Origin: Moniliella sp. 'wahieum'
Lineage: Eukaryota
Length of the DNA: 64,000 bases
Direction: 5' to 3'
Assembly: GCA_003971905.1 (NCBI GenBank)
Contig: RSEE01000083.1
Span: 186,001-250,000 of the forward strand
Shown: positions 1-64,000 of the stretch, piece by piece
How positions within the stretch are numbered: position 1 is the first letter of the stretch
How the letters are laid out: each line of letters opens with the position of its first letter
Position numbers and translations under genes: made by a program
Notes under the pieces: generated by a model
The model's input: the letters and a program-made list of their open reading frames with translations, nothing else
Databases searched by the model: none
What the model was told of the DNA's origin: nothing

Positions 1-1283
1 GTCTTGAGGTTCTTGTTAAAGTGGTCAGTATGCAGAAGCATGATGGAGGTGGTAAGGATGTAGGGGGGATCTGAGCACCAGCACGTTAGCATACAGGGAA
101 AACGATCACGTAGGAATGGCGGTCAACGCACCTGGATTGGTAAAGATGTCTGAATTGGCCTGGGCATACCGAATGGCGAACGCCTCGAGCATTCGATCAA
201 TCTGCTGCGATTCCTGCGGCAGCGGGACTTGGAGCAAGAACTTCCGCAGCGCCATATCCAATGGGTCACTGGCACAGTCAAACTTCTCCATCCCGGTACG
301 AAGTGCATCAATGTAGAACGCATCACCGTATCCAGCCAAGGTGACCAACGCTTCTGCGTGGCTCATATGCCCCAACAGCCGTCCATAGAACAGTTTGGGG
401 CTTTCGTGCCCCTCGGGCTGAAGCTTAGACCCGTCTGGCAGCTTGACTGGCGGAAGCGAGCGTACGCATAGTCGGTCGTTTCCACCAGCGGCTTGGTTTC
501 CCTCCCTCGCGTCTCAACCGCATGGGGGTGATCACGTTGTCCAGAAGGACCCGACTGAGCCAACTGGGCCTCGTCGCTGTTCCCGGTATCCAACTCCGAC
601 GGCGGGGCAAGAGACGTGGCCTCTGATTCTGCCGGCGCGCCTCGAGACAGGGAGCTGGGGGTAACGTCGGTCGTTGGGGAGTCGTGTGAGAGTTGGGACG
701 CTTGAAGGGGCACAGAAGCGTGCTCGGAACCCGGGTGGGACACAATGACAGGGCCGGTAGACGTCCGAGTCAAGACGGCACCCGGGTGCGAATGCCGGTC
801 GTTCATCTCGTCTTCGTCGCATCGGAGGGGACTCCGCCCTCGAGCGTCGGAGGATCTGGGGCAAAGGCAAGAGGGAGACCAGGTTCTTCGCTGGCCTGCG
901 AGGCGCAGGAGGCATACGACTCGGGATAGACCGACATGTGCTTCAACTCATCACCCAACCGAACAGGAAATCAGCTGGCCAAGGAGGGCCGACGAAGGGC
1001 GGCGGGAAGCAGGTTGCGTGGAGGCCTCCTTGCCCTGGTGCGGAGGCAGGTCCAGGCCCAGACCAAAGATGGTGGCGCCAGGCGACGTGGGTTGGAGTGA
1101 ATCGGGAACGGCGAGCTTGGTGGAGGAAGCATTGTCAGGAGGGGTGACAAGAGCAAGTGGCTTGAGCAATGACTGGCGGCGCGAGACGGGCTCGGACGCC
1201 AAGCCGCCGTGGCTGTGGGAGAGGGCAGCGGATGTGCTGTCTTCATTGGGACGGGGGGCCTGTGGGTGGGAGCATCAGTACAT
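1..1283 (-). CDS. Sec7-domain Arf guanine-nucleotide exchange factor (SYT1-like), 5' part; runs off the left edge
   Basis: ORF 106-375 reads DPLDMALRKFLLQVPLPQESQQIDRMLEAF (Sec7 glutamic-finger motif). After an intron at ~71-131 (minus strand GTGCGT...CTAAC...CAG) it continues PYILTTSIMLLHTDHFNKN (Sec7 motif 2). The Ser/Pro-rich N-terminus is split by frameshifts and the start codon is uncertain. Confidence 0.85.
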
Positions 1284-4250
1284 GACAGAGCGCAGCGACA
1301 GCGGCAGAGCAGCAGCAGCGAGGCACGCACCGTGGAGGGACGCTTGCTGGAGCGCGCGGGGCGGGTAAAGACGCGTGGATGCTCGGTTGGGGAGACAGGC
1401 GGGACGGGTGAGGTGGAGGAGGGGAGAGCGGAAGGGCGGGGTGGCTGGAGGGTTGGGAGGGCAGGGGGGGCAGAGGGGATGTGGGTGGGGGCCCTGGCTG
1501 GGGGCGGGGGGGCGGGTGCAGCCCGTCGTGGAGATGGTGCGGGGAGAGCATGGAGCGGGGACGGAGCTGCGGCGTGGTGTGGCGTGGGGAGGCGAGGGCA
1601 GGGTGCGGGTGCGGGTGAGAGGGAGGGGAGGGATAGGGGGCGTAGGCTGGCCCGGGCGGAGCCGGGCTGGCGAGGCTGGAGAGCATGGCGGGGGAGGTGG
1701 TGGATGTGTGTGGGGCGGGGGTTGACGGTGGCGGAGGCGGTGGCGGTGGCGTGGAGGTGGAGGTGGAGGTGGAGGGGGCAAGGCGGCGGCGCGGCGAGGG
1801 CGTGCGGGATGGGCTGCTGGGCAGGTGCTGGGATGGAACGCAAAGGCGGGAAGGACGGTGGGGGGCGGACGCAGGCGCACGGCAGCTGGGCAGTCAGTCA
1901 CACGAGGCGGTGTCAGAGGCGGGTGTACTTGGTACTTGGCCCACGGCGGCCTCTTGCTGGTGTGCCTGCCCACTAGCCCCCCCGAAGCCCCAACGTGTGT
2001 CCTCCCCCGTCCGGGCGACGCGAGGCAGCTGGGTAGCGCAGCGCAAAGCGCCCGGATGCTGCCCGTCTGATGCAGACCACCTGCCTGCCCAGCCGTGCTG
2101 CAAGCACCAGCCAGGACCAGCCAGCCAAACGGGGCAGCGCCCCAGCGCCCGCGCGGCCGCCGCCATGGCGTGGATGGCTACGTACATGCTCCTAGCCGCC
2201 GTCTGCCAGCAGCCAGCCGAGCGCACTCGCACGCCTATCCCACACCCGCCCACTCTCCCTCCGTCCCGTTCCCCCTTTTCGACGCCTCCCGCACGCCCCA
2301 TCCCTTGAACGTTTGAGATGCCCCCGCCTCCCATGTCACATGTCACGTGTGTCACAGCTCATCCGCCCTCCGTTGGCAGCACGCCACTATCACACAGTGC
2401 GTGGCGTGCCACCGCTGACGATCACCACTCCCTACCGCATGCTCACCGGTCACAGCAAGTGACTTACTGGTCACTATCTCCCAGACCAGCCTCGCGGCTC
2501 CCCCTGTCGCCAACTGCGGGGTCCCACACTCCTGCCCTGCCCCCCTCTCGTCTTGCGCTGCTTGTTCTCTCAGGCTCAGCCATCTCAGCCGCTGGGCGCT
2601 AACGCTGATCTCAGCAGCACCTCGCCAACTCCGCGAGCCAATGCAATCGTGTCACATTCTACTCGCATCTCCGCACTGTCAGCATGGCAGGCCTCAGCAG
2701 CACCCCCCTCACACGCTTCCCTTGGATCGAATCTGAGATCTCACATCTCACATGCATTCGCCATCTCCGCATCACATGCATCGGCCAAGCCAGACAAGCC
2801 CCCCGACTGGGCGCTGAGCCACAGCCACGGAGCTCAGCCTGCGTCCTCGCGTACTCAGCGTACTCAGACATACTCAGCACCCAGCAGCTCACATAATGCG
2901 CTCATGGTATCCGGCCCCATGTACACAACCCAACGACGAAGACAGCTTCTGCTACCGCACTGCTGCAGCTGCCAGCCACTCTCCCGGCTTTCAGGCGCAG
3001 AGCGTCAGGCCTCAAGGCCTCAAAGAAGGTTCCACTGAACGTTCAACGCAACAGCCTCAACAACTCCAACCTCACAACAGAAAAACTTTTTCCTACAGCG
3101 TTTGCCCATTTGCCTCTGCTCAAGGCGCTCAGCTTCAAGCGACCATCGATCAAGCTCTTCAAATGCCCGATGGTTCTCAGCTCCTTCGGGAACTGGTTGA
3201 CCGTTCAGTTCAGTTGAACGTTGAAAACGTTGATGGCTAGGAAGGTCAGTACGTGTCAGTACTCAGACAGCGCCCGTCTTCATCGGTGACCGGTGACCAC
3301 CTCTCACTCCCGAACCCTACCCACACGCCCTACCCTCCGAGAGCCCAAGCAGGCCCAAGCCCCGCCCCCACCCTATCAACGCCAACCTACGCCTGCCCAA
3401 CGTGCAACGTCCCGCCCTCCTCAGACACCCTGGTGCATTGTTCTGCGTTGCCTTGCCCCCGCACCCGCCTGTGCACCCTCGACCACCCACCCGCCGGTCT
3501 CCTGTCTGGCATCTCCGTCAGCACGGCAGCAGCCATGCGTTGTCGCCCCTTCTTGCGACGGTGGGCGCTAGGCCGCCAGTATATAGTAACCGGTGACCGG
3601 TGACATGAAAACCCACCCCGGTACCTTACTTGGGCCTCAGGCGCCCTGATCGCGCCGTGAATTGGGGAAGCCTGGAACCCGATGACGATGATGCGGACGA
3701 TGCGATAATCAACAGCGCGCATAACGTGCAACGTCGATGTGCTGATGCGGGACGCAGCGAGCCACCCACGCGCTTTGCCCTGAGGGTCACGGGTGACGCG
3801 GTGACGTTGCTCCTCACGCGACCCTAGTCCCGTCCCTTGGGCCAGCTGCCACGCGGTTCCTGCATTTTTTTTTGTGGACGCGTATTGTCAGAGAAGCGGA
3901 GGAGAAGCTGTGTTCAGAACCTTCTTGCGTACACGCATACACCGGCGTACACACCCACGCGTTCCACGTTCCACGTTCCACACTCCCATTTCAACTGGTC
4001 AAACTTCCGAATCAGAGGCAGCGCTCGCGATCCTACATTCCGCCTGGCTTCTTCCGCCGCGTGGAGGTCCAAGGAGTTGTTTTTTTTTTTTTTTTCCTCT
4101 CTCGCTTGTGGTACGCACGTACATAGGAAGGAAGCCACATCCCCCCTCCCCTGTGCTGGTTGGTCCACCCTTGGCATCACTCCACGGTTCCAGGGCCATC
4201 AGGCACCACAGATGCCAGCCATCCAAAAAGGTACGTTTCGCGCCCTCTAC

Positions 4251-4349
4251 GCGGAGAGGATGACAATACCCCATTCTTCTCAAGGCCGACCCATCTACCA
4301 CGGGTCGGACGCGATGACTCGAGATTTTGTCATAGTTACCCTGATCCGC
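4251..4349 (+). ncRNA. snR63: Box C/D snoRNA, snR63/U46 family (guide for the LSU rRNA A equivalent to yeast 25S Am2256)
   Basis: Terminal stem GCGGA (4251-4255)/TCCGC (4345-4349), C-box variant AGGATGA (4257-4263), C'-like GCGATGA (4311-4317) and D box CTGA (4341-4344). The D box is preceded by GTCATAGTTAC, complementary to conserved LSU rRNA GUAACUAUGAC, and the D+5 rule lands on the second A. Lies in a GTACGT (4231)...TTTTCAG (4415) intron. Confidence 0.8.
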
Positions 4350-5360
4350 CTCCTGCCATCCTTTTGCATGGCTTTCTGACGCTGAGCGCTGACATGGACA
4401 CGAGCTGATTTTCAGGACCTTGATCGGAAGTGTAAACGACTCTCTCGCACACGCTTCTTTCAACAGGTTTCCAGCTTGATTTTGATTCCCAGATCTCCTT
4501 GCTCTGTTTACAAACTATTCGCACTCGGAGCTGTTCCTCGATCGTCTGGTTTTTGTTACGTGGGAAGTACTCGTGTTACCTAACCCCTATCCCCCCTCTC
4601 CTCTTCCCGTCTCGGATGAATTGTTGTGTGCTGGATTGATCAGGGGGAGCGACTGCTAGGCCATTAACCTGGTCGGAAATGGATATGTGAGCTGTCAACT
4701 AGAGTAAGAAGGCAGATGCACTTTGACACATGACAATCGTGATGGAGGAACATGCTCCAAAAGTGGGTATATAAGTGCTGCAATCTCTCTGGCACTGCCT
4801 ACGCTGTTCAGCGTGCTCGTTCAACAGAGCTGAACGCCAACCGGCGGCAGGACGGTATTGATCGTGCGGGAGGCGCCCAGGCCGACCATGCCAGGGCATA
4901 GCTCATCTCCCCCTCGGTCCAAGCCAGGACTGGCTCAGCTACGCAAAAAGACGAGCTCGGCCAGAATCCACCAGGCTGCTTCCGCTGTGGGTTGGTAGTT
5001 GGTACATGCCGCTGTGACATGGGACAGGCGACGCACGCTTACGTGAGCCGGCACCGCGGTGGCGGGCGGCGGCGGCAGGCCGCCAAAAGGCCAGTGTGCG
5101 CGTCGCGTTTCGCACCCGTCTGCTGAGGTAAGCTGCGGTTGGGTCCACTTTGGGCGACTTGGCCAAATTCCGAGCTTTTGCCGAGCAAACAGAGGAACCG
5201 CTTGCTCTTCCTTGCCACCACTTCCCCTTCGCGCCCCCTTGCCCTGTGCCCTGGCCCGCACCAGCCTCTGCCCTGCTTCTGCACCTCCACCACCTCTCCA
5301 CCCGCGCACATCCTCCTCCCTCCCTCCCTCCTTCCTTCCACCCACACCCGCCTGATCACC

Positions 5361-8300
5361 ATGGCCCCGCGGCGCAAGTCAACCATCAAGAGCGACGACG
5401 ACGACGACGAGGATGCACTCTTGTATGTTCTGCCTGTCCCCACCCTACTGCACCCTACTAACCTGGCCTCGTACGCTTCACCCACCCTAGGCGACCATGA
5501 CCAGCAATTCCAGTGCCCGCCCTCGCTCTGCCGGCCGCGCTTCTGGGCGTCCCAAGCCAGCTGCTGAAGAGAGTGAGGAAGATGACGAACCGCTTGCCAG
5601 ATCGGCGGCCAAATCGGAGCATGACAGTTCATCCGACAGCCTTGGTGGTTCCTCCTCCTCCTCTGAAGACGAAGAAGGGGGCGAGAGCTCGTCGGACGAG
5701 CTGGATGACGACAGAGCGGGGACGCCATCGACCAAGCCCATCTTCTCTGCTGCGGGGGGGCGCAAAAGTGGGGACGCTGTACCACACCGGACCCCGTTTT
5801 CCACCCGACTATGAGCCGTTGCCTTCGCATGTGAAATTGCTGTACGACGGGGTACCGGTCGACCTGCCCCCCGCAGCGGAGGAAGCGGCCATGTTCTATG
5901 CGGTCAAGCTCGAGACGCAGCATGCGCAGAACCCCGTGTTAACAACAACTTTTTCAGTGACTTTAAAAAATACTTGGCCAAGTACCCGCCCGTGGTGCCT
6001 CGGCCGACCTCAAGATTGTCAGTTTCAGCAAGCTCGATTTCCGTCCGATGTATGAACATTGGAAGCAGCTGAAAGATGCTGAGGCGGAGCGCAAAAAGAT
6101 GTTGGCCCCGTCCCAACGCAAAAAGGAGTTGGCCGAACGCAAGGCGGCCGAAGAGGCAATCAAGACGTGCATCGTCGATGGTCAAGTGCAACGCGTGGGC
6201 AACGTGTTGGTCGAGCCGCCAGCGCTGTGTTTTGGGCCGCGGCGCCCATCCCAAAACGGGGTTGATCAAGAAACGTGTCCAGCCCGAACAGATCACTATC
6301 AACACACCCTCAACGACCCGAAGCATCCGCCGCCTGCCCCGCCCCAGGGCCATAAGTGGAAAGAACGTGATTGAGGACAAGCATGCGACCTGGCTCGCGT
6401 TTTGGAATGAGAACATCAATGGCTCGCACAAGTATATGTTCCTCGATGCCACCTCGACGTTCAAGACGGGCTCGGACAAGGCCAAGTACGAAAAGGCGCA
6501 GAGTCTGGATGAGTCGGTCAAGAAGCTGCGGGCCAACTATACACGCATGCTGTCGTCCAAGTCGCGCAAGGAGCGGCAAATTGCGACCGTGATTTGGTTG
6601 ATTGATGTATACTCGCTTCGTGTGGGCAATGAGAAGAAGGAGGACGAGGCAGACACGTATGGTGCCTGTTCGCTCTTGAGCGAGCACTGTACCTTGATTG
6701 AGCCCAATATTGTCAAGCTCTCGTTCTTGGGTAAGGACAGCATGAAGTTTGACGACGAGTTGATCTGTACCGACCAGGTCTTCCGGAACTTTAAAATGTT
6801 TGCCCGCTCCCACGCCAAGGACAAGAAGACGGGACGATTGCCTTGAAGCGCAAGGAGGATCCGATCTTTGAGGTGGTGGACCCGGCCGATGTCAACAAGT
6901 GGCTCCAAAGCGATCGAACGGCGGGATGCCCGGACTGTCCGCCAAGGTGTTCCGTACGTACAATGCGTCGACGACGTTCCAAGCGCTGCTCAACAGAGAC
7001 GGAGGAATGGCTTGCCGCCCGGCCCAACCCGGACGAGCGGGTGTGGAACCCGGCCAACTTAAAGTTGGCCTACAATGAGGCCAACCGCCAAGTGGCCATC
7101 TTGTGCAACCATCAAAAGACGGTGAATGCGCAGTTGCACAGCAAGACGTTGCAGCGGTCGGACGAACGTACGTTTGCGCTTCGGTACGAGCGATACAAGG
7201 AACTTCAAAAGCTCAAGACGGTTGGCTCGATTGCCGAACTCAAGAAACAGTTCCCTGCCAAGGACCACGATGGGCCAAGCAGTGGAACTTGGTGGCCGAA
7301 GAGGTCAAGATCCCGGTTGCGGACATCAAGGCGCATGAGGAACGTGTGGCCGAAGAGAAAAAGGCGCGTCTGCGCGCCCGCTACGAGCGGGACATGCGTG
7401 AACGACAGTACCTCACAGAGCAGGCCAAGAGCACTTCTGCCTCGTCTCGTGGCGGCAAGCAGGAATCGGATGAGGAGGATGCGAAACCGCTCAAGCGGCG
7501 CAAGGTGTCCCAAGGTCGCAAATCGGTCAAGCCAGAGGAGGACGAAGACGCGGCGTTGGAAGGGGCCAACCTCAAGTTCAAGTCGCAAGCTCAATTGGAC
7601 GAAGAGGTGGCCAAGGTGGATGCGCACCTGGCCGAATTGGCCGAGGAGCGCAAGATCACAAGTCCTTAGCCAAGACCATCAACGTTCCCGTTGTCGCCCG
7701 TCGCATCTGGCCAAGGTGGAAGCGAAAAAGGTGGCGGCAGAACGGACCAATAAGGAAAACACCAAGGAAGTTTCCCTCGGCACGTCGAAACTCAACTACA
7801 TTGATCCACGGTGCACCGTTGCCTGGCTCAAGGAGTGGGACCAAAAGCTTGCAATCGTCCGGGTACGGCAAGGGCAAGGCGGCGCCCAAACGGGCTTCGA
7901 ATGGCAGGGCTAAAAAGGAGGAGACGGGCAAGGGAATGGTGACGCCACAAGGCGTCGGAGAAGATGGAGTTGGGCTTGAAGATCATGTCGGTGGGTATGT
8001 TTTTCCCATGACGATGCAAAAGAAGTTCAAATGGGCCGCCGAGGATGACAATGGTCAGCCCTTGTCGGCCAAATGGCAGTTTGTCAGCCACCCCGAAACC
8101 AAAATGCGCGTCATGAACTCGGCGCAAAAGAAGCAAATTGAAGAGGGGGATGCGGCGCCTGCGGCGCCCCTTGCCATTTCACGGGTGTGCGCCCAAGCAG
8201 GAAAGCGAGGACGAGGATGAGGACGATGCGCCGCTGGGCCAAACGGCGTACAAACCACGTGGATCGCGTGGGTCGAGAAGACCAAGCCCAAGGTGGAACC

Positions 8301-8585
8301 CAAGAAGGAACCCAAGAAGGAACCCAAGAAGGAACCCAAGAAGGAGTCCAAGAAGGAGCCCAAGAAGGGGCCCAAGAAGGAGCCCAAGAAGGAGTCCAAG
8401 GAGGAAGAGGACGACGAAGACAGCGACTCAGCTCCACTTGGCATGGGCAAACGGCCGCGCTCCTCCCTCGCCACCGCCACCGTCCCGCCACCAAGATCAA
8501 AGTCAAGTCCGAGGCCAATGGCCGGACCGAGCCAGCGTCCAAACGGCGTAAACTCACTCCTGCCTCCAAACCGCGTAGGTCGTAA
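5361..8585 (+). CDS. TOP1: DNA topoisomerase I (type IB), frameshifted in the assembly
   Basis: Motifs [51 protein letters not shown] (after frame repair), ILCNHQK and the catalytic [13 protein letters not shown]. Intron at ~5423-5490. Charged C-terminal tail. Confidence 0.96.
8296..8400 (+). repeat. 12-bp coding tandem repeat (AAGAAGGARCCC-like, ~9 units) encoding KKEP/KKES in the Top1 tail
   Basis: Seen directly; ORF 8293 reads [35 protein letters not shown]. Confidence 0.9.
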
Positions 8586-9474
8586 CCTAACCAACCCTAA
8601 TCGGACGGAACCCCATCCCGCTTGGCGCTGCCACACGTTATGCTTATGTTTCTCTCCCCATCTGTCCCCCTCCCCCCCATTCTCCTCCGTCCGTCGTAGT
8701 TGTCTCCAGTCCTGCTCTGCGAGGCTTAACCAGCTTAACCAGCTAAACCCCCCCCCTCCCGCCGCCCCCCCATTCGCCCCGCCCTTGCGGCTTCTAAGGA
8801 AAAAAATAACTGATTTGGTCAAGCAATGCACGAGAATCAGCCGTAGTGGCGTTATTGCGTTGTTCTAGGTGCTTGGTATTAGTAGGTACTAAAGGTACTG
8901 CTTGCATTTGCATGGCATGCGGCAGGAATGGCGTCGAACCACTGGCGTTGCACGTTCCTTCATGCAAGCTTCATGGGAGGGTTGAACGTTCAGTTGAACG
9001 TTGATCGTGAGTTTCCCCCCCCGCTCTGGGACCCGCTTCGGGTGCTTGGCCAGTCTCTCAGTCTTTTGCTCCCCTCAAACCAAGACGAGCTCAGGAGGGA
9101 TCGAGCTTCGAGGCCACAGGGAGGCGGGGGCGACCTGGCGACATGACGTGACTGGGGTGGTCCCACCCAGGGGGGGTTCTTCAAGATGTGTAGGCGTGCA
9201 CGAGTAACTAGCTGCCAGAGAGACTAGCTGGCCAAGCTCAAGGTCAAACGAAGCATCAACGAAGCATCATGCATCATGAACCGATGACACTGATTGATGG
9301 CACGTTGAAACGTTTTTGTGAAATTTGTGAATCGCACTGGTTTCATCTTTCATCGCCGCTCTGGCGGGTCCCGGCGGCTGGGCCATCCTAAAAAACCGAC
9401 CACTCGCGCCGCGTTGGAGGCCGTCCGAAGGTGGTGTTGGCGACCTCACTGGCCTCTCTGGCGCCCCCCACCCC

Positions 9475-10731
9475 ATGACCGTGCCCAGCGACAGCGACAT
9501 CCCACCCATCGAGGTACTCATCTCCACGCTTCGAGCGGAGGAGGAGAAGCAAGGCCCGCAGGCCGAGGTGGCAGCGACGTTGGCGGACGAGTTGTTGGCG
9601 GTGAGCAGCATTTACAGCCGGAGCAGATCCGTGTGCTCCCCTTGGCGCCTCCACCCGGTCCACGCCCGAGCCCCAAGGCGTGGCCGTCATTGAGGAACAG
9701 GATGTACTGGCGCGCGCCTATGTTCCAGGTCAGCGCTTGCGCCTGGCCGTGACGATGGAGCTGGAGGTTGCGGGGGAGGAGGATACGTTGTACGGCCGGC
9801 CTGGGCCTGGGGGATACACAGCCCGAGCCGGTCGACTTGCACCTCTCCATCACGCTTCCGGCCCTACCCCGACACGGAGCAGACCCCGCAACTGCAGTGC
9901 TCAATCGGTTTGTCGGTGCGCACGTGGTGGACCCCGGGCTGTTTGGCCAGGTGTTGCGTTGTTTTCTGCATGACCCCCAGGCGATCAAGCCGACTTCGTC
10001 GGCCGGCCCCCGCTCGGACTTACCTGGACGAGGGGCGAACCGATGCTGTTTGAAGCGCTCGAGTGGGCCAAGGAGACCGTGTCGGTTTGGTACAACGACA
10101 AGGAAGAAGAGTTGCGTCTTCGTTCGGAACAATTGGATCGGGAACGGGAGGCGCGGACTCAAGCCGCTGCCGCTGCCGGCTTACCCGCTGACCCTTTCCC
10201 GTCCCGCCCTGAACCCGAACCAAGCGTGGTGCATACCAAGGAGGAATTGGAAGCGCTCGTGACCCAGTTGGGATTCCGAACATCGATGACCATTGTCGAT
10301 CGGAAATCGAGTTGTCGGGTATGCGTGCAAGTTGGACAATGCGGAGCAGGTACCGTTGGTGGTGGAATGGTGTGGACAAGACAAACGCGTCGCACGCGCT
10401 GCCCACCAGCCATCTTTGCTTATAGTGTGACTTGCCCGATGGCACGACGCAACGCGACTTGAGGACGATGGCGAGACGGCCGCCGGAGGACGCTTGGCGC
10501 ATCTACTTTCGATTCTGGTACGTGCCCCTGCTTGTCCGGGCGCAGGTGGAAGGGAGGGAAATCACTAACACCTCGGTCTGGCTCGTGGCAGAACCTGGAC
10601 AATGTGTTGGTCATCGTGACGCGGTGGTGGGGGGGATCGTTGTTGGGACCGGATCGTTCAAGCACATTAACCGCGTCGCCCGGGATGCGCTCGAGAAGGC
10701 TGGGTTTGTGGCACCGGGGGGCAAGAAGTAA
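9475..10731 (+). CDS. YIH1: RWD + IMPACT/UPF0029 domain protein (YIH1/IMPACT-like)
   Basis: N-terminal LADELLAVSSIY and LHLSITLP...MLFEALEW are RWD-like. C-terminal TIVDRKS and LDNVLVIVTRWWGGSLLGPDRFKHINRVARDAL form the IMPACT signature. Several frameshifts. Confidence 0.88.
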
Positions 10732-11619
10732 GTACGGTGTTCGGGATGACGCTAGATGAAGCCTGAAGATCTTCTTGTCCCGTAGTAGGATCCGCTTCGC
10801 ACACCCTTCCTTGCCTGGCGGCCTTGTTCCACGGCCGTGTTCCTGCTGGCGAGTGCATCGTCCGCCGTAGTTGGTGCATCTACGATGGTCTGATCTGGTG
10901 CACTGGTGCGCGGCAAAGCTCCAGTTACCCACACTATCCACCAATCCACTACCACATGCAGAAGGAGATTGTCCGAAGACAAAGGCATGTATGCCCATGT
11001 TCATAGTTCACCCGACTGCTCATTCGTGTTCGTCCCAGCCCATTTGTTTTTTCGTGCCAGAGCCCGAACCGTTCGAGTCGACCCTGTCGACCACGTTCAC
11101 ACCTTCGAGAGACTGAGAGGGAGGGTGATAAGTTGGCAGATGGAGCGGCGGGAACATGCCGATGGGGATGGATCGGCTGCCACACCACCTAAGCCAAGAG
11201 ATGGTGGGGGGAGAAGACACTCCCGTTGTTTTGCAGTGGTAACTTGATCCATTGACGGCCGAAAACTGCGTGCTGCCATGCTGCGCCGCCCTGGCCCGAG
11301 TTCGCACCGTCCACTTCTCTTCGTTCTCGACATTCAATATTCATGGTCCTAATGTCCGCACTGCCGCTTACGAGCTACGGTCCAACTTCCCACACAAAGA
11401 TTCCGTAGAGAATTATTGATGCTCTGTCCAAATCTGGGAGGAGAGGAGGAAAGGAGGAGACGGGGAGACGGCCCGGGGGAGACAGGGAGACGGGGAGAGG
11501 AAGAGGGAGAGGGGAGCAGGGAGATGGAGAGGGGGGATGAGCATACAACATGCAGTGCAAAGAAATGCAGGGATCGAATTGATGAGGGTCGTGCGTTGGT
11601 TCGTAAGAGGGTAGTGCAA

Positions 11620-14600
11620 TCAACCGTCCGTCTTGGACGGGGGTCCAAACCCCCCCAAGAGCTGGGGCGGGCGAAGCGGCTTCCTGTTCTGTGCCTGTGC
11701 CGCCCGCCCTGCCCTCCCCTTTGCACCTCCCCCTCCCCTTCCCCTTCCCCCTTGTCGCGCTGCTTGGTCGGAAGCGCACGGGTAGTCGACAGAGAATGCT
11801 GCAGAGGCGAAGAGGCCGAGAAACTGCGGGGCCCGCCATCGTGTGCTCGCCCATCTTCTTTGTCCTTCTCGTCTTCTCGCCCACTGATAGCTCACTCCGG
11901 GAGCTGGAGGACAACTCACACATCGTCATCGACTCGGCATCGTCTGAGTCGTCGTCCGAATCCTCGTCCATATCAAAATTCTTGGGTAGCGGGAAAGCTT
12001 TGCGAGGCGCGCCAGTGGCCGCTGGGAACCGCGAGGTTTCTGGTCCTCCTTCCGCGTCGCCATCCACTCGGGGTAGGCGGGTAAGGTGATAGAAGCGCGG
12101 GCGGCTTCGATGGCAGTGAGGGCGGTGGGGTCAAGGCGAATGTCAAACAGTTCCCACACAAAGCGGCGAACGGATGTTTCCAAGGAAGGGTGGCCAGGTA
12201 GGCCAGCACGTAAGCGCGCAGGGTTGGGCAGGTAAAGTGGCGCGGTAGCGCGCGCGTAACTTGCCCAGTCGCAGGGACGGTTTGTTGACCAACACCGAGT
12301 TTCCCATCATGGCCAAGGCGTCCAGGATGTTCCTTGACGTCCGCCCTTCCGCTGGTCGGAGGTACAGGTAGTCCAGATCCACCTCATGTTTTGGCTTCCA
12401 CGAATCGAGCTCGATCGCGTGCAGATCCGCAGGAATGGCGATCCCTTTGAACCTCAAAAACTGGGTGTGCACCGTTTCCCACCCAAACAAAGCCAGCAAT
12501 TCACTGCCCAAAGACGTGCGGGCAAAGAGCCCCAGTACAAAAAAGGCAACGCTGGTGGAACAAGAATGAGGTTAGTATAACCACGCGTGTCCATTCCTCC
12601 CAAACGAACAAATCTTACCCTCGGACCGAAATGACAGGCGAGTGCTGCGCAATGGAGACAATCGCACCCAAGAGACCACAAGACTCGACTCCTTGATACC
12701 ATATTCGGTGGTGCCCACATTTCCCTAAGGACGCCACAACAAGCAGTTACCAAGTTAGCGTCCACGCACGATCAAGAGAGAGAGGCCAAGAAAGACACAT
12801 ACGACGGCCCACAACATGCTCTTGAGCTGGGCAAGAATAACAGGGTCTTGGGATTCTAAGCCATACTGCTGAATGAAGGAGATGAAAACGTCAAAGTGGC
12901 CCGAATCAAGCAAACCGAGAGGCCCTGCTGCGTCTGGGCTAGCTGGGTAGCGTAGAAATGGGTGGGGGCAAATCCTGTGACGGCTTCCGCCGCTTCGAGC
13001 TCTGACGTTAACGGTTCCCCTGGACGAGGAGAGACACCGGCGGCGGCGGTACCGGGATAAGGACGATCAATATCCAATGCGTACGACAAGTGATCTCGAG
13101 CTGAAGGCTGTAACGGTAATTCAGTTCGTGGAACCACAGCGCCAGATTCTCCCCAATGTAGCCCTCTTCGTCCAAGAACGCAAAGCCAGACGGGACCGAG
13201 AGGAATTTGAGCATCAGTGCCCGACCGGCTTCGCCCAGATGCTCAAAGGAAGGCTGCGTCGCAATCACCAGCTCGAGCAGCGCAGAGTCATCACAGACCC
13301 GCCCCAGCATCTCAATCGTCAGCTTTGGATGCCTGGGTTGGTATCGTACACCTGGGCCACCAGCAGCTCTACCATCCAGCTCGCTGTGGATGGGTTCCAT
13401 GTAGTGACATGGGTCGGCATGCTCTGCAACGTCTGGGCTAGTTTGGACGTGGCAAACAGACGCAATGCTCGCGAGCCCGCCGTGAGGGCATGGCTGAGCA
13501 GCACGCGCGCGTGACCTTTCACCTCAAAGGGGAGGTGTTGGAGGACAGCGCGGACGAGATAGTCGCGGGCGGTCGGACCGCGATGAAACGGTGAAGCAAC
13601 GTGAAAATTCGGAAACGTTCCAGCAACGCCAAGCCTCCCTTGGTTGCCCCCACCACACCAATCATCTCAAAGTATCCGTCTACCACTGTTGTCCCAAGCT
13701 TGGCTCGCGAAAACAGCGGCTCCTCCATCGTGTTGATAGCCAACGGTGCTTGATGTGTCGTGTCGAGCTGGGCAAGACAATCGCCAATTTGGGACAAGAG
13801 CGGATCTTCAGCGAGGAACTGAGTCCATCCGGGTGCTTCATGATCAAGCGAATCAGCTGCGTCCCGAGCCGCGCCCACAACCGACTTGCGCGCGTCTTGG
13901 GTAGCGTCGAGAAACGGCGTGCATTGGGGTGGTAAAACGAGATGAGGCGGCGAACAAAACCGGCCCTGGTGCATCACCTCGTCAAAACGCCGAGGCGAGA
14001 CAAGCACGCCATCTAGCAGGTCAATCAGAATGTCCATGTTCCACTTGTTGGGGTCCCGAGCATTGCCCACCTGCGAGTCGAGCACCATGGTGCGAAAGGT
14101 AGCATCGTCCACGCTGGATAGCGCCTGCTGCTGCAGCGCTCCCACCTTTCGGCCCTCGGAAGAGGACTGGCGCTTGTCCGCTAAGGAAGAGATAATGGAG
14201 GGGCGTGGCCGGCGTGGCATCTCTGCTGAGCTTGTCCAGCGTCGAAAGTGTGCTGCCGGCCACGTTGCGCGCCGCGGCCTGGCTGATGTCCATGCTACTT
14301 CCCAGGGAAAAGAGGCGGGGAAGGGTCGAAACGCGCTGGCCCACATGGGCCGGTAACAACAAGTTGCACAACCGCAGCACTCGCTCAAGGTCAGCGTCGC
14401 TTTGGTGCGCACCGCCTCACTCGTCTCGATGAGCGTGATCAGAGCATCGATCAAGCCCGCTTCAATAAGCACCTCAAGCAGCAGAGCCACATAGTGGTCT
14501 AGTAAATTCTGCGGACCAGCCACCTCGTCTTTGGGGGCAGTGGATGCTTCCTTGAAGGCAGCCCCCTCTTTGCCCATCGTCTGGGACGAGACGCTGGTCA

Positions 14601-16420
14601 TACGGATCAAAGAGAAACTCATCAAGAAGGATGGAGCCCGTTGATTCTGGGTACACTGATGGCCGAAACAAGCGATCGAATGCCGAGGCGGTCGTGGAGG
14701 CAAAGGTACATAAACCCCGTCCAGCTACGTAGCATCGTAGCAACGATATGCGAGTGCCGCTTCAGTTTCTCTTCGCTGCCGTACTCGGACAGGCTGGCTG
14801 GCGGATCAGTCAAGGTAGCTAGGACAGGCTGGGTGGGGAAAAGGGCAGGCAAGATTGCGTTAGTCGTGTCCCCCTAGCCCTTGCAAAGGGAAAGAAACGG
14901 AAGGCAACACACCTCTAGGTCAATCCCTGGGTTGATAAGCGCGCGAGAGGAAGGCAAGTCGAGAAGGGACAATATGGTTCGCATCAGGCCGTGTGCAGCA
15001 TCCAAATCGCGATCGGCAATGGCGCTGACCACCACGGGGAGCGAGCCGGCGCGAATAAAGTGAGTGGCATCTACCAGGGCCACTTCGGCCAATGTTTCGA
15101 CACAGAGGTGCTGAGGGGATCCTCAGCATCGTAGCTCACCGCCACCAAGCCTCGCATAACGCTCATGTCGACCAAGGCATCCAAGGTGGAGGCGGATGGC
15201 GAGTGCATGCCCCGCGCCTAGTATTGTGCGCGAGGCCGAAACCAACGCACGCACCAACATCAGCGCCTGCTCGCGCTCCTCTGCAAACGCAGACTCGCGC
15301 AGGAAGGTACGGAATGTACCAGTGCAGTCCCGCCGCTTTGCGCCTCGGCAAACGTGTTGAGTGGGGGCAAGAGGGAGAGACGTAAGGCACGATACGCACG
15401 CGTCCGCACGGCCTTCCCGTTGTCTTCGGCCAGCTGAGCTGTGACAGTCTGAACGTACGAGGCGACCGGGAGGGTGTCGCGCAGCTCGGGTTGCTGGTGG
15501 AGCAGAGCAGCAAGCTGGTTCAAAATGCGTCCGCGTTCCAATTCCGTTGAGGGAGGCGGTCCAAGGCGGTCCAACTTTGTCAGTAACTCGGATATCCGGG
15601 CCGCCTCGGGAGAAAGTGAAGATTCAGCCGCGTCGGAAACGGCCGAAACGGCTGAGGGGGAGAGGGTAGACGCAGGGGGGCGGGAGGTCATGTCGCGTGC
15701 GCTGAGGGAAGACCACTGGGGAGGAACGCTAGGGTGAGGCGATTCACCAGCAGAAGGGGTGAGGGGAGAACGCTGATCGGGGGCTTTGGAAACGTGTCAA
15801 AGGGGGAAGTGACGTGCACTCTCCATTGCCGCTGTCAGCTGGGGGAAGAGCGGGAGCGCAGGAGCCAATGACTCTTGGGTTCCGTAAGGCCCGTGCCGCC
15901 CTTGTCTGCTGTGCCAACAACGTCGGACCGGGTGGGGGATAATCGACGGGCATGGGCGCCGCCGTCCCATCCCCCGGGCCAAAGCCAGGAGGGTCCGCGT
16001 CCGAAGCGAAGCCAAGGTCCGAAGTGGGGGAGGGTCGGGCATTGGTGCGATCGTCAGCATGGGCATTACGCAACTGGGCGATTTCGAGCTTGAGGGAGTT
16101 GATGTGGGCCTGGCTGTTGGAGAGCTCCTGCAGGATCTGGTCCCGCAAAGCGGCCGAGTCGGGCGGAAGCACATTGAGCAGCCCGGCGGCGCCCTCGCGA
16201 ATGTTGACGGCGACGGCGAGGCTGCGCTCGAGGTCAGCGATGCGGAGGCGGGGGGGGTGAGGCTGATGGCGCTGCTGCTGGCGTCGGTGGACTGGTCAAG
16301 GGGCGAGCTGGGCGGCGGGGCGGAGGCGGGGGCGGAGGGGGGTCGAATGCGGCGGGCATGGAGGCGGGCGTCGGATGCTGCGGGCGGGGCAGGAGCGGTG
16401 CCGGCGGGGCGGATGTCCAT
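11620..16420 (-). CDS. AVO3: TORC2 subunit Rictor (Avo3/Tsc11; S. pombe Ste20)
   Basis: N-terminal HR1-like RIADLERSLAVAVNIREGAAGLL. Rictor-like blocks: KAVRTRAYRALR, MLRSWTGFMYLC, VDDATFRTMVLDSQV...KWNMDILIDLL, PHFYATQLAQT and RRFVWELFD. Multiple introns and frameshifts; both ends approximate. Confidence 0.88.
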
Positions 16421-16799
16421 GGGGACGTCGACCAACAGCGGCGGGACGCCCAGCGGCGGGGCGGAGGGGCGGGGAGGAGGACGCGGCGGTTAAAGGAGGT
16501 GTTTGTGTCGGCGGAGTCGTGTTGGCCGTCTGAATCGACCCCAGACTGCCCCACGCCGCTTACCTCAGCAGCCAGCCACCCACCCCGCCTGCAACTTTCA
16601 TTTCACAGCCCACGCCACCGCCACCGTCACGTGATGGCCGTCGGGCTACCGTTCCCTGCTCCCTGCTCCCTACGGCCCCCGCCCCACCATGGGACATGCA
16701 TCGCCATTAAATCACCCCACCACAAATCACATCGCCACGCAGCGCGTACGCGACGGCGCACACAACATACAGACCCGTATGGGCCGGAGAAATCAAACA

Positions 16800-19235
16800 A
16801 GAGAACTATCGCCGCCGATCAGGCCAGCCGGTCGGGTTGGGCGGCAGGTGGAGCGTAGCCAGCGACGCACGCGACGGGCTGCGGGTACTTCGAGGTGCCG
16901 GCGGCCTGCGGGAACAGTTCGGGCTCGGTGGAAGCAGCCACAAGGCCCGGGGCGGCCGTCTTCTTTGTCCGCGAGAGGAAGGGGAAGGCAACGTGCTGCT
17001 GTCCCACAAGCTCGAGTCGCTGCGCAGGGGCGAGTCGTGTGGGACCCAGGTGCGTTTGGCTGTCGTCCCCGCCTCCGCTTCGTCCGACTCGGTCGTCGTC
17101 CGTTGTGCGGCCCGCGCCAGCTCGCACCCAACGCACCACTTTTGCGCGGGGTCTGTAAGAGCGCACGCGGCTGCGTCGCGTCGTAAGTCCATCGTGTCTT
17201 GTCCATGCTCAGCATCGGCTCGTCCGAGTCATCCAGCGGTGCGGGGGGGCATCGCCCGAGGCGCCGTCGCGGGCAGAGGGTCAGCAGGCCACGAGCTCCC
17301 ATGCTCCCATTGGACGGCCGCGGCTTCTTGCCGAGCTTGGCGGGCGTCGAAGCTTCAGGATAGCCGGTCGCCACAGGTTCTGGATCGTCGTCCGGCATGG
17401 ACGGCCGCGAGCGCCGAAGAATCGTTTCGACCGACTCCTCTCCGCCTCCTCTGCATCGGCGTACGCTGAAGGATCCACGGCGGCAGGGGGCGTGATCCGC
17501 CGCGGGCCCAGATCCAACTCTTGGAATTCTTGGTTGGGGAAGGAAGAGCGGGAAGATGGTGCGGCCGATGCCGGCGGGACCGGCGTGGACTCGATACGGC
17601 GGCGCTTCGTCCCGGTCCGACGAGCTAGGGGGGCAAAGGCCGTGCATCGGGCAACGGACCAAAGGTGGTCGCTCGCCGGTCAGGCCTGGTAAGTTTGCTG
17701 GCCCCACGGCAGTTTGCAGGCGCTCTTCCATCGCCATCTCACGTTGTTGGCAGCGCGCTCACGGGCCTCCAGGGTTTTCGTCCGCTCCTCCAGCTCGCTC
17801 GCTCGGCGGCGAAGCATTTCTTCCCGGCCCATTTGCTTGAAGGCCAGGGGCGCATTGGCCTCCCATTCGCGTGCTTTTCGTCGTACCACGCGTTGTGCTT
17901 CCGCTCGTGTTCTTCAAATTCATGGACACGAAGTTCAAACGCTTGTTGTGCCTGTGCTTGGCGCAGGGCTTGCGCCTCCAGGTCTTGGGCTAGCTTTCCC
18001 AACCGTTTCTTTTCCGATCGCCAAGTCGCATCGGCTGCGGTCAACTCAGCCTGCTTATTGAGCAGTTCTTGTTGGAGCACCATCATCTGATCTCGCTCTT
18101 GGGACAAGGCCGTTGTGCGACTGGATCGTGTCGTACTCGAGGGCAATTTTAGCATGTTCCGAGGAAAGTTGGCGTTCTTTGGCACGCAATTCGCCTGCAC
18201 GCTTCTCGATTGACCTTCGCTCGGCATCCAACAAATCCTTCATCTCTGCCATCTCGAGCGAACGAGAATGGATGGCGATTTCGGGCATGGCGAGCAGTTC
18301 TTGGGTGGAAGGACGGTCATCTCGTCGTAGACTGCGCATCCGGTAGATCAACGCTTTGAGTGCAGGCGAGTAACAGGCGGGCATCGGCGGCCTGGGCATC
18401 CCAGTCAGAGCCGGCAAAATTTGTCCACCGAATCTGGCTGCACAGGCGGCTTGAGAGGCGCACAGTTCATAAAAGATGCATCCCAAAGCCCAAATGTCAC
18501 ATTTAAAGTCGTACCGCTCGCCCTTGACTTGTTCGGGGGCCATGTACATTGGGGTACCACAATAGGTTGTGGTCACACTTGGGCATCCACACTTTGCTCA
18601 GCCCAAAGTCGGCCAGCTTGATTCGTCCCCGGGCGTCGAGAAGAATGTTCTGGGGCTTAAGGTCGCGATGGAGAATCTGGGCGGCGGAAGGGTTGGTGGG
18701 GTCTGGGTGATGGCATGCGTGGAGCGCACTGACCAATTGGACAATATACGACCAAATGACATCTTCAGGGATGTACTCGCCTGTGGCATCGCGTTTGGCC
18801 TGAGCTTCGTGATACCGTTCCAAGATCCCCGCCATCGGCCACTCCATGACGATGCAATGTGCTCTGCCAGTTGAGACAACGACAGGGTCAGTTTCTCGAT
18901 CTCTTCATCAACTGCAACAGGGGGAAGCAATGCAACGTGGGAGAAGACGTACCTGCGCTTGGGATCATAGTACCAGTCGAGTACTTAATGATGTTGGGGT
19001 GCTTGAGGGTGCGAAGAGTGTTGATCTCGGTGATGCTTTCGGCGACAATGTTGGTAGCATAGGAGGGCGGGATAATCTGCTTGCAGGCAAACACCTTGCC
19101 ATCTCGGATTCTGCGGACCCGCAGGACCTTTCCGAAGGCACCCGCACCAATCACGTTCAGTTGCTCGTAGTCGTCGGGAGAGGAGCGGGAAGGCCGGGGC
19201 GTGGTAACACGATCCAGACCGCTGACCCGGGCCAT
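16800..19235 (-). CDS. nimA: NimA/NEK-family Ser/Thr kinase with a coiled coil and low-complexity C-terminus
   Basis: [80 protein letters not shown] and [12 protein letters not shown]...KCDIWALGC. Coiled coil at ~17700-18260. Intron at ~18910-18952. 3' end uncertain. Confidence 0.88.
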
Positions 19236-19854
19236 GGTGGGTGGGGGGGTAGGGCGTGGGGGCGGGCAGGGGCGGGCAGGGGGGGGGGCTGGTAGAGGGG
19301 GCGGCGAGGTGTGCAGGCGAGCGCGGCGGCGGGGCTGGCTGGGGAGGTGGCGATGGCCGAGTGGCAAGCGCAGAGCGGCTGGCCCAGCAAGTGCTTGTTT
19401 GTGGAGCGAAGCGTAGATCGTCTTCGCACGCTCTTCCTTTCAACATTTCAGTTCGTCCCGCCGCGCCCAGGCGGAATGGGCGGAGGCAACTTTGAAATTG
19501 GCAGCAGACACGCTGGAGGGAGGCTAACCCTAACCCACCCCCTGTACTGGCACTGAGTACTGGCTGCCTATCTGCACCAACTACATCACATCTCCCTCGG
19601 CGTCTCCAAGCTTACAAGTGCCATGACATGGCGGGCGCACGACCGATCGTTCCACGTCTAGCTGTCCACACATCAGACTAGTGGGAAGAGACAGAGGTAT
19701 GTTGCATAGAGAACAAGCAGAGCCAAAGGAAAGGAGAAGCGTGTCTGGTATCGGGCGTATGCGCGACCTTCTGGTCTCTGTGCAGGGTCTGGGCCAGCCA
19801 GATCCGCAGGTGCAAAAAGACGAGGACCAGCAAGGGGCAAGGAGTAAGAGGTAA

Positions 19855-19935
19855 GCGGCAAGCGGCAACGGCCAGCGGCAAGAGGCAAGAGGCAAGAGGC
19901 AAGAAGCAAGAGGCAAGAGGCAAGAGGCAGGGGGC
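19855..19935. repeat. (GGCAAGA)n heptamer tandem repeat
   Basis: About seven near-perfect GGCAAGA units plus degenerate flanking units. Confidence 0.9.
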
Positions 19936-20146
19936 AAGGGGAAAGGCGCAAGGCGCAAAACACGGACGGCGTGGATTGTGCAGGAGGGTGGGAGTAGGGG
20001 AGCTCAGGCCAGGCAGGGCAGAAAGACTCACTAGATCAGCCCGGCGACAAGCACCAACAGGCCCATCCCCAGCGACAAAGGAAATGTCCTGCAAGACAGC
20101 TGACGTGCCAAACTGGATGCGGGCGAGGCAACAGCGGTAATGGAGA

Positions 20147-21620
20147 TCAAGCCTCAGTGTCATTGGCCAAGGGAGCGAGACCCACCTTTGGGGAAGACGC
20201 ATCGTTGTATGTGAAGATGGAGTAGACCAAGGAGAGAAAGTCAGAGCCGAGGATCCACTGCGGTTCTGATTTTTGTTGGTGCCCAAGTCGAAAAGGATAC
20301 CAACGCAAGACGAGGTGGAGGGGTGGATGGAGCGCCATCACGAGACCAGGGGCGGCCGCAGGGACAATCCACGATTGGGGAGGAAGGGTGTACAGGCGAT
20401 TGCCCAATTGGATCGACAGGTCCGGCAACCAGTCCCGTTGCCCGATTGGGATGGGCAAGGCAAGGTCCAGTACCCTTCTGCCGTTGCCTCTCGGGCGGAA
20501 GGAATGGCCTTGTAGAACGAAACGTACCCCTTGGATGGTCCACCGATCAATGTGGAAGCGGTTATCGACCGCCGCCTTCGACAGACCCTGTATTCCGATC
20601 GACTTGGTCCCAGCATGAAGGCCGGAAATGGAGACCATCCAGAATTTCGTCGCCGTGACTGGCAACCAGTTCACATCGGGTGTGTACAGGGACGTATTGG
20701 TCCCCCCAAGGTGAAGGTACCACCCGTCATTGTCATGTTGGAAGCGGTCAAGACGGCGCCGGGGGAGGAAGAGGATGAAGAAGAGGATGTGCATTAATGA
20801 TCTTGCTCTGACTGGAGCCAGCGCGGTCCAGTTGGAACGCAAATGTCTTGTCGTTCAAGGATGCACCCATCCAGAACGGTTGGGCACCGACTTTGGATAG
20901 TGACGGGAAGGCCATACCAAGAACCTTGCATGCCCCCATTCAGGATGCCAGAAGACGCAGTGTTGGCTACAACGAGCGGTTGAGACGTGACAATCTGGTT
21001 GCCGAGTTGGATGTTGTCGTGGCCCAATGAACCAGACACGTTGCCGCCGCCATAGCAAGGGTGACAGCTGCACCGGCTTGACTGGCAGGCAACGGAGTCC
21101 CCTCACTGTTAAGTGGGGCATAGCTCGAGCTGGACGAAGGTTGTAGGTGGCATCCAACAGCCAGGCATCGGTACTGCCGTATCGAGAATAACTTGGAGGT
21201 GGATGGGAGGTGTCCGACCGAGACGGGGGCCAGGAACGATGCTCCCAAGTTTCTGATGTAAGATCGATGCCAGAAGCGAGAATGTCCCGGGGGGCAAGCA
21301 TGGAAGGAGAGTGGTGATTCAAGCCAAATTTGCGCTGCACGGCGAGGCGGTACTGGTCGCCGAGGCGGGCATCGAGTGCGACAGAATGTTCAGCGCCGCC
21401 GCGACGGTGAAAGGAGGAAGTGGTGTGGATCGACCGCGATGGGAGCGAGCTTCCGGGCCAGCCGGTGGTGTAGATGTGGGGGGGGAGCAAGGGAGGGGAG
21501 GGGCGGCGAGGGAGAAGAGGCTGAGACAGGGGATCAGAACGAGGGAGGCCAGACGCCAGCGCGGCACTGAGGAAGGCCGAGGCAGCGCAAGGGCAAGGAG
21601 GAGGATGCGTGGGCTGAAAT
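20147..21620 (-). CDS. Pepsin-like (A1) aspartic protease, probably secreted
   Basis: GTPP..LQVILDT(G)STDAW (lobe 1, after a 1-nt repair), VSGSLGHDNIQLG, GMAFPSLS, LHLGG, AAVDTASTLIGGP (lobe 2, after repair) and WILGSDFL...VGLA. Hydrophobic ILLLALA...FLSAALA near 21560-21610. Start ATG not located. Confidence 0.88.
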
Positions 21621-23049
21621 GAGCGCGGCGTCCAGGGAACCAAGGCACAGCACGGGCAGCAGAGAGGGGGGCAGCTGGGCGTGCGCCTGTAGCCGGGAAG
21701 CACCAGCGCCACTGCCTGGTGTGGTCGGATGGGCCGGGCGAAGAGGCGGTTGCGGGAGGCCGTCGTGTCGCCGCCGTGCGCCGCCCACGCATGGCTGCCC
21801 AGCCAGCCGCGCGCCAGCAGAGCCACTACATTTCACATTTCAACTCGCCCCGTGCATCATGCATCGCTGCTCACCCATCACTAGTCACCTGCATCCGTCA
21901 CACTCACCATGCACATGCTACGTTACTGTCACGTGCCGGCCCTCCGCCGGGAGGATCACTCACTCAGGATGTGGGGCACCCGGTACGGCCTCTTAGAGAA
22001 CGGAAGCACAACTCATGGTGGGTTCGTGCTTGGGCTTGTGGGTGGATCCGAGGGGGGCGAGGGACAAGGAGAGGCGTCTCGGCGTATAATAAAAGCACCG
22101 GGGCTTAAGTGTGTGACCGTATGTCGCGTACATACGGGCATGTTGGGGTCAGTAGTGACGGATCTGGAGCCGTTCGTACTATGATGGGACGGAGAGAGAG
22201 GCAGCGGAGGACAACACTAAACGTACTGCGCTTGGAGCGGGAGGCGGGGCCGGAGACGACACTGAAGACTTGGACTGAGGGCTCCTCCGATTCGATTCTC
22301 TTCAGGAAAACCACGGAACACTGTGAGCGGATGGCAACCTTTTTGTTGGGGAGAGCTAAGATGTGGAACGCTGACGATAGGTGAGAAGGAGGAGAAAATA
22401 CAAGGTAATCAAGAGGAGGAATTGCTTGTACCGGATGGATGACGAAGATGTAGATGCAACAATGGATTGGTGAAGACAAGAGGTGAAGATTGCTTACAGT
22501 GGATAAAAAAGAACAGAAACTAGTATAATAAAAGGCAAACGCGGAGACGGTGGTCTGCCAACGATACCGGTATGGGTAAGTCATCGCTGGAATTCCCGGA
22601 CATGATTCGTCCATTTACTGTCATACTATACTTGGGTTGGGATTGGGAGGGAGCTCTGGCAAGACTGAACACTTCGCACTTCGGCCTGAGAAGATATCGG
22701 ATCGAACCCGCGGTGGCCGTCGTAACAAATGCCTGTAAATATATATATCGTCCTAAGTTTATTGACCCTCCGTTTATAATAAAACACCACCAAGCAGCAC
22801 ATGCAAGATGAACGGGTGGTTCAGGCGTAACGTTTCCCTGTCCCAGCCTTAAAAGGCTCTATCAATGATTTGGATGCAAAATAAAAGGCAAGTGGTATTT
22901 AAAAGTTTTGCGGGGGGGGGGGGAAGAAGAGAAAGAAAGGAAACATTGTATATAATGGCAAAAAGTGTGCCTAATCCCAGCCCATCTCTCCTTGTCCACA
23001 GAAGCTCCGGCATAGCCACCATGTGCCACAGAATACCGCGAGTGATAAC

Positions 23050-24959
23050 ATCGGCGGGGTAGAGGCATTCTTTCACGCTCTCCGTCCTCCTTCGACCCTT
23101 GCGCGCCACGGATTTGAGCTTTGAGATTCAGGTGGGCATCATGACATTGGCAACAGCCACCAGCTCATTTTTCTTGCCCTCGAACATATCCGTTGTCACC
23201 TCAGGATCCTGTTGTGAATTTTGCACCCATTCAAGCGTCTGGTTGATGGTAGTATCCAACGCCTTCCTCTCCCAGCTCCCCACGTTATTTTTCTTTTAGA
23301 GAGGCGCGCAGGTCATACGCATACTTCTCTAATTCCATGTGGGCAGCGTCTCGTTGGCGGAGTTCATCGTCCTGCTGCTTGTACTTCGCCGCATCAGAAA
23401 TCATCCGCGCAATGTCATTCTTCGACAGATGGCCGCTGTTCAAGATGGTGAGAACCTCCGAAATGTTGGTATCCAAAATGACGACTGACACGGTGAGATT
23501 GGAGTTGGCGTCCAATTCAAACGACACTTGGATCCTATGCGAAGCACGAGGGGCAGGTGGGATGTCAGGAAGTACACATTCGCCAGAAAATGGTTGTCCT
23601 CGGTGCGGGGTCGTCCCTTCGATACTTTGACCAGCGCACTACTCTGATTGTTGCGGCTGGTCGAGAAGACATGCGACCCTCGGGCGGCAGAGCCGTGTGC
23701 GGTCGATCAGCGACACAAATTTATAACCGGCAACTTGAACCCCCAAAGATAGAGGGACCACGTCAAGTAGAACCAGGTCCGTGATCCCCACTGGCTCCTC
23801 TTCTTCATCTTCATCCAGAAAGGACGCCTGGATTGCGGCACCGTGAGCCACTGCTTCGTCGGCATTAATTGAGCGGCTGATTTTGCTTTCGCCAAAGAAC
23901 TCAGTGAGGAAGTGCTGCACACGAGGAATCCTTGTTGACCCTCCAACCAAGACAACGTCAGTCACGTCATCTTTGTCAACCTTGGCATCTTGTAGGACGC
24001 TCTCGAGGAGGCTAACGCCACGCTGAAACAGGTCGTCGCACAAATCCTCAAAGAACGGCCGGGTGATAGAGGAGACAAAGTCAATGCCGTCAAGCAGCGA
24101 GTCGATTTCGATCGGAGCAGAGGGCGGAGGAAAGGGTACGTTCGCGTTTCTCGCACGCCGTGCGGAGACGACGAAGAGCACGAGGGTTGGAAGTGAGGTC
24201 CTTATCAAACTTGCGTTTGAATTGATCAGCAAAATGTTCGACGAGACGGGTGTCAAAGTCTTCACCACCGAGGTGGCTGTCTCCATTCACGGCCTTGACT
24301 CGGAATCGGGTCCCTTTGAGGGTGAGAAGCGATACGTCAAGCGTCCCTCCCCCAAAGTCAAAGACAAGCACGGTGCGCTCACCCTCAGGCTCGTTGTCCA
24401 AACCGTAAGCAACGGCAGCAGCAGTTGGCTCGTTGATAATGCGCAAGACGTTAAGCCCAGCAATGGTACCAGCGTCCTTGGTCGCCTGGCGTTGCGAGTA
24501 ACTAAAGTAGGCAGGTACTGTCACCACAGCGTCCTTTACAGGCCCGCCAAGGTACGCCTCGGCCGTCTCGCGCATCTTGATCAAAATCATGGACGAAATT
24601 TCCTCGGGTTTGAGCTGCTTCGTCTCGCCCTTGTATTGGACTTCGATTACTGGCAGACCGTCCACATCAACCACCTTGAAAGGCCAGTGCTTCATGTCAG
24701 ACTGGATCACCTCTTCGTCAAACCTGCGGCCGATAAGTCGTTTGGCGTCAAACACGGTATTGGATGCGTTCATCGCAATCTGATTATGGGCCGCATCACC
24801 AATCAGCCGTTCCCGCTCGTTGAAGGCGACACAGGAGGGGTGACATTCTTTCCACTTCGTTGGGAATGACTTTGACCCGGCCATTCTGAAAGACAGAAAC
24901 GCACGAGTTGGTGGTTCCAAGGTCGATGCCAATCGCGGGGGTGTGGGGGAAGAGGACAT
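23050..24959 (-). CDS. HSP70: Divergent SSA-type Hsp70, copy 1
   Basis: [68 protein letters not shown] and [10 protein letters not shown], followed by a divergent SBD and lid. No introns seen. Frameshifted; C-terminus approximate. Confidence 0.93.
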
Positions 24960-27079
24960 TTCGACCGAGGATAGGGATGACTTGCTTGTGGGGTGGAGGG
25001 GAGACGGCGTAGTGTTGGTTGTGTTGGAGGGATGCATCCCAAAAGGTAACTGTCACAAAACACACATATATATAGCAGTGGCGCACCCCTTTGCATCTAT
25101 ATATCCTGGCTGCGCTGGATGATCGATGAGTCCGGAAGTGCACCCTGTGGCGCAACGCCACTGAACTATTTATGCGCTCAAAGCGCTTGTCGTCGTCCTC
25201 CTCTCGCCTGCCTTTCTGGATTTGTGTCACTATGCCAATTTGCCGTCGATAACGTCATCATCAATGTTATCGATGCCTGTGGCGTGTCAGGCACCTCTTC
25301 CATGAAGATTGCTTGTTCTGGTACTTGACCCTAGCTTGAGACTAGCTTGAGTACTACTCCGAGCCGCATCAAACATATGTCCACACATGCGCCATCAATC
25401 ATCCGATCGCCGACTAATATATATATCACGCACCACTCACTACAGTTCGATGTTTTTTTCACTGGTGTCACTTCACGCTCTCCCACAGCTTTTCTCTCGC
25501 GGTTGTTGTATGGCTCCTCTCTGCAGTGCCCTTTTGGCCTGTAGAACAAGCTCTCGTATACCATCTGCTATAGAGACGTAGCCATGCAAAGGGGTAATCC
25601 TATTATAACACACCAGTGCAGTCACCCATTGCTGTCAGAGGCAAAACTCCCACACTGCACGCAGCTCCCTGCTGTAAGTCTATATGTGCGCATCAATGAT
25701 TCCTCATCTCTTCGATAGTCTCATCACGGTCTACTCCACCCGGTTGAGGCTCTGACAATCCAGGGGATCTTTTTCATATGCTCTCTCGGACTTTATAGGC
25801 CAGTGGAGAATCGAAGTGGAGGTGGTCATATAGTGGTTCTGTTTGAAGCACGCGCACCCCGTGTGATCCTGTTGGTAAAGCGGGGGGAAAGAAGCGCATC
25901 GTCGACTACGGCAATGCCCCTGCCGTTTTTATTGTATCGGTTTATCAGAGAAGGAGCCCAACAGTGGTACGTGTTCCTACAGCGTTTCGCTCATGAACAG
26001 TCATCTCTCCCAGTACTAGAAGGCCAGCGCAACCTCTTCTCCGACGGTCCCGTTGTCAATTGTAATGAAGAACTGAGAGCATTGACACGATTGACGCTTT
26101 CGGAAAAGCAGCATGATACACATCTCTGGAAAGGAGCGTTTGTCCCACACAAGGGTATAGTTCCATGCCCAACAACCATAAACATATTTGCCCAGGAGAA
26201 TACAGAGTGTATGTATAGGGGGCCAGGGTGATGCAGGTGATGACATGGTCAAGGCAAGGCATGATGGCCCTTACATCAGGAGTAGCGCCGACCGCGCTTC
26301 GTCGGGCTTATACGCACTAGCGCTTCCGTCCGGACCAAAAAAGAGGGTGAGCAAATGATGGTGAGACAGGGGTTACACACACGCAGTCACGATGGACACA
26401 AGGGGTGTGTGTCTGTGCGCTTTTTGCCAGCCGGGGGGTAAGATAAGAGGGTTTTATATAGCGCTTCAATGCGTTGGGGAGGCGCAGAAGCGCTAGCAGC
26501 CAACGCGTGCCCGTGCACAGGAAGCTGCGTTTTCTCGCCAGTTGCGCCAGTTTTCCTCATTTTGCTTCAAGCTTCATCGATCATCTCTCCGCATGTGCCT
26601 CAAGTTCCACACATACGTTCCACAAGCTTCACTACACGGATACAATAATCCGGCTCACTCTCCCTTGTGTCGCTCTCTCTAAATCAATCATTATAACCGC
26701 GGTTCTCACGAGATGTGATACTTATACTGTGCCCCTTTCAAGTCAACAGAGAGAGTATGGTTTAAAAAAAAAGGTTACCGATTACGGATGAAGCTGATGA
26801 GCTAGGTAGAAAAGACAAGAGCGCAGGGACAGTTGATGGTGTATTGCACATTGCACGTGGGGCTACAGAGGCTCAAGAATATTCCTGCCCTCCGCAGTAG
26901 AGGAATATTGGTAGGAATGAACCGGAAGGTTCAGGCCCTTGTGACTACTCGCGCCACCATACCCCCCAGTGTGGCGTCACAAGTTGATGAAGCGTCGTTT
27001 CGCCTGGCTTGATCAGCTTGATCGTAGTATCTATAGTCGAGACGACAGTATATATGCATTGTGTGGTAACAGTCGATTT

Positions 27080-29860
<2,781 letters not shown>

Positions 29861-30420
29861 GCATTCTACTACTATTCTAGACGCAACTTTCCCGTTGGAC
29901 TGCTAATTTGAAATCTGACGGCCGTAGCTTAATAAGCAGGAATGAGGTTACGATGGAGTAGAGCGAGAAAAGCGCGTGGCGGTAGCAAGGAGGCAGGCAA
30001 CTAGCACAGGAGGAAAGAAGAGAAGGAAACGGGGGCTGCGCGCGCCAAGCGCAGCGGGCGCGGAGCCGCCCCGTACAGGTGCCGGTGCGGGGGTCCAGCG
30101 CCAGTTAGGCACAAGCTATTATCGAATCATTAAAATCATTAGTACCTTCCACGCCACAACAACACAAAGTAGTTGTCGTATCTCACTCAGCCCCTAAAAC
30201 CGGTTTTGTTACGCCGCCGACTAAACCCCATGCCTCGCCGCTAGCACGTGTTGGACACGTCGCTGCTCATCATGTTTTCATTAGACGCTACCTTTACCTC
30301 TGACTGTGGGCAGATATATGTACGTGTGTCGCAACCCCAGTTTCGTCCTACTACTAGGTAGAACCTTCATGTAATAATCCAAGCACTGTGCCCCCGCTTC
30401 GCCTCATCATGCATCACCGG

Positions 30421-33335
30421 TCACCGCCTCCGCTTCAGATTTGCCTTTTCGCGCTCGTGCTTCTTCTGCTCTGACCTCTCTGTCTGGAGATCGGACATGA
30501 TGCGGTCGATGTGCTTCTTGTAGCGCGCATCTTCCTCTTGCTGCTCCTTCTCCTTGATCGATGCTGTGAAGCGTGCATCACGGCGCAGTTCGCGGATCGT
30601 CGACTTGCGCTCCTTCCTGTGCAACGCGCGCAGCTTGCTCGCCTCGGCGCGCTCGGGATCGGGGTCGGTCGAGACGCCCGATACAGAAAACTTGGGTGCA
30701 TGCATCTCGAGTGCCTTGGCGCGGTGCGCCTGCAGACGGAGGAAGCGCCGATGCGACTGGGCCAGGCCCACTCGCCTGTCCAACCCTTGGGCCAGCGCAG
30801 GTAGCTCGGGCCCAGCTGCCTTGCCTGCGCCCTTGACCAAGCTCACCAGGGACGGAAGAGATCAACGTATGCTTCGCATCCCGTGTAGAGCCGAGCGAAT
30901 ACTTCAATCAATTTGGCTGCTTGCGATAGAAGCTGGGCTCCAGCGGGCGGTCCCTCCCCCTTCCAGGCCAGCAGACTCACCAAGTCCACGCGCTTCCTCC
31001 CACCCTGCCTCGCCCTCAATCAAGGAAGCCTCGTCCATGGCAGCAGAGACTTTGGCCTTTCGCTTGGGCTGCAGAGAAGTGAGTGCCGCCAGGTCGTCCT
31101 GGGAAACAGCCATGCCGTACTCGGCCGCAGAGTGGAGGGCAGCGAGACGGTCCGAGTCGGATAGAGGCACCAGACCAAAAGAACCAAATGTAAGAAATTG
31201 AGTGCCTCAGGTACGATCCGCTTGCTCTCCTTCTCAAAGGACGCGGAGAGAGAGACGAGGTAGAGCCCGCGGCCGTGTCGGAGACAACTGAGGCAGGACG
31301 AATCCGGGCATGAGCCAAGTACTGGGCCATGAGGATCTGGGCCGATGTTGATACAGGGTGGGAGCGATCGGAGGTGGCCAGATTAGCCCAACGAGACGCA
31401 GGAAGGAGAGTTCAGAAAACGATGGCCAGGTTCGCCCGTTCCTCCCTGTCGCCGCGGCAGCAAGGCCACGGGTCAGGTTGCGCTGCATCAGCGTAAGTTT
31501 GGTGCAGAAAATGTGAGCCGCCGTGTCGGGGAAGAGCTTGGAAAGATCAAGGATGTGAGGCAGGAGCGTGTTGAGAAGAGAAACTGCCTCCTTACTGCTC
31601 ACCTCCGTCTCACTCCCGCTGGCGGACTCCTGCGCTTGTGCACCAAGGTAGAGAACATGATCCACCAGGATCTCGAGGAACGTTTCGGTGTGCTCCCGGT
31701 TCTGCGGGCCAAGACTGGGATTGTACAAGGTTCGGATCCGCTTAATCACTGTCGGCACCTGTTGGGTCTCAACGTTATGCTCTTGAAGTAAGGCAAGGAA
31801 GTCGGCATGCGTCTCGGGAGCAGGGAATGTGTAGGGAAGTTGGCTCGTTTCCTTTTTTGAGCCGGACGGGACCTGTTTGCTTGAAGCACCGACAAGGGCC
31901 TCAGCTTCGCCGCCAGCCACGACCTCCTCGTCCGAGTCCATGTCTTCCCCTGGTTTGGACAGGCCTTCCAAGTCGGCCAAGTCATTATAATTGTGTTCGT
32001 GGTTCTCGATCTCCTCTTCTTCATCATCCGAGGAACCAGTCGCTCCGTCTGCGTCGTCGGAGGTATCCTCCTCCTCTTCAGAACCCGATTCTGCACCAAG
32101 ACCTTGTCCCAGGCCGTAGGCCTCTCCTGCCGAGACACCCTCAAGGATAAAGTCGTCATCCAAATCATCAGCACCACGCTCGTGACGCTCCAAAAGCTTG
32201 GCACGCTTCCGCTTGCCCGCTCCCGTCGCAGTTGCTTCATCCTCCGCAGCTGCTTCGTCATCCGAGTCGCCACGCATGCGTCGTAACCGTTCACGCTCAG
32301 CAGCTTGAAGCCGTTCTGCCTCCTCTGCCGCCCGCTCCTCGTCCGTCTTCATCCGGTCCGTCGGCTGGGCCCTTCGCTCATACACCAAACTGCGATACAG
32401 TGCATCGTACGTGCTCCCCCCATCGGCCGGCATGGCATTGGCGCCCGTCGCTGGGTTCTCAGTGGTAGGTACAGTAGATGGTACAGGCGCCTCGCTGGGG
32501 TGAGTCGGAGCCGGGCGCATTGCCAGAAGATCATTCTTAATGTCATCCAGAGCATCGTCCAGCTCATACCGCGTCTCCTCATCTTGTTCCCGCGCCTTTT
32601 GCCGCTCGTACTTGGCATTCTTGGACTTGAGCATAACCTCCGCCATGATCTCCTCCTTACTCCGCGCTTTCCCTCTGCGTCCTCCCTGGCCACACCTTCC
32701 GGCAACTCGTCGTCAAAGGGGTTGTAGGTTTGTTGGGCACCTGCTTCGTCCTCATCGTCGGTACCCAGTCCGGCACCAAGAACACCATCGTCCATACCCG
32801 ATAAGCTTTGGCCAAAGTGGGTCAACCCTTCGTCCTCCGAGTCATCAAGGTTAAACAGGCTCGCCTTACCGGCGCGGCGGGCGCTGGCAGAGCCGCTTGT
32901 GAGCTGTCGTTTGCGTTCAGCGGTGAAACGTTCGAGCATGCGCTGCTCCACCGACATGTTGGGGTTGTTCTCGCCGAACCGGCGATCGACAAACGCGCCG
33001 CTCTTGTGCCGGTCCTGCAGCTGCGGCAGCAGCTGGGCCTTCCGTGCGGCTATGGCAGCTGACTTGGACTCAGCCGGCCGGCCGACGATACCTTTGGCGT
33101 TCTTGTGTGGATGCTGGCGCGTGTGAGGATGTCGCGCTTTTGCTTGGTAACTTTGGTGTCAAACGTGCTGGCAAACGCATCGCCCAGGGCGGAGCGTGCC
33201 TCGAGGCGTGTGCGCGCCTTGGCGTTCGCGCCGGAGGCAGACGAGCGCTTCTTCCCCTCGGACGGACCTCCCCGCAGACCATCGCTGACCGCTCGGTTCT
33301 TGAGCGGGCCAGCGGGAACCTCCCTTCTTGGCCAT
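30421..33335 (-). CDS. NOP14: Nucleolar 40S biogenesis protein Nop14
   Basis: FDTKVTKQKRDIL, GAFVDRRFGENNPNMSVEQRMLERF, MAEVMLKSKNAKYERQ, ERRAQPTDRMKTDEE, LPYTFPAP and ERKSTIRELRRDARF. Confidence 0.95.
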
Positions 33336-33600
33336 GGCTGTGGTGTGGGACGCCCAAGCGGTTGATGTTGATGTGCAAGGTGGGATATTTTTTTTGGGCC
33401 ACACGGATCGGTGCAAGTGCTGTCGACTGCCAGTTTCAATTTCTGACCACTTTTTTTTTAAATTACTTGGCTGCCTCAAACTAGCAAACCAAGGGTGAGG
33501 TCTGCTCTGCCCCCTCTCGCGTCGGCCTCAGGCCCACTGGAGGAAGGGAGGCCGTCCGCTTGCGACAGACCACCATCTCCACCGCGTCGTTCCCGAGAGG

Positions 33601-35382
33601 ATGGACTCGGCCGCTAATTCGCGCATCGATCGCTCCCATGCCGCCCAAGACCGCATTGAAGCCAAGCTGAAGGCCGCGCGTGAGCGGGCTGCGGCCAAGG
33701 CAGCTCCCCCGGCCCAGGACGGGCATGAGGAGGAGGACCAAGCCCCGTCGCAGCTCCTGTTTCCCCTTCCCATCCTGCTGCCCTGCCGCCCCACCTTCCC
33801 TCCGACGAGTCTGATACGAAGCCACAATCATTCGGCGAGCTGGGCATCACCCCTCCTCTCGTCCGTTCGCTTTCCAACCTGGCCATCACCGTCCCCACCG
33901 ACATTCAAGCGCTTACCATCCCTGCCATTCTGGCTGGCGGGAGGGATGTTGTGGGCGGAGCCCAGACGGGTGCCGGTAAGACCCTCTGTTTTGCTCGCCG
34001 ATATACAGCGCCTGGCTGCCGACCCCGTCGCTGGATTTGCCCTCATCCTCACCCGACGCGCGAACTGGCCGCAGCTACACCAGCAATTCGTAGCTGTAGC
34101 CCAGGGCATCCGGCCGCCGCTTGGCTTGCACTCGGCTCTTGTGGTGGGTGGGTTGGACCAGCTCAAGCAAGCGTCGACGCTGGCGAACGTGCGCCCGCAT
34201 GTCATCATCGCCACCCCGGGTCGACTGGTGGACTTGCTGCGGAGCAGTGGCAACGGATACAATGGCCTGCTGTCGCGTTGCCGCTTCGTCGTCCTGGACG
34301 AGGCAGACCTGCTCTTGACGCCATCTTTCGCTCCTGAATTGGCCTATTTGTTCCAGGAGGCCCTGCCGCCTGCCAAGCAGAGGCAAACACTCCTCTTCAC
34401 CGCTACCTTGACCGAGTCGATTGATGCGCTGGTTGCAAAGAATGCGACACGTGCCTCTGACGAGGGCAAGTTGCCACCGCTTGTTTGCAAGATTGATCAG
34501 GCTACCTCCACCCCCAATGAGTTGATTCAGCGCTACATTCTCGTTCCTTCACATATGCGTGAACCCCACCTGTATCATATGCTGCGCCATTCGCCGGCCT
34601 TGCGCCAACTGATGCGCAGCCAAAGGAGCGCTCCTCGGATTCCGGCACGTCTGACTTGCAGAACGAGAATGAGGAAGAAGAGGAAGAAGAGGAAGAGTAC
34701 GAGGTACTCCTCACGAGGAAGAAGGGGAAAGCGAGGATGAGGAGAAGATGCAAGCCAAGCTAAAGCAGACACCTACCATCATCTTTGTCAACCGCAGCTC
34801 CATGGCCGAGCAAGTGTCGAGGATGCTGACTCTGCTTGACATTCCCAATGTGGCGTTGCACAGTCTTTTGGACCAGCGACAGAGACTGGACAACCTACAA
34901 GCCTTCCGTGCTGCTAAGTACCCTGTGCTTGTTTCTACCGACGTTGGTTCGCGCGGCCTTGACATTCCCCAAGTCCAATGCGTGATCAACTTTGACTTAC
35001 CGGCGGCATGGGAGGACTATGTGCACCGCGTCGGTCGTACCGCCCGCCATGGCAAGATCGGATGGCAGTGAGTTTCGTGACGGAGCACGATGTCAAGTTG
35101 GTCCAGTCGATCGAAGAGAAGATCGGGACTCGGTTGACCGAGCTCAAGGGCTTCACTGACCGCGCGGGTGGGTCGGGGTTCACATTACACAAGACGGGAG
35201 AAGAGAAGGTGCTAGAGCACTTGTCGCGCGTGATGGCGGCCAAGCGCACTGCCCGCCTCGATATGGACGATGCCAAGATGGGCGAGCGCGGCAGGAACGA
35301 AACAAGCGCAAAAGCGAGCTCCGATCCGACTCTGGTCGCAAAAACACAAAAAGAACAAACCCAAGCGCAAGGCCTAAAATAG
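33601..35382 (+). CDS. DBP8: DEAD-box RNA helicase Dbp8 (DDX49)
   Basis: [15 protein letters not shown] (after repair), [44 protein letters not shown] and [11 protein letters not shown]. The motif I context and C-terminal RVMAAKRTA fit Dbp8. Confidence 0.85.
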
Positions 35383-35454
35383 AGAGAGGGAAGAAGCAAT
35401 TAATGGATGTGGAGGCGTGTATGCAGTCTACCTCAACTTAGTTGTCCGGCAGAG

Positions 35455-36262
35455 TCATAGGCAGCAGAGCAAGGCTACCCTACGCCCCTCGGACTGGAGA
35501 AGGTTGTACGTCGAGGCGGCGTGGCCCGTATCTTGCACCTCGACCTGGATGCCCAAGTTGCCCAAGTAAGCTCGGATTGGGGGTGGCAGAGGCAGCGCCC
35601 GAAAGCCCGTACCAAAGATGAGGATATCTGGGTAAGCAGTTAGGATGTGTTTCCTCCCTTCAAAGACCCGAGCGAGGGGATGAGAATCCAGAGAGAACGT
35701 ACCTGGCTTGGGTGCTACCACCTCAAATAGTTTCCAAATTTCGTCTTGGCCCGTCTCCTTGTCGAGCCAGGCCTCCCAGCCTCCGGGTACAAGAGCAGGA
35801 GAATGCGAAGCGGGCGCAGAACGACCATCAGGGGGGATTGGCGGAGTCGTGCATTCATTGCATTGGTCAGCACGGCCGTGGGGCTGAGGGGAGGCGGGCG
35901 CCAAAGAAAGAGTGTATTGTTGAGGATGATCAATGGCTCCTCGGTTCGCTGCCCCGTCGAAAGAAGAAAGTGCCCCTTGCGTGCTGGGGACCCAGGGGGG
36001 GCATTGGGGTCAGGGTTTCCCACTCGGGTCACCACCAGACTACCATCTTCTCTTCCAGTAGGTTAACGTAGTTAGCGCTCTTGCCCAGCTCGGGGGCCGC
36101 CGCCTCCTCTGCGTCAGTACGGAACGTCTTGAGCTCCGGCCCATGCGAGGTACAAGAGGAGCTAACGCCGCGATAAGCACATGATCTCGTGACACGATGT
36201 TGGGCCTCAGTTGGCGGGAAGCGGTCCTGGCGATAAGAGAGCGCGCGATACTGGAAGACCAT
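35455..36262 (-). CDS. NDUFAF3: Mth938-domain protein, NDUFAF3-like complex I assembly factor
   Basis: PDILIFGTG...PIRAYLGNLGIQVEVQDTGHAASTYNLLQSEGRRV is the Mth938/DUF498 signature. The Arg-rich N-terminus could be a mitochondrial presequence. Confidence 0.85.
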
Positions 36263-36820
36263 TGGAGCGCGCGCATCTTAGAAAGCAAGAGTGGTGGTTG
36301 CTTCGCCATCAGCTTCAAGCACATCGGCAATGCTAGCGCGTGACATTCTCTCGCGCGGAATTGATTCCGCCCATTTACCCCACATTCTGCGCCACCGCTC
36401 GACTGCAGAGCAGTAAGTATTTGATGACTAGTGGCTCTTTCCAGGCGCATATTAGCACCACACGCTTCGGCAATCTGATCGATGTATAGGATTCAGGGAT
36501 GCCCTGGAGAAATCCATCCCAAGAGCATGCTGGATCTGGGCCCGCAACATATGGTTGGTATAGCACACCGACCATTCCCTCAGGTGTGGGGTTGTGAAAT
36601 GAACGAAAATAATAAAGTTGTACTGCGTATAGTATCAGAAGCCCAAGGTGCACATCAGTCTCTGTCATACACACTCACAGTCATATACAGTGTTGCTATT
36701 CAGTTTTCTCCTTTGTTCGTGGTGCACATCAATATGTATGTCCAAGTGTAAAAAGAAGGTATGCACAACAGAGAGCAAAATGGAAGAAGACAACAAAGAC
36801 ATCAAAAAAGGCGAAGAACG

Positions 36821-38525
36821 TTACTTGTCATTAGATGGCTTCTGACTCAATGTTGTAAGATGATGGAGTGAGTGTAGTGGCGTCAGCCGTGTCAGCAATT
36901 GCAATGTCATGGTGTGCTCGCGTTCAAGGGTGGTGTGGTTGGTCACACGCCAAATGAGCAGAGGTACCACAATTAAGAGCGCTCCCACATTGAGCCCCCA
37001 CGCGACGCCCAGTTGCTCCTCAAATGATTTCTTATTGTTCTCCATTCCCCATCCTGCCACGTTGCCTGCACTCTGGATGGCCTTGTACAGTCCGCTGATG
37101 TAGGCAAGCTTGGAGATGTCGTTGCTAAGCATGCCAAAGATGGAGTAGCACAGTACTTGTGTACAGGCGTCGATAAGCCCCATGCACATGTATAGTACTG
37201 CCCGGCCGCCATAGGGATTCGACTCGGTCCAGGATTGTCGGGCAGGGAGCAACGTGATAGCCACAGTGGATTCGAGGCCCACACGGGTAGGACTCTCGGC
37301 GTACTGTCGAAGGCTCATTCCCTCGGCCGCATAGTGCTCCTTGAACTCCATCAAGACTTTGTACGAACCACCCCACACGGTCCAGCAGACGACGAAGGTG
37401 ATCGCCCAGCCGGCCCATGCACGATGGCGCCGAGTTAGACGCGGTGTATCCAGTACGAAACCCATGATCATCGCGCCAAACATTTGAGCGAGCCAGTAGA
37501 GAAGCGAGTTGAGGCCACGAGCACGAAGGGAGAAGAAGTAACCATTGTACACGGTTTGCTGCCAGGCATAGCAATAGTTGGAACTGAGAGCAAGAGGACG
37601 AGAGCAAATCCAGGGATCCTGGCACAGTACCCGCACCATGCCTGTCATCCCTCCTTAAATGGTAACTCTGTGGGAGTGACCCAAGGGTGCCATCGGAACG
37701 GACCGTCTTACGCGGATTGCGCAACAAAAGTGTCGCGCATGCTCCTACAAAGGTAATCACCGTAAAGGCAAGTACGTGCTGTTGCTCACCTGATTGTCAG
37801 ACGTGTTCCATCCCAGACCCATCTCGATGGCTGATCCCAGGACGCCTCCCAGATTAAAAATGATCCAGAACAACGCGATGGCTGTATACGAAAGGAATTG
37901 TCAGGAGGAGCAGGGGGGGAAGAATGCTGAGCGACGTACCTTTGCCCTTGTTCTCCTCGGTGGGGTAGGAAAGCATCAGAGCACCCTGTCCAGTCCAGAG
38001 GAAGGAAGCACACATCCCAAGATGGCACCCGCGGCAATGACAAAGTTGGTGTTGCCATTGATGTTGTAGCTGAGGAAAGAGGCAGTGTAAAGACAGTAAC
38101 CAAGAGCGCCTGTTTCGACAGTGTCAGGTGCAAGGCGTTGCGCAGAAAGGATGGCGTGAAAATGACTTACCAATGAAAATCATCCTCTTGGAACCAACCA
38201 TGTTGTGGATACTGCCCGAGATGAAAGAGACGCCAGCAAAAACGGAGTATAAGGCAATGTTGGCCTTAACCGCTGCACTGGGGTCGGACAGGCCGCCACC
38301 TCCCATGCCACCAAGGGCGTTGAACATGCCTGGGCCAAGGAAGCAAACGAAGCCGAGGATGCACACCTGGACCATGGCCGAATGATACCAGCCCAGGAGA
38401 CCTTTGCGGCGTATGACATGGACCACGTCCACCTCCCCATTGGTGGGCAAGGCGACAAGCCCAACGTCGATGTGATCTTTCCGGTCGAGCGACCCTGTTG
38501 GGGTTGAAGCAGAGGCAGCAGACAT
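36821..38525 (-). CDS. UNC-93-like MFS membrane protein
   Basis: QVCILGFVCFLGPGMFNALGGMGGGG, LSYPTEENKG, FWIIFNLGGVLG, FFSLRARGLNSLLYWLAQMFGA and GLYKAIQSAG. Introns at ~38110-38170 and ~37888-37939. Confidence 0.9.
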
Positions 38526-39232
38526 GGGCGAGAGGGGGTGTGTGGTGGGGGGGAAGAAGATGATAAGGGCAGGGGGCTGAGCGCTGAGTGAATATAGTCA
38601 GTGCTCAGCGCGTTCAGCCTTCAAGTTGGCGCTGTGGATGTATGGACTGCGATAAATGGCGTACACTCGGGCTGCGTTGCGGGCCAACGCGGCAGTGCCA
38701 ACCTGTGGGCGTGTTGGGAAGCCTTGGGCTGTGCTGTTGTGTCGAGCATGTCTGGCCTCTGTGGCCCGTCTGGCCCCTGGCGGAAGCTAAGCCAGGAACG
38801 ACCCGAAGATCGACGTGGCGGGGGGCTGGCTCCCATGCGCCCCATGCTCCCGGTCCCGACCCTCGCCCCCACCCGTCACTACACTGGGCTCGTGCCTGGG
38901 GCCAGCGGAGGCTGGCGCCGTGCCTAATGCTCCTGCCAGCTTCCGGCATCCTTCGCGGCGCTTGTCCCGGGGCTGAGCGCCGAGCACCCGACCGTAGCAC
39001 TAGGGCGCTGTCGGATCACTGACTGCCCCACGCTTGTCCCGCAACACGGGCCAGGCACAGGGGCAGCCTGGGGGGGTCTATCAACGGTATCTCTCCAAGC
39101 TTAAGGCTTAACGCCATACTACGTAATCACCCCAGCCCCTAGTCGCCCCCGCAGCAGGCCCCAGCTGCTGTGATGCATGATAGTTTGGCCGTGCGGCGGG
39201 CATAAGCATAAGGCCTAAGCTCTAAGGGTGAA

Positions 39233-39325
39233 TCTAGTCACTAGTCACTAGTCACTCAGTACTCAGTTACTCACTACTCAGTACTCACTAGCCTCCTAGT
39301 CACTAGTCACTAGTCACCGGTCACC
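39233..39325. repeat. Degenerate heptamer array (ACTAGTC/ACTCAGT)n
   Basis: Seen directly: ctagtcactagtcactagtcactcagtactcagttactcactactcagtactcactag... Confidence 0.8.
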
Positions 39326-41493
39326 CCGGCCGCCACGCGCTTCCCCGTAATCGATTGCCTCGGGCAATCAGACAGGCGTTTTCGCCGAAGGAAACGACGC
39401 CCCCGCAATCGCGTGTCTCAGGCGTTGCAACGGATCTATCCTGAGACGGCAGAGGAAGAGCCGGGCAGCCTGTGTTGGCTCAGACACCTCAGATTGAACG
39501 ACCATCAATCAGGCAGAACCTGAGCGGCTGAGCGCGCTGTGGCTACGCTTGCGGATCGCTAGTAGATTGGGAAGAGGAATGTCGAGGAGGTCTCGGATGA
39601 ATCATCAACACGAGCTCACTTTTATAGTAGTTGATGTCTCCATGTGGCAACGAGGAAAGCACCACAGTGACCCGGCGGAGCACGCCCTAGCAATACCACA
39701 ACCTCGACCCTTAGTGCCTGCACCATAAAACGGGTAAGCGCGGAGCTCTGGCCGAGAGATGTGGGGAAAAGTCCTACTGTTGCACAGACTGAGTTCGGGA
39801 GTAGAGAGGGTGCACAGGGTAAGGAGTTACTGATTGTGGGGACACAGACCAAGACCAAAAAGACAGGCGGACAGAGTCGGAGGTGGCGAATACGGGCGCA
39901 TATACGCTCATAGGTCGATGGGTGTTCTGAGTGGTGTCTGGTGCTGACATGTGACAGCCGGCAACATTCCCATACTGTTCTGCCTGGCATGTATGATGGG
40001 TCGAGGTTGGCCTGCACCGTCCAATGTTTCCCTGTGGTTGGCTAGGTCTTCTTCAGTTAGCTTACCTACTCAGAAGGTTTTCTTTTCTTGCAGCAATACC
40101 TGTATTTGCGTTCCAACCACCTGTATACCGCTCCCGTATATACTCGATATACTCCTCCTCTCTCTCCGCTATATCGCTGTCTGCATCGTAGAGACTGTTG
40201 TGTCTCGATTGCGTTCTGGCATACTTGCGGCGCTAAACCGGCATGCCTTGACACGGGGGGGGTCACGAAAACGGGGGAATGGAGGTGGTCGGTGGGGGAA
40301 CAAAGAGCATGAAGGGGGCAAAATGAGATCTTACTTCTTTGCTGCACTGTAAGATTTGTACGGCTACGAGACGGTTCGTCTTTTATGCCATCGTACACCA
40401 CCGTGCACCACAGAGCACACTATGGACCTTCTCTCGAGCGTGGTGAAGCTGGCACCCTGCTATGCCCAATGTTGGATTAGCTTGTCGCCCATCTGCGATG
40501 TGGAAGTCGGGACTATATATAGCCCATCAGGCGTGCTGGGTACAGCCTGGCACAGCACAGGCACTGGGGATAAGGGCTACCGGCTCGATTGGTGCTCTGG
40601 AGATTGCGAGGATGCATGTTGGGGGCGCAAGACTGAGCCACAGCGCAGCGGACGGGATTTGGGCACTGGGGCGAAAGGTCAACTGCTGAGCGGGGGTCTG
40701 AAGAGGAGGGCGGTTGCAAATGGTGGCGAGTGGTGCTCTGTGGACCGTTTTGGCTGCGCACAACGACACTACTGTCCGCCCATTCATCCCCATAATGAAA
40801 GCTTTCTTCCCTTGGATTTACTCTTAGTAGTTCTGTTCTAGTCTCCTGTAGCACTTAGCAATACTACGCACACATGCTGCACTATAACTGCGCAATATCC
40901 ACTGGATCACCCCGATTGACACATATTAACCACGAAAAATCCACTGATTACCACTGATTACATTTAGTACCACTGATTCCCACAGAAATACGACGCAGTG
41001 AGTGTCACGGGCTTATCTTCGGTTATCGACAGATACCTCTTGGGTCCACATGCAAGGACATGATGCATGGCTGCACCCAAAATTCCGGAGCGCACGTTTG
41101 CCGGCACTCCAACACTGAGGCTAATCAACGAGATGTTGCACTTGAGCGTCGGACCGTGAGCATATTCGGCGGAGACTTACGCGCTGAAGACCGGGTGAAA
41201 GCAGGCGGAAATCGATCCCATACTATACACGTACTATTATGGGTACACACTGATGCAGTCCGATCGATGAGAGGCAAATGTCGCTTTTGGATTGAAAAGG
41301 GGCGTCGAGAGGCACATAAGGGAAATCGACAGCGCCGCAGTACGGCATTGATGCGCTCCTGAAATGCCGCCCACGTCAGACGGTAGCCCATATTAACAGG
41401 CAGCGCCCACTGAGCGCAGCCGGCGAGGGTAACAATATGCAAAAGGCTGAAATGGCACAGCCACTCTATATTGATTGGCGAGGGCATCTGTCG

Positions 41494-41502
41494 ATATATA
41501 AG
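41494..41502 (+). promoter_or_regulatory. TATA box of Hsp70 copy 3 (ATATATAAG), conserved in copy 2 at ~29401-29409 (minus)
   Basis: Identical GTCGATATATAAGAG ~105-115 bp upstream of both ATGs. Confidence 0.6.
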
Positions 41503-41611
41503 AGAGTGTCGACGCCGAATTAACCATACGCACTCGCACCACATTCACCAACACCACCAGCACTCTCCCCACCACCTCCCCGCCCAGCACTTCTCCGCCT
41601 CCTCACCTACC

Positions 41612-43453
41612 ATGTCCAAAGCAATCGGTATCGATCTGGGCACCACGTACTCATGTGTTGCTGTTCTTGAGGGTGAGGACGGGGTCACGATCATTCGCAA
41701 CAGCGAGGGCAATAACACCACCCCCTCGTATGTGGCCTTCAAACATGGAGAGGCTTATTGGTGATGCGGCGTTCAAGCAGACTGCCATGAACACATCCAA
41801 TACTGTGTTTGACGCCAAACGACTTATCGGCCGCAGGTTTGACGAAGAGGTGGTCCAGGATGATATGAAGCACTGGCCTTTCAAGGTGGTTGATGAGGAC
41901 GGTCAGCCGGCAATTCAAGTTCAATACAAGGGCGATACGAAGACTTTCACTCCCGAGGAAATCTCGTCCATGGTTTTGTCCAAGATGCGCGAGACGGCCG
42001 AGGCGTACCTTGGCGGGCCTGTAAAGGACGCTGTGGTGACAGTACCTGCCTACTTCAACACCTCCCAACGCCAGGCTACCAAAGACGCTGGTACCATTGC
42101 GGGGCTCAACATCTTGGGCATTGTCAATGAGCCCACTGCAGCTGCCATGGCTTACGGGTTGGACACAATGACTGAGCGTAAACGCACTGTCCTCGTCTTT
42201 GACTTGGGTGGCGGTACGTTTGACGTATCTTTGCTTGACATCACAGAGGGCACATTTGCCGTCAAGGCCACCTCCGGTGACACCCATCTCGGTGGCGAAG
42301 ACTTTGACACCTGTCTCGTCAACCATTTTGTCGAGGAATTCAAACACAAGGAAAACAAGGACATCACATCTGATCCTCGCGCTCTTCGCCGTCTCCGTAC
42401 TTCTTGCGAGCGCGCGAAGCGCACTCTTTCCGAGGCTGAACATACCACAATCAAGATTGACTCGTTATTTCAGGGTATTGACTTTATCGCCTCTATCAGC
42501 CGGTCTCTCTTTGAGGAGTTGTGCAAAGACCTGTTTTCCCGTATCATTGGCCCTGTCGAGAGCGTCCTGCAGGACGCGAACATTAACAAAAATGACGTAA
42601 CTGACGTTGTCTTGGTTGGGGGGTCAACAAGGATTCCTCGTGTGCAGCGCCTTCTCACGGAGTTCTTTGACGGGCGCAAACTCAGTCGCTCAATCAACCC
42701 CGACGAGGCGGTTGCCTATGCGCCGCCATCCAGGCTGCTATTCTCGCGGGTGACACCACTGAGTTAAGCCAAGAGCTGATTCTGCTCGATGTAGTCCCAC
42801 TGTCATTGGGAGTGTACCAACTCAGTGGTGTGTTTAATGCCATCATCAAACGCAATTCAACGGTGCCCACCAAGGAGGTGAAACCCTTCACAACGACTTG
42901 TGACGACCAGACTGCTATCAGATTTGCCGTGTACGAGGGTGAGCGGTCCCTCGCCGAGGAGAACCATTTTCTGGGCGCGTTCAGGCTAACTGGTATCCCC
43001 CTGCGCCCCGGGTGAGCCTACGGTTTATGTGACCTTTGACTTGGACTCCAACTCCATTCTCACGGTGTCGGCCGTTGACAAGAAGACGAACAAATCAAAA
43101 ACGATTACCATCACCGATAGTGGCCGCCTGTCAAAGGAGGACATTGCGCGCATGGTATCGAATGCCGAGAAGTACAAGCAAGATGATCACGAAGCGGTGG
43201 CACGGATTAATGCCTTAAATGAGCTGGATTCGTACGCCTGCCAATGCGCCGCTGGCTGCGTGAACATGGTACTGCGGACAAGCTCAAGCCGAAGGAAAGG
43301 GAGGTACTGGAAGCGGCGGTCAATGAGACGTTTGACTGGCACGGCGAGTACTCAACGAATGCTTCAAGGAGATGTTTGAAGAAAGGAAAACAAACCTGCA
43401 GTCCATTGCAGCCCCATCGTGCAGGCATTTGAGCAGCGGAGCCGGAGTGTGTA
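41612..43453 (+). CDS. HSP70: Divergent SSA-type Hsp70, copy 3
   Basis: [16 protein letters not shown]; long ORF 41655-42767 with [34 protein letters not shown] and [13 protein letters not shown] contains VYEGERS. Ends ...[20 protein letters not shown] after frame repair. Confidence 0.94.
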
Positions 43454-45119
43454 GGCCAGTAGTGTGGCCATGCACAACTCCAGGCCATTAGTCCCGGTTG
43501 CCACTCAAGTCCTCACCTACCTACATCAACTGGCAGGAGCTCATCCCAAACACCGATGTCTCCGGGTTCCCTGGCCAGCGGGGTGTTGACTGTGATCCTC
43601 AGGCTCCCAGTCGGTAGACCAGGTTCGCCTCGGTTCCATCGGCTTCCACGCTGACGTCCCTGCGTGTCACTGTCCCTGTGCCCTGCACACTCTCCTGTGT
43701 GACTCACTGTCCTTGTGCCTAGTCCGGCCTCCTATATAGATGCCTCTGTACCCAGACCCACTCTGGCTCCAATCCATCACCTTCTCTCTCCTTCTGCCCG
43801 TCCGGCTCCCTAGGCCAACAGAGCGCTGGAAACGCCGCACCAGGCGGTACAAGTCTAAGTCGTGAGCACCCTCTGTTGTACACGGCATGTACTACATCGA
43901 TGGTCACAAGTGGTTGCGGGTGGAACCCATACATGCCACTACTTTTCTCTTCCTTCCCTTTCTTTTTCTGCTTCTTCTCTCCCTTCTCTTTCTCTTCTTG
44001 AATCTGGAAGCCACGTTCGATTTGTTATCCTAACGACGAAGTGCGGTCGAAAAGACCTCCCTCTGCTGCCTGGTCTCTCTTATCATGATCACCGGCATCA
44101 TCGTATGGCGGTCTTCACAACACGACATACAGAAATTGTTGACGTGTTGACAACGTGATGCCCACTATACTATGGTTTCGCCATGAAGCCGAGCACTCTA
44201 TTCGATGCACACAGTCTTTCAACTACTACTATACAGGGCCGGTTTAACGGCAGCAATGAACGGAACCGATAGTGCAAATTGAGAACCGTGGCTCACAGAG
44301 TGACAGAGTGAAGTTCAGTTCCCCTCAAAAGAAGCTAGGCAGATGGCTCCAACAATGATCGGAAAAAAAGCCCGTGTGCGGGAGCAAGACTGTGGTGACG
44401 GCTGAAGTGGGTATTTGGGTATTTAATTTAACGTTTAAACTGCTTTTCTTTTCTTTTTTTTGGCTATATGTCGTGCTGCGCTATATTGCGAAACGATGGG
44501 CGTGCTCTTGCACATTGGAAGACGCGCACTCTCGTTCGCTCAGTGGGGGCTACGGCAGAGGTTGTATTACTAAGTCAGACGCCTTCTGGAGGGTGTTGGT
44601 GATGGGAAGGGGAACGCTGGGTTGGAAGGGAGGGGAAGGAGGAGGCCCGCTTTTGTCTTTCACGTGACCTGGTTCGGTTGGTTCGGTTGGTTGGTCTGAG
44701 ATCTGCGATCTGACTTGTGATAAGGTACGCGCAGCTGAAAACACACTGCTGGGGTGCGGTGGCCGGGAAAGTGCCCCCGTGCTGAGGTGGCGGCGATCTG
44801 CGCAGCAGCTAGAATTCAAGCGAGGCGCAGCACAGCGCCAGTCTAGACTGCGCAAAGGCCAGGTGCCATCCGCCCTATCTCACATCTTCCGTCTCACACT
44901 AACCCCCCCATGCCGGGTGGCCCGCCGGGCTGGAGCAGTGTTGCAGCAGTGTCGCAGCTTGTGCACCCGCAGCTGGGAGAAGGCCAGACCACCCGTGCGT
45001 TCGAGCCGTTCAGCACACCCGAGTCTTCCTCGTCCTCCCCTCTTCTCTTTTTCTTTTCTTCTCTCCCCTCCCCCCACCACCACCGCCTGTGCCGCGACTC
45101 CGAGTTTCCGCCCCGCAAC

Positions 45120-46494
45120 ATGTACCTCACTGGAGCCTCTTTGGTCACTGCCTTGGCTGCCGCCAGCAGCGTCTCTGCCCGCGCCATCCTGTACAGTCCG
45201 GAGGCCCGCGGACCGGCCCCCACGGGTGCGCTCGACAAGCGGGCCGCTCCACGGCGACGTCCGTGTCGGTCGTGACGACCGTGCCGTACACGCCGACAGA
45301 GAACACCAAGTCGGCCGGTATCTGGTCCACTGCCAGCCCTGCGCCATTCTCGTACGGCACTCCCAGCAGCACCTATTTCGGCGTCAAGGCTCGTGGCAAG
45401 AACGGGCCGACCAACCCGGATCAACCGTCGCTCAACACTCCGGTCAACCAGACCTCCGACTCGCGCCTGGCCAGCATCAACTCCATTGACGACTGGTGCA
45501 CCTTCGGACCGTCCCCGCTCAACACCGATACCCTCGGCGACCTGGAGCAGACCACCGTGGCGTACTGCACCAAGCCGCGCAACAATGCTCGTGTGATTGT
45601 ATGTTGTTGCCCCCCCTGTCGTCTATTATGTTTCTCAAATGCTAACTTGTTCTTCTGCATTGTTGTATTCTAGCCCGATGGCACGGTGACGGCGGTTCAG
45701 TTTGTCAAGACGCCGCTGTACGTGCAGCTGTACGCCATTGGCAACTTTGCCAACATCAATGTTGCTCCCGGTGATTCGGGCGGAGAGCTGGACCCCCACG
45801 GGGCGACCAACATGGGCAACCCGGTCGGTGGTAACGTCACCTCGAACGTGGCGGACGGCAAGACGGATGTGTTTTACGAAGAGTGGATGAACTACATTTC
45901 CTCTTCCGAGGTGTGCTTCCGCGTGTGCATTGCCGGTACGGACGAGGCGACGCCGTCGGTAGAGTGCCAGCACACGCTGGATGAGATGGGCTGCTCGTTT
46001 GTCATGGCTCAGCTGCCACTGACAAATGGGACATTCGAGTCGTGCGAGGCCGACGCGGCGTACCCGCCCGGCCTGTACCCCCAACCCGACGGTTCTACCT
46101 CGACGTTCCAACAGTACTACGCTGGTGTCTACACCCACGGTGCGACGGCCTACTCGTACCAGAACGCCCAGTCGGGCCAAGTCACTCCATCCGCCCCTTA
46201 CTCCTACCCTACTCCGAGCTCTTGCGCCGCCGTGTCCACCATCAGCAACGGCTTGGTCGGCATGGACTACATTGCGCCCCCCGCCTCCATACTTCCACCG
46301 CCGCTTCCACTGCTAGCACCGCCCCATCGGGCTCGGCTGCTGCCAGCGGCGGCAGTACCCTCATTCCCGCCTCGGCCTCGGCCGCCGGCTCGGGCAGCTC
46401 ATCCAAAAAGTCGTCCGCCTCACGCACCAACATGCTCGGCGGCGCGGCGGCTGTGCTGGCTGCTCTGGCCGGCAGCGCCATGGCGCTGCTTTAA
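45120..46494 (+). CDS. Secreted GPI-anchored mannoprotein, MP88 / 'macrophage-activating glycoprotein' family
   Basis: Signal peptide MYLTGASLVTALAAASSVSA. Family blocks SRLASINSIDDWCTFGP, VAYCTKPRNNARVIPDG, GGELDPHGATNMGNPVGGNV, YEEWMNYIS and CQHTLDEMGC. Ser/Thr/Ala-rich stalk and hydrophobic C-terminus GGAAAVLAALAGSAMALL*. Intron 45599-45673. Confidence 0.88.
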
Positions 46495-48418
46495 CCGCAA
46501 GCACAGTCATGGCTTACCGCAGTATCCAACTGCCTCTGCCGCTTGGCCCCAAACCGTTCCGTTTGCTCGGCCCCCTGTGCAGCATGTCATCATTTGCTAT
46601 CCCTTCTTCCCCACTATCCTTGCTCTGCCGTTTCCCTCTCGTTTCCCTCTCGTTTCCCTCCCGTTTCCTCTCGTTGCTTCGTTGTCCTCGTTTTGCAGCA
46701 CCATGCCGTGTCATATTCTTCTCCCCCCCCTCTAACCCGTAGGATCATTGTCCTATCGGTTGTGGAACCTTTTGTCCCTCCTGCACCCGTCCGGTTGGCT
46801 TGTTCGTGTCACATGTCCTTGCAGTGCGTTTGCTCCTTAAATGTCTTGTTCTTAAATCGTTTTTTTGCTGTCGTTCTGTGTGAGGCACACAGTAGCCTAT
46901 GTCTCCTTTTGTTTTGTTTGTCGATATTTCTGTTTCTGTCTACTGTGAATGGTGAAATCCCACCAGCTTGCTGCGGTGCCTTAGGTAGCCATTTTGGTAG
47001 CCATTGCATATAGTAATGCGACTGGCGATGGGCGACCCGGGCATGGTTGTCGGGCATTGCACGTTGGCCTGAGGGCCCGTTTAGGACCGAGGGAGGCACC
47101 AACTGCCTCTCCTCTCCTCCGTCTTTCTGCCTCCAGGGTATACCCCATCCCTTTGCCTACTTCTGTGTTCTTATACGTTTTTGTTCTCGTCCCACGCTAC
47201 CCCTTTTTGTCTACCCCCACCTTGATTGTGTTCCACTGATGCAGGCAGCACGGTCCGCAGGGCATGCGCCCATTGCCATGTGCCAATTGCCATGGGACAT
47301 GTGACAGTGTTCATATAGTGCCAAGCGACCACACGCAACGAACGCCAACCCACAGATCCGAACCAAGCCCAAATTCAAGTGCAGAGGGAGGGGAAGGAAG
47401 GGGGTGGGGCGGGGGAGAGAGAGTGTGTATCATATGCCGAAGACCAAACCGGCTCGCCGGGGGGGCAGTGTGAAACGCTAAATAGGTGTAGCATAGGGGG
47501 GTAGTGGGTCCTTAGCCCTTAGCGCTTACCCATGAGATGCGGGGGGGAGGACCAAGATGGAGAGTCTACTGTACCGACCTGATTATTCCAACACAGACCG
47601 GAAGCCAGGGGAAGAGGGAGGGGACGAAGGAATGAGCAAGAGAGAACGCTTCCTGAGAAGGGGAAGAAATGCTGGGAGGGTGGGAAGGCCATCAGATGAG
47701 GCGTGGGGGGAGACATACGTGTATAGATAGGAGCACCGTGCGATGAGGAGAGAGGAAGGGTGTATAAGTCTGCAAGGTGGAGAAATCGGAATGCGAGGGA
47801 GTTATGCGAGCAGGGAGAGAGGAGGAGGAGCAGAGACCCATAGATATATATGCGCCCGAGGAACCGGTGCAGTACGAGAGAGAAGACAGTGAGAACAAAG
47901 CAGAGGTGGTCCGGTGATTCCTCCCCTGATGGCAACCTTTGTGGCCACAGGAAGCAAACAGCACCAGGAACGAGATGGACACGATGAATGAAAGACGACA
48001 GAAGAGTGAGACTACCGACTGCCCATAACCTTGTTGCGACTTCGACGGAACGACGTCATCTTGGGAAGCGTTTTCGAGGAACAAAAGCTCTTGATTGCAC
48101 TCGTATATCCTTCCGTAGATGTCGAAGCACAATTCGCATTGCTTTCATTGTGCGCCTCCCTTTGGGCACGCCGGACAAGATCGGATGGGTGCGAGCGAAG
48201 AGTTGGTTTTTCCGCTGCTGTCAGCGACCTAGGTGGGGCTGCTGGGTCAGGTGTGGCACTCGAAATAAGGGAACGGCGAAACAGATTGGAAAGGAACCGT
48301 TCTGTGATCGAATGCGATGGATCGATTGGGTGAAGGACGAAGGGGGAACGGGGAGGGGGTCTTGCTGGTTCGGGGAGGAGTCAGAGGTACGCTGATGGCC
48401 CTTACTGTTCGGATCCTT

Positions 48419-50526
48419 CTATCCTTGCTCTTCATTCCGTTGAAAGCTGACCTTGGTCCCACTGCACTTGCGAAGAAGGAAACAAAGGGGTAAGAAACCT
48501 ACCTGTCCCATTGATACTACCGGGAGGGTCACGAGATAAACTGGTCTTGCTCGCCGCTCGGGCTGGGGTAGGCAGTTGGAGGAGGGAGGCAACCCTGATG
48601 GCTGCGCTTTAACCATGGATGAACCACCTCGCTTCGTCCTGTTTGCAACCGGAAGAAGCCAGCACATTGCGGATTGGTGGTTGGGCTTCGGGTGCGTTGG
48701 TTCCCAGTCCAAACAAGAACCGCAGGAGGGGCATGCTGCGCCGTTGAGCTAGCTCAGTGGTTGCTCCCTTGGTGCGCGCCACGGGCCCAGTGGTGCAAGG
48801 GACCGTTGTCCCACTCTGAACAGGGAACGCTGCCTCCCGTCGTGGCTCCCTGATTACATCCTTCAGGTGGTTCGAGTGGGGGAACGACGTAAACAATGGA
48901 AGCGAGTTGTGGTGCCGGCGACAGGGGCACGGGCATCTTGGGATTCTAGATGGGAGATTCTGGAGGGGAAGAGGACACGTGATGTGGTACTCCTTTGGGG
49001 GGCTAATAGGCAAACGTCCTCCTCTGTCTTTGGGGCAAGCTTGGCTGGTACTGGCCGGGGAAGCAGCCTTTTGGCCCGGCATGGATCACATCTTGGTTAA
49101 TGACTGGCGGGGCGGTCATGTGGCTGTTCTTGCCCTCTCCCGCCTGTTGGGCAGAAGTAGAGGAAGGCATAGAGAAAGGTTGGACTTTTTGCCTGTACCC
49201 CATGAAGAGCGGGCCGACGAGCTGGAGAGAGCGCCAACGAGGCTCAACTCGCCATCGGAGTGGGCCGAGACAGAGGGGGGCGGTGGTGGTGGGTGACGTC
49301 CACGAACTGGTCGTAGTCCACGCCGTATCCATCCTGGAACCGGGGGATGTGACAATGGAGGATTGGGGGCGACGCTGGGAAGTGGCGGATGTGGTGATCA
49401 AAGTCGGTAGAACGAAGGTGGCGAAACCGTTTGGTTTGGATGCGAGGATGGGTTGAAGGAGCTGACATACGAAGAAACAGGGGCATGTTCCTTTCTTTGA
49501 CTGAGGAGCCGAGAAAGGGCGCGAGCGAAACGATCGAAGAAGGCGTCACAACCACACTCGAAGCTGCTGACGGAGAACACGGCACTGACTTCTTCGCATC
49601 GCGCGCCTGAGGTGCCCCCAATTCGGGAATCTCATCACCAAGTGTGTCTATCCCACCCGGATCCTCGTCCGTAGCTCCATTGGTATCCATGTTCATCACC
49701 ACCACCGGGGGGCTGAGCGATAGCGAGCGCGGCGCGCGATCGAGCGGGCATAACGCTCTTGCTCCGCTCGTATTTCGGGCGTCTTGACTAACACAGCGGC
49801 GGGGATGTGCAGTTGCATTTGGTCGGGCTGGGCCAGGAGAGGCTGGCAATAAGCCATGAGTTCGGGCTCGTCGATCCGCAGGTCGTAGTCCAAGAGAAGG
49901 AGGAGCTGCAGCTCCATTAGGTTGACGTCGACTGGGTAAAGAGTTGGCTATACCGGACCCAGTACTTGTTCTTGAGGGATGAGTCGTTGAGATACTTGGC
50001 AGCAATAATGACCGCAGCCAGAAAGAGGCGGTGGTGGGTACAGGGGAGGCGGTTGGCGACATAGGGAAGACGGGACTTGAGGCGGTTAAGGGTAGACCAT
50101 GGTGCAGAGGAGCGTGGGGAGCTGGATGTTGCTCAGCTCGGCAATCTGAGTAATGAACGCAATGAGTGACGGAACGGGGGTTGGTTGGAAGAGGGATTGG
50201 GATGCGGAGCAGAAGAAGACTCAGTTGGGAGAGAGGAGGGGGGGGTGGGGGGGGTAGTTGTGGGAAGTCCTGGCTGGGTGGGTTTTTGGGCTACTAGGTC
50301 GGATGGCGCCACCACCACCTGGCCCTCCACGATCCGCGGCACTTCTTGGGCAATGTGGGCTGAGAGAGAGAGAGAATGCGAGAGTTGAGTCGTGTACGCA
50401 GAAGAGACGAGAATACGGAAGCCACGCACCAATCAGCTGGGGCGCAACGGGTCGCTCGACGAGGTCCATGAGGGAGACGTTGTGGGTGGCGAGAGGCACG
50501 AGGGAGGCAGGGTGGCGCAGCATCAT
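48419..50526 (-). CDS. Pho85-type cyclin (Pcl1/Pcl2-like) with a long low-complexity C-terminus
   Basis: RHPASLVP...LMDLVERPV, PSLIAFI...PTLLCTMVY, HRLFLAAVIIAAKYLNDSSLKNKYW and VNLMELQLLLLLDYDLR (cyclin box). Intron at ~50361-50428. 3' end uncertain. Confidence 0.88.
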
Positions 50527-51279
50527 GATGGGGTGGGGGTGGTGAAGGAGTGATGTGCTGGTGGAAGAGGGCGGGATGGTGGCAGGTCGAGAGAAGCGAG
50601 GCGTGGGGCGCGGGGGTTATCGCAGGGGAGAGAGAGAGAGAGAGGAGCCAGCAGGCGACAGAAGCTGCTGTGCTGGGGGGGCTAAAGCAAGGCCACCGGC
50701 ACCCGCACGGAGGCTGCAGGTGCTGCGTGGGAGTGGAGCCCCAAAGCTTACCCAGCGTGCGATGGCTGACCGCAGAGCGAGCACATGTTGCGTTCTCTTC
50801 GCTTGTGCAGATACAGACAACACCGGCCGGCCCAAGCGCGTGGGGCGAGAGAGGAGAGCGCGAACAAGGGACGTGCGCAGCAGCAAAGAAAAGAGCGCAA
50901 TCTGCCAATCCGATCGGACCAGTAGGAGCGGCTCGGAGGAGGGCGGGGGCAAGCGGCGGCGGTGGATGGGACCACCCCCTGGCTGGCCCGTCTCGGCTGT
51001 GCACACACGCCGCACCACCCTAACCAGATCCCCCCCGCTGTGCGGGCGGCACACAATTAAGATATGGCGCTCTTTTGCACCCGTCAGCGCTCGGCGGTTC
51101 TTTTCTCTTTCTCTCCACACACGCGCGCTTTGGTTGGGCACAGCGCTCCGATATGCTGCTGTAGAGTGCTGCTCCTCCCACGCTCCGACAACGATAATCG
51201 ACAGCCCTATTAGCCCGGGGCCGATGATCATCGATCATGACCATTCTGCAGCCTCAGCCATGCGACAAGGCCTCCTCGG

Positions 51280-52065
51280 ATGGCAAAACTATACGCTTCC
51301 GCTCCTCGCATCCGCCCGCAGCATGGCGTAACGCAGGCCCACAAGACAACCCGTAGCCTCTACCGCGCTTCATCCACGCCTCCCGCCAGTGGCCGTCGAC
51401 AAGATACGCACGTCCTCCAGTTTGGCCATGCCCTTCGCCCCGTCATCCATCACTGTGCCATTCTCGCTCCCCCCCCCCCCAGTCCCGCCTCATAGACCGC
51501 ACCGACGAGGCTGAGAAGGCGGCGGCAAGATCACACTGCCGGGTCTGAACTCCTCGCACCGGGTCCCAAAACTCAGGCCAGCATCGCTGGACCTCCCTCC
51601 CGCTCATCGACGACGAAAACATCCTCGACGGCGGCAAGACCCTGCGCACAATGAGTGCCGATGAAAAATCAAATATGGCCAAACGTTCCCTCTCACTACC
51701 TCCAACTTCTGCTCAACAACAGGCCATCCCAAAAAGTACGTTGTTATATATCCTCTTCTTCCCTTTTCTTCCACCCCATTCGCCTCCCCTCGTCCATTCA
51801 CAGTGTGCGTCCTACCCAGTTCCCCACGCCAGAGGAAGTGCTGGAGCCACCGAGCATGCCAACGTACTACGCAAAACTGCGCACCCCGGTGGGGATGCCG
51901 AGCAGGGTAAGGTTCCGCCTGCTCTGATCTTCACCAAGGGTCAAGATCTTTATGGGGGTACCGGCCTCTCGTCTCGTTTGTTTTCTCTGTATCCCCTCCT
52001 CCATAAGAATGCCAGTTTGGTCTCTCATCCACAGTTCTGCGTGCCACTAGAAAAGGCTGGCTGTC
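51280..52065 (+). CDS. Possible small spliced hypothetical gene
   Basis: Protein-like fragments (LPLIDDENILDGGKTLRTMSADEKS; FPTPEEVLEPPSMPTYYAKLRTP) are separated by plausible introns (GTACGT ~51737...CAG ~51803; GTAAGG ~51907). No family recognised. Confidence 0.25.
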
Positions 52066-52620
52066 TAGGTCAGAACACGAGATACCCTCTGGTGCATCAG
52101 TGCGGGACCGGAGCCAGAGGCAGAAGGACCGGACAGGAGGTAGCAGGCAGTGGTGGTGCTCTCATTGCCCCGCGAGGTAGCTCCCAGGCAGCCAGAAGAC
52201 TGCAGCCAGTGGCTGCGTGCGGCTCTGCGTCCCGCCGGCCAGCAGTGGCTAGTGGGGGGGGGGGGGGGGCGAAAAAGGATAATTGCGGGGCAATTAACAA
52301 TTCCGCTGCGCAGTGCGGAGGCAGCGACGCAGACTGCGACTACCTGCGTCCCACCCCCACCACCTGCGCCATCGCGTGTGCTGGTGGGATGGGAGCGCGT
52401 GCGCGGCGGCTGCTGTCTTGATGCTGCCGGCTGGGTCCCTCGCTTAGCGCTTCCTGCGACTGAGCCACTGCGTCCTGCCTCGCTTTTGCGTCGCCTGTAA
52501 CCCAATCAGCGCTCCGCCCATCATCCATCCCGCTAACCCAGATGCGCCCCTGCCGCCCCATCCCGCGCCCCGCCTGCGTCTTCGCGACCGCCCGGCGCCC
52601 CATCTGCCGCAACTGCGGCC

Positions 52621-55600
52621 ATGCCAGCTGCCGCTTTCCTCCGGTCCGCCCCCCCACCAACCCCCGCCACGTCCGCTCCCGCCCCGCCCGGTCCCGCCCA
52701 TCCGCTCGTCGTCAAGTGCCTCTCCACCGATGGCCGCACCAAGCCCTCCAGTTCGCCTCCGTCACAGCCACCACCTACCCCGTCCTGCGCAGCCGCGTGG
52801 CGCGCTCCTCCAGCTCCATACGATTGGTCCGTCACCGGGGCCAGTCCGCCGGCACGCCTGACGGGGGACGCGCGGCGTTTGATCTGTCCTATACGGACGA
52901 TGATGGTGAGGTGTGCGAGTGGGGTGCGAGGCCGACTTGGAGGATGCGCTGGCGTTTTTCACACCTTCGCTCCTCTGGCACGCACTGCACCAGCCGGAGA
53001 GGTTACCACGACCGAATGGGCCGGTACCACGGCGGTGGAGGTGCGTCTGCTGGCCCGCATGCGCAGCAGCTTTTCGCTCAGTGATTGGGGGCACCGACGC
53101 CGACAGTGCCTCGCTTCGCTCCCACAGCACTTTCTCCTCCTATGCCGTCGGCAGCTCCCCTCCGGATCACATAGCTCCACCTACCTTACGCCTTGGACCT
53201 CCGCTTCCGCCCTCCCTCCTCCGCCGCCGCCTATCCACCACAACACTTTCCCCTCTTCCCCCGGCAGCACGAGCAGTGCCGGCTTGCCTCCCGACACTGA
53301 TCAGGCCAGCTTGCTTCGGACATAGACGTGTCCGTTTAGCGCGCAGATTCAGCGTGCTGGCATCGACGAGCCAGAGGCTGGGGAGGGCGACGCCTCCTCT
53401 TCAGGCAGCGACCTGGCACTGCGGCCGGCCGCTTCGCTGCACGCGTCCTCTGCCGCTTCTCGCTTCACCTCGACTTGGGTCCGGCCCCCGTCATACGACC
53501 TTCTCCTTGGGGTAGGCACCAGATGGACGACAAGCCTCTTCTCCCTCCCCCACTACCACCGCGCGCCCTCGCGTCTACCGAAGGCGTAGAGACTACGTCG
53601 GTGTCCCTCTATTCATCGAGCCACCCTATTACCAACCAAGTCCCGACCAATTTTCCTTCGACGAGGGTCTGTCGCAGCTGGGCCATCGTTCGGACTTGGA
53701 TGCATCGAGCGTACGGAGTGGCAGACCAGCGTCCCTTCGCTCGGCCCGGTCGTTCCTGACCCAGGCTTCCTCCTTGCGTGCTGGGTCCATCTATGGGCAC
53801 ATACAGAGCTCCTACGACCAACGGCAATAAGAGGGTTTCTCTCGCCGCCTTGGATCCGTCCGATCCTACGGTACAAGTAGCGGGGAAGAGTTCGGACGAT
53901 ACGGTGAGTCACAAATCCTTGGCACGCAGACGAGAAAGTGCATCTCTTGGCCCCCGCCCTTGCCGCCCGCTCACCCAGGGCTGTTCGTGGCTTGCCACCG
54001 TCGGACGCCCAGTTTCTCCAAGCGTGCCAGGCCCTGCCCTCTTTCCTTGAACGAGAAATGCACCCGCTTCGTCTTCCCCAGCCGCTTCCTCCTCGTTTCT
54101 CCACCCTCTTCCAGAAAGCTACCGGTGTAGTGCTTGCGATGTGCCGCTTGTGGGCCCGATGGGTTCGGGTTGCGGTACGTTTGCGATGGGTGCGGGCCCG
54201 CCGCGATGGATCGACGAGCAGCAGTGAGAGTACAGCACGCCCACAGGGCAGCACCTGTACCCCTTTCCTCGTTGGATGCGCGTCCTGGGCCCCAATCCCC
54301 GACACAACCAGAGTCCAAGCCGCCAAGATGCGGGGTGCAAGGGCTGGAGTTCTGTGCGGCGTGTATCTTTACCCGTGGGCCGGAACATGTGGCGGCGTGT
54401 GCGTCGTCAAGCCACCTCGCTACTGCCACCCTCACCACCACTCGCTTCTCCTCGCACCAGCGTTGGCACGCATTTTACGAGCTCATGTGGAACGCCGAAG
54501 AGCGGGCTTGGCTTCCAGTTCGTCACGACATTCGCGGGACCTGTGTCTCGGCGCCAGCTCGAGCTGGCGGGAAGGACAGTTCCGTTGCTCCAGTGTGACG
54601 AATACGCCCTCTGTGGCCAGTGTTTCCGCATCGTGTCGAAACTGTAGGTGGATTGCTCGTTCACGATATGAGATCCCCATGCTGACCTTGTCTGTTCTGT
54701 ATCTTTCCAGGCACGCTTGTCACATGTTATCCGTCTCCCCATTTCGTCCTCGGCATCGTCCCCAATCAGATGACCGCAACCTTACTAACAACAGGCAGTA
54801 TACACGCCTCGTGCTCGCGCCCGGATGACAGATGCGGTGCACACTGGAGTGGCGTGTGCGTCTGCGGACAGTACCCATTGTCGGGGTGCGGGTTCACTGT
54901 GCTTCCTGTCCGGCGGGGAGGGACTTTTGTTCGGTTTGCGACGAGAGGGGCTTGTCCTTCCAACCCACCAGGCGCGTCTTGACTGCACCAGGTGCCTCGG
55001 ACGAGGCGTACCTACCCCCCCACACGCAGCAGCACATTTGCCTCAAAATCACCTTGCCAGTCGACAAACGCAATGTACAAGCCACGGCAGCATGTTGGAG
55101 GAAGCTTCGGACCGCCTGGTCGAGCTGGCGTTGCAGGGCAGCGTGTCTCTTGATGCTCCCTCAGGCCCCCGTCCCACGCGGGACGCGCTTATGGAACAAG
55201 GTCCTCACACATGCCTCAGTCCTGCCATTTGCGCCACGTGCCTCCCCCACCCGTCTCTGTTCCTCCTCAACCTCCCCATACAGGCCTCTTGCTTGAGCCC
55301 GAGCCTGGCGTGCCTCCGCCTTTCCCTACCAGTCTTCCCACCGAGGCTCCTGTGGCGACGATGCGTTGTCTTCTTTCCCCCCGGTGCATCTGGAGCTAGC
55401 TCCTGGCTTATCCGGTCGGCCATTGGTGCCCCTATCCCCCGGTGCAGCTGGTGCGGCGCCTCGTTCGCTGGTGGCGTGCGGTACTTGTGCGCGCGCTGCC
55501 CCGTCGAGCCATCAGGAGGGTACAGTTTTGCCAGACTTGAGCCGTACTCGTTGTTGGTCCACGACCCGCGCACATCTTTCTCAAGATCAACCGGTCTCAC

Positions 55601-56380
55601 AGCACGTCGGCCTTGGTTCGTGCGCCTACCCTGGCTGTTCAGTACGATCCCTCGCCGCAACTGCCCCAGTGGCAGCCGACGACACGTAGCCCAGGCACTG
55701 TGGGACGCACTCTTGTCCTTGGCCGGCGTACCCAGTTCGGAACAACTCTTTGAGCTGGACCAGCTGGTGCACCAGCTCGACCCCCCGGACCATCCTCTGC
55801 GCGCCAAGACGGAGCGCATCCGTACCCTTCGATACCAGTTGCACGAAACGATGCTCGCTTCGAACCTGGAGCATGTTCCTGTCTCTTTGTGCGCCCCGAT
55901 CGGGAAGGAAGGGTGCGCAAACCGCACCCACACCCGCACCCGTAACCTATCCCCCGCGTCGGATGTTGGAACGGGACGATTCCGACAAAACGTGGTCCCA
56001 CCGGACCGCGACGGCAGCGCCCGGCTGCGACGCGCGTCCTGGACAATGTGGTGGACAGCTTGTTGGCGGAGCTGCATCCTGGTCCCGCCCAACCGCTGTT
56101 CATGGCCTTCATTCTGTGCGACAGTTGCTTTGAGTTGGTCGAAGGGCCGTGGTTGCGGTGTGTCAACTGTACGGCGTTCGGTGGACTTGTGTGCGCGGTC
56201 AGATGCGGGCGGAGCACGATGGGTCGCATGTGCTCGCTGTGTTCAAGCAGTCTGTCGACGCGGAACAGATCAAGGCTCTGGTCAACCAAGCTCCTTCCTC
56301 CCCGGCTCACAGCAGCAGCAGCATGCACCCCACGCTCCAGCCCCCACAGCGCCATCTTGCCGGGCAACTTGTTTGCGTAG
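52621..56380 (+). CDS. PB1 domain + multiple ZZ zinc-finger protein (NBR1/p62-like selective-autophagy receptor candidate)
   Basis: N-terminal LVVKC...FDLSYTDDDGEVCE..CEADLEDALAFF fits the PB1 Lys plus OPCA motif. ZZ-like units at ~54120, ~54500, ~54840 (H.GV.C..C...VRVHCASC...DFCSVC...HTQQHICLKI), ~55435 (RCSWC...VRYLCARC...HDP.HIFLKI) and ~56110 (ILCDSC..LVEGPWLRCVNC...HDGSHVLAVFK). Confidence 0.75.
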
Positions 56381-56752
56381 AAAACCGATCGCAGTGGCTC
56401 GTGACTAGCCATCCCCTTCCTTCCTTCTTAGTATCCTACCTTTCATCTTTCTCCCGTTTGTCCTCCCTCTCCTTGTTCCCATCCTCCCTGTCGGCTCCCA
56501 TCCAAACGCCTGTCCCGTGCCAGCGGATGCAGGGTGCGTAGCGCATCAGGACTGCCCCTGCACCTTCCCACACGGTGTGTTGCCCTTCATCTCCCCAATC
56601 CAATACCTCGTTTGACTCGGGCCCCCAACTAGGTCAATTCATACAATGGCGAAGAAAATCGATGTACGCTGAACAGTCGAAAGGACGGTGCTGTACTTTT
56701 TTCATTTCGCAATGTCGCCTGAAGAATTTGAAGCTCGAGCGCGAGCGGTCGA

Positions 56753-58947
56753 ATGACTCGACTGACTCCGGACATGCGACTACCAGTGTCGTCGATCACC
56801 TTCCGCCACTGCTCGTCCGCCCGCCTTCCCCTCGATCCTCTCCGCACGCCCACCTCCGCCCTGCGCCCACACACCCCACCCCTGCTTCCCGCACCGAGGG
56901 ACGGCCACCCCCTTTCCTTTCTCGGGACCCACGCGCCGCTGCCTTCGCCTCGACTTGGACGTCAGCCTCCACCTCAGCAACTTCCGCGCCTCGAGCCTCT
57001 TCTCCCCCCACCTCGGTCCCCCCCTGTCCCTCGTGACATGAGAACGCGCACCGACATCGACCTCGGCCTCGAACCGTCGAGGCGCAGATCGCCAGCTGCT
57101 CGACGATACGTGTCAATGGATTCAGGCTACCCGCCCGGTTCTCTCCCCGGACCTGGAGCCGCAGCCTGACGCGGACGGGAAGCGTCCTCCCTCCGCGGCG
57201 AAAACTGCAGCGAACGAGTGGAAGTGAGAGGCGCGTATTGCCGGTGGGGTGGGTGCGTGACAAGCTGGCCGGCCGTGCTTTCGGACGACATGGATGTTTC
57301 GCTTTCGAGTTTGACCGGCTTCCATTTCGCCCACTATCTCAAGCTCTACTGAATCGGACACGTTCCATCGTCTCGGCTCTGTGCCCAGATCGCCGCTCTT
57401 CCCGACCAGCATGGCAAGGCGCAATGGGGATCATTAGCAAGATTGAAGCCAACCCCGAGCAGAGCAAAAACCTAGAGACTGCCACTGTGGGTGTGCTGGG
57501 CCGATCGCTCGACTTTGTCAACCTGCGCAAGGAAACGTACCTCAAGGACAGTCGGATCCCGATCCAAGAATTTGGTACGCCCGTCGAGGATGCCCAACGG
57601 CGGGATTGCACCATCAACGCACTTTTCTACAATGTGCACACGCACCAGGTGAGGACATGACTGGCAAGGGCTGTTGGACTTGTCGCGCGGCTGCATACGT
57701 ACCCCCTCGAACCGTTCCAAACCTTCGAGGACGACCCGCTGCGAATCCTGCGCTGTGTCCGCTTTGCCAGCCGATTCGCATTCAACTTCCACCAGGACAT
57801 TACCGACGTCCTGCTCGGCCCGCGTGGCACGCACTTACGACAAGAGTTGGCCTCCAAGATCAGTCGGGAACGGATTGGGATTGAGACGGACAAGATGCTG
57901 CGCGGGCCATACCCTGGGATTGCGTTGTATCAGTTGCATAGGTTGCATCTGTTCCCCGTCGTCTTCCGCCCGCCTCCGGAGCAGGACGGCTCGCCTTCTC
58001 CCTTGTATTTGCCCAACGCTACCACCGAGCCTGTTGCGCCATTGCGCTCGGATCAAGAGGCAGTGGCGATCTCCGAGCGATTGGAAGGCATCTGGCGCCG
58101 TGCAGCGCGAGCCCGCGAAAAGGGTACCCCGCCTCCGTCTCGGATCGCGCCTCTGTTTGATCCGGAGCAGCGACGCCGGCTGTTTTATGCCGCGGCTCTG
58201 TGGCCGCTGGTGGGGCTGGTGACATGGACCCATCCTGCCGAGACCAAGGCGAAAGCTGGACAGAAGACGGCGAAGGCGAAGCGCAGTTTGATCTCGGCCA
58301 CTGAGAGCGTGTTGCTGGAAGGCCTCAAGCTCGGGGCGAAGCAGACCAAGGAACCTGTCGAGGCACTGTTCAAAGCGCTTGTGGCGCTCGCAGAGTTCAA
58401 GGCGTGGGAAACCGCGGCGGTGCAACGAGGCGATCAGCTGGAAACGATCCAGACCCAACTCTACTTTATGTTGCGCAAACCCTGCTTTGTCAACCCGACA
58501 TACTCCCTTTCCCTGTTTCGTGCGGCCTTCTTCTTTGCTGCGCTCGCCCATGCCCATTCCGGGTCCACGGACTCCGACTCCGACTCCGGCTCCGACTCCC
58601 ACCTCGCCCCCACCGCGGACCTGGACCGCTGGTGGACCTGGATCGAGGAGCTGGATATGGTAAGGCGGGCGAGCGAACGACCACTGTTGAATGGTCTCCA
58701 GATCCAGCAGCTGGTCGGCTTTGCGCCAGGCCCACTCATCCCGGCCATCCAACACCACGTGCTGGAATGGCAATTGTGGAACGTCGCTGCTGACGCTGCC
58801 GCCGGCCCGTCTGCCTCCGCCGTCGCAGCAGCCCAAACGTGGTTCCGTACCGCCTGGGACGCAGGCACCGTCTTACCCCCCGACGAGTGGCACGCGCTCA
58901 GGCAGCCGCGGCAGCCAAGGGCGCAAAGAAGACCAAAAAAAACTTAA
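56753..58947 (+). CDS. CCA1: tRNA nucleotidyltransferase (class II CCA-adding enzyme)
   Basis: RIAGGWVRDKL, DDMD (DxD), EANPEQSKNLETA, DFVNLRKETY..DSRIP, DAQRRDCTINALFYN, FEDDPLRILRCVRFASRF and KISRERIGIE. Confidence 0.94.
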
Positions 58948-59198
58948 CTAGCGTGCCAGGCAAGTGGACGCGGGAATGGTGACGCTGTGACGCTGTGACG
59001 TTTTGACGCTCTGACACTTGAAGCTGGATGATGGCAGACGTGCCGGGCGCAGGCGGCGCGATGCGGGCAGGAGGGACGCCGTGGAGCGGGCAGGATCAGT
59101 TCATCGGCATGCATCTATCGTATATACGCATCTTAGTACTATCGATCCATCTCTACGCAGACGGTTAGTTCCCATGGGATGCACATAATTAACGGCCG

Positions 59199-60534
59199 TC
59201 ACGCAAATGCCCCAGAGGCAAGATGCTGCGATGGATCCGAGTTCGGGTTCTGAGCGTACTGGCTAACGGTGGGAACCCGGGAGGCAAACAGGACAAAGCA
59301 CACAAGGTGGGGGTGGTTATGACCAAACATCTTCATCCTCGTGCCAGTTGTATCGTGTGATGTTCGTCTCGACACCGCCACGCCATACCATGCTAGCGGC
59401 TCGGCGTACCCTTTGGGTACAGATGCACGGAGGTTAGGCTGCTCTTCCAGATTGCTGATACCGGCCGAGCGTGAAGATGGCTTCACGGTGTCTCTACGGG
59501 GCATCCGTGTTGCGATTGCGGTTATTCCCGCGTTTGTTGGTATGGGGGTGACCGCCGTGGGAGCCAGTCTCGCAATCGGGAGCCGCTGGGAGAAGCGCAA
59601 TGTCTTGTTGACTTCTTCCATGCTCAGGACTCTAGACGAAGACGGTCCTTAGGGTCACGCAGACCCCCGATAAGAATGCGGCGGTAATGTTCGTCGCCGG
59701 CCGGGCAGATGCAGTTGATCCGGTGTTGAAGCTGGGTCATCTCGGATAGATACTCGCTCCCACTCCGTCGGGTTTGCCAGCAGTGGAGATGGCGGACACT
59801 CAGCTCGTGGAATCTCACGCTGTCTACATTACCGTATCGGTTGCGCAGGACGCGAAGCAGGTCGTGTGTAGTGTCGACGTTGCCCTCGTCGATGATGAGG
59901 AAGCGAACGTCGAGGGGGAGGCGGTACAACAGCAGGTTCGTTAGGTGCATGTCGAGGAATTGGTCGTATTGGTCCGACGAGCGACCGGATTGGACAATTT
60001 CTTTGACGATGGGGTGGATGCGGTGCAAAATGTCGACGATAAAGGATTCCCAGGTCACGTATTCGACGGGATCGTTCAAAATAGTCTTGAAAGTGTTGTT
60101 GAGACGCTCGATCTCCTTTCCCGCTCCTTCAACGCGTAGCGGAGGTCAGCCCTGTCCTCGCTCGTGAGCGCGGGGGCTGCTCGGGTAGATCCCGACTTGG
60201 CCAGTTCGGTGAGCACATAGTCCTCCAGCGCATTGGTGAGCGTGTAGATCCACTGGTCCATTCCGCCGGGGGCTTTCTTGTTGTTCGACGCGTACATCGC
60301 AGTGTGTGCCTCGGTCGCCGTCGAGCGGCACAGGGCATGCAAGCTCTCGCTGCTCGTTTGCGGAAACAGACGAACGCTTGCCAGGAGGTTGGCTCCAGCA
60401 TCAGCGTGGACCTGTTGCCAGAGGGGGTCCGAGGCGGGGGTGGAGGCGGACTCGCTGTGGACGGTGTGCTGCACATGTTTGGTTGAAGCAGCACCGGGGG
60501 GCGGCGTCTGCTGCATGGCTTCGTTGGCAGACAT
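59199..60534 (-). mobile_element. Stand-alone Ty1/copia Gag-like ORF (~440 aa after two 1-nt repairs), no pol and no LTRs
   Basis: LNDPVEYVTWESFIVDIL resembles the copia Gag N-terminal L-x-G-x-NY-x-x-W motif. HDLLRVLRNRYG...RFHEL...Q...SGSEYLSEMTQLQHRI...ILIGGL...LSMEEV follows the Retrotran_gag_2/UBN2 pattern. A degenerate knuckle-like TRMKMFGHNHPHLVC lies near the C-terminus. Confidence 0.65.
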
Positions 60535-61007
60535 GGTGGTGGTGGAATTTGGGGGGGGACTAGTGACCAGGGACGTGGGCACGCCAGGACTCGGTCAGTG
60601 CGGGGCAGTCGGTGACGCGTGATGCGTGACGAGCCAAGGCATGCATCATGCATCATGCACCATGCACGGGGCGGGGGATATCAGTCACACGCCACGTCAC
60701 GTGGTCGTGCCCGTGAGCATGCGTAGGGTTAGCGCTTTGCTTGAGCGCAATTCGATCGGCACCTCTGCTCTTGTTCGCGCCATCGGCCCGCCATCGCATA
60801 AGCAACCCTCATTGATCACCCATCACCCAACGCGCCAGCCACCCCCACCGCTCGGCCCTGCCACCACCCGCACCCGCACCACCTTCCCCGCTTGCAACCC
60901 CTTGCTAGCACCCGCTACGCCGCCCTCGCCGCCCCAAAAGTCAGCCCCCCCTTCTTCCTCCCTCGCAACTCCAACACCTGCAGCTGTCACCCCCCCAGTT
61001 ACGCGCC

Positions 61008-61338
61008 ATGCCGATGCCCGCAAGCCCAACGTAAACGAGATGAAGCTTCGCCGCCTCACCGAGAACAATGCGCGGCTTCAGGAGGACCTGCGTCGGCCGC
61101 GCATCAAGGTTTCTGAAGCCAGCCAATCGTACGTGGATCTGCTCCTCTGGTTGTGCTTTGCGATCTGCCATCTAACCCCGCTTGGCTACTTTTGGCTGCC
61201 CATCAACCCAGCTTGGTGGCCTACTGCCAAGCCACGCACGACCCCCTCATCCCATCCGTTTGGGGTACTGTCGACAAGAAGGACGATCCCTATGCCCCGA
61301 AGCAATCTACTGCCGGATGCGAGTGCGTCGTCATGTGA
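61008..61338 (+). CDS. STE18: Heterotrimeric G-protein gamma subunit
   Basis: EMKLRRLTENNARLQEDLRRPRIKVSEASQS, intron 61129-61211, then LVAYCQATHDPLIPSVWG...DPY...CECVVM* (GGL domain plus CaaX). Confidence 0.93.
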
Positions 61339-63485
61339 GGTATATGACGGGGTTACTTCGGTTATGACTGCTAGGCACCTAGCCCAAAGGCATGGTTACC
61401 CGCTATGTCCACTTTCTCCCCTCGCCTAACCTAACCGAGGATCAGTCAGGCTTGAGCTAGGCTCCATCGGTTGTCTTAAAAGCCTCGCCTTCCCATTTCC
61501 CGCCTTCACGCTCGGAAGTTATCTGTTTGTCGGCGTCTTTCGTCACTGGTGCCGAGATTGTCCTTCCTGGGAACTCCTTCTACCTCGCGCATTTCTCTTT
61601 GATACCATCATCGTCTCTTTCCCTATCTGATCTGATCTTCTCCCAGGAGCATCTCTCCTACAAATCGGTCGTCTACGCCCTCATTCCCCTTCGTTTAATC
61701 TCAGACCTCATGTTCCCTTACCACCTTCCAGAAGATCTATCCCTGTACACCATTGTCCAGCCATTGTTGTCATCTCCAGCAATGGCCAAACAAACTGTCC
61801 TCTCTGTTTCCGCCCCTTTTCTCTAACCTACGGCGATAGGTAGTTTTAGCAACAAGAAGCAATTATCAAGCTTCAAGCATTGGCTGCGTATGTATACAGC
61901 TCACGTCTAGTTTCTGTACACAAGAGGGAAGAAAAGGTATAACTTCGGCAGCGGTACTGTGGTCCTATCGCCTCCTTAGAGCATACTCCCCTCCCAGTAC
62001 GGCAGCCATGTACATCGACGCTTGCGCATCTTAGTAGTAGTCCTGGTCTGGAGAGGAGGCGAATCGACGGTCTCCCGTCTCGCCGCTTGGACAATACAAC
62101 AGGAATGGGCCGAATGAGAGAGTGGCAAAACTGCACCTGGCCGAAACAGCCGGTGCCCAACACCATGCTCGTCCGCTCGTGCATTGACCTCCCCCTCCCA
62201 CCCGCCACCACGCACCGGACAAACGTATGCATTGACGGTCATGCATCATGCCCGAGGCATGCTGTCACATTGATACCATCGGCGCCGGTATAGTCAACTA
62301 TAGGCAACGTTGCCAACTTAGCTCCCGCTAAGCCCGGCCCCAAACAGCCCACACCAACATCGGCAGCACGGTCCAGTGCACCTCCTTGAAGCAGACCAGG
62401 GAAAACGCACCAGCGCCCCAGGCAGGTGAAGTCCCCCACATGGACGGCACCAGTCGACCTTTGGATGGGATGGGCATCGTGCTGTCGAAAGCCAGCGTCA
62501 TGGTCTGCGGTTCAAAACAGATCGGGACCGAACACGGGGCAAGGCACATGCCGATCAAGACGGCGCAAAAGGCCAAATGGAAGCACTGCGTACAATGGGC
62601 TAAGGTCAAGTCCCGCTTTTGGAGTAAGATGCGCTCTGGATAAGGGGGAGAGAACAGCGCAACCAGGCCTTCTTGTCATAGTCCCGAATGAAGACCGAGG
62701 GGAAGACTTCCAAGAAGAGGGAGATGACACTGAGTGCCGTCGTGGACCAAGACCAATGAAATGCAGAGACCAGAAGCATCATAGGGTCCAGAATATGAAG
62801 AAGAGGAATGCGCTTGATGAACGCCCCTCCGGTGATGAGGGTATAGTGGAAACAGGGGGGGTTGAACGACGACGAATATCGTCATCCGAGCCGCCTTCCC
62901 TGGCCGGCTCTTCTTGCAGACGATGGGTCATGCTGTTGGCCGCTTTTTAGTGCCCATTGCGGGCAGAGGGGTGACGGGGGGCTGGCTGTTTGGGTGCTGC
63001 TGTTGCGGTCATCGAATCGAAGAGGGAAATTTTTGATCTCACCAAAGCGACCGTACTCAGAGGTCTCTCAAATGGTTGCATTGCCAGAAAACTTCGACCC
63101 TCCGCTCGGAAAAGAAATCACTTGTGCCTATGCCTTTGCTCGGGAGATCCAATGGCTCCATTTCTTGTAGAGGCAAAAGGTGAGGGCTACGGGGGCGGAG
63201 AGCGACAAGGAACGCAGGCTGATGGGGATGGAACAACCCCGCAGGGCATCGTTCCCGCGCCGGCTGGCTCCTCAGATGAGGCTCAACACTCGGCGGAAGA
63301 CGCGGCGGAACGGAGGGAGTTTATGGGGTGTGGCGGGCTGGCCTGTGCGCGCGTGGGAGAGGAGCAGAAGCCAACGCGGCCATATATGCAGTTTAAGTAC
63401 CCACAGCAACCCAGCCGCAGCCGGGACGCCGCCACCGCACCTCCAAGTCTTCGCCCCGCTGCTCGGTGCCGGCCGGCCGACCAGG

Positions 63486-64000
63486 ATGCGCGTCTTTGGC
63501 GCCCACGACGGCGCGCTCCTCTCTGTGGACCAGCCGCTGGCTGCCTTCCCCACCACCAGCGCCCTCGCCGACGTCGTCGCTCTCGCCACCGGCATCGTAG
63601 CCGACGCAGTCATCCTCCTCACCCAGGACGGCGTGCAAGTAACGGACGAGCTGCTGCCCCAGCTGCTGGCCGAGCCCAGCGCCGACCCCGATCTGTTTGT
63701 CTTTTCTCGCCTCATCTTCTCTGCCGAGCCAGAGACGGTCGCGCCGTCGCTCCAGAGCGCGGTGGTGCTCCAGCCTCGGCTGCCTAGTACGTTTGCTCAC
63801 CTCTCTCTTGCCTGACAGGCACGGCGTGCGACCAGGCTCTGACTCTGACTCTGACTCTGACTCTGACTCTGACTCTGACTCTGACTCTGACTCTGACTCT
63901 GACTCTGACTCTGACTCTGACTCTGACTCTGACTCCTCTGCCTCACAGCCATCCCTATCTTCCGCCCACCGACGCCCAACGCGCTGCACGAGTTGGTGAC
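63486..64000 (+). CDS. ATG11: Autophagy scaffold Atg11, 5' end (runs off the right edge)
   Basis: MRVFGAHDGALL...VVALATGIVADAVILLTQDGVQV...LFVFSR matches the pattern of the ubiquitin-like N-terminus of fungal Atg11 as I recall it. Intron 63787-63948, then an open frame IPIFRPPTPNALHELV. Confidence 0.7.
63837..63935 (+). repeat. (GACTCT)~16 hexanucleotide microsatellite inside the first ATG11 intron
   Basis: Perfect array, bounded by the GTACGT donor at 63787 and the CTCACAG acceptor at 63948. Confidence 0.95.

Follow-up and report, generated by a model that had tools for sequence, protein, structure and literature searches.

Three fast-evolving SSA-type Hsp70 duplicates, probably still coding, with altered peptide-binding clefts in a fungal genome

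A 64-kb stretch of DNA from a smut-related fungus, hereafter the window, carries three Hsp70 paralogues (A, B, and C) that are lineage-specific and probably coding duplicates of an SSA, relaxed in constraint or specialised, and not a new kind of system. The account that we favour as a whole, and to which we give somewhat better than even chances, is that the copies are real and probably still coding duplicates of the resident SSA gene, that the breaks in their reading frames are assembly errors, and that their products are specialised or auxiliary chaperones. Few eukaryotic proteins are as conserved as the SSA-type Hsp70s, and duplicates in which the engine is kept and the cleft is rewritten are a natural experiment in chaperone specificity. 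If the genes are expressed, nature supplies one scaffold with three different clefts, on which the residues that set the peptide preference of Hsp70 and the effect of EEVD loss in vivo can be tested.

Three loci in an indel-rich assembly

A tblastn search of the window with the canonical SSA P0027 as query gives three Hsp70 loci and no more (Table 1), with A and B in tandem at a spacing of 4.35 kb and C inverted with respect to both. Frameshift- and intron-aware alignment finds no intron in any of the copies, and the three intronless Hsp70s proposed in a first-pass annotation of this DNA are thereby borne out. All ten ORF pieces from the three copies match the Pfam family HSP70 (PF00012) with E values from 1.9e-141 to 3.8e-19 and jointly cover profile positions 28-565 of 599, while two further N-terminal pieces cover positions 1-34. 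Copies B and C have their 5′ flanks in common, so that promoter and leader sequence lie within the duplicated unit; their 3′ flanks are also common and include a low-complexity, purine-rich stretch. A three-unit heat-shock element occurs nowhere in the 64 kb, which counts against the favoured account.

Table 1. Positions in the window of the Hsp70 paralogues, their cleft segments and flanks, and two control genes
Feature	Position	Strand	Remark
Hsp70 paralogue A	23128..24959	-	most divergent copy; end ...ANVMMPT-stop; 7 frame corrections
Hsp70 paralogue B	27402..29298	-	end ...GRHFY-stop; 8 frame corrections
Hsp70 paralogue C	41612..43454	+	end ...QRSRSV-stop; 6 frame corrections
Cleft loops overall, A	23623..23746	-	
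Cleft loops overall, B	27968..28105	-	
Cleft loops overall, C	42806..42931	+	
Loop L1,2, A	23723-23746	-	LGVQVAGY
Loop L1,2, B	28082-28105	-	LGIGIKGG
Loop L1,2, C	42806-42829	+	LGVYQLSG
L3,4/strand 4 segment, A	23623-23667	-	15 residues
L3,4 segment, B	27968-28024	-	19 residues
L3,4 segment, C	42887-42931	+	15 residues
Gene-conversion tract in NBD of B	28845..29030	-	3 mismatches/186 nt vs C 41880-42065
5′ flank of B	29299..29638	-	common to 5′ flank of C (41150-41611)
3′ flank of B	27086..27443	-	common to 3′ flank of C (43819-44126)
DBP8/DDX49-type DEAD-box helicase	33601..35365	+	assembly-quality control
Nop14	30424..33158	-	second assembly control; at least 3 frame changes

None of the three copies is an open frame as assembled, and this counts against the favoured account. 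Together they need 21 frame corrections in 5.57 kb, i.e., 3.8 per kb, with six to eight per copy. Consider, however, the DBP8 gene, which lies in the same assembly and matches its relative P0229 at 482 of 647 positions, with long blocks perfectly conserved. It needs ten corrections in 1.77 kb (5.7 per kb), placed inside conserved motifs and with no stop, and it still shows eight breaks when a second reference, P0230, is used. In Nop14, the Pfam profile positions continue without gap across two of the frame changes (569/570 and 598/599), and at the third the matched pieces are just 56 nt apart, so that no intron fits at any of the three; the topoisomerase I gene has one frame break near 6215. 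The spectrum of breaks is alike in the Hsp70s and in the control genes, being mostly 1-nt deletions without stops. Since breaks are denser in DBP8 than in the Hsp70s, and since Nop14 and topoisomerase I are broken too, it follows that the frame breaks are most probably indel noise of the assembly and are no sign of decay. The error rate of this assembly is roughly 2-6 indels per kb and essential genes are not spared, and a frame break in this genome is not to be taken for pseudogenisation. Copy B leads to the same conclusion, because a 186-nt tract that lies between two of its breaks differs from C by only three substitutions, a ratio of indels to substitutions that is not given by natural mutation.

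An assembly this rich in indel errors also raises the question whether the trio could be an artefact, with one SSA gene posing as three copies through sequencing errors or through haplotypes that were not collapsed. This is very improbable, for the copies differ at 16.6-30.7% of their aligned coding nucleotides, far above the rate of substitution error, and the conserved blocks of DBP8 come from the same assembly. Furthermore, the differences are biased to synonymous sites, with pS larger than pN in every domain, and the copies stand in different orientations between different single-copy genes.

Decay is the more serious alternative, although we think it unlikely. It takes the copies to be non-functionalising duplicates, produced by birth-and-death turnover of SSA genes and drifting to pseudogenes, so that the divergence of their substrate-binding domains (SBDs) and the missing tail are signs of loss. 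In its favour, the evolution of SSA genes is described as birth-and-death with putative pseudogenes (PMC3879978, in the part drawn on here), and no heat-shock element accompanies the trio. Moreover, stop codons lie right at two of the inferred breaks, a TAA near 23287-23290 in A and a TAG at 27548-27550 in B, the latter being in frame if the local indel sits in a downstream T6C4 run. Because these stops adjoin the breaks, a real premature stop that cuts the distal lid of A and B is possible. Three of the breaks in A fall close together, in a 112-nt part of its SBD, which likewise counts against the favoured account. The density of breaks, on the other hand, is not above that of the essential gene DBP8.

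Coding constraint and gene conversion

If the copies had decayed by random substitution, with half of the observed divergence assigned to each, 7.2, 4.1, and 4.0 in-frame stops would be expected on their read-through paths. There are none in the 584, 592, and 594 aligned codons (P(0) ≤ 0.017), which speaks against decay. So does GC3, which at 0.61-0.63 is held at the level of the host genes (0.61-0.72), while intergenic GC is 0.49-0.56. The dN/dS ratio (omega) of the nucleotide-binding domain (NBD) is 0.32-0.37 among the trio, with bootstrap confidence intervals of 0.25-0.46 for the pair A-C and 0.22-0.47 for B-C. Both upper bounds are below 0.5, the value expected when one partner evolves neutrally, and from this follows that the NBD has been under coding constraint. 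With no stops, with fewer breaks per kb than DBP8 and with these upper bounds, the copies do not have the marks of decayed pseudogenes.

The constraint is nevertheless weak, because an omega of 0.32-0.37 is about ten-fold the dN/dS of 0.045 given for the fast-evolving SSQ1 (PMC3879978, in the part drawn on here), and this counts against the favoured account. Omega is below 1 in all domains, and at 0.32-0.67 it is high by Hsp70 standards in each of them, as decay would have it. For the SBD-beta of B-C it reaches 0.67 with a confidence interval of 0.46-1.25, which is compatible with neutrality there and is also counted against the favoured account.

Copies B and C share a tract in the NBD (Table 1) that is nearly free from differences. 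In codons 101-150 of this pair, pS is 0.00, compared with 0.26 gene-wide, and the probability of zero synonymous difference there is about 1.6e-5 for 37 sites, where the number of sites is an estimate. Gene conversion has probably homogenised part of the NBD between the copies, while their SBDs diverge. A repeat mutated by RIP was considered and rejected: RIP would have left C-to-T and G-to-A changes in overwhelming excess, whereas transitions over transversions are 0.82-0.86 over 291-531 differences.

Substrate-binding cleft, fold, and C-terminus

When invariant positions are defined from 25 canonical fungal SSAs, the trio keeps 77-83% of the 255 in the NBD, 49-64% of those in SBD-beta outside the cleft and 37-53% of those in the cleft loops (7-10 of 19); over SBD-beta, 36-63% of the invariant positions are changed. 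The SBD is therefore more diverged than the NBD, as the first-pass annotation had stated, and domain-wise omega agrees. Its further description of the ATPase domains as conserved holds in the relative sense only, since 17-23% of their invariant positions are changed; the NBD of C has at most 73-74% identity to any single-domain Hsp70 among the matches listed. The predicted ordering of dN/dS, low in the NBD and elevated in the SBD loops, is found insofar as the NBD lies below the SBD, but the NBD is itself strongly relaxed, and the cleft exceeds 1 in B-C alone, with an interval that spans 1.

The motifs that we read in the trio alignments (including DxGGGTx...), and which we take to be those for nucleotide binding, are present in all three copies together with the hydrophobic linker D/ELxLLDV, in places interrupted by a frame break. 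Their integrity in the alignment is a point against decay. Copy A has lost the YEGER motif, as decay would predict and the favoured account would not. In LGIVNEPT (42114-42137), copy C carries Gly at the position at which Arg is found in A and B, a site that presumably corresponds to the J-domain contact R167 of DnaK; this, too, is counted against the favoured account.

The near-invariant cleft loops of canonical Hsp70s (GIETAGG and FSTYxDNQPGVLIQV) are not kept in the trio. Among at least 283 database loops tallied, 218 read IETAGG, whereas the loop L1,2 is different in each of A, B, and C (Table 1), as are the arch positions; hydrophobic residues are kept on the floor of the peptide pocket. 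All eight motif strings quoted in the first-pass annotation are found, among them RALRRLRT and an 11-residue string, which are located in C and recognised in the alignment of each copy. Over the L1,2 loops, the two alternative frames give stops or unrelated residues, so that the odd motifs are not made by a local pair of indels. The claim that they are substitutions and not indel errors therefore stands, with the addition that B has a 4-residue insertion in L3,4, between predicted strands 3 and 4.

A structure model was made for copy B, from its 252-residue ORF that runs from TRIPRV to the lid. The AF2 model has a mean pLDDT of 79.5, eight strands and lid helices, and Foldseek aligns it with two peptide-bound SBDs, 1dkx (TMt 0.78, rmsd 1.9 Å over 188 columns) and 4po2_B (TMt 0.77, rmsd 2.2 Å). 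Beyond the lid, neither EEVD, in any frame, nor a Gly/Pro-rich tail occurs in the three tails. The stop codons of A, B, and C stand at homologous places just past the lid, which counts against decay.

In the favoured account, a Ustilaginomycotina fungus has duplicated its resident cytosolic Hsp70, one of the SSA type, and the rate at which the duplicates evolve is several-fold that of canonical SSAs. With motifs, linker, beta-sandwich, and lid present, each protein should still be an ATP-driven Hsp70 clamp. From established Hsp70 biochemistry, the remodelled cleft would confer an altered, probably narrower, client preference, and the proteins would, with EEVD lost, no longer couple to TPR co-chaperones or to those class B J-proteins that depend on EEVD. 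Their part would then be that of low-constraint chaperones with a specialised or auxiliary task, not that of general SSAs, comparable to Ssq1 after duplication of Ssc1.

One may also imagine a diversifying, receptor-like family, in which positive selection on the cleft loops creates client or decoy specificities and conversion keeps the ATPase uniform. This is improbable. Its best evidence is the youngest pair, B-C, where nonsynonymous change is concentrated in 23 cleft-loop codons (pN 0.52, pS 0.39, pN/pS 1.33), compared with pN 0.20 and pS 0.33 in the rest of SBD-beta; the loops that differ in all three copies and the conversion tract in the NBD are also as it predicts. The confidence intervals of omega for the cleft window that holds these codons (codons 400-440) span 1, however, being 0.64-2.82 for B-C and 0.00-1.47 for A-C, and there are only three sequences. 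Retention in the cleft is also only slightly below that in the rest of SBD-beta, three copies in 64 kb are not a large family, and a Pfam scan of 72 ORFs brings up no domain of defence or receptor type in the flanks, since 70 of them match no Pfam family and the remaining two are N-terminal pieces of Hsp70. Plain relaxation of constraint fits the data equally well, since the whole beta-sandwich has diverged and the NBD is relaxed. Divergence beyond the cleft is also what decay predicts. The data thus do not bear out the proposals that client specificity is diversifying and that the role is one of decoy, defence, or receptor. It is more improbable still that this fungal lineage has a variable Hsp70 family of which the trio is the part in view, with diversifying selection on the cleft, an ATPase kept uniform by conversion, and loss of EEVD detaching it from the chaperone network. 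If true, such a family would be a chaperone scaffold reused as specific binders of clients or of competitors' effectors or toxins, or as decoys.

Relation to known Hsp70s

In an LG+C20 site-heterogeneous tree with BiP as outgroup, from which SSB, SSC, SSE, SSZ, and plant T1 sequences were left out, the trio forms one clade (99/97) nested among the Ustilaginomycotina SSAs (100/100), with end branches 0.36-1.74 long, 4-18 times the median of 0.099. Bit scores against the PDB rank cytosolic Hsp70/Hsc70 (228-211) above BiP (209), SSB (190), mitochondrial Hsp70 (161), and DnaK (154). Tree and ranking together confirm the cytosolic SSA type, and the single clade with its very long branches supports a lineage-specific expansion. 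No orthologue or closer relative was found in any other genome in large searches, which counts against the favoured account and for decay. Within the fungi the trio does not fall into an already described atypical Hsp70 clade.

Canonical fungal SSAs (e.g., Ustilaginomycotina SSA/HSS1, P0026-P0048) have, like the trio, two domains and no targeting peptide, and their nucleotide-binding motifs, linker, and lid recur in it. The overall identity of the trio to P0027 is just 54-61%, however, compared with about 82% on average for ascomycete SSAs (table 1 of PMC3879978, in the part drawn on here), and the trio is without the Gly/Pro tail and EEVD of the canonical proteins.

Ssq1 is, in the same part of PMC3879978, a faster-evolving duplicate of a general Hsp70 (Ssc1), with changes in the client cleft that are read as specialisation under relaxed purifying selection. 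It is mitochondrial, kept across many species and has a single known client, while the trio is of the cytosolic SSA type, and the dN/dS of Ssq1 is far below the 0.32-0.67 of the trio.

The plant cyHsp70T proteins of the T1 lineage (PMC10687569, in the part drawn on here) are cytosolic Hsp70 derivatives that, like the trio, have no EEVD at the C-terminus. They are confined to particular lineages, vary in copy number, often form local clusters and are diverse towards the C-terminus; whether they function or are expressed is in doubt. Their diversity is described mainly from SBD-alpha and the C-terminus, while in the trio it is the beta-sandwich and the cleft loops that have changed strongly, and the locus has three copies only. 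Because the trio nests in the fungal SSAs, its origin is independent of plant T1 and the likeness is convergent; a fungal counterpart of these EEVD-less plant Hsp70s was not found described in the literature.

The atypical Hsp70s (SSE/Hsp110, SSZ, and LHS) also combine the Hsp70 fold with relaxed constraint and non-canonical substrate domains. Assignment of the trio to any of them was rejected, since canonical Hsp70/Hsc70 structures score best against it and the 60 PDB matches listed include neither an Hsp110 nor an Ssz chain. Unlike those proteins, the trio keeps the canonical linker and SBD length.

Loci, neighbourhood and frame breaks

With the canonical SSA protein P0027 as tblastn query, exactly three Hsp70 loci are found in the window, which is fungal nuclear DNA with a GC content of 49-67% (2-kb windows). 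All ten ORF pieces of these paralogues (copies A, B and C, together the trio) match the Pfam family HSP70, and the trio is interspersed with and flanked by single-copy housekeeping genes. A Pfam family is assigned to 16 of the 86 scanned ORFs of at least 170 aa, and the matched genes include topoisomerase I, RICTOR, a protein kinase, an aspartyl protease, Nop14, a DBP8-type DEAD-box helicase, DUF498 and a CCA/poly(A)-polymerase-type enzyme. Among named relatives of the helicase, that of Tilletiaria anomala is nearest and those of Tilletia, Ustilago, Malassezia and related genera come next; from this follows that the host is a member of Ustilaginomycotina without a close sequenced, annotated relative.

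Positions of the Hsp70 copies, control genes and sequence features in the window
Feature	Position	Strand	Remark
Hsp70 copy A	24959-23128	-	
Hsp70 copy B	29298-27402	-	tandem with A, spacing 4.35 kb
Hsp70 copy C	41612-43454	+	inverted relative to A and B
DBP8-type helicase	33601-35365	+	
Nop14	30424-33158	-	
Topoisomerase I frame shift	near 6215	+	inside conserved core
TAA at inferred break, A	near 23287-23290		
TAG at inferred break, B	27548-27550		adjoining T6C4 run
NBD tract, B	28845-29030	-	
NBD tract, C	41880-42065	+	
LGIVNEPT, C	42114-42137	+	
Purine-rich stretch	27247-27293		
Purine-rich stretch	43945-43991		
Gene-poor stretch	25100-27300		GC 0.49
Gene-poor stretch	38700-41500		GC 0.56

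Copies B and C are alike in their flanks too, over about 340 nt on the 5' side and about 360 nt on the 3' side; A has only the coding sequence in common with them. The 3' flank common to B and C contains a purine-rich low-complexity stretch of the type AAAGAAGAG; in C, about 370 nt without counterpart in B lie between the gene end and the common part. No partner or mobile-element gene is seen in the Hsp70 flanks, where 70 of 72 ORFs (at least 70 aa) have no Pfam family and the other two are Hsp70 N-terminal pieces. The two gene-poor stretches beside the copies are lower in GC than the flanking genes, and their ORFs of at least 70 aa have no Pfam family. The heat-shock element GAAnnTTCnnGAA, together with its complement-phase form, has no match in the window where 0.3-0.4 are expected; the spacing of such a motif could be disrupted by indel errors.

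None of the copies is an open frame as assembled. The number of frame corrections required is 7 for A, 8 for B and 6 for C, which over 5.57 kb adds up to 21 (3.8 per kb), mostly for single-base deletions. As a pseudogene test, essential neighbour genes were put through the same frame analysis. DBP8, identical to a database relative at 482 of 647 positions, requires 10 corrections over 1.77 kb, or 5.7 per kb; every one of them lies within conserved helicase blocks, stops are absent, and a second reference gives 8 corrections. Nop14 has at least three frame changes besides one unbroken stretch of 1.3 kb. Its Pfam profile coordinates are gapless at two junctions (569/570 and 598/599), and the matched pieces at the remaining one are only 56 nt apart, so that no intron fits at any of the three. 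Topoisomerase I has at least one break. The breaks in all three control genes are mostly single-base indels, without in-frame stops. In copy B, a 186-nt tract bounded by two of its breaks has just 3 substitutions relative to C, an indel-to-substitution ratio that is foreign to natural mutation. Because the control genes are similarly broken, and because of the ratio in this tract, we take the Hsp70 frame breaks to be background indel noise of the assembly, which means that pseudogene calls in this genome must allow for single-base indels being frequent in essential genes as well. Some observations speak against full function: both A and B have a stop codon at an inferred break, and a real truncation of their distal lid is possible; in copy A, YEGER is lost and three breaks fall inside 112 nt.

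Distribution of the divergence

The first-pass annotation described three intronless Hsp70s with conserved ATPase domains (NBDs) and loop substitutions that indel errors would not explain. Every motif string that it quoted is present in its place, and a frameshift- and intron-aware alignment needed no intron. A local double frameshift as source of the odd loops is ruled out, since the other two frames over cleft loop L1,2 give stops or unrelated residues; from this follows that the loops differ by substitution, with a 4-residue insertion in B. Measured by the positions that 25 canonical fungal SSAs hold invariant, change is far greater in the whole substrate-binding domain (SBD) than in the NBD; the cleft exceeds the remainder of the SBD only slightly.

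Positions without variation among 25 canonical fungal SSAs and number kept in each copy
Region	Invariant	A	B	C
NBD	255	197	204	212
Linker	7	5	5	5
Cleft loops	19	10	10	7
Rest of SBD-beta (beta-sandwich)	53	26	32	34
Lid	12	6	7	8

For B and C, the youngest pair, nonsynonymous change is concentrated in 23 cleft-loop codons, where pN is 0.52 and pN/pS is 1.33; the other SBD-beta codons have a pN of 0.20, and pS is similar. The first-pass annotation proposed a receptor-like family with diversifying clefts and predicted low dN/dS in the NBD and elevated values in the SBD loops. Nei-Gojobori omegas are 0.32-0.37 for the NBD, 0.43-0.67 for linker plus SBD-beta and 0.22-0.57 for the lid. The B-C cleft window has a confidence interval of 0.64-2.82, so that positive selection is undemonstrated. 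We consider such a family improbable.

In DnaK numbering, the equivalents of F426, V436 and I438 are F, A and V in A; F, V and I in B; and F, I and F in C. Judged from these positions, the floor of the peptide pocket remains hydrophobic throughout the trio. The residues that correspond to E402-T403 are QV in A, GI in B and YQ in C, and the arch pair M404/A429 becomes A/S, K/Y and L/T, respectively. An AF2 model of the unbroken 252-aa ORF of B (mean pLDDT 79.5, and 81-95 across most of the sandwich) can be superposed on SBDs with bound peptide at about 2 Å; in the model, the eight strands and the lid are kept and the insertion is placed between strands 3 and 4. All three frames end soon after the lid, with neither a Gly/Pro tail nor EEVD. 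The LRIINEPT of A, B and canonical SSAs is LGIVNEPT in copy C, and the Arg-to-Gly change falls on the equivalent of DnaK R167, a J-domain contact.

Synonymous divergence is uneven along the gene: pS is 0.13-0.19 in codons 51-150, low also between A and B or C, and 0.2-0.8 elsewhere; between B and C it is 0.00 in codons 101-150. The paired NBD tracts of B and C have 3 differences in 186 nt, compared with 16.6% for B-C overall. This unevenness and this near-identity indicate gene conversion among the paralogues within the NBD.

Origin and relatives

Relatives of solved structure rank in the order cytosolic Hsp70/Hsc70, BiP, SSB, mitochondrial Hsp70 and DnaK; the NCBIfam matches (DnaK and HscA) are all below threshold, which is to be expected of eukaryotic Hsp70 fragments. 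In an LG+C20 tree (29 rows, 645 columns; five divergent database representatives and one ER row left out), B and C join at 100/99, the trio at 99/97, and the trio with 11 Ustilaginomycotina SSAs at 100/100. The end branches of the trio are 0.36, 0.57 and 1.74, compared with a median of 0.099. In a quick LG+G4 tree the trio branched just outside the fungal SSAs (support 91, unstarred), a placement that was discounted as a long-branch effect after the LG+C20 tree. From the LG+C20 placement follows that the trio is an expansion of the resident SSA inside this lineage, as the first-pass annotation had supposed.

The NBD matches reach at most 73-74% identity among the matches listed. For the SBD of copy B (252-aa ORF), no closer relative is found than 54% identity among 120 matches listed in a word-indexed search, in which 90% clustering covered proteins of at least 442 aa, or than 58% among 150 matches listed in an exhaustive HMMER search of 1.84 billion cluster representatives, where 50%-identity representatives could mask a closer relative inside a canonical cluster. 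The high-identity HMMER matches inspected all have canonical loops. The 80 loci kept from JGI metagenomes hold no closer relative (46-54% identity), and the ESM Atlas gives generic Hsp70 clusters only.

Evidence on coding constraint and proposed function

On the read-through path there are no in-frame stops in 584, 592 and 594 codons, while the means expected under random substitution, at half of each copy's divergence from its nearest paralogue, are 7.2, 4.1 and 4.0 (P(0) at most 0.017). GC3 of the trio is 0.61-0.63, compared with 0.61-0.72 for neighbouring genes and 0.49-0.56 for intergenic GC. If one member of a pair drifted neutrally, an omega of 0.5 would be expected, and the bootstrap intervals of NBD omega lie below this value for both A-C (0.25-0.46) and B-C (0.22-0.47). 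Two further results speak against full function: for SBD-beta of B-C the interval extends up to 1.25, and the omegas of the trio are about ten-fold the dN/dS of 0.045 given for the fast-evolving SSQ1 by Kominek et al. (PMC3879978). RIP is ruled out by a ts/tv of 0.82-0.86.

The main rival reading, to which high omegas would lend themselves and the lack of stops and the NBD bounds would not, is that the copies are redundant duplicates on the way to loss; we hold this to be rather unlikely. With slightly better than even confidence, we favour that the trio are real, still or recently coding duplicates of the canonical SSA, their parent, under weak constraint, with the ATP-driven clamp kept, the cleft remodelled and the EEVD absent. 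By established Hsp70 biochemistry, such duplicates would serve as chaperones of a specialised or auxiliary kind, uncoupled from TPR co-chaperones.

Besides the canonical SSA, the known cases that come closest are Ssq1, a duplicate that became specialised and has changes in the cleft (PMC3879978), and the cytosolic Hsp70T T1 genes of plants, which lack EEVD and are described as clustered, variable and barely expressed (PMC10687569); the literature searched contained no fungal counterpart of the latter. Non-canonical L1,2 and L3,4 loops (e.g., VQIAGK and IEINDD) occur in scattered database Hsp70s (P0130, P0012, P0348, P0392 and others), plant 'Hsp70 18-like' proteins of Striga and Salvia among them, and from this follows that cleft remodelling of Hsp70 duplicates recurs across unrelated lineages.

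Follow-up and report, generated by a model that had tools for sequence, protein, structure and literature searches.

A lone Ty1/copia gag between CCA1 and a G-protein gamma gene in Moniliella sp. 'wahieum' as a candidate host-kept capsid gene

Genes and reading frames at the locus

The window analyzed here, i.e., the whole stretch of 64,000 nucleotides taken from contig RSEE01000083.1 of Moniliella sp. 'wahieum', carries on its minus strand a gag gene that lies head-to-head with the gene for a G-protein gamma subunit (PF00631) and tail-to-tail with CCA1, the arrangement that the first-pass annotation had described. The PF00631 score of the G-gamma gene was 24.6 bits, under the cut-off of 27.1. 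The best named matches of CCA1 were Malassezia and Ceraceosorus proteins, and as these reached only 36–42% identity, the host is a smut-related basidiomycete without a near database relative. The features of the locus are as follows:

57661..58947 (+), 3' part of CCA1 (tRNA nucleotidyltransferase), the convergent neighbour, used as purifying-selection control
59199..59493 (-), rest of the third open reading frame of the first-pass annotation, not gag; similarity to pol or LTR absent; interpreted as 3' untranslated region or intergenic sequence
59494..59559 (-), short basic tail with the stop codon (TAG in this copy, TAA in that of the other haplotype)
59560..59827 (-), capsid C-lobe (CA-CTD) with its last helix, which lies past two breaks; match to the Drt2 CA-CTD
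59609..60125 (-), three one-base breaks (~60124, ~59629, ~59609), in the window copy only
59828..60130 (-), capsid N-lobe (CA-NTD), model residues 1–101; 55/96 residues identical to the element
60139..60534 (-), Gag N-terminal part: CCACC-ATG start context, a disordered stretch of ~35 residues and the three-helix domain usual for Gag in this copia family
60535..61000 (no strand), divergent spacer between gag and the G-gamma gene; LTR remnant absent
61037..61138 (+), first coding stretch of the G-protein gamma subunit (STE18-like), the divergent neighbour; PF00631 at E 2.5e-5

Three abutting minus-strand frames (60076-60594, 59624-60145, and 59199-59648 in the open reading frame list of the window) are present as claimed, and one-nucleotide shifts of the kind proposed to join them are common throughout the assembly, the neighbouring CCA1 being broken as well. 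The assembly, at 69.5 Mb, appears to contain both haplotypes, which differ by 3–6%, and a second gag copy, on contig C6, has the same two neighbours, CCA1 and the G-gamma gene (2/2 haplotypes). The three breaks of the window copy are absent from C6, and the five small gaps of C6, with breaks at ~60000, ~60176, and 60422-60450, are absent from the window: across ~347 codons no lesion is common to both haplotypes. Near-identical young copies of the source element, described below, differ by 3–42 gaps but by 2–10 substitutions per 5.3 kb. Because CCA1 is as often broken and the young copies differ mostly by gaps, we read the one-base gaps as assembly errors and most of the substitutions as real.

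Comparison with the other haplotype also changed the extent of the gene. Relative to C6, the window copy has two one-base gaps at ~59629 and ~59609, within 20 bp of each other; the C6 capsid frame continues into a frame that matches the last capsid helix of the element, with its stop codon at the position corresponding to 59494-59496. The gene therefore comprises ~347 codons instead of the ~440 amino acids first assigned to it, most of the third frame (59199-59621) falls outside the protein, and the distance to the end of CCA1 becomes ~550 bp rather than ~250 bp. The position of the stop codon is kept (TAG in the window, TAA in C6), and the match to the element runs out near 59505. Between 59199 and 59493, the gag frame showed 1.5 synonymous versus 8.5 non-synonymous changes between haplotypes, and no match to an eroded Gag tail or protease was obtained past the stop in three frames (P 0.15–0.63). 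The CCHC zinc knuckle is common, though not universal, in Ty1/copia Gag; here it is absent in every frame of 59199-59650 and missing in the Gag of the source element too, and the reading of a 440-residue protein ending in an eroded knuckle was dropped in favour of the frame of the other haplotype with its stop at 59494.

In the spacer 60535..61000, the haplotypes differ at 11 of 377 sites, and from position only a promoter common to gag and the G-gamma gene is plausible. By eye, the ATG lying closest upstream of the G-gamma domain is not in frame with it in either haplotype (window 60718-61000), and a candidate intron from ~60722 to ~60998 would place the start of that gene near 60718, less than 200 bp from the gag start. 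No tRNA gene was found in the 64-kb window. Elsewhere in it, a segment of ~2.3 kb occurs in inverted copies that are ~80% alike (27258-29549 and 41052-43447), with extra tandem copies in the other haplotype, and Ser-Asp-type hexamer repeats occur inside CCA1 (58566-58600, where the other haplotype has 48 additional bases) and, as an uninterrupted perfect repeat, at the end of the window (63837-63932).

Copia origin and capsid fold of the lone gag

All 22 candidates of a DNA search of the genome matched, namely the locus itself, one copy of 94% identity on C6 and 20 copies at 66–67%. Each of the 12 copies examined among these 20 is a 5.27-kb element with a pair of LTRs of ~212 bp that are 98.6–100% identical, and by this measure the family is young and recently expanded. 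One element copy encodes an intact Gag followed, after an in-frame stop, by a Pol of 1202 residues, in which the domains Pol_BBD, rve, SH3, and RVT_2 follow the copia order (PR-IN-RT-RH order plus LTRs). The gag and pol of this family lie in one frame, parted by a single TAG (L030:2595-2597, element on C100). By sequence, the lone gag encodes a Ty1/copia Gag: identity to the element Gag amounts to 52% in the N-terminal part and 58% in the capsid. The ~140 N-terminal residues, which had been described as novel, share 45–52% identity with the N-terminus of Gag in the active family, the start codons being aligned; the idea of a novel extension was abandoned, as this is the ordinary Gag N-terminus of this copia family.

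The remainder of the element is gone. Neither the Pol nor the LTR of the source family has a match in the window (best E 0.77 for pol and 0.13 for the LTR), no LTR pair flanks the gene in a repeat search or in a comparison of the flanks (P 0.14), and LTR plus leader did not match the DNA upstream of gag (P 0.76). The first-pass view of a gag without the rest of an element was thus confirmed, and the loss of LTR and pol is common to both haplotypes. None of the marks of an autonomous or TR-GAG element (LTR pair, pol, multiple dispersed copies) was found at the locus. No sister closer than the 67% family occurs among the 22 DNA matches, and divergence from the active family reaches a dS of ~1.0 and a dN of 0.34–0.39, with branch lengths of 0.50 for the lone gag and 0.21 for the element. 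The lack of a closer sister copy together with this dS fits an old insertion; its age lies beyond direct dating, but both LTRs are lost as well. Searches for relatives confirmed 0/306 and 0/153 metagenome candidates and, outside this genome, 0/324 longer-protein candidates and none of 37 profile matches; the one protein match found, a 95%-identical Gag, is of the element only. No published lone copia gag of Ustilaginomycotina was found, as judged on titles and abstract openings.

The Gag-like core noticed in the first pass was recovered by PF17241 (E 6e-5; 23.3 bits versus a cut-off of 23.5) on the middle frame, which alone scores among the three gag frames in the Pfam scan, and by the capsid fold. 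The predicted structure of the middle piece consists of ten helices (pLDDT 90) and according to this model the core is a two-lobed capsid. Foldseek returned nothing at E <= 0.001, PNMA2 and Copia capsids being ranked first. In a wide structure search, the top 21/21 rows were capsid-type proteins, among them the Copia capsid (Z 9.2, rmsd 5.5, 149 aligned), dArc1 (Z 8.1) and the Drt2 CA-CTD 9rxy (Z 7.7, rmsd 2.0, 65 residues aligned), although Z values of 7.7–9.2 are modest for helical proteins. A profile built from six gag cores retrieved the 37 proteins mentioned above, and 20 of the 25 scanned pass the copia Gag family PF14223. Besides the capsid, the model of the element Gag contains an N-domain of three helices as well as a long linker helix; for this three-helix bundle generic fold matches only (best Z 7.9) and no usable Atlas match were obtained, and such generic matches carry no weight on novelty. 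The C-lobe shares 40/66 residues with the element in the window and 51/87 in the other haplotype (~59%).

Selection between haplotypes and other relics in the genome

The haplotypes were compared by codon, with four bases around each gap excluded; the null took its weights from the local spectrum of substitutions (533 changes among 16,021 sites). For the whole gag, 12 synonymous and 18 non-synonymous changes gave an omega of 0.62 (P 0.135), or 0.58 (P 0.138) in a second framing, the five other frames ranging from 0.73 to 1.27; the CCA1 control gave 0.44 (P 0.008). Capsid plus tail reached 0.33 (P 0.013), and the capsid N-lobe, with six synonymous changes and one non-synonymous change, 0.07 (P 0.0034, or ~0.017 after five tests, the split being post hoc). 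The C-lobe showed four synonymous and eight non-synonymous changes (omega 0.81) and the N-terminus one and nine (omega above 1); by segment, synonymous to non-synonymous changes numbered 0:4 in the disordered start, 1:5 in the N-domain, and 1:0 in the tail. Since just 0.77 stops are expected since the haplotype split, the open frame alone proves little. As judged by these allele counts, purifying selection is partly shown, and for the capsid N-lobe only. The proposal that the host retains the gene stands at a moderate level: the N-lobe and the intact frame in both haplotypes speak for it, the whole-gene omega does not.

The lone gag is no one-off: at least eight other gag-bearing copia relics, some of them evolving neutrally, lie at allelic loci in this genome. 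A protein search of the genome, which favours intact frames, gave 136 matches; 29 weaker ones were fetched, and eight relic loci were paired with their alleles (L064, L068, and L070 were left out). The pol relics pooled to an omega of 1.00 over 117 changes, which validates the null. The gag of the eight relics pooled to 0.70 (P 0.018), with mixed individual values: four relics gave 0.22, 0.32, 0.39, and 0.58, the other four 0.95, 1.01, 1.28, and 2.86. In two relics with recognizable LTR pairs, pol has accumulated shared stops in 5/490 and 8/419 codons; taken together, these two elements show 13 shared stops in 909 pol codons versus 0 in 441 gag codons (P 0.013), part of the pol stops possibly being alignment artefacts. 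At such rates, 3.5–6.6 stops would be expected in 347 codons, and the chance of a stop-free frame would be 0.03–0.001 if the lone gag were equally old. The eight other relics have no shared stop in 1190 capsid codons. Their N-lobe and C-lobe values (0.60 versus 0.73) differ weakly, and constraint of the N-lobe over the C-lobe as a general rule was discarded for want of a clear repeat.

Several of these relics deserve description. L056:5960-7705 (on C7), with its allele L078, is a lone copia gag 582 codons long that includes a short peptide repeated in tandem; it is 72–75% identical in DNA to another copia family and with an allele omega of 0.39 (P 0.022), which makes it a candidate for a second kept gag; it adjoins what we take to be a dihydroorotase-like gene. 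L065/L059 and L062/L067 are old copia elements with diverged LTR pairs (73–89%), in which pol is deleted and stopped and gag has no shared stops (omega 0.32 and 0.58). L071:6298-7713, with allele L082, is a pol-less gag with two capsid-profile matches in one frame and an omega of 0.22 over 64 codons. A counter-example is L053:2793-3890 with allele L076, a pol-less gag relic of 86% DNA identity to an active family that has a shared stop soon after the capsid and is neutral (omega 1.28); the pol-less L057/L080 reached 0.95. Candidates for Piwi and RdRP were not found in the genome, a result that is uninformative on loss of RNAi since the RNase III control was equally without candidates.

Possible host retention, proposed capsid poisoning and the alternatives

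On balance we lean slightly toward the view that the host keeps the lone gag as a gene, and among the possible functions we tentatively put first that of a restriction factor, a capsid poison resembling DRT2. An old Ty1/copia insertion would have been stripped of its two LTRs, of pol in its entirety and of the 3' end of gag, leaving the ~347-codon gag with its N-domain, both capsid lobes and a short basic tail. Following this, we propose that the host keeps the frame open and transcribes it, probably from the spacer common with the G-gamma gene, that the protein would co-assemble with the Gag of the related copia family and that, without the downstream Gag tail and Pol, it would spoil the virus-like particles and thereby reduce transposition, as Drt2 and p22/p18 do in yeast. 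Capsid poisoning is ranked first because a Gag without tail and Pol is a natural dominant negative. Retention of the gene is further supported by the start codon at the position of that of the element and by the kept position of the stop. Moreover, the functional DRT2 has a dN/dS of 0.84 (PMC10951436), and a weak signal is therefore to be expected of such genes.

Several observations speak against a poison. Drt2 and p22/p18 are described as poisoning particle assembly via the capsid C-lobe (PMC13709905), and in the lone gag it is this effector lobe of Drt2 and p18 that is near neutral and only ~59% identical to the living family. The source family is, furthermore, thriving, with nearly identical LTR pairs in 12/12 copies examined. 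The target of the lone gag may have been a subfamily that is now extinct, with the gene relaxing at present, or the living family may have escaped. A wider and rather doubtful extension is that the fungus keeps truncated capsid genes, about one for each lineage of copia elements, which would serve as protein-based memory of its retrotransposons and act against them; this locus would be the member for the 5.27-kb family, the recent burst would represent escape, and the C-lobe would be changing in response. Hints in this direction are the 0/1190 capsid codons with shared stops in the eight other relics, the 13 shared pol stops against none in gag within the same two elements, and the pooled omega of gag as compared to pol, all from relics retrieved by the protein search with its preference for intact frames.

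Close behind capsid poisoning ranks the possibility, somewhat less probable, of a neutral remnant: a copy from a sister subfamily, itself extinct, that was truncated, reached fixation before the split of the haplotypes and has drifted since, with its frame open by chance and its amino-acid divergence gained while it was still an element. The whole-gene omega not significantly below 1, the few stops expected since the split and the longer branch of the lone gag are all in line with this, as are the neutral pol-less gag relics L053/L076 and L057/L080, which argue against retention, and the N-lobe signal amounts to seven changes in a split chosen after seeing the data. Yet that signal survives a five-fold correction, and the capsid-plus-tail omega resembles that of CCA1. 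Moreover, a neutral remnant requires the loss of LTRs, pol and all sister copies with 347 codons left free of any shared lesion, whereas the dated pol relics have 1–2 shared stops per 100 codons.

It is unlikely, though in keeping with retention by the host, that the product is not a lattice poison but a scaffold or particle in the style of Arc, PNMA or Crtg, or an Fv1-like factor in which the N-lobe oligomerizes and the C-lobe recognizes targets. A constrained N-lobe beside a variable C-lobe is described for Fv1 (PMC3948346), the N-domain and both lobes are retained such that the modelled protein could self-assemble, and the low identity to the active family speaks against tight cognate binding. 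Contrarily, no relative was found outside the genome in the searches above, unlike the deeply conserved Crtg genes, and two alleles cannot reveal positive selection. TR-GAG elements are gag-only non-autonomous LTR elements, and descent from one, with pol lost while mobile, gag kept for its own packaging and LTRs decayed later, would account for the loss of pol beside an intact gag and has parallels in L065/L059 and L062/L067 with their LTRs, open gag and broken pol; it is nevertheless improbable given a single locus without sister copies or terminal repeats, and given that the allele omega reflects changes that postdate the insertion, by which time such selection would have ended.

Among known systems, DRT2 of Saccharomyces cerevisiae is the closest to a host-kept gag of the kind favoured here. 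Both are truncated Ty1/copia gags of ~1 kb at a fixed locus from which the rest of the element is gone, with the source family still in the species, the same CA-CTD fold and a weak purifying signal. DRT2, however, keeps the p22 half only, whereas the lone gag appears to have N-domain and both lobes in one frame and is in this respect closer to relic 1, which could encode a whole Gag-like protein of untested function (PMC10951436). Identity to the living family is ~58% here as compared to 91.5% between Drt2m and its target, and constraint falls on the N-lobe instead of the C-lobe; subfamilies 79% identical in Gag are described to show no cross-restriction (PMC13709905). Unlike DRT2, the lone gag is known from sequence alone, and its site between CCA1 and the G-gamma gene, in a window devoid of tRNA genes, and its basidiomycete host are further differences. 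The fixed locus, the decayed element and the kept open reading frame are present in 2/2 haplotypes and a CA-CTD identity above 90% is absent; because near identity to the target is lacking and expression and function are proposed, we do not file the locus as an equivalent of DRT2 but as a candidate for a lone, host-kept gag.

DRT2 of baker's yeast is the one case considered here in which a copia Gag was captured by its host and restricts the family it came from. If the reading as a capsid poison is true, the locus would be a second case, in a basidiomycete, beside a living source family and several kept gags, the trick would be general, and the drift of a capsid poison from its target could be tested at 58% as compared to 91%. 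If the lone gag is only a remnant, it warns that open-frame lone gags arise readily in this genome. In our opinion, several kept gags beside decaying pol would be more interesting than the single locus.

Other host genes of gag origin are more distant. Crtg12 and Crtg13 are described as co-opted, copia-derived gag genes of fungi and, similar to the lone gag, are single-copy genes from Ty1/copia gag (PMC8321522), but they are old and syntenic across families of Dothideomycetes, whereas the lone gag is known from one genome and lies near a living element. Fv1 of mice is likewise a lone gag-derived gene with a conserved N-terminal and a variable C-terminal part; according to the same account (PMC3948346), it differs in its retroviral origin, proven restriction and positive selection over many alleles, the lone gag being represented by the sequence of two. 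Compared with the 5.27-kb family (gag-TAG-pol in one frame, 212-bp LTRs), from whose Gag it differs in stopping ~60 codons earlier and in having neither LTR, pol nor readthrough junction, the lone gag shows homology over the whole stretch between the start codon and the last part of the capsid.
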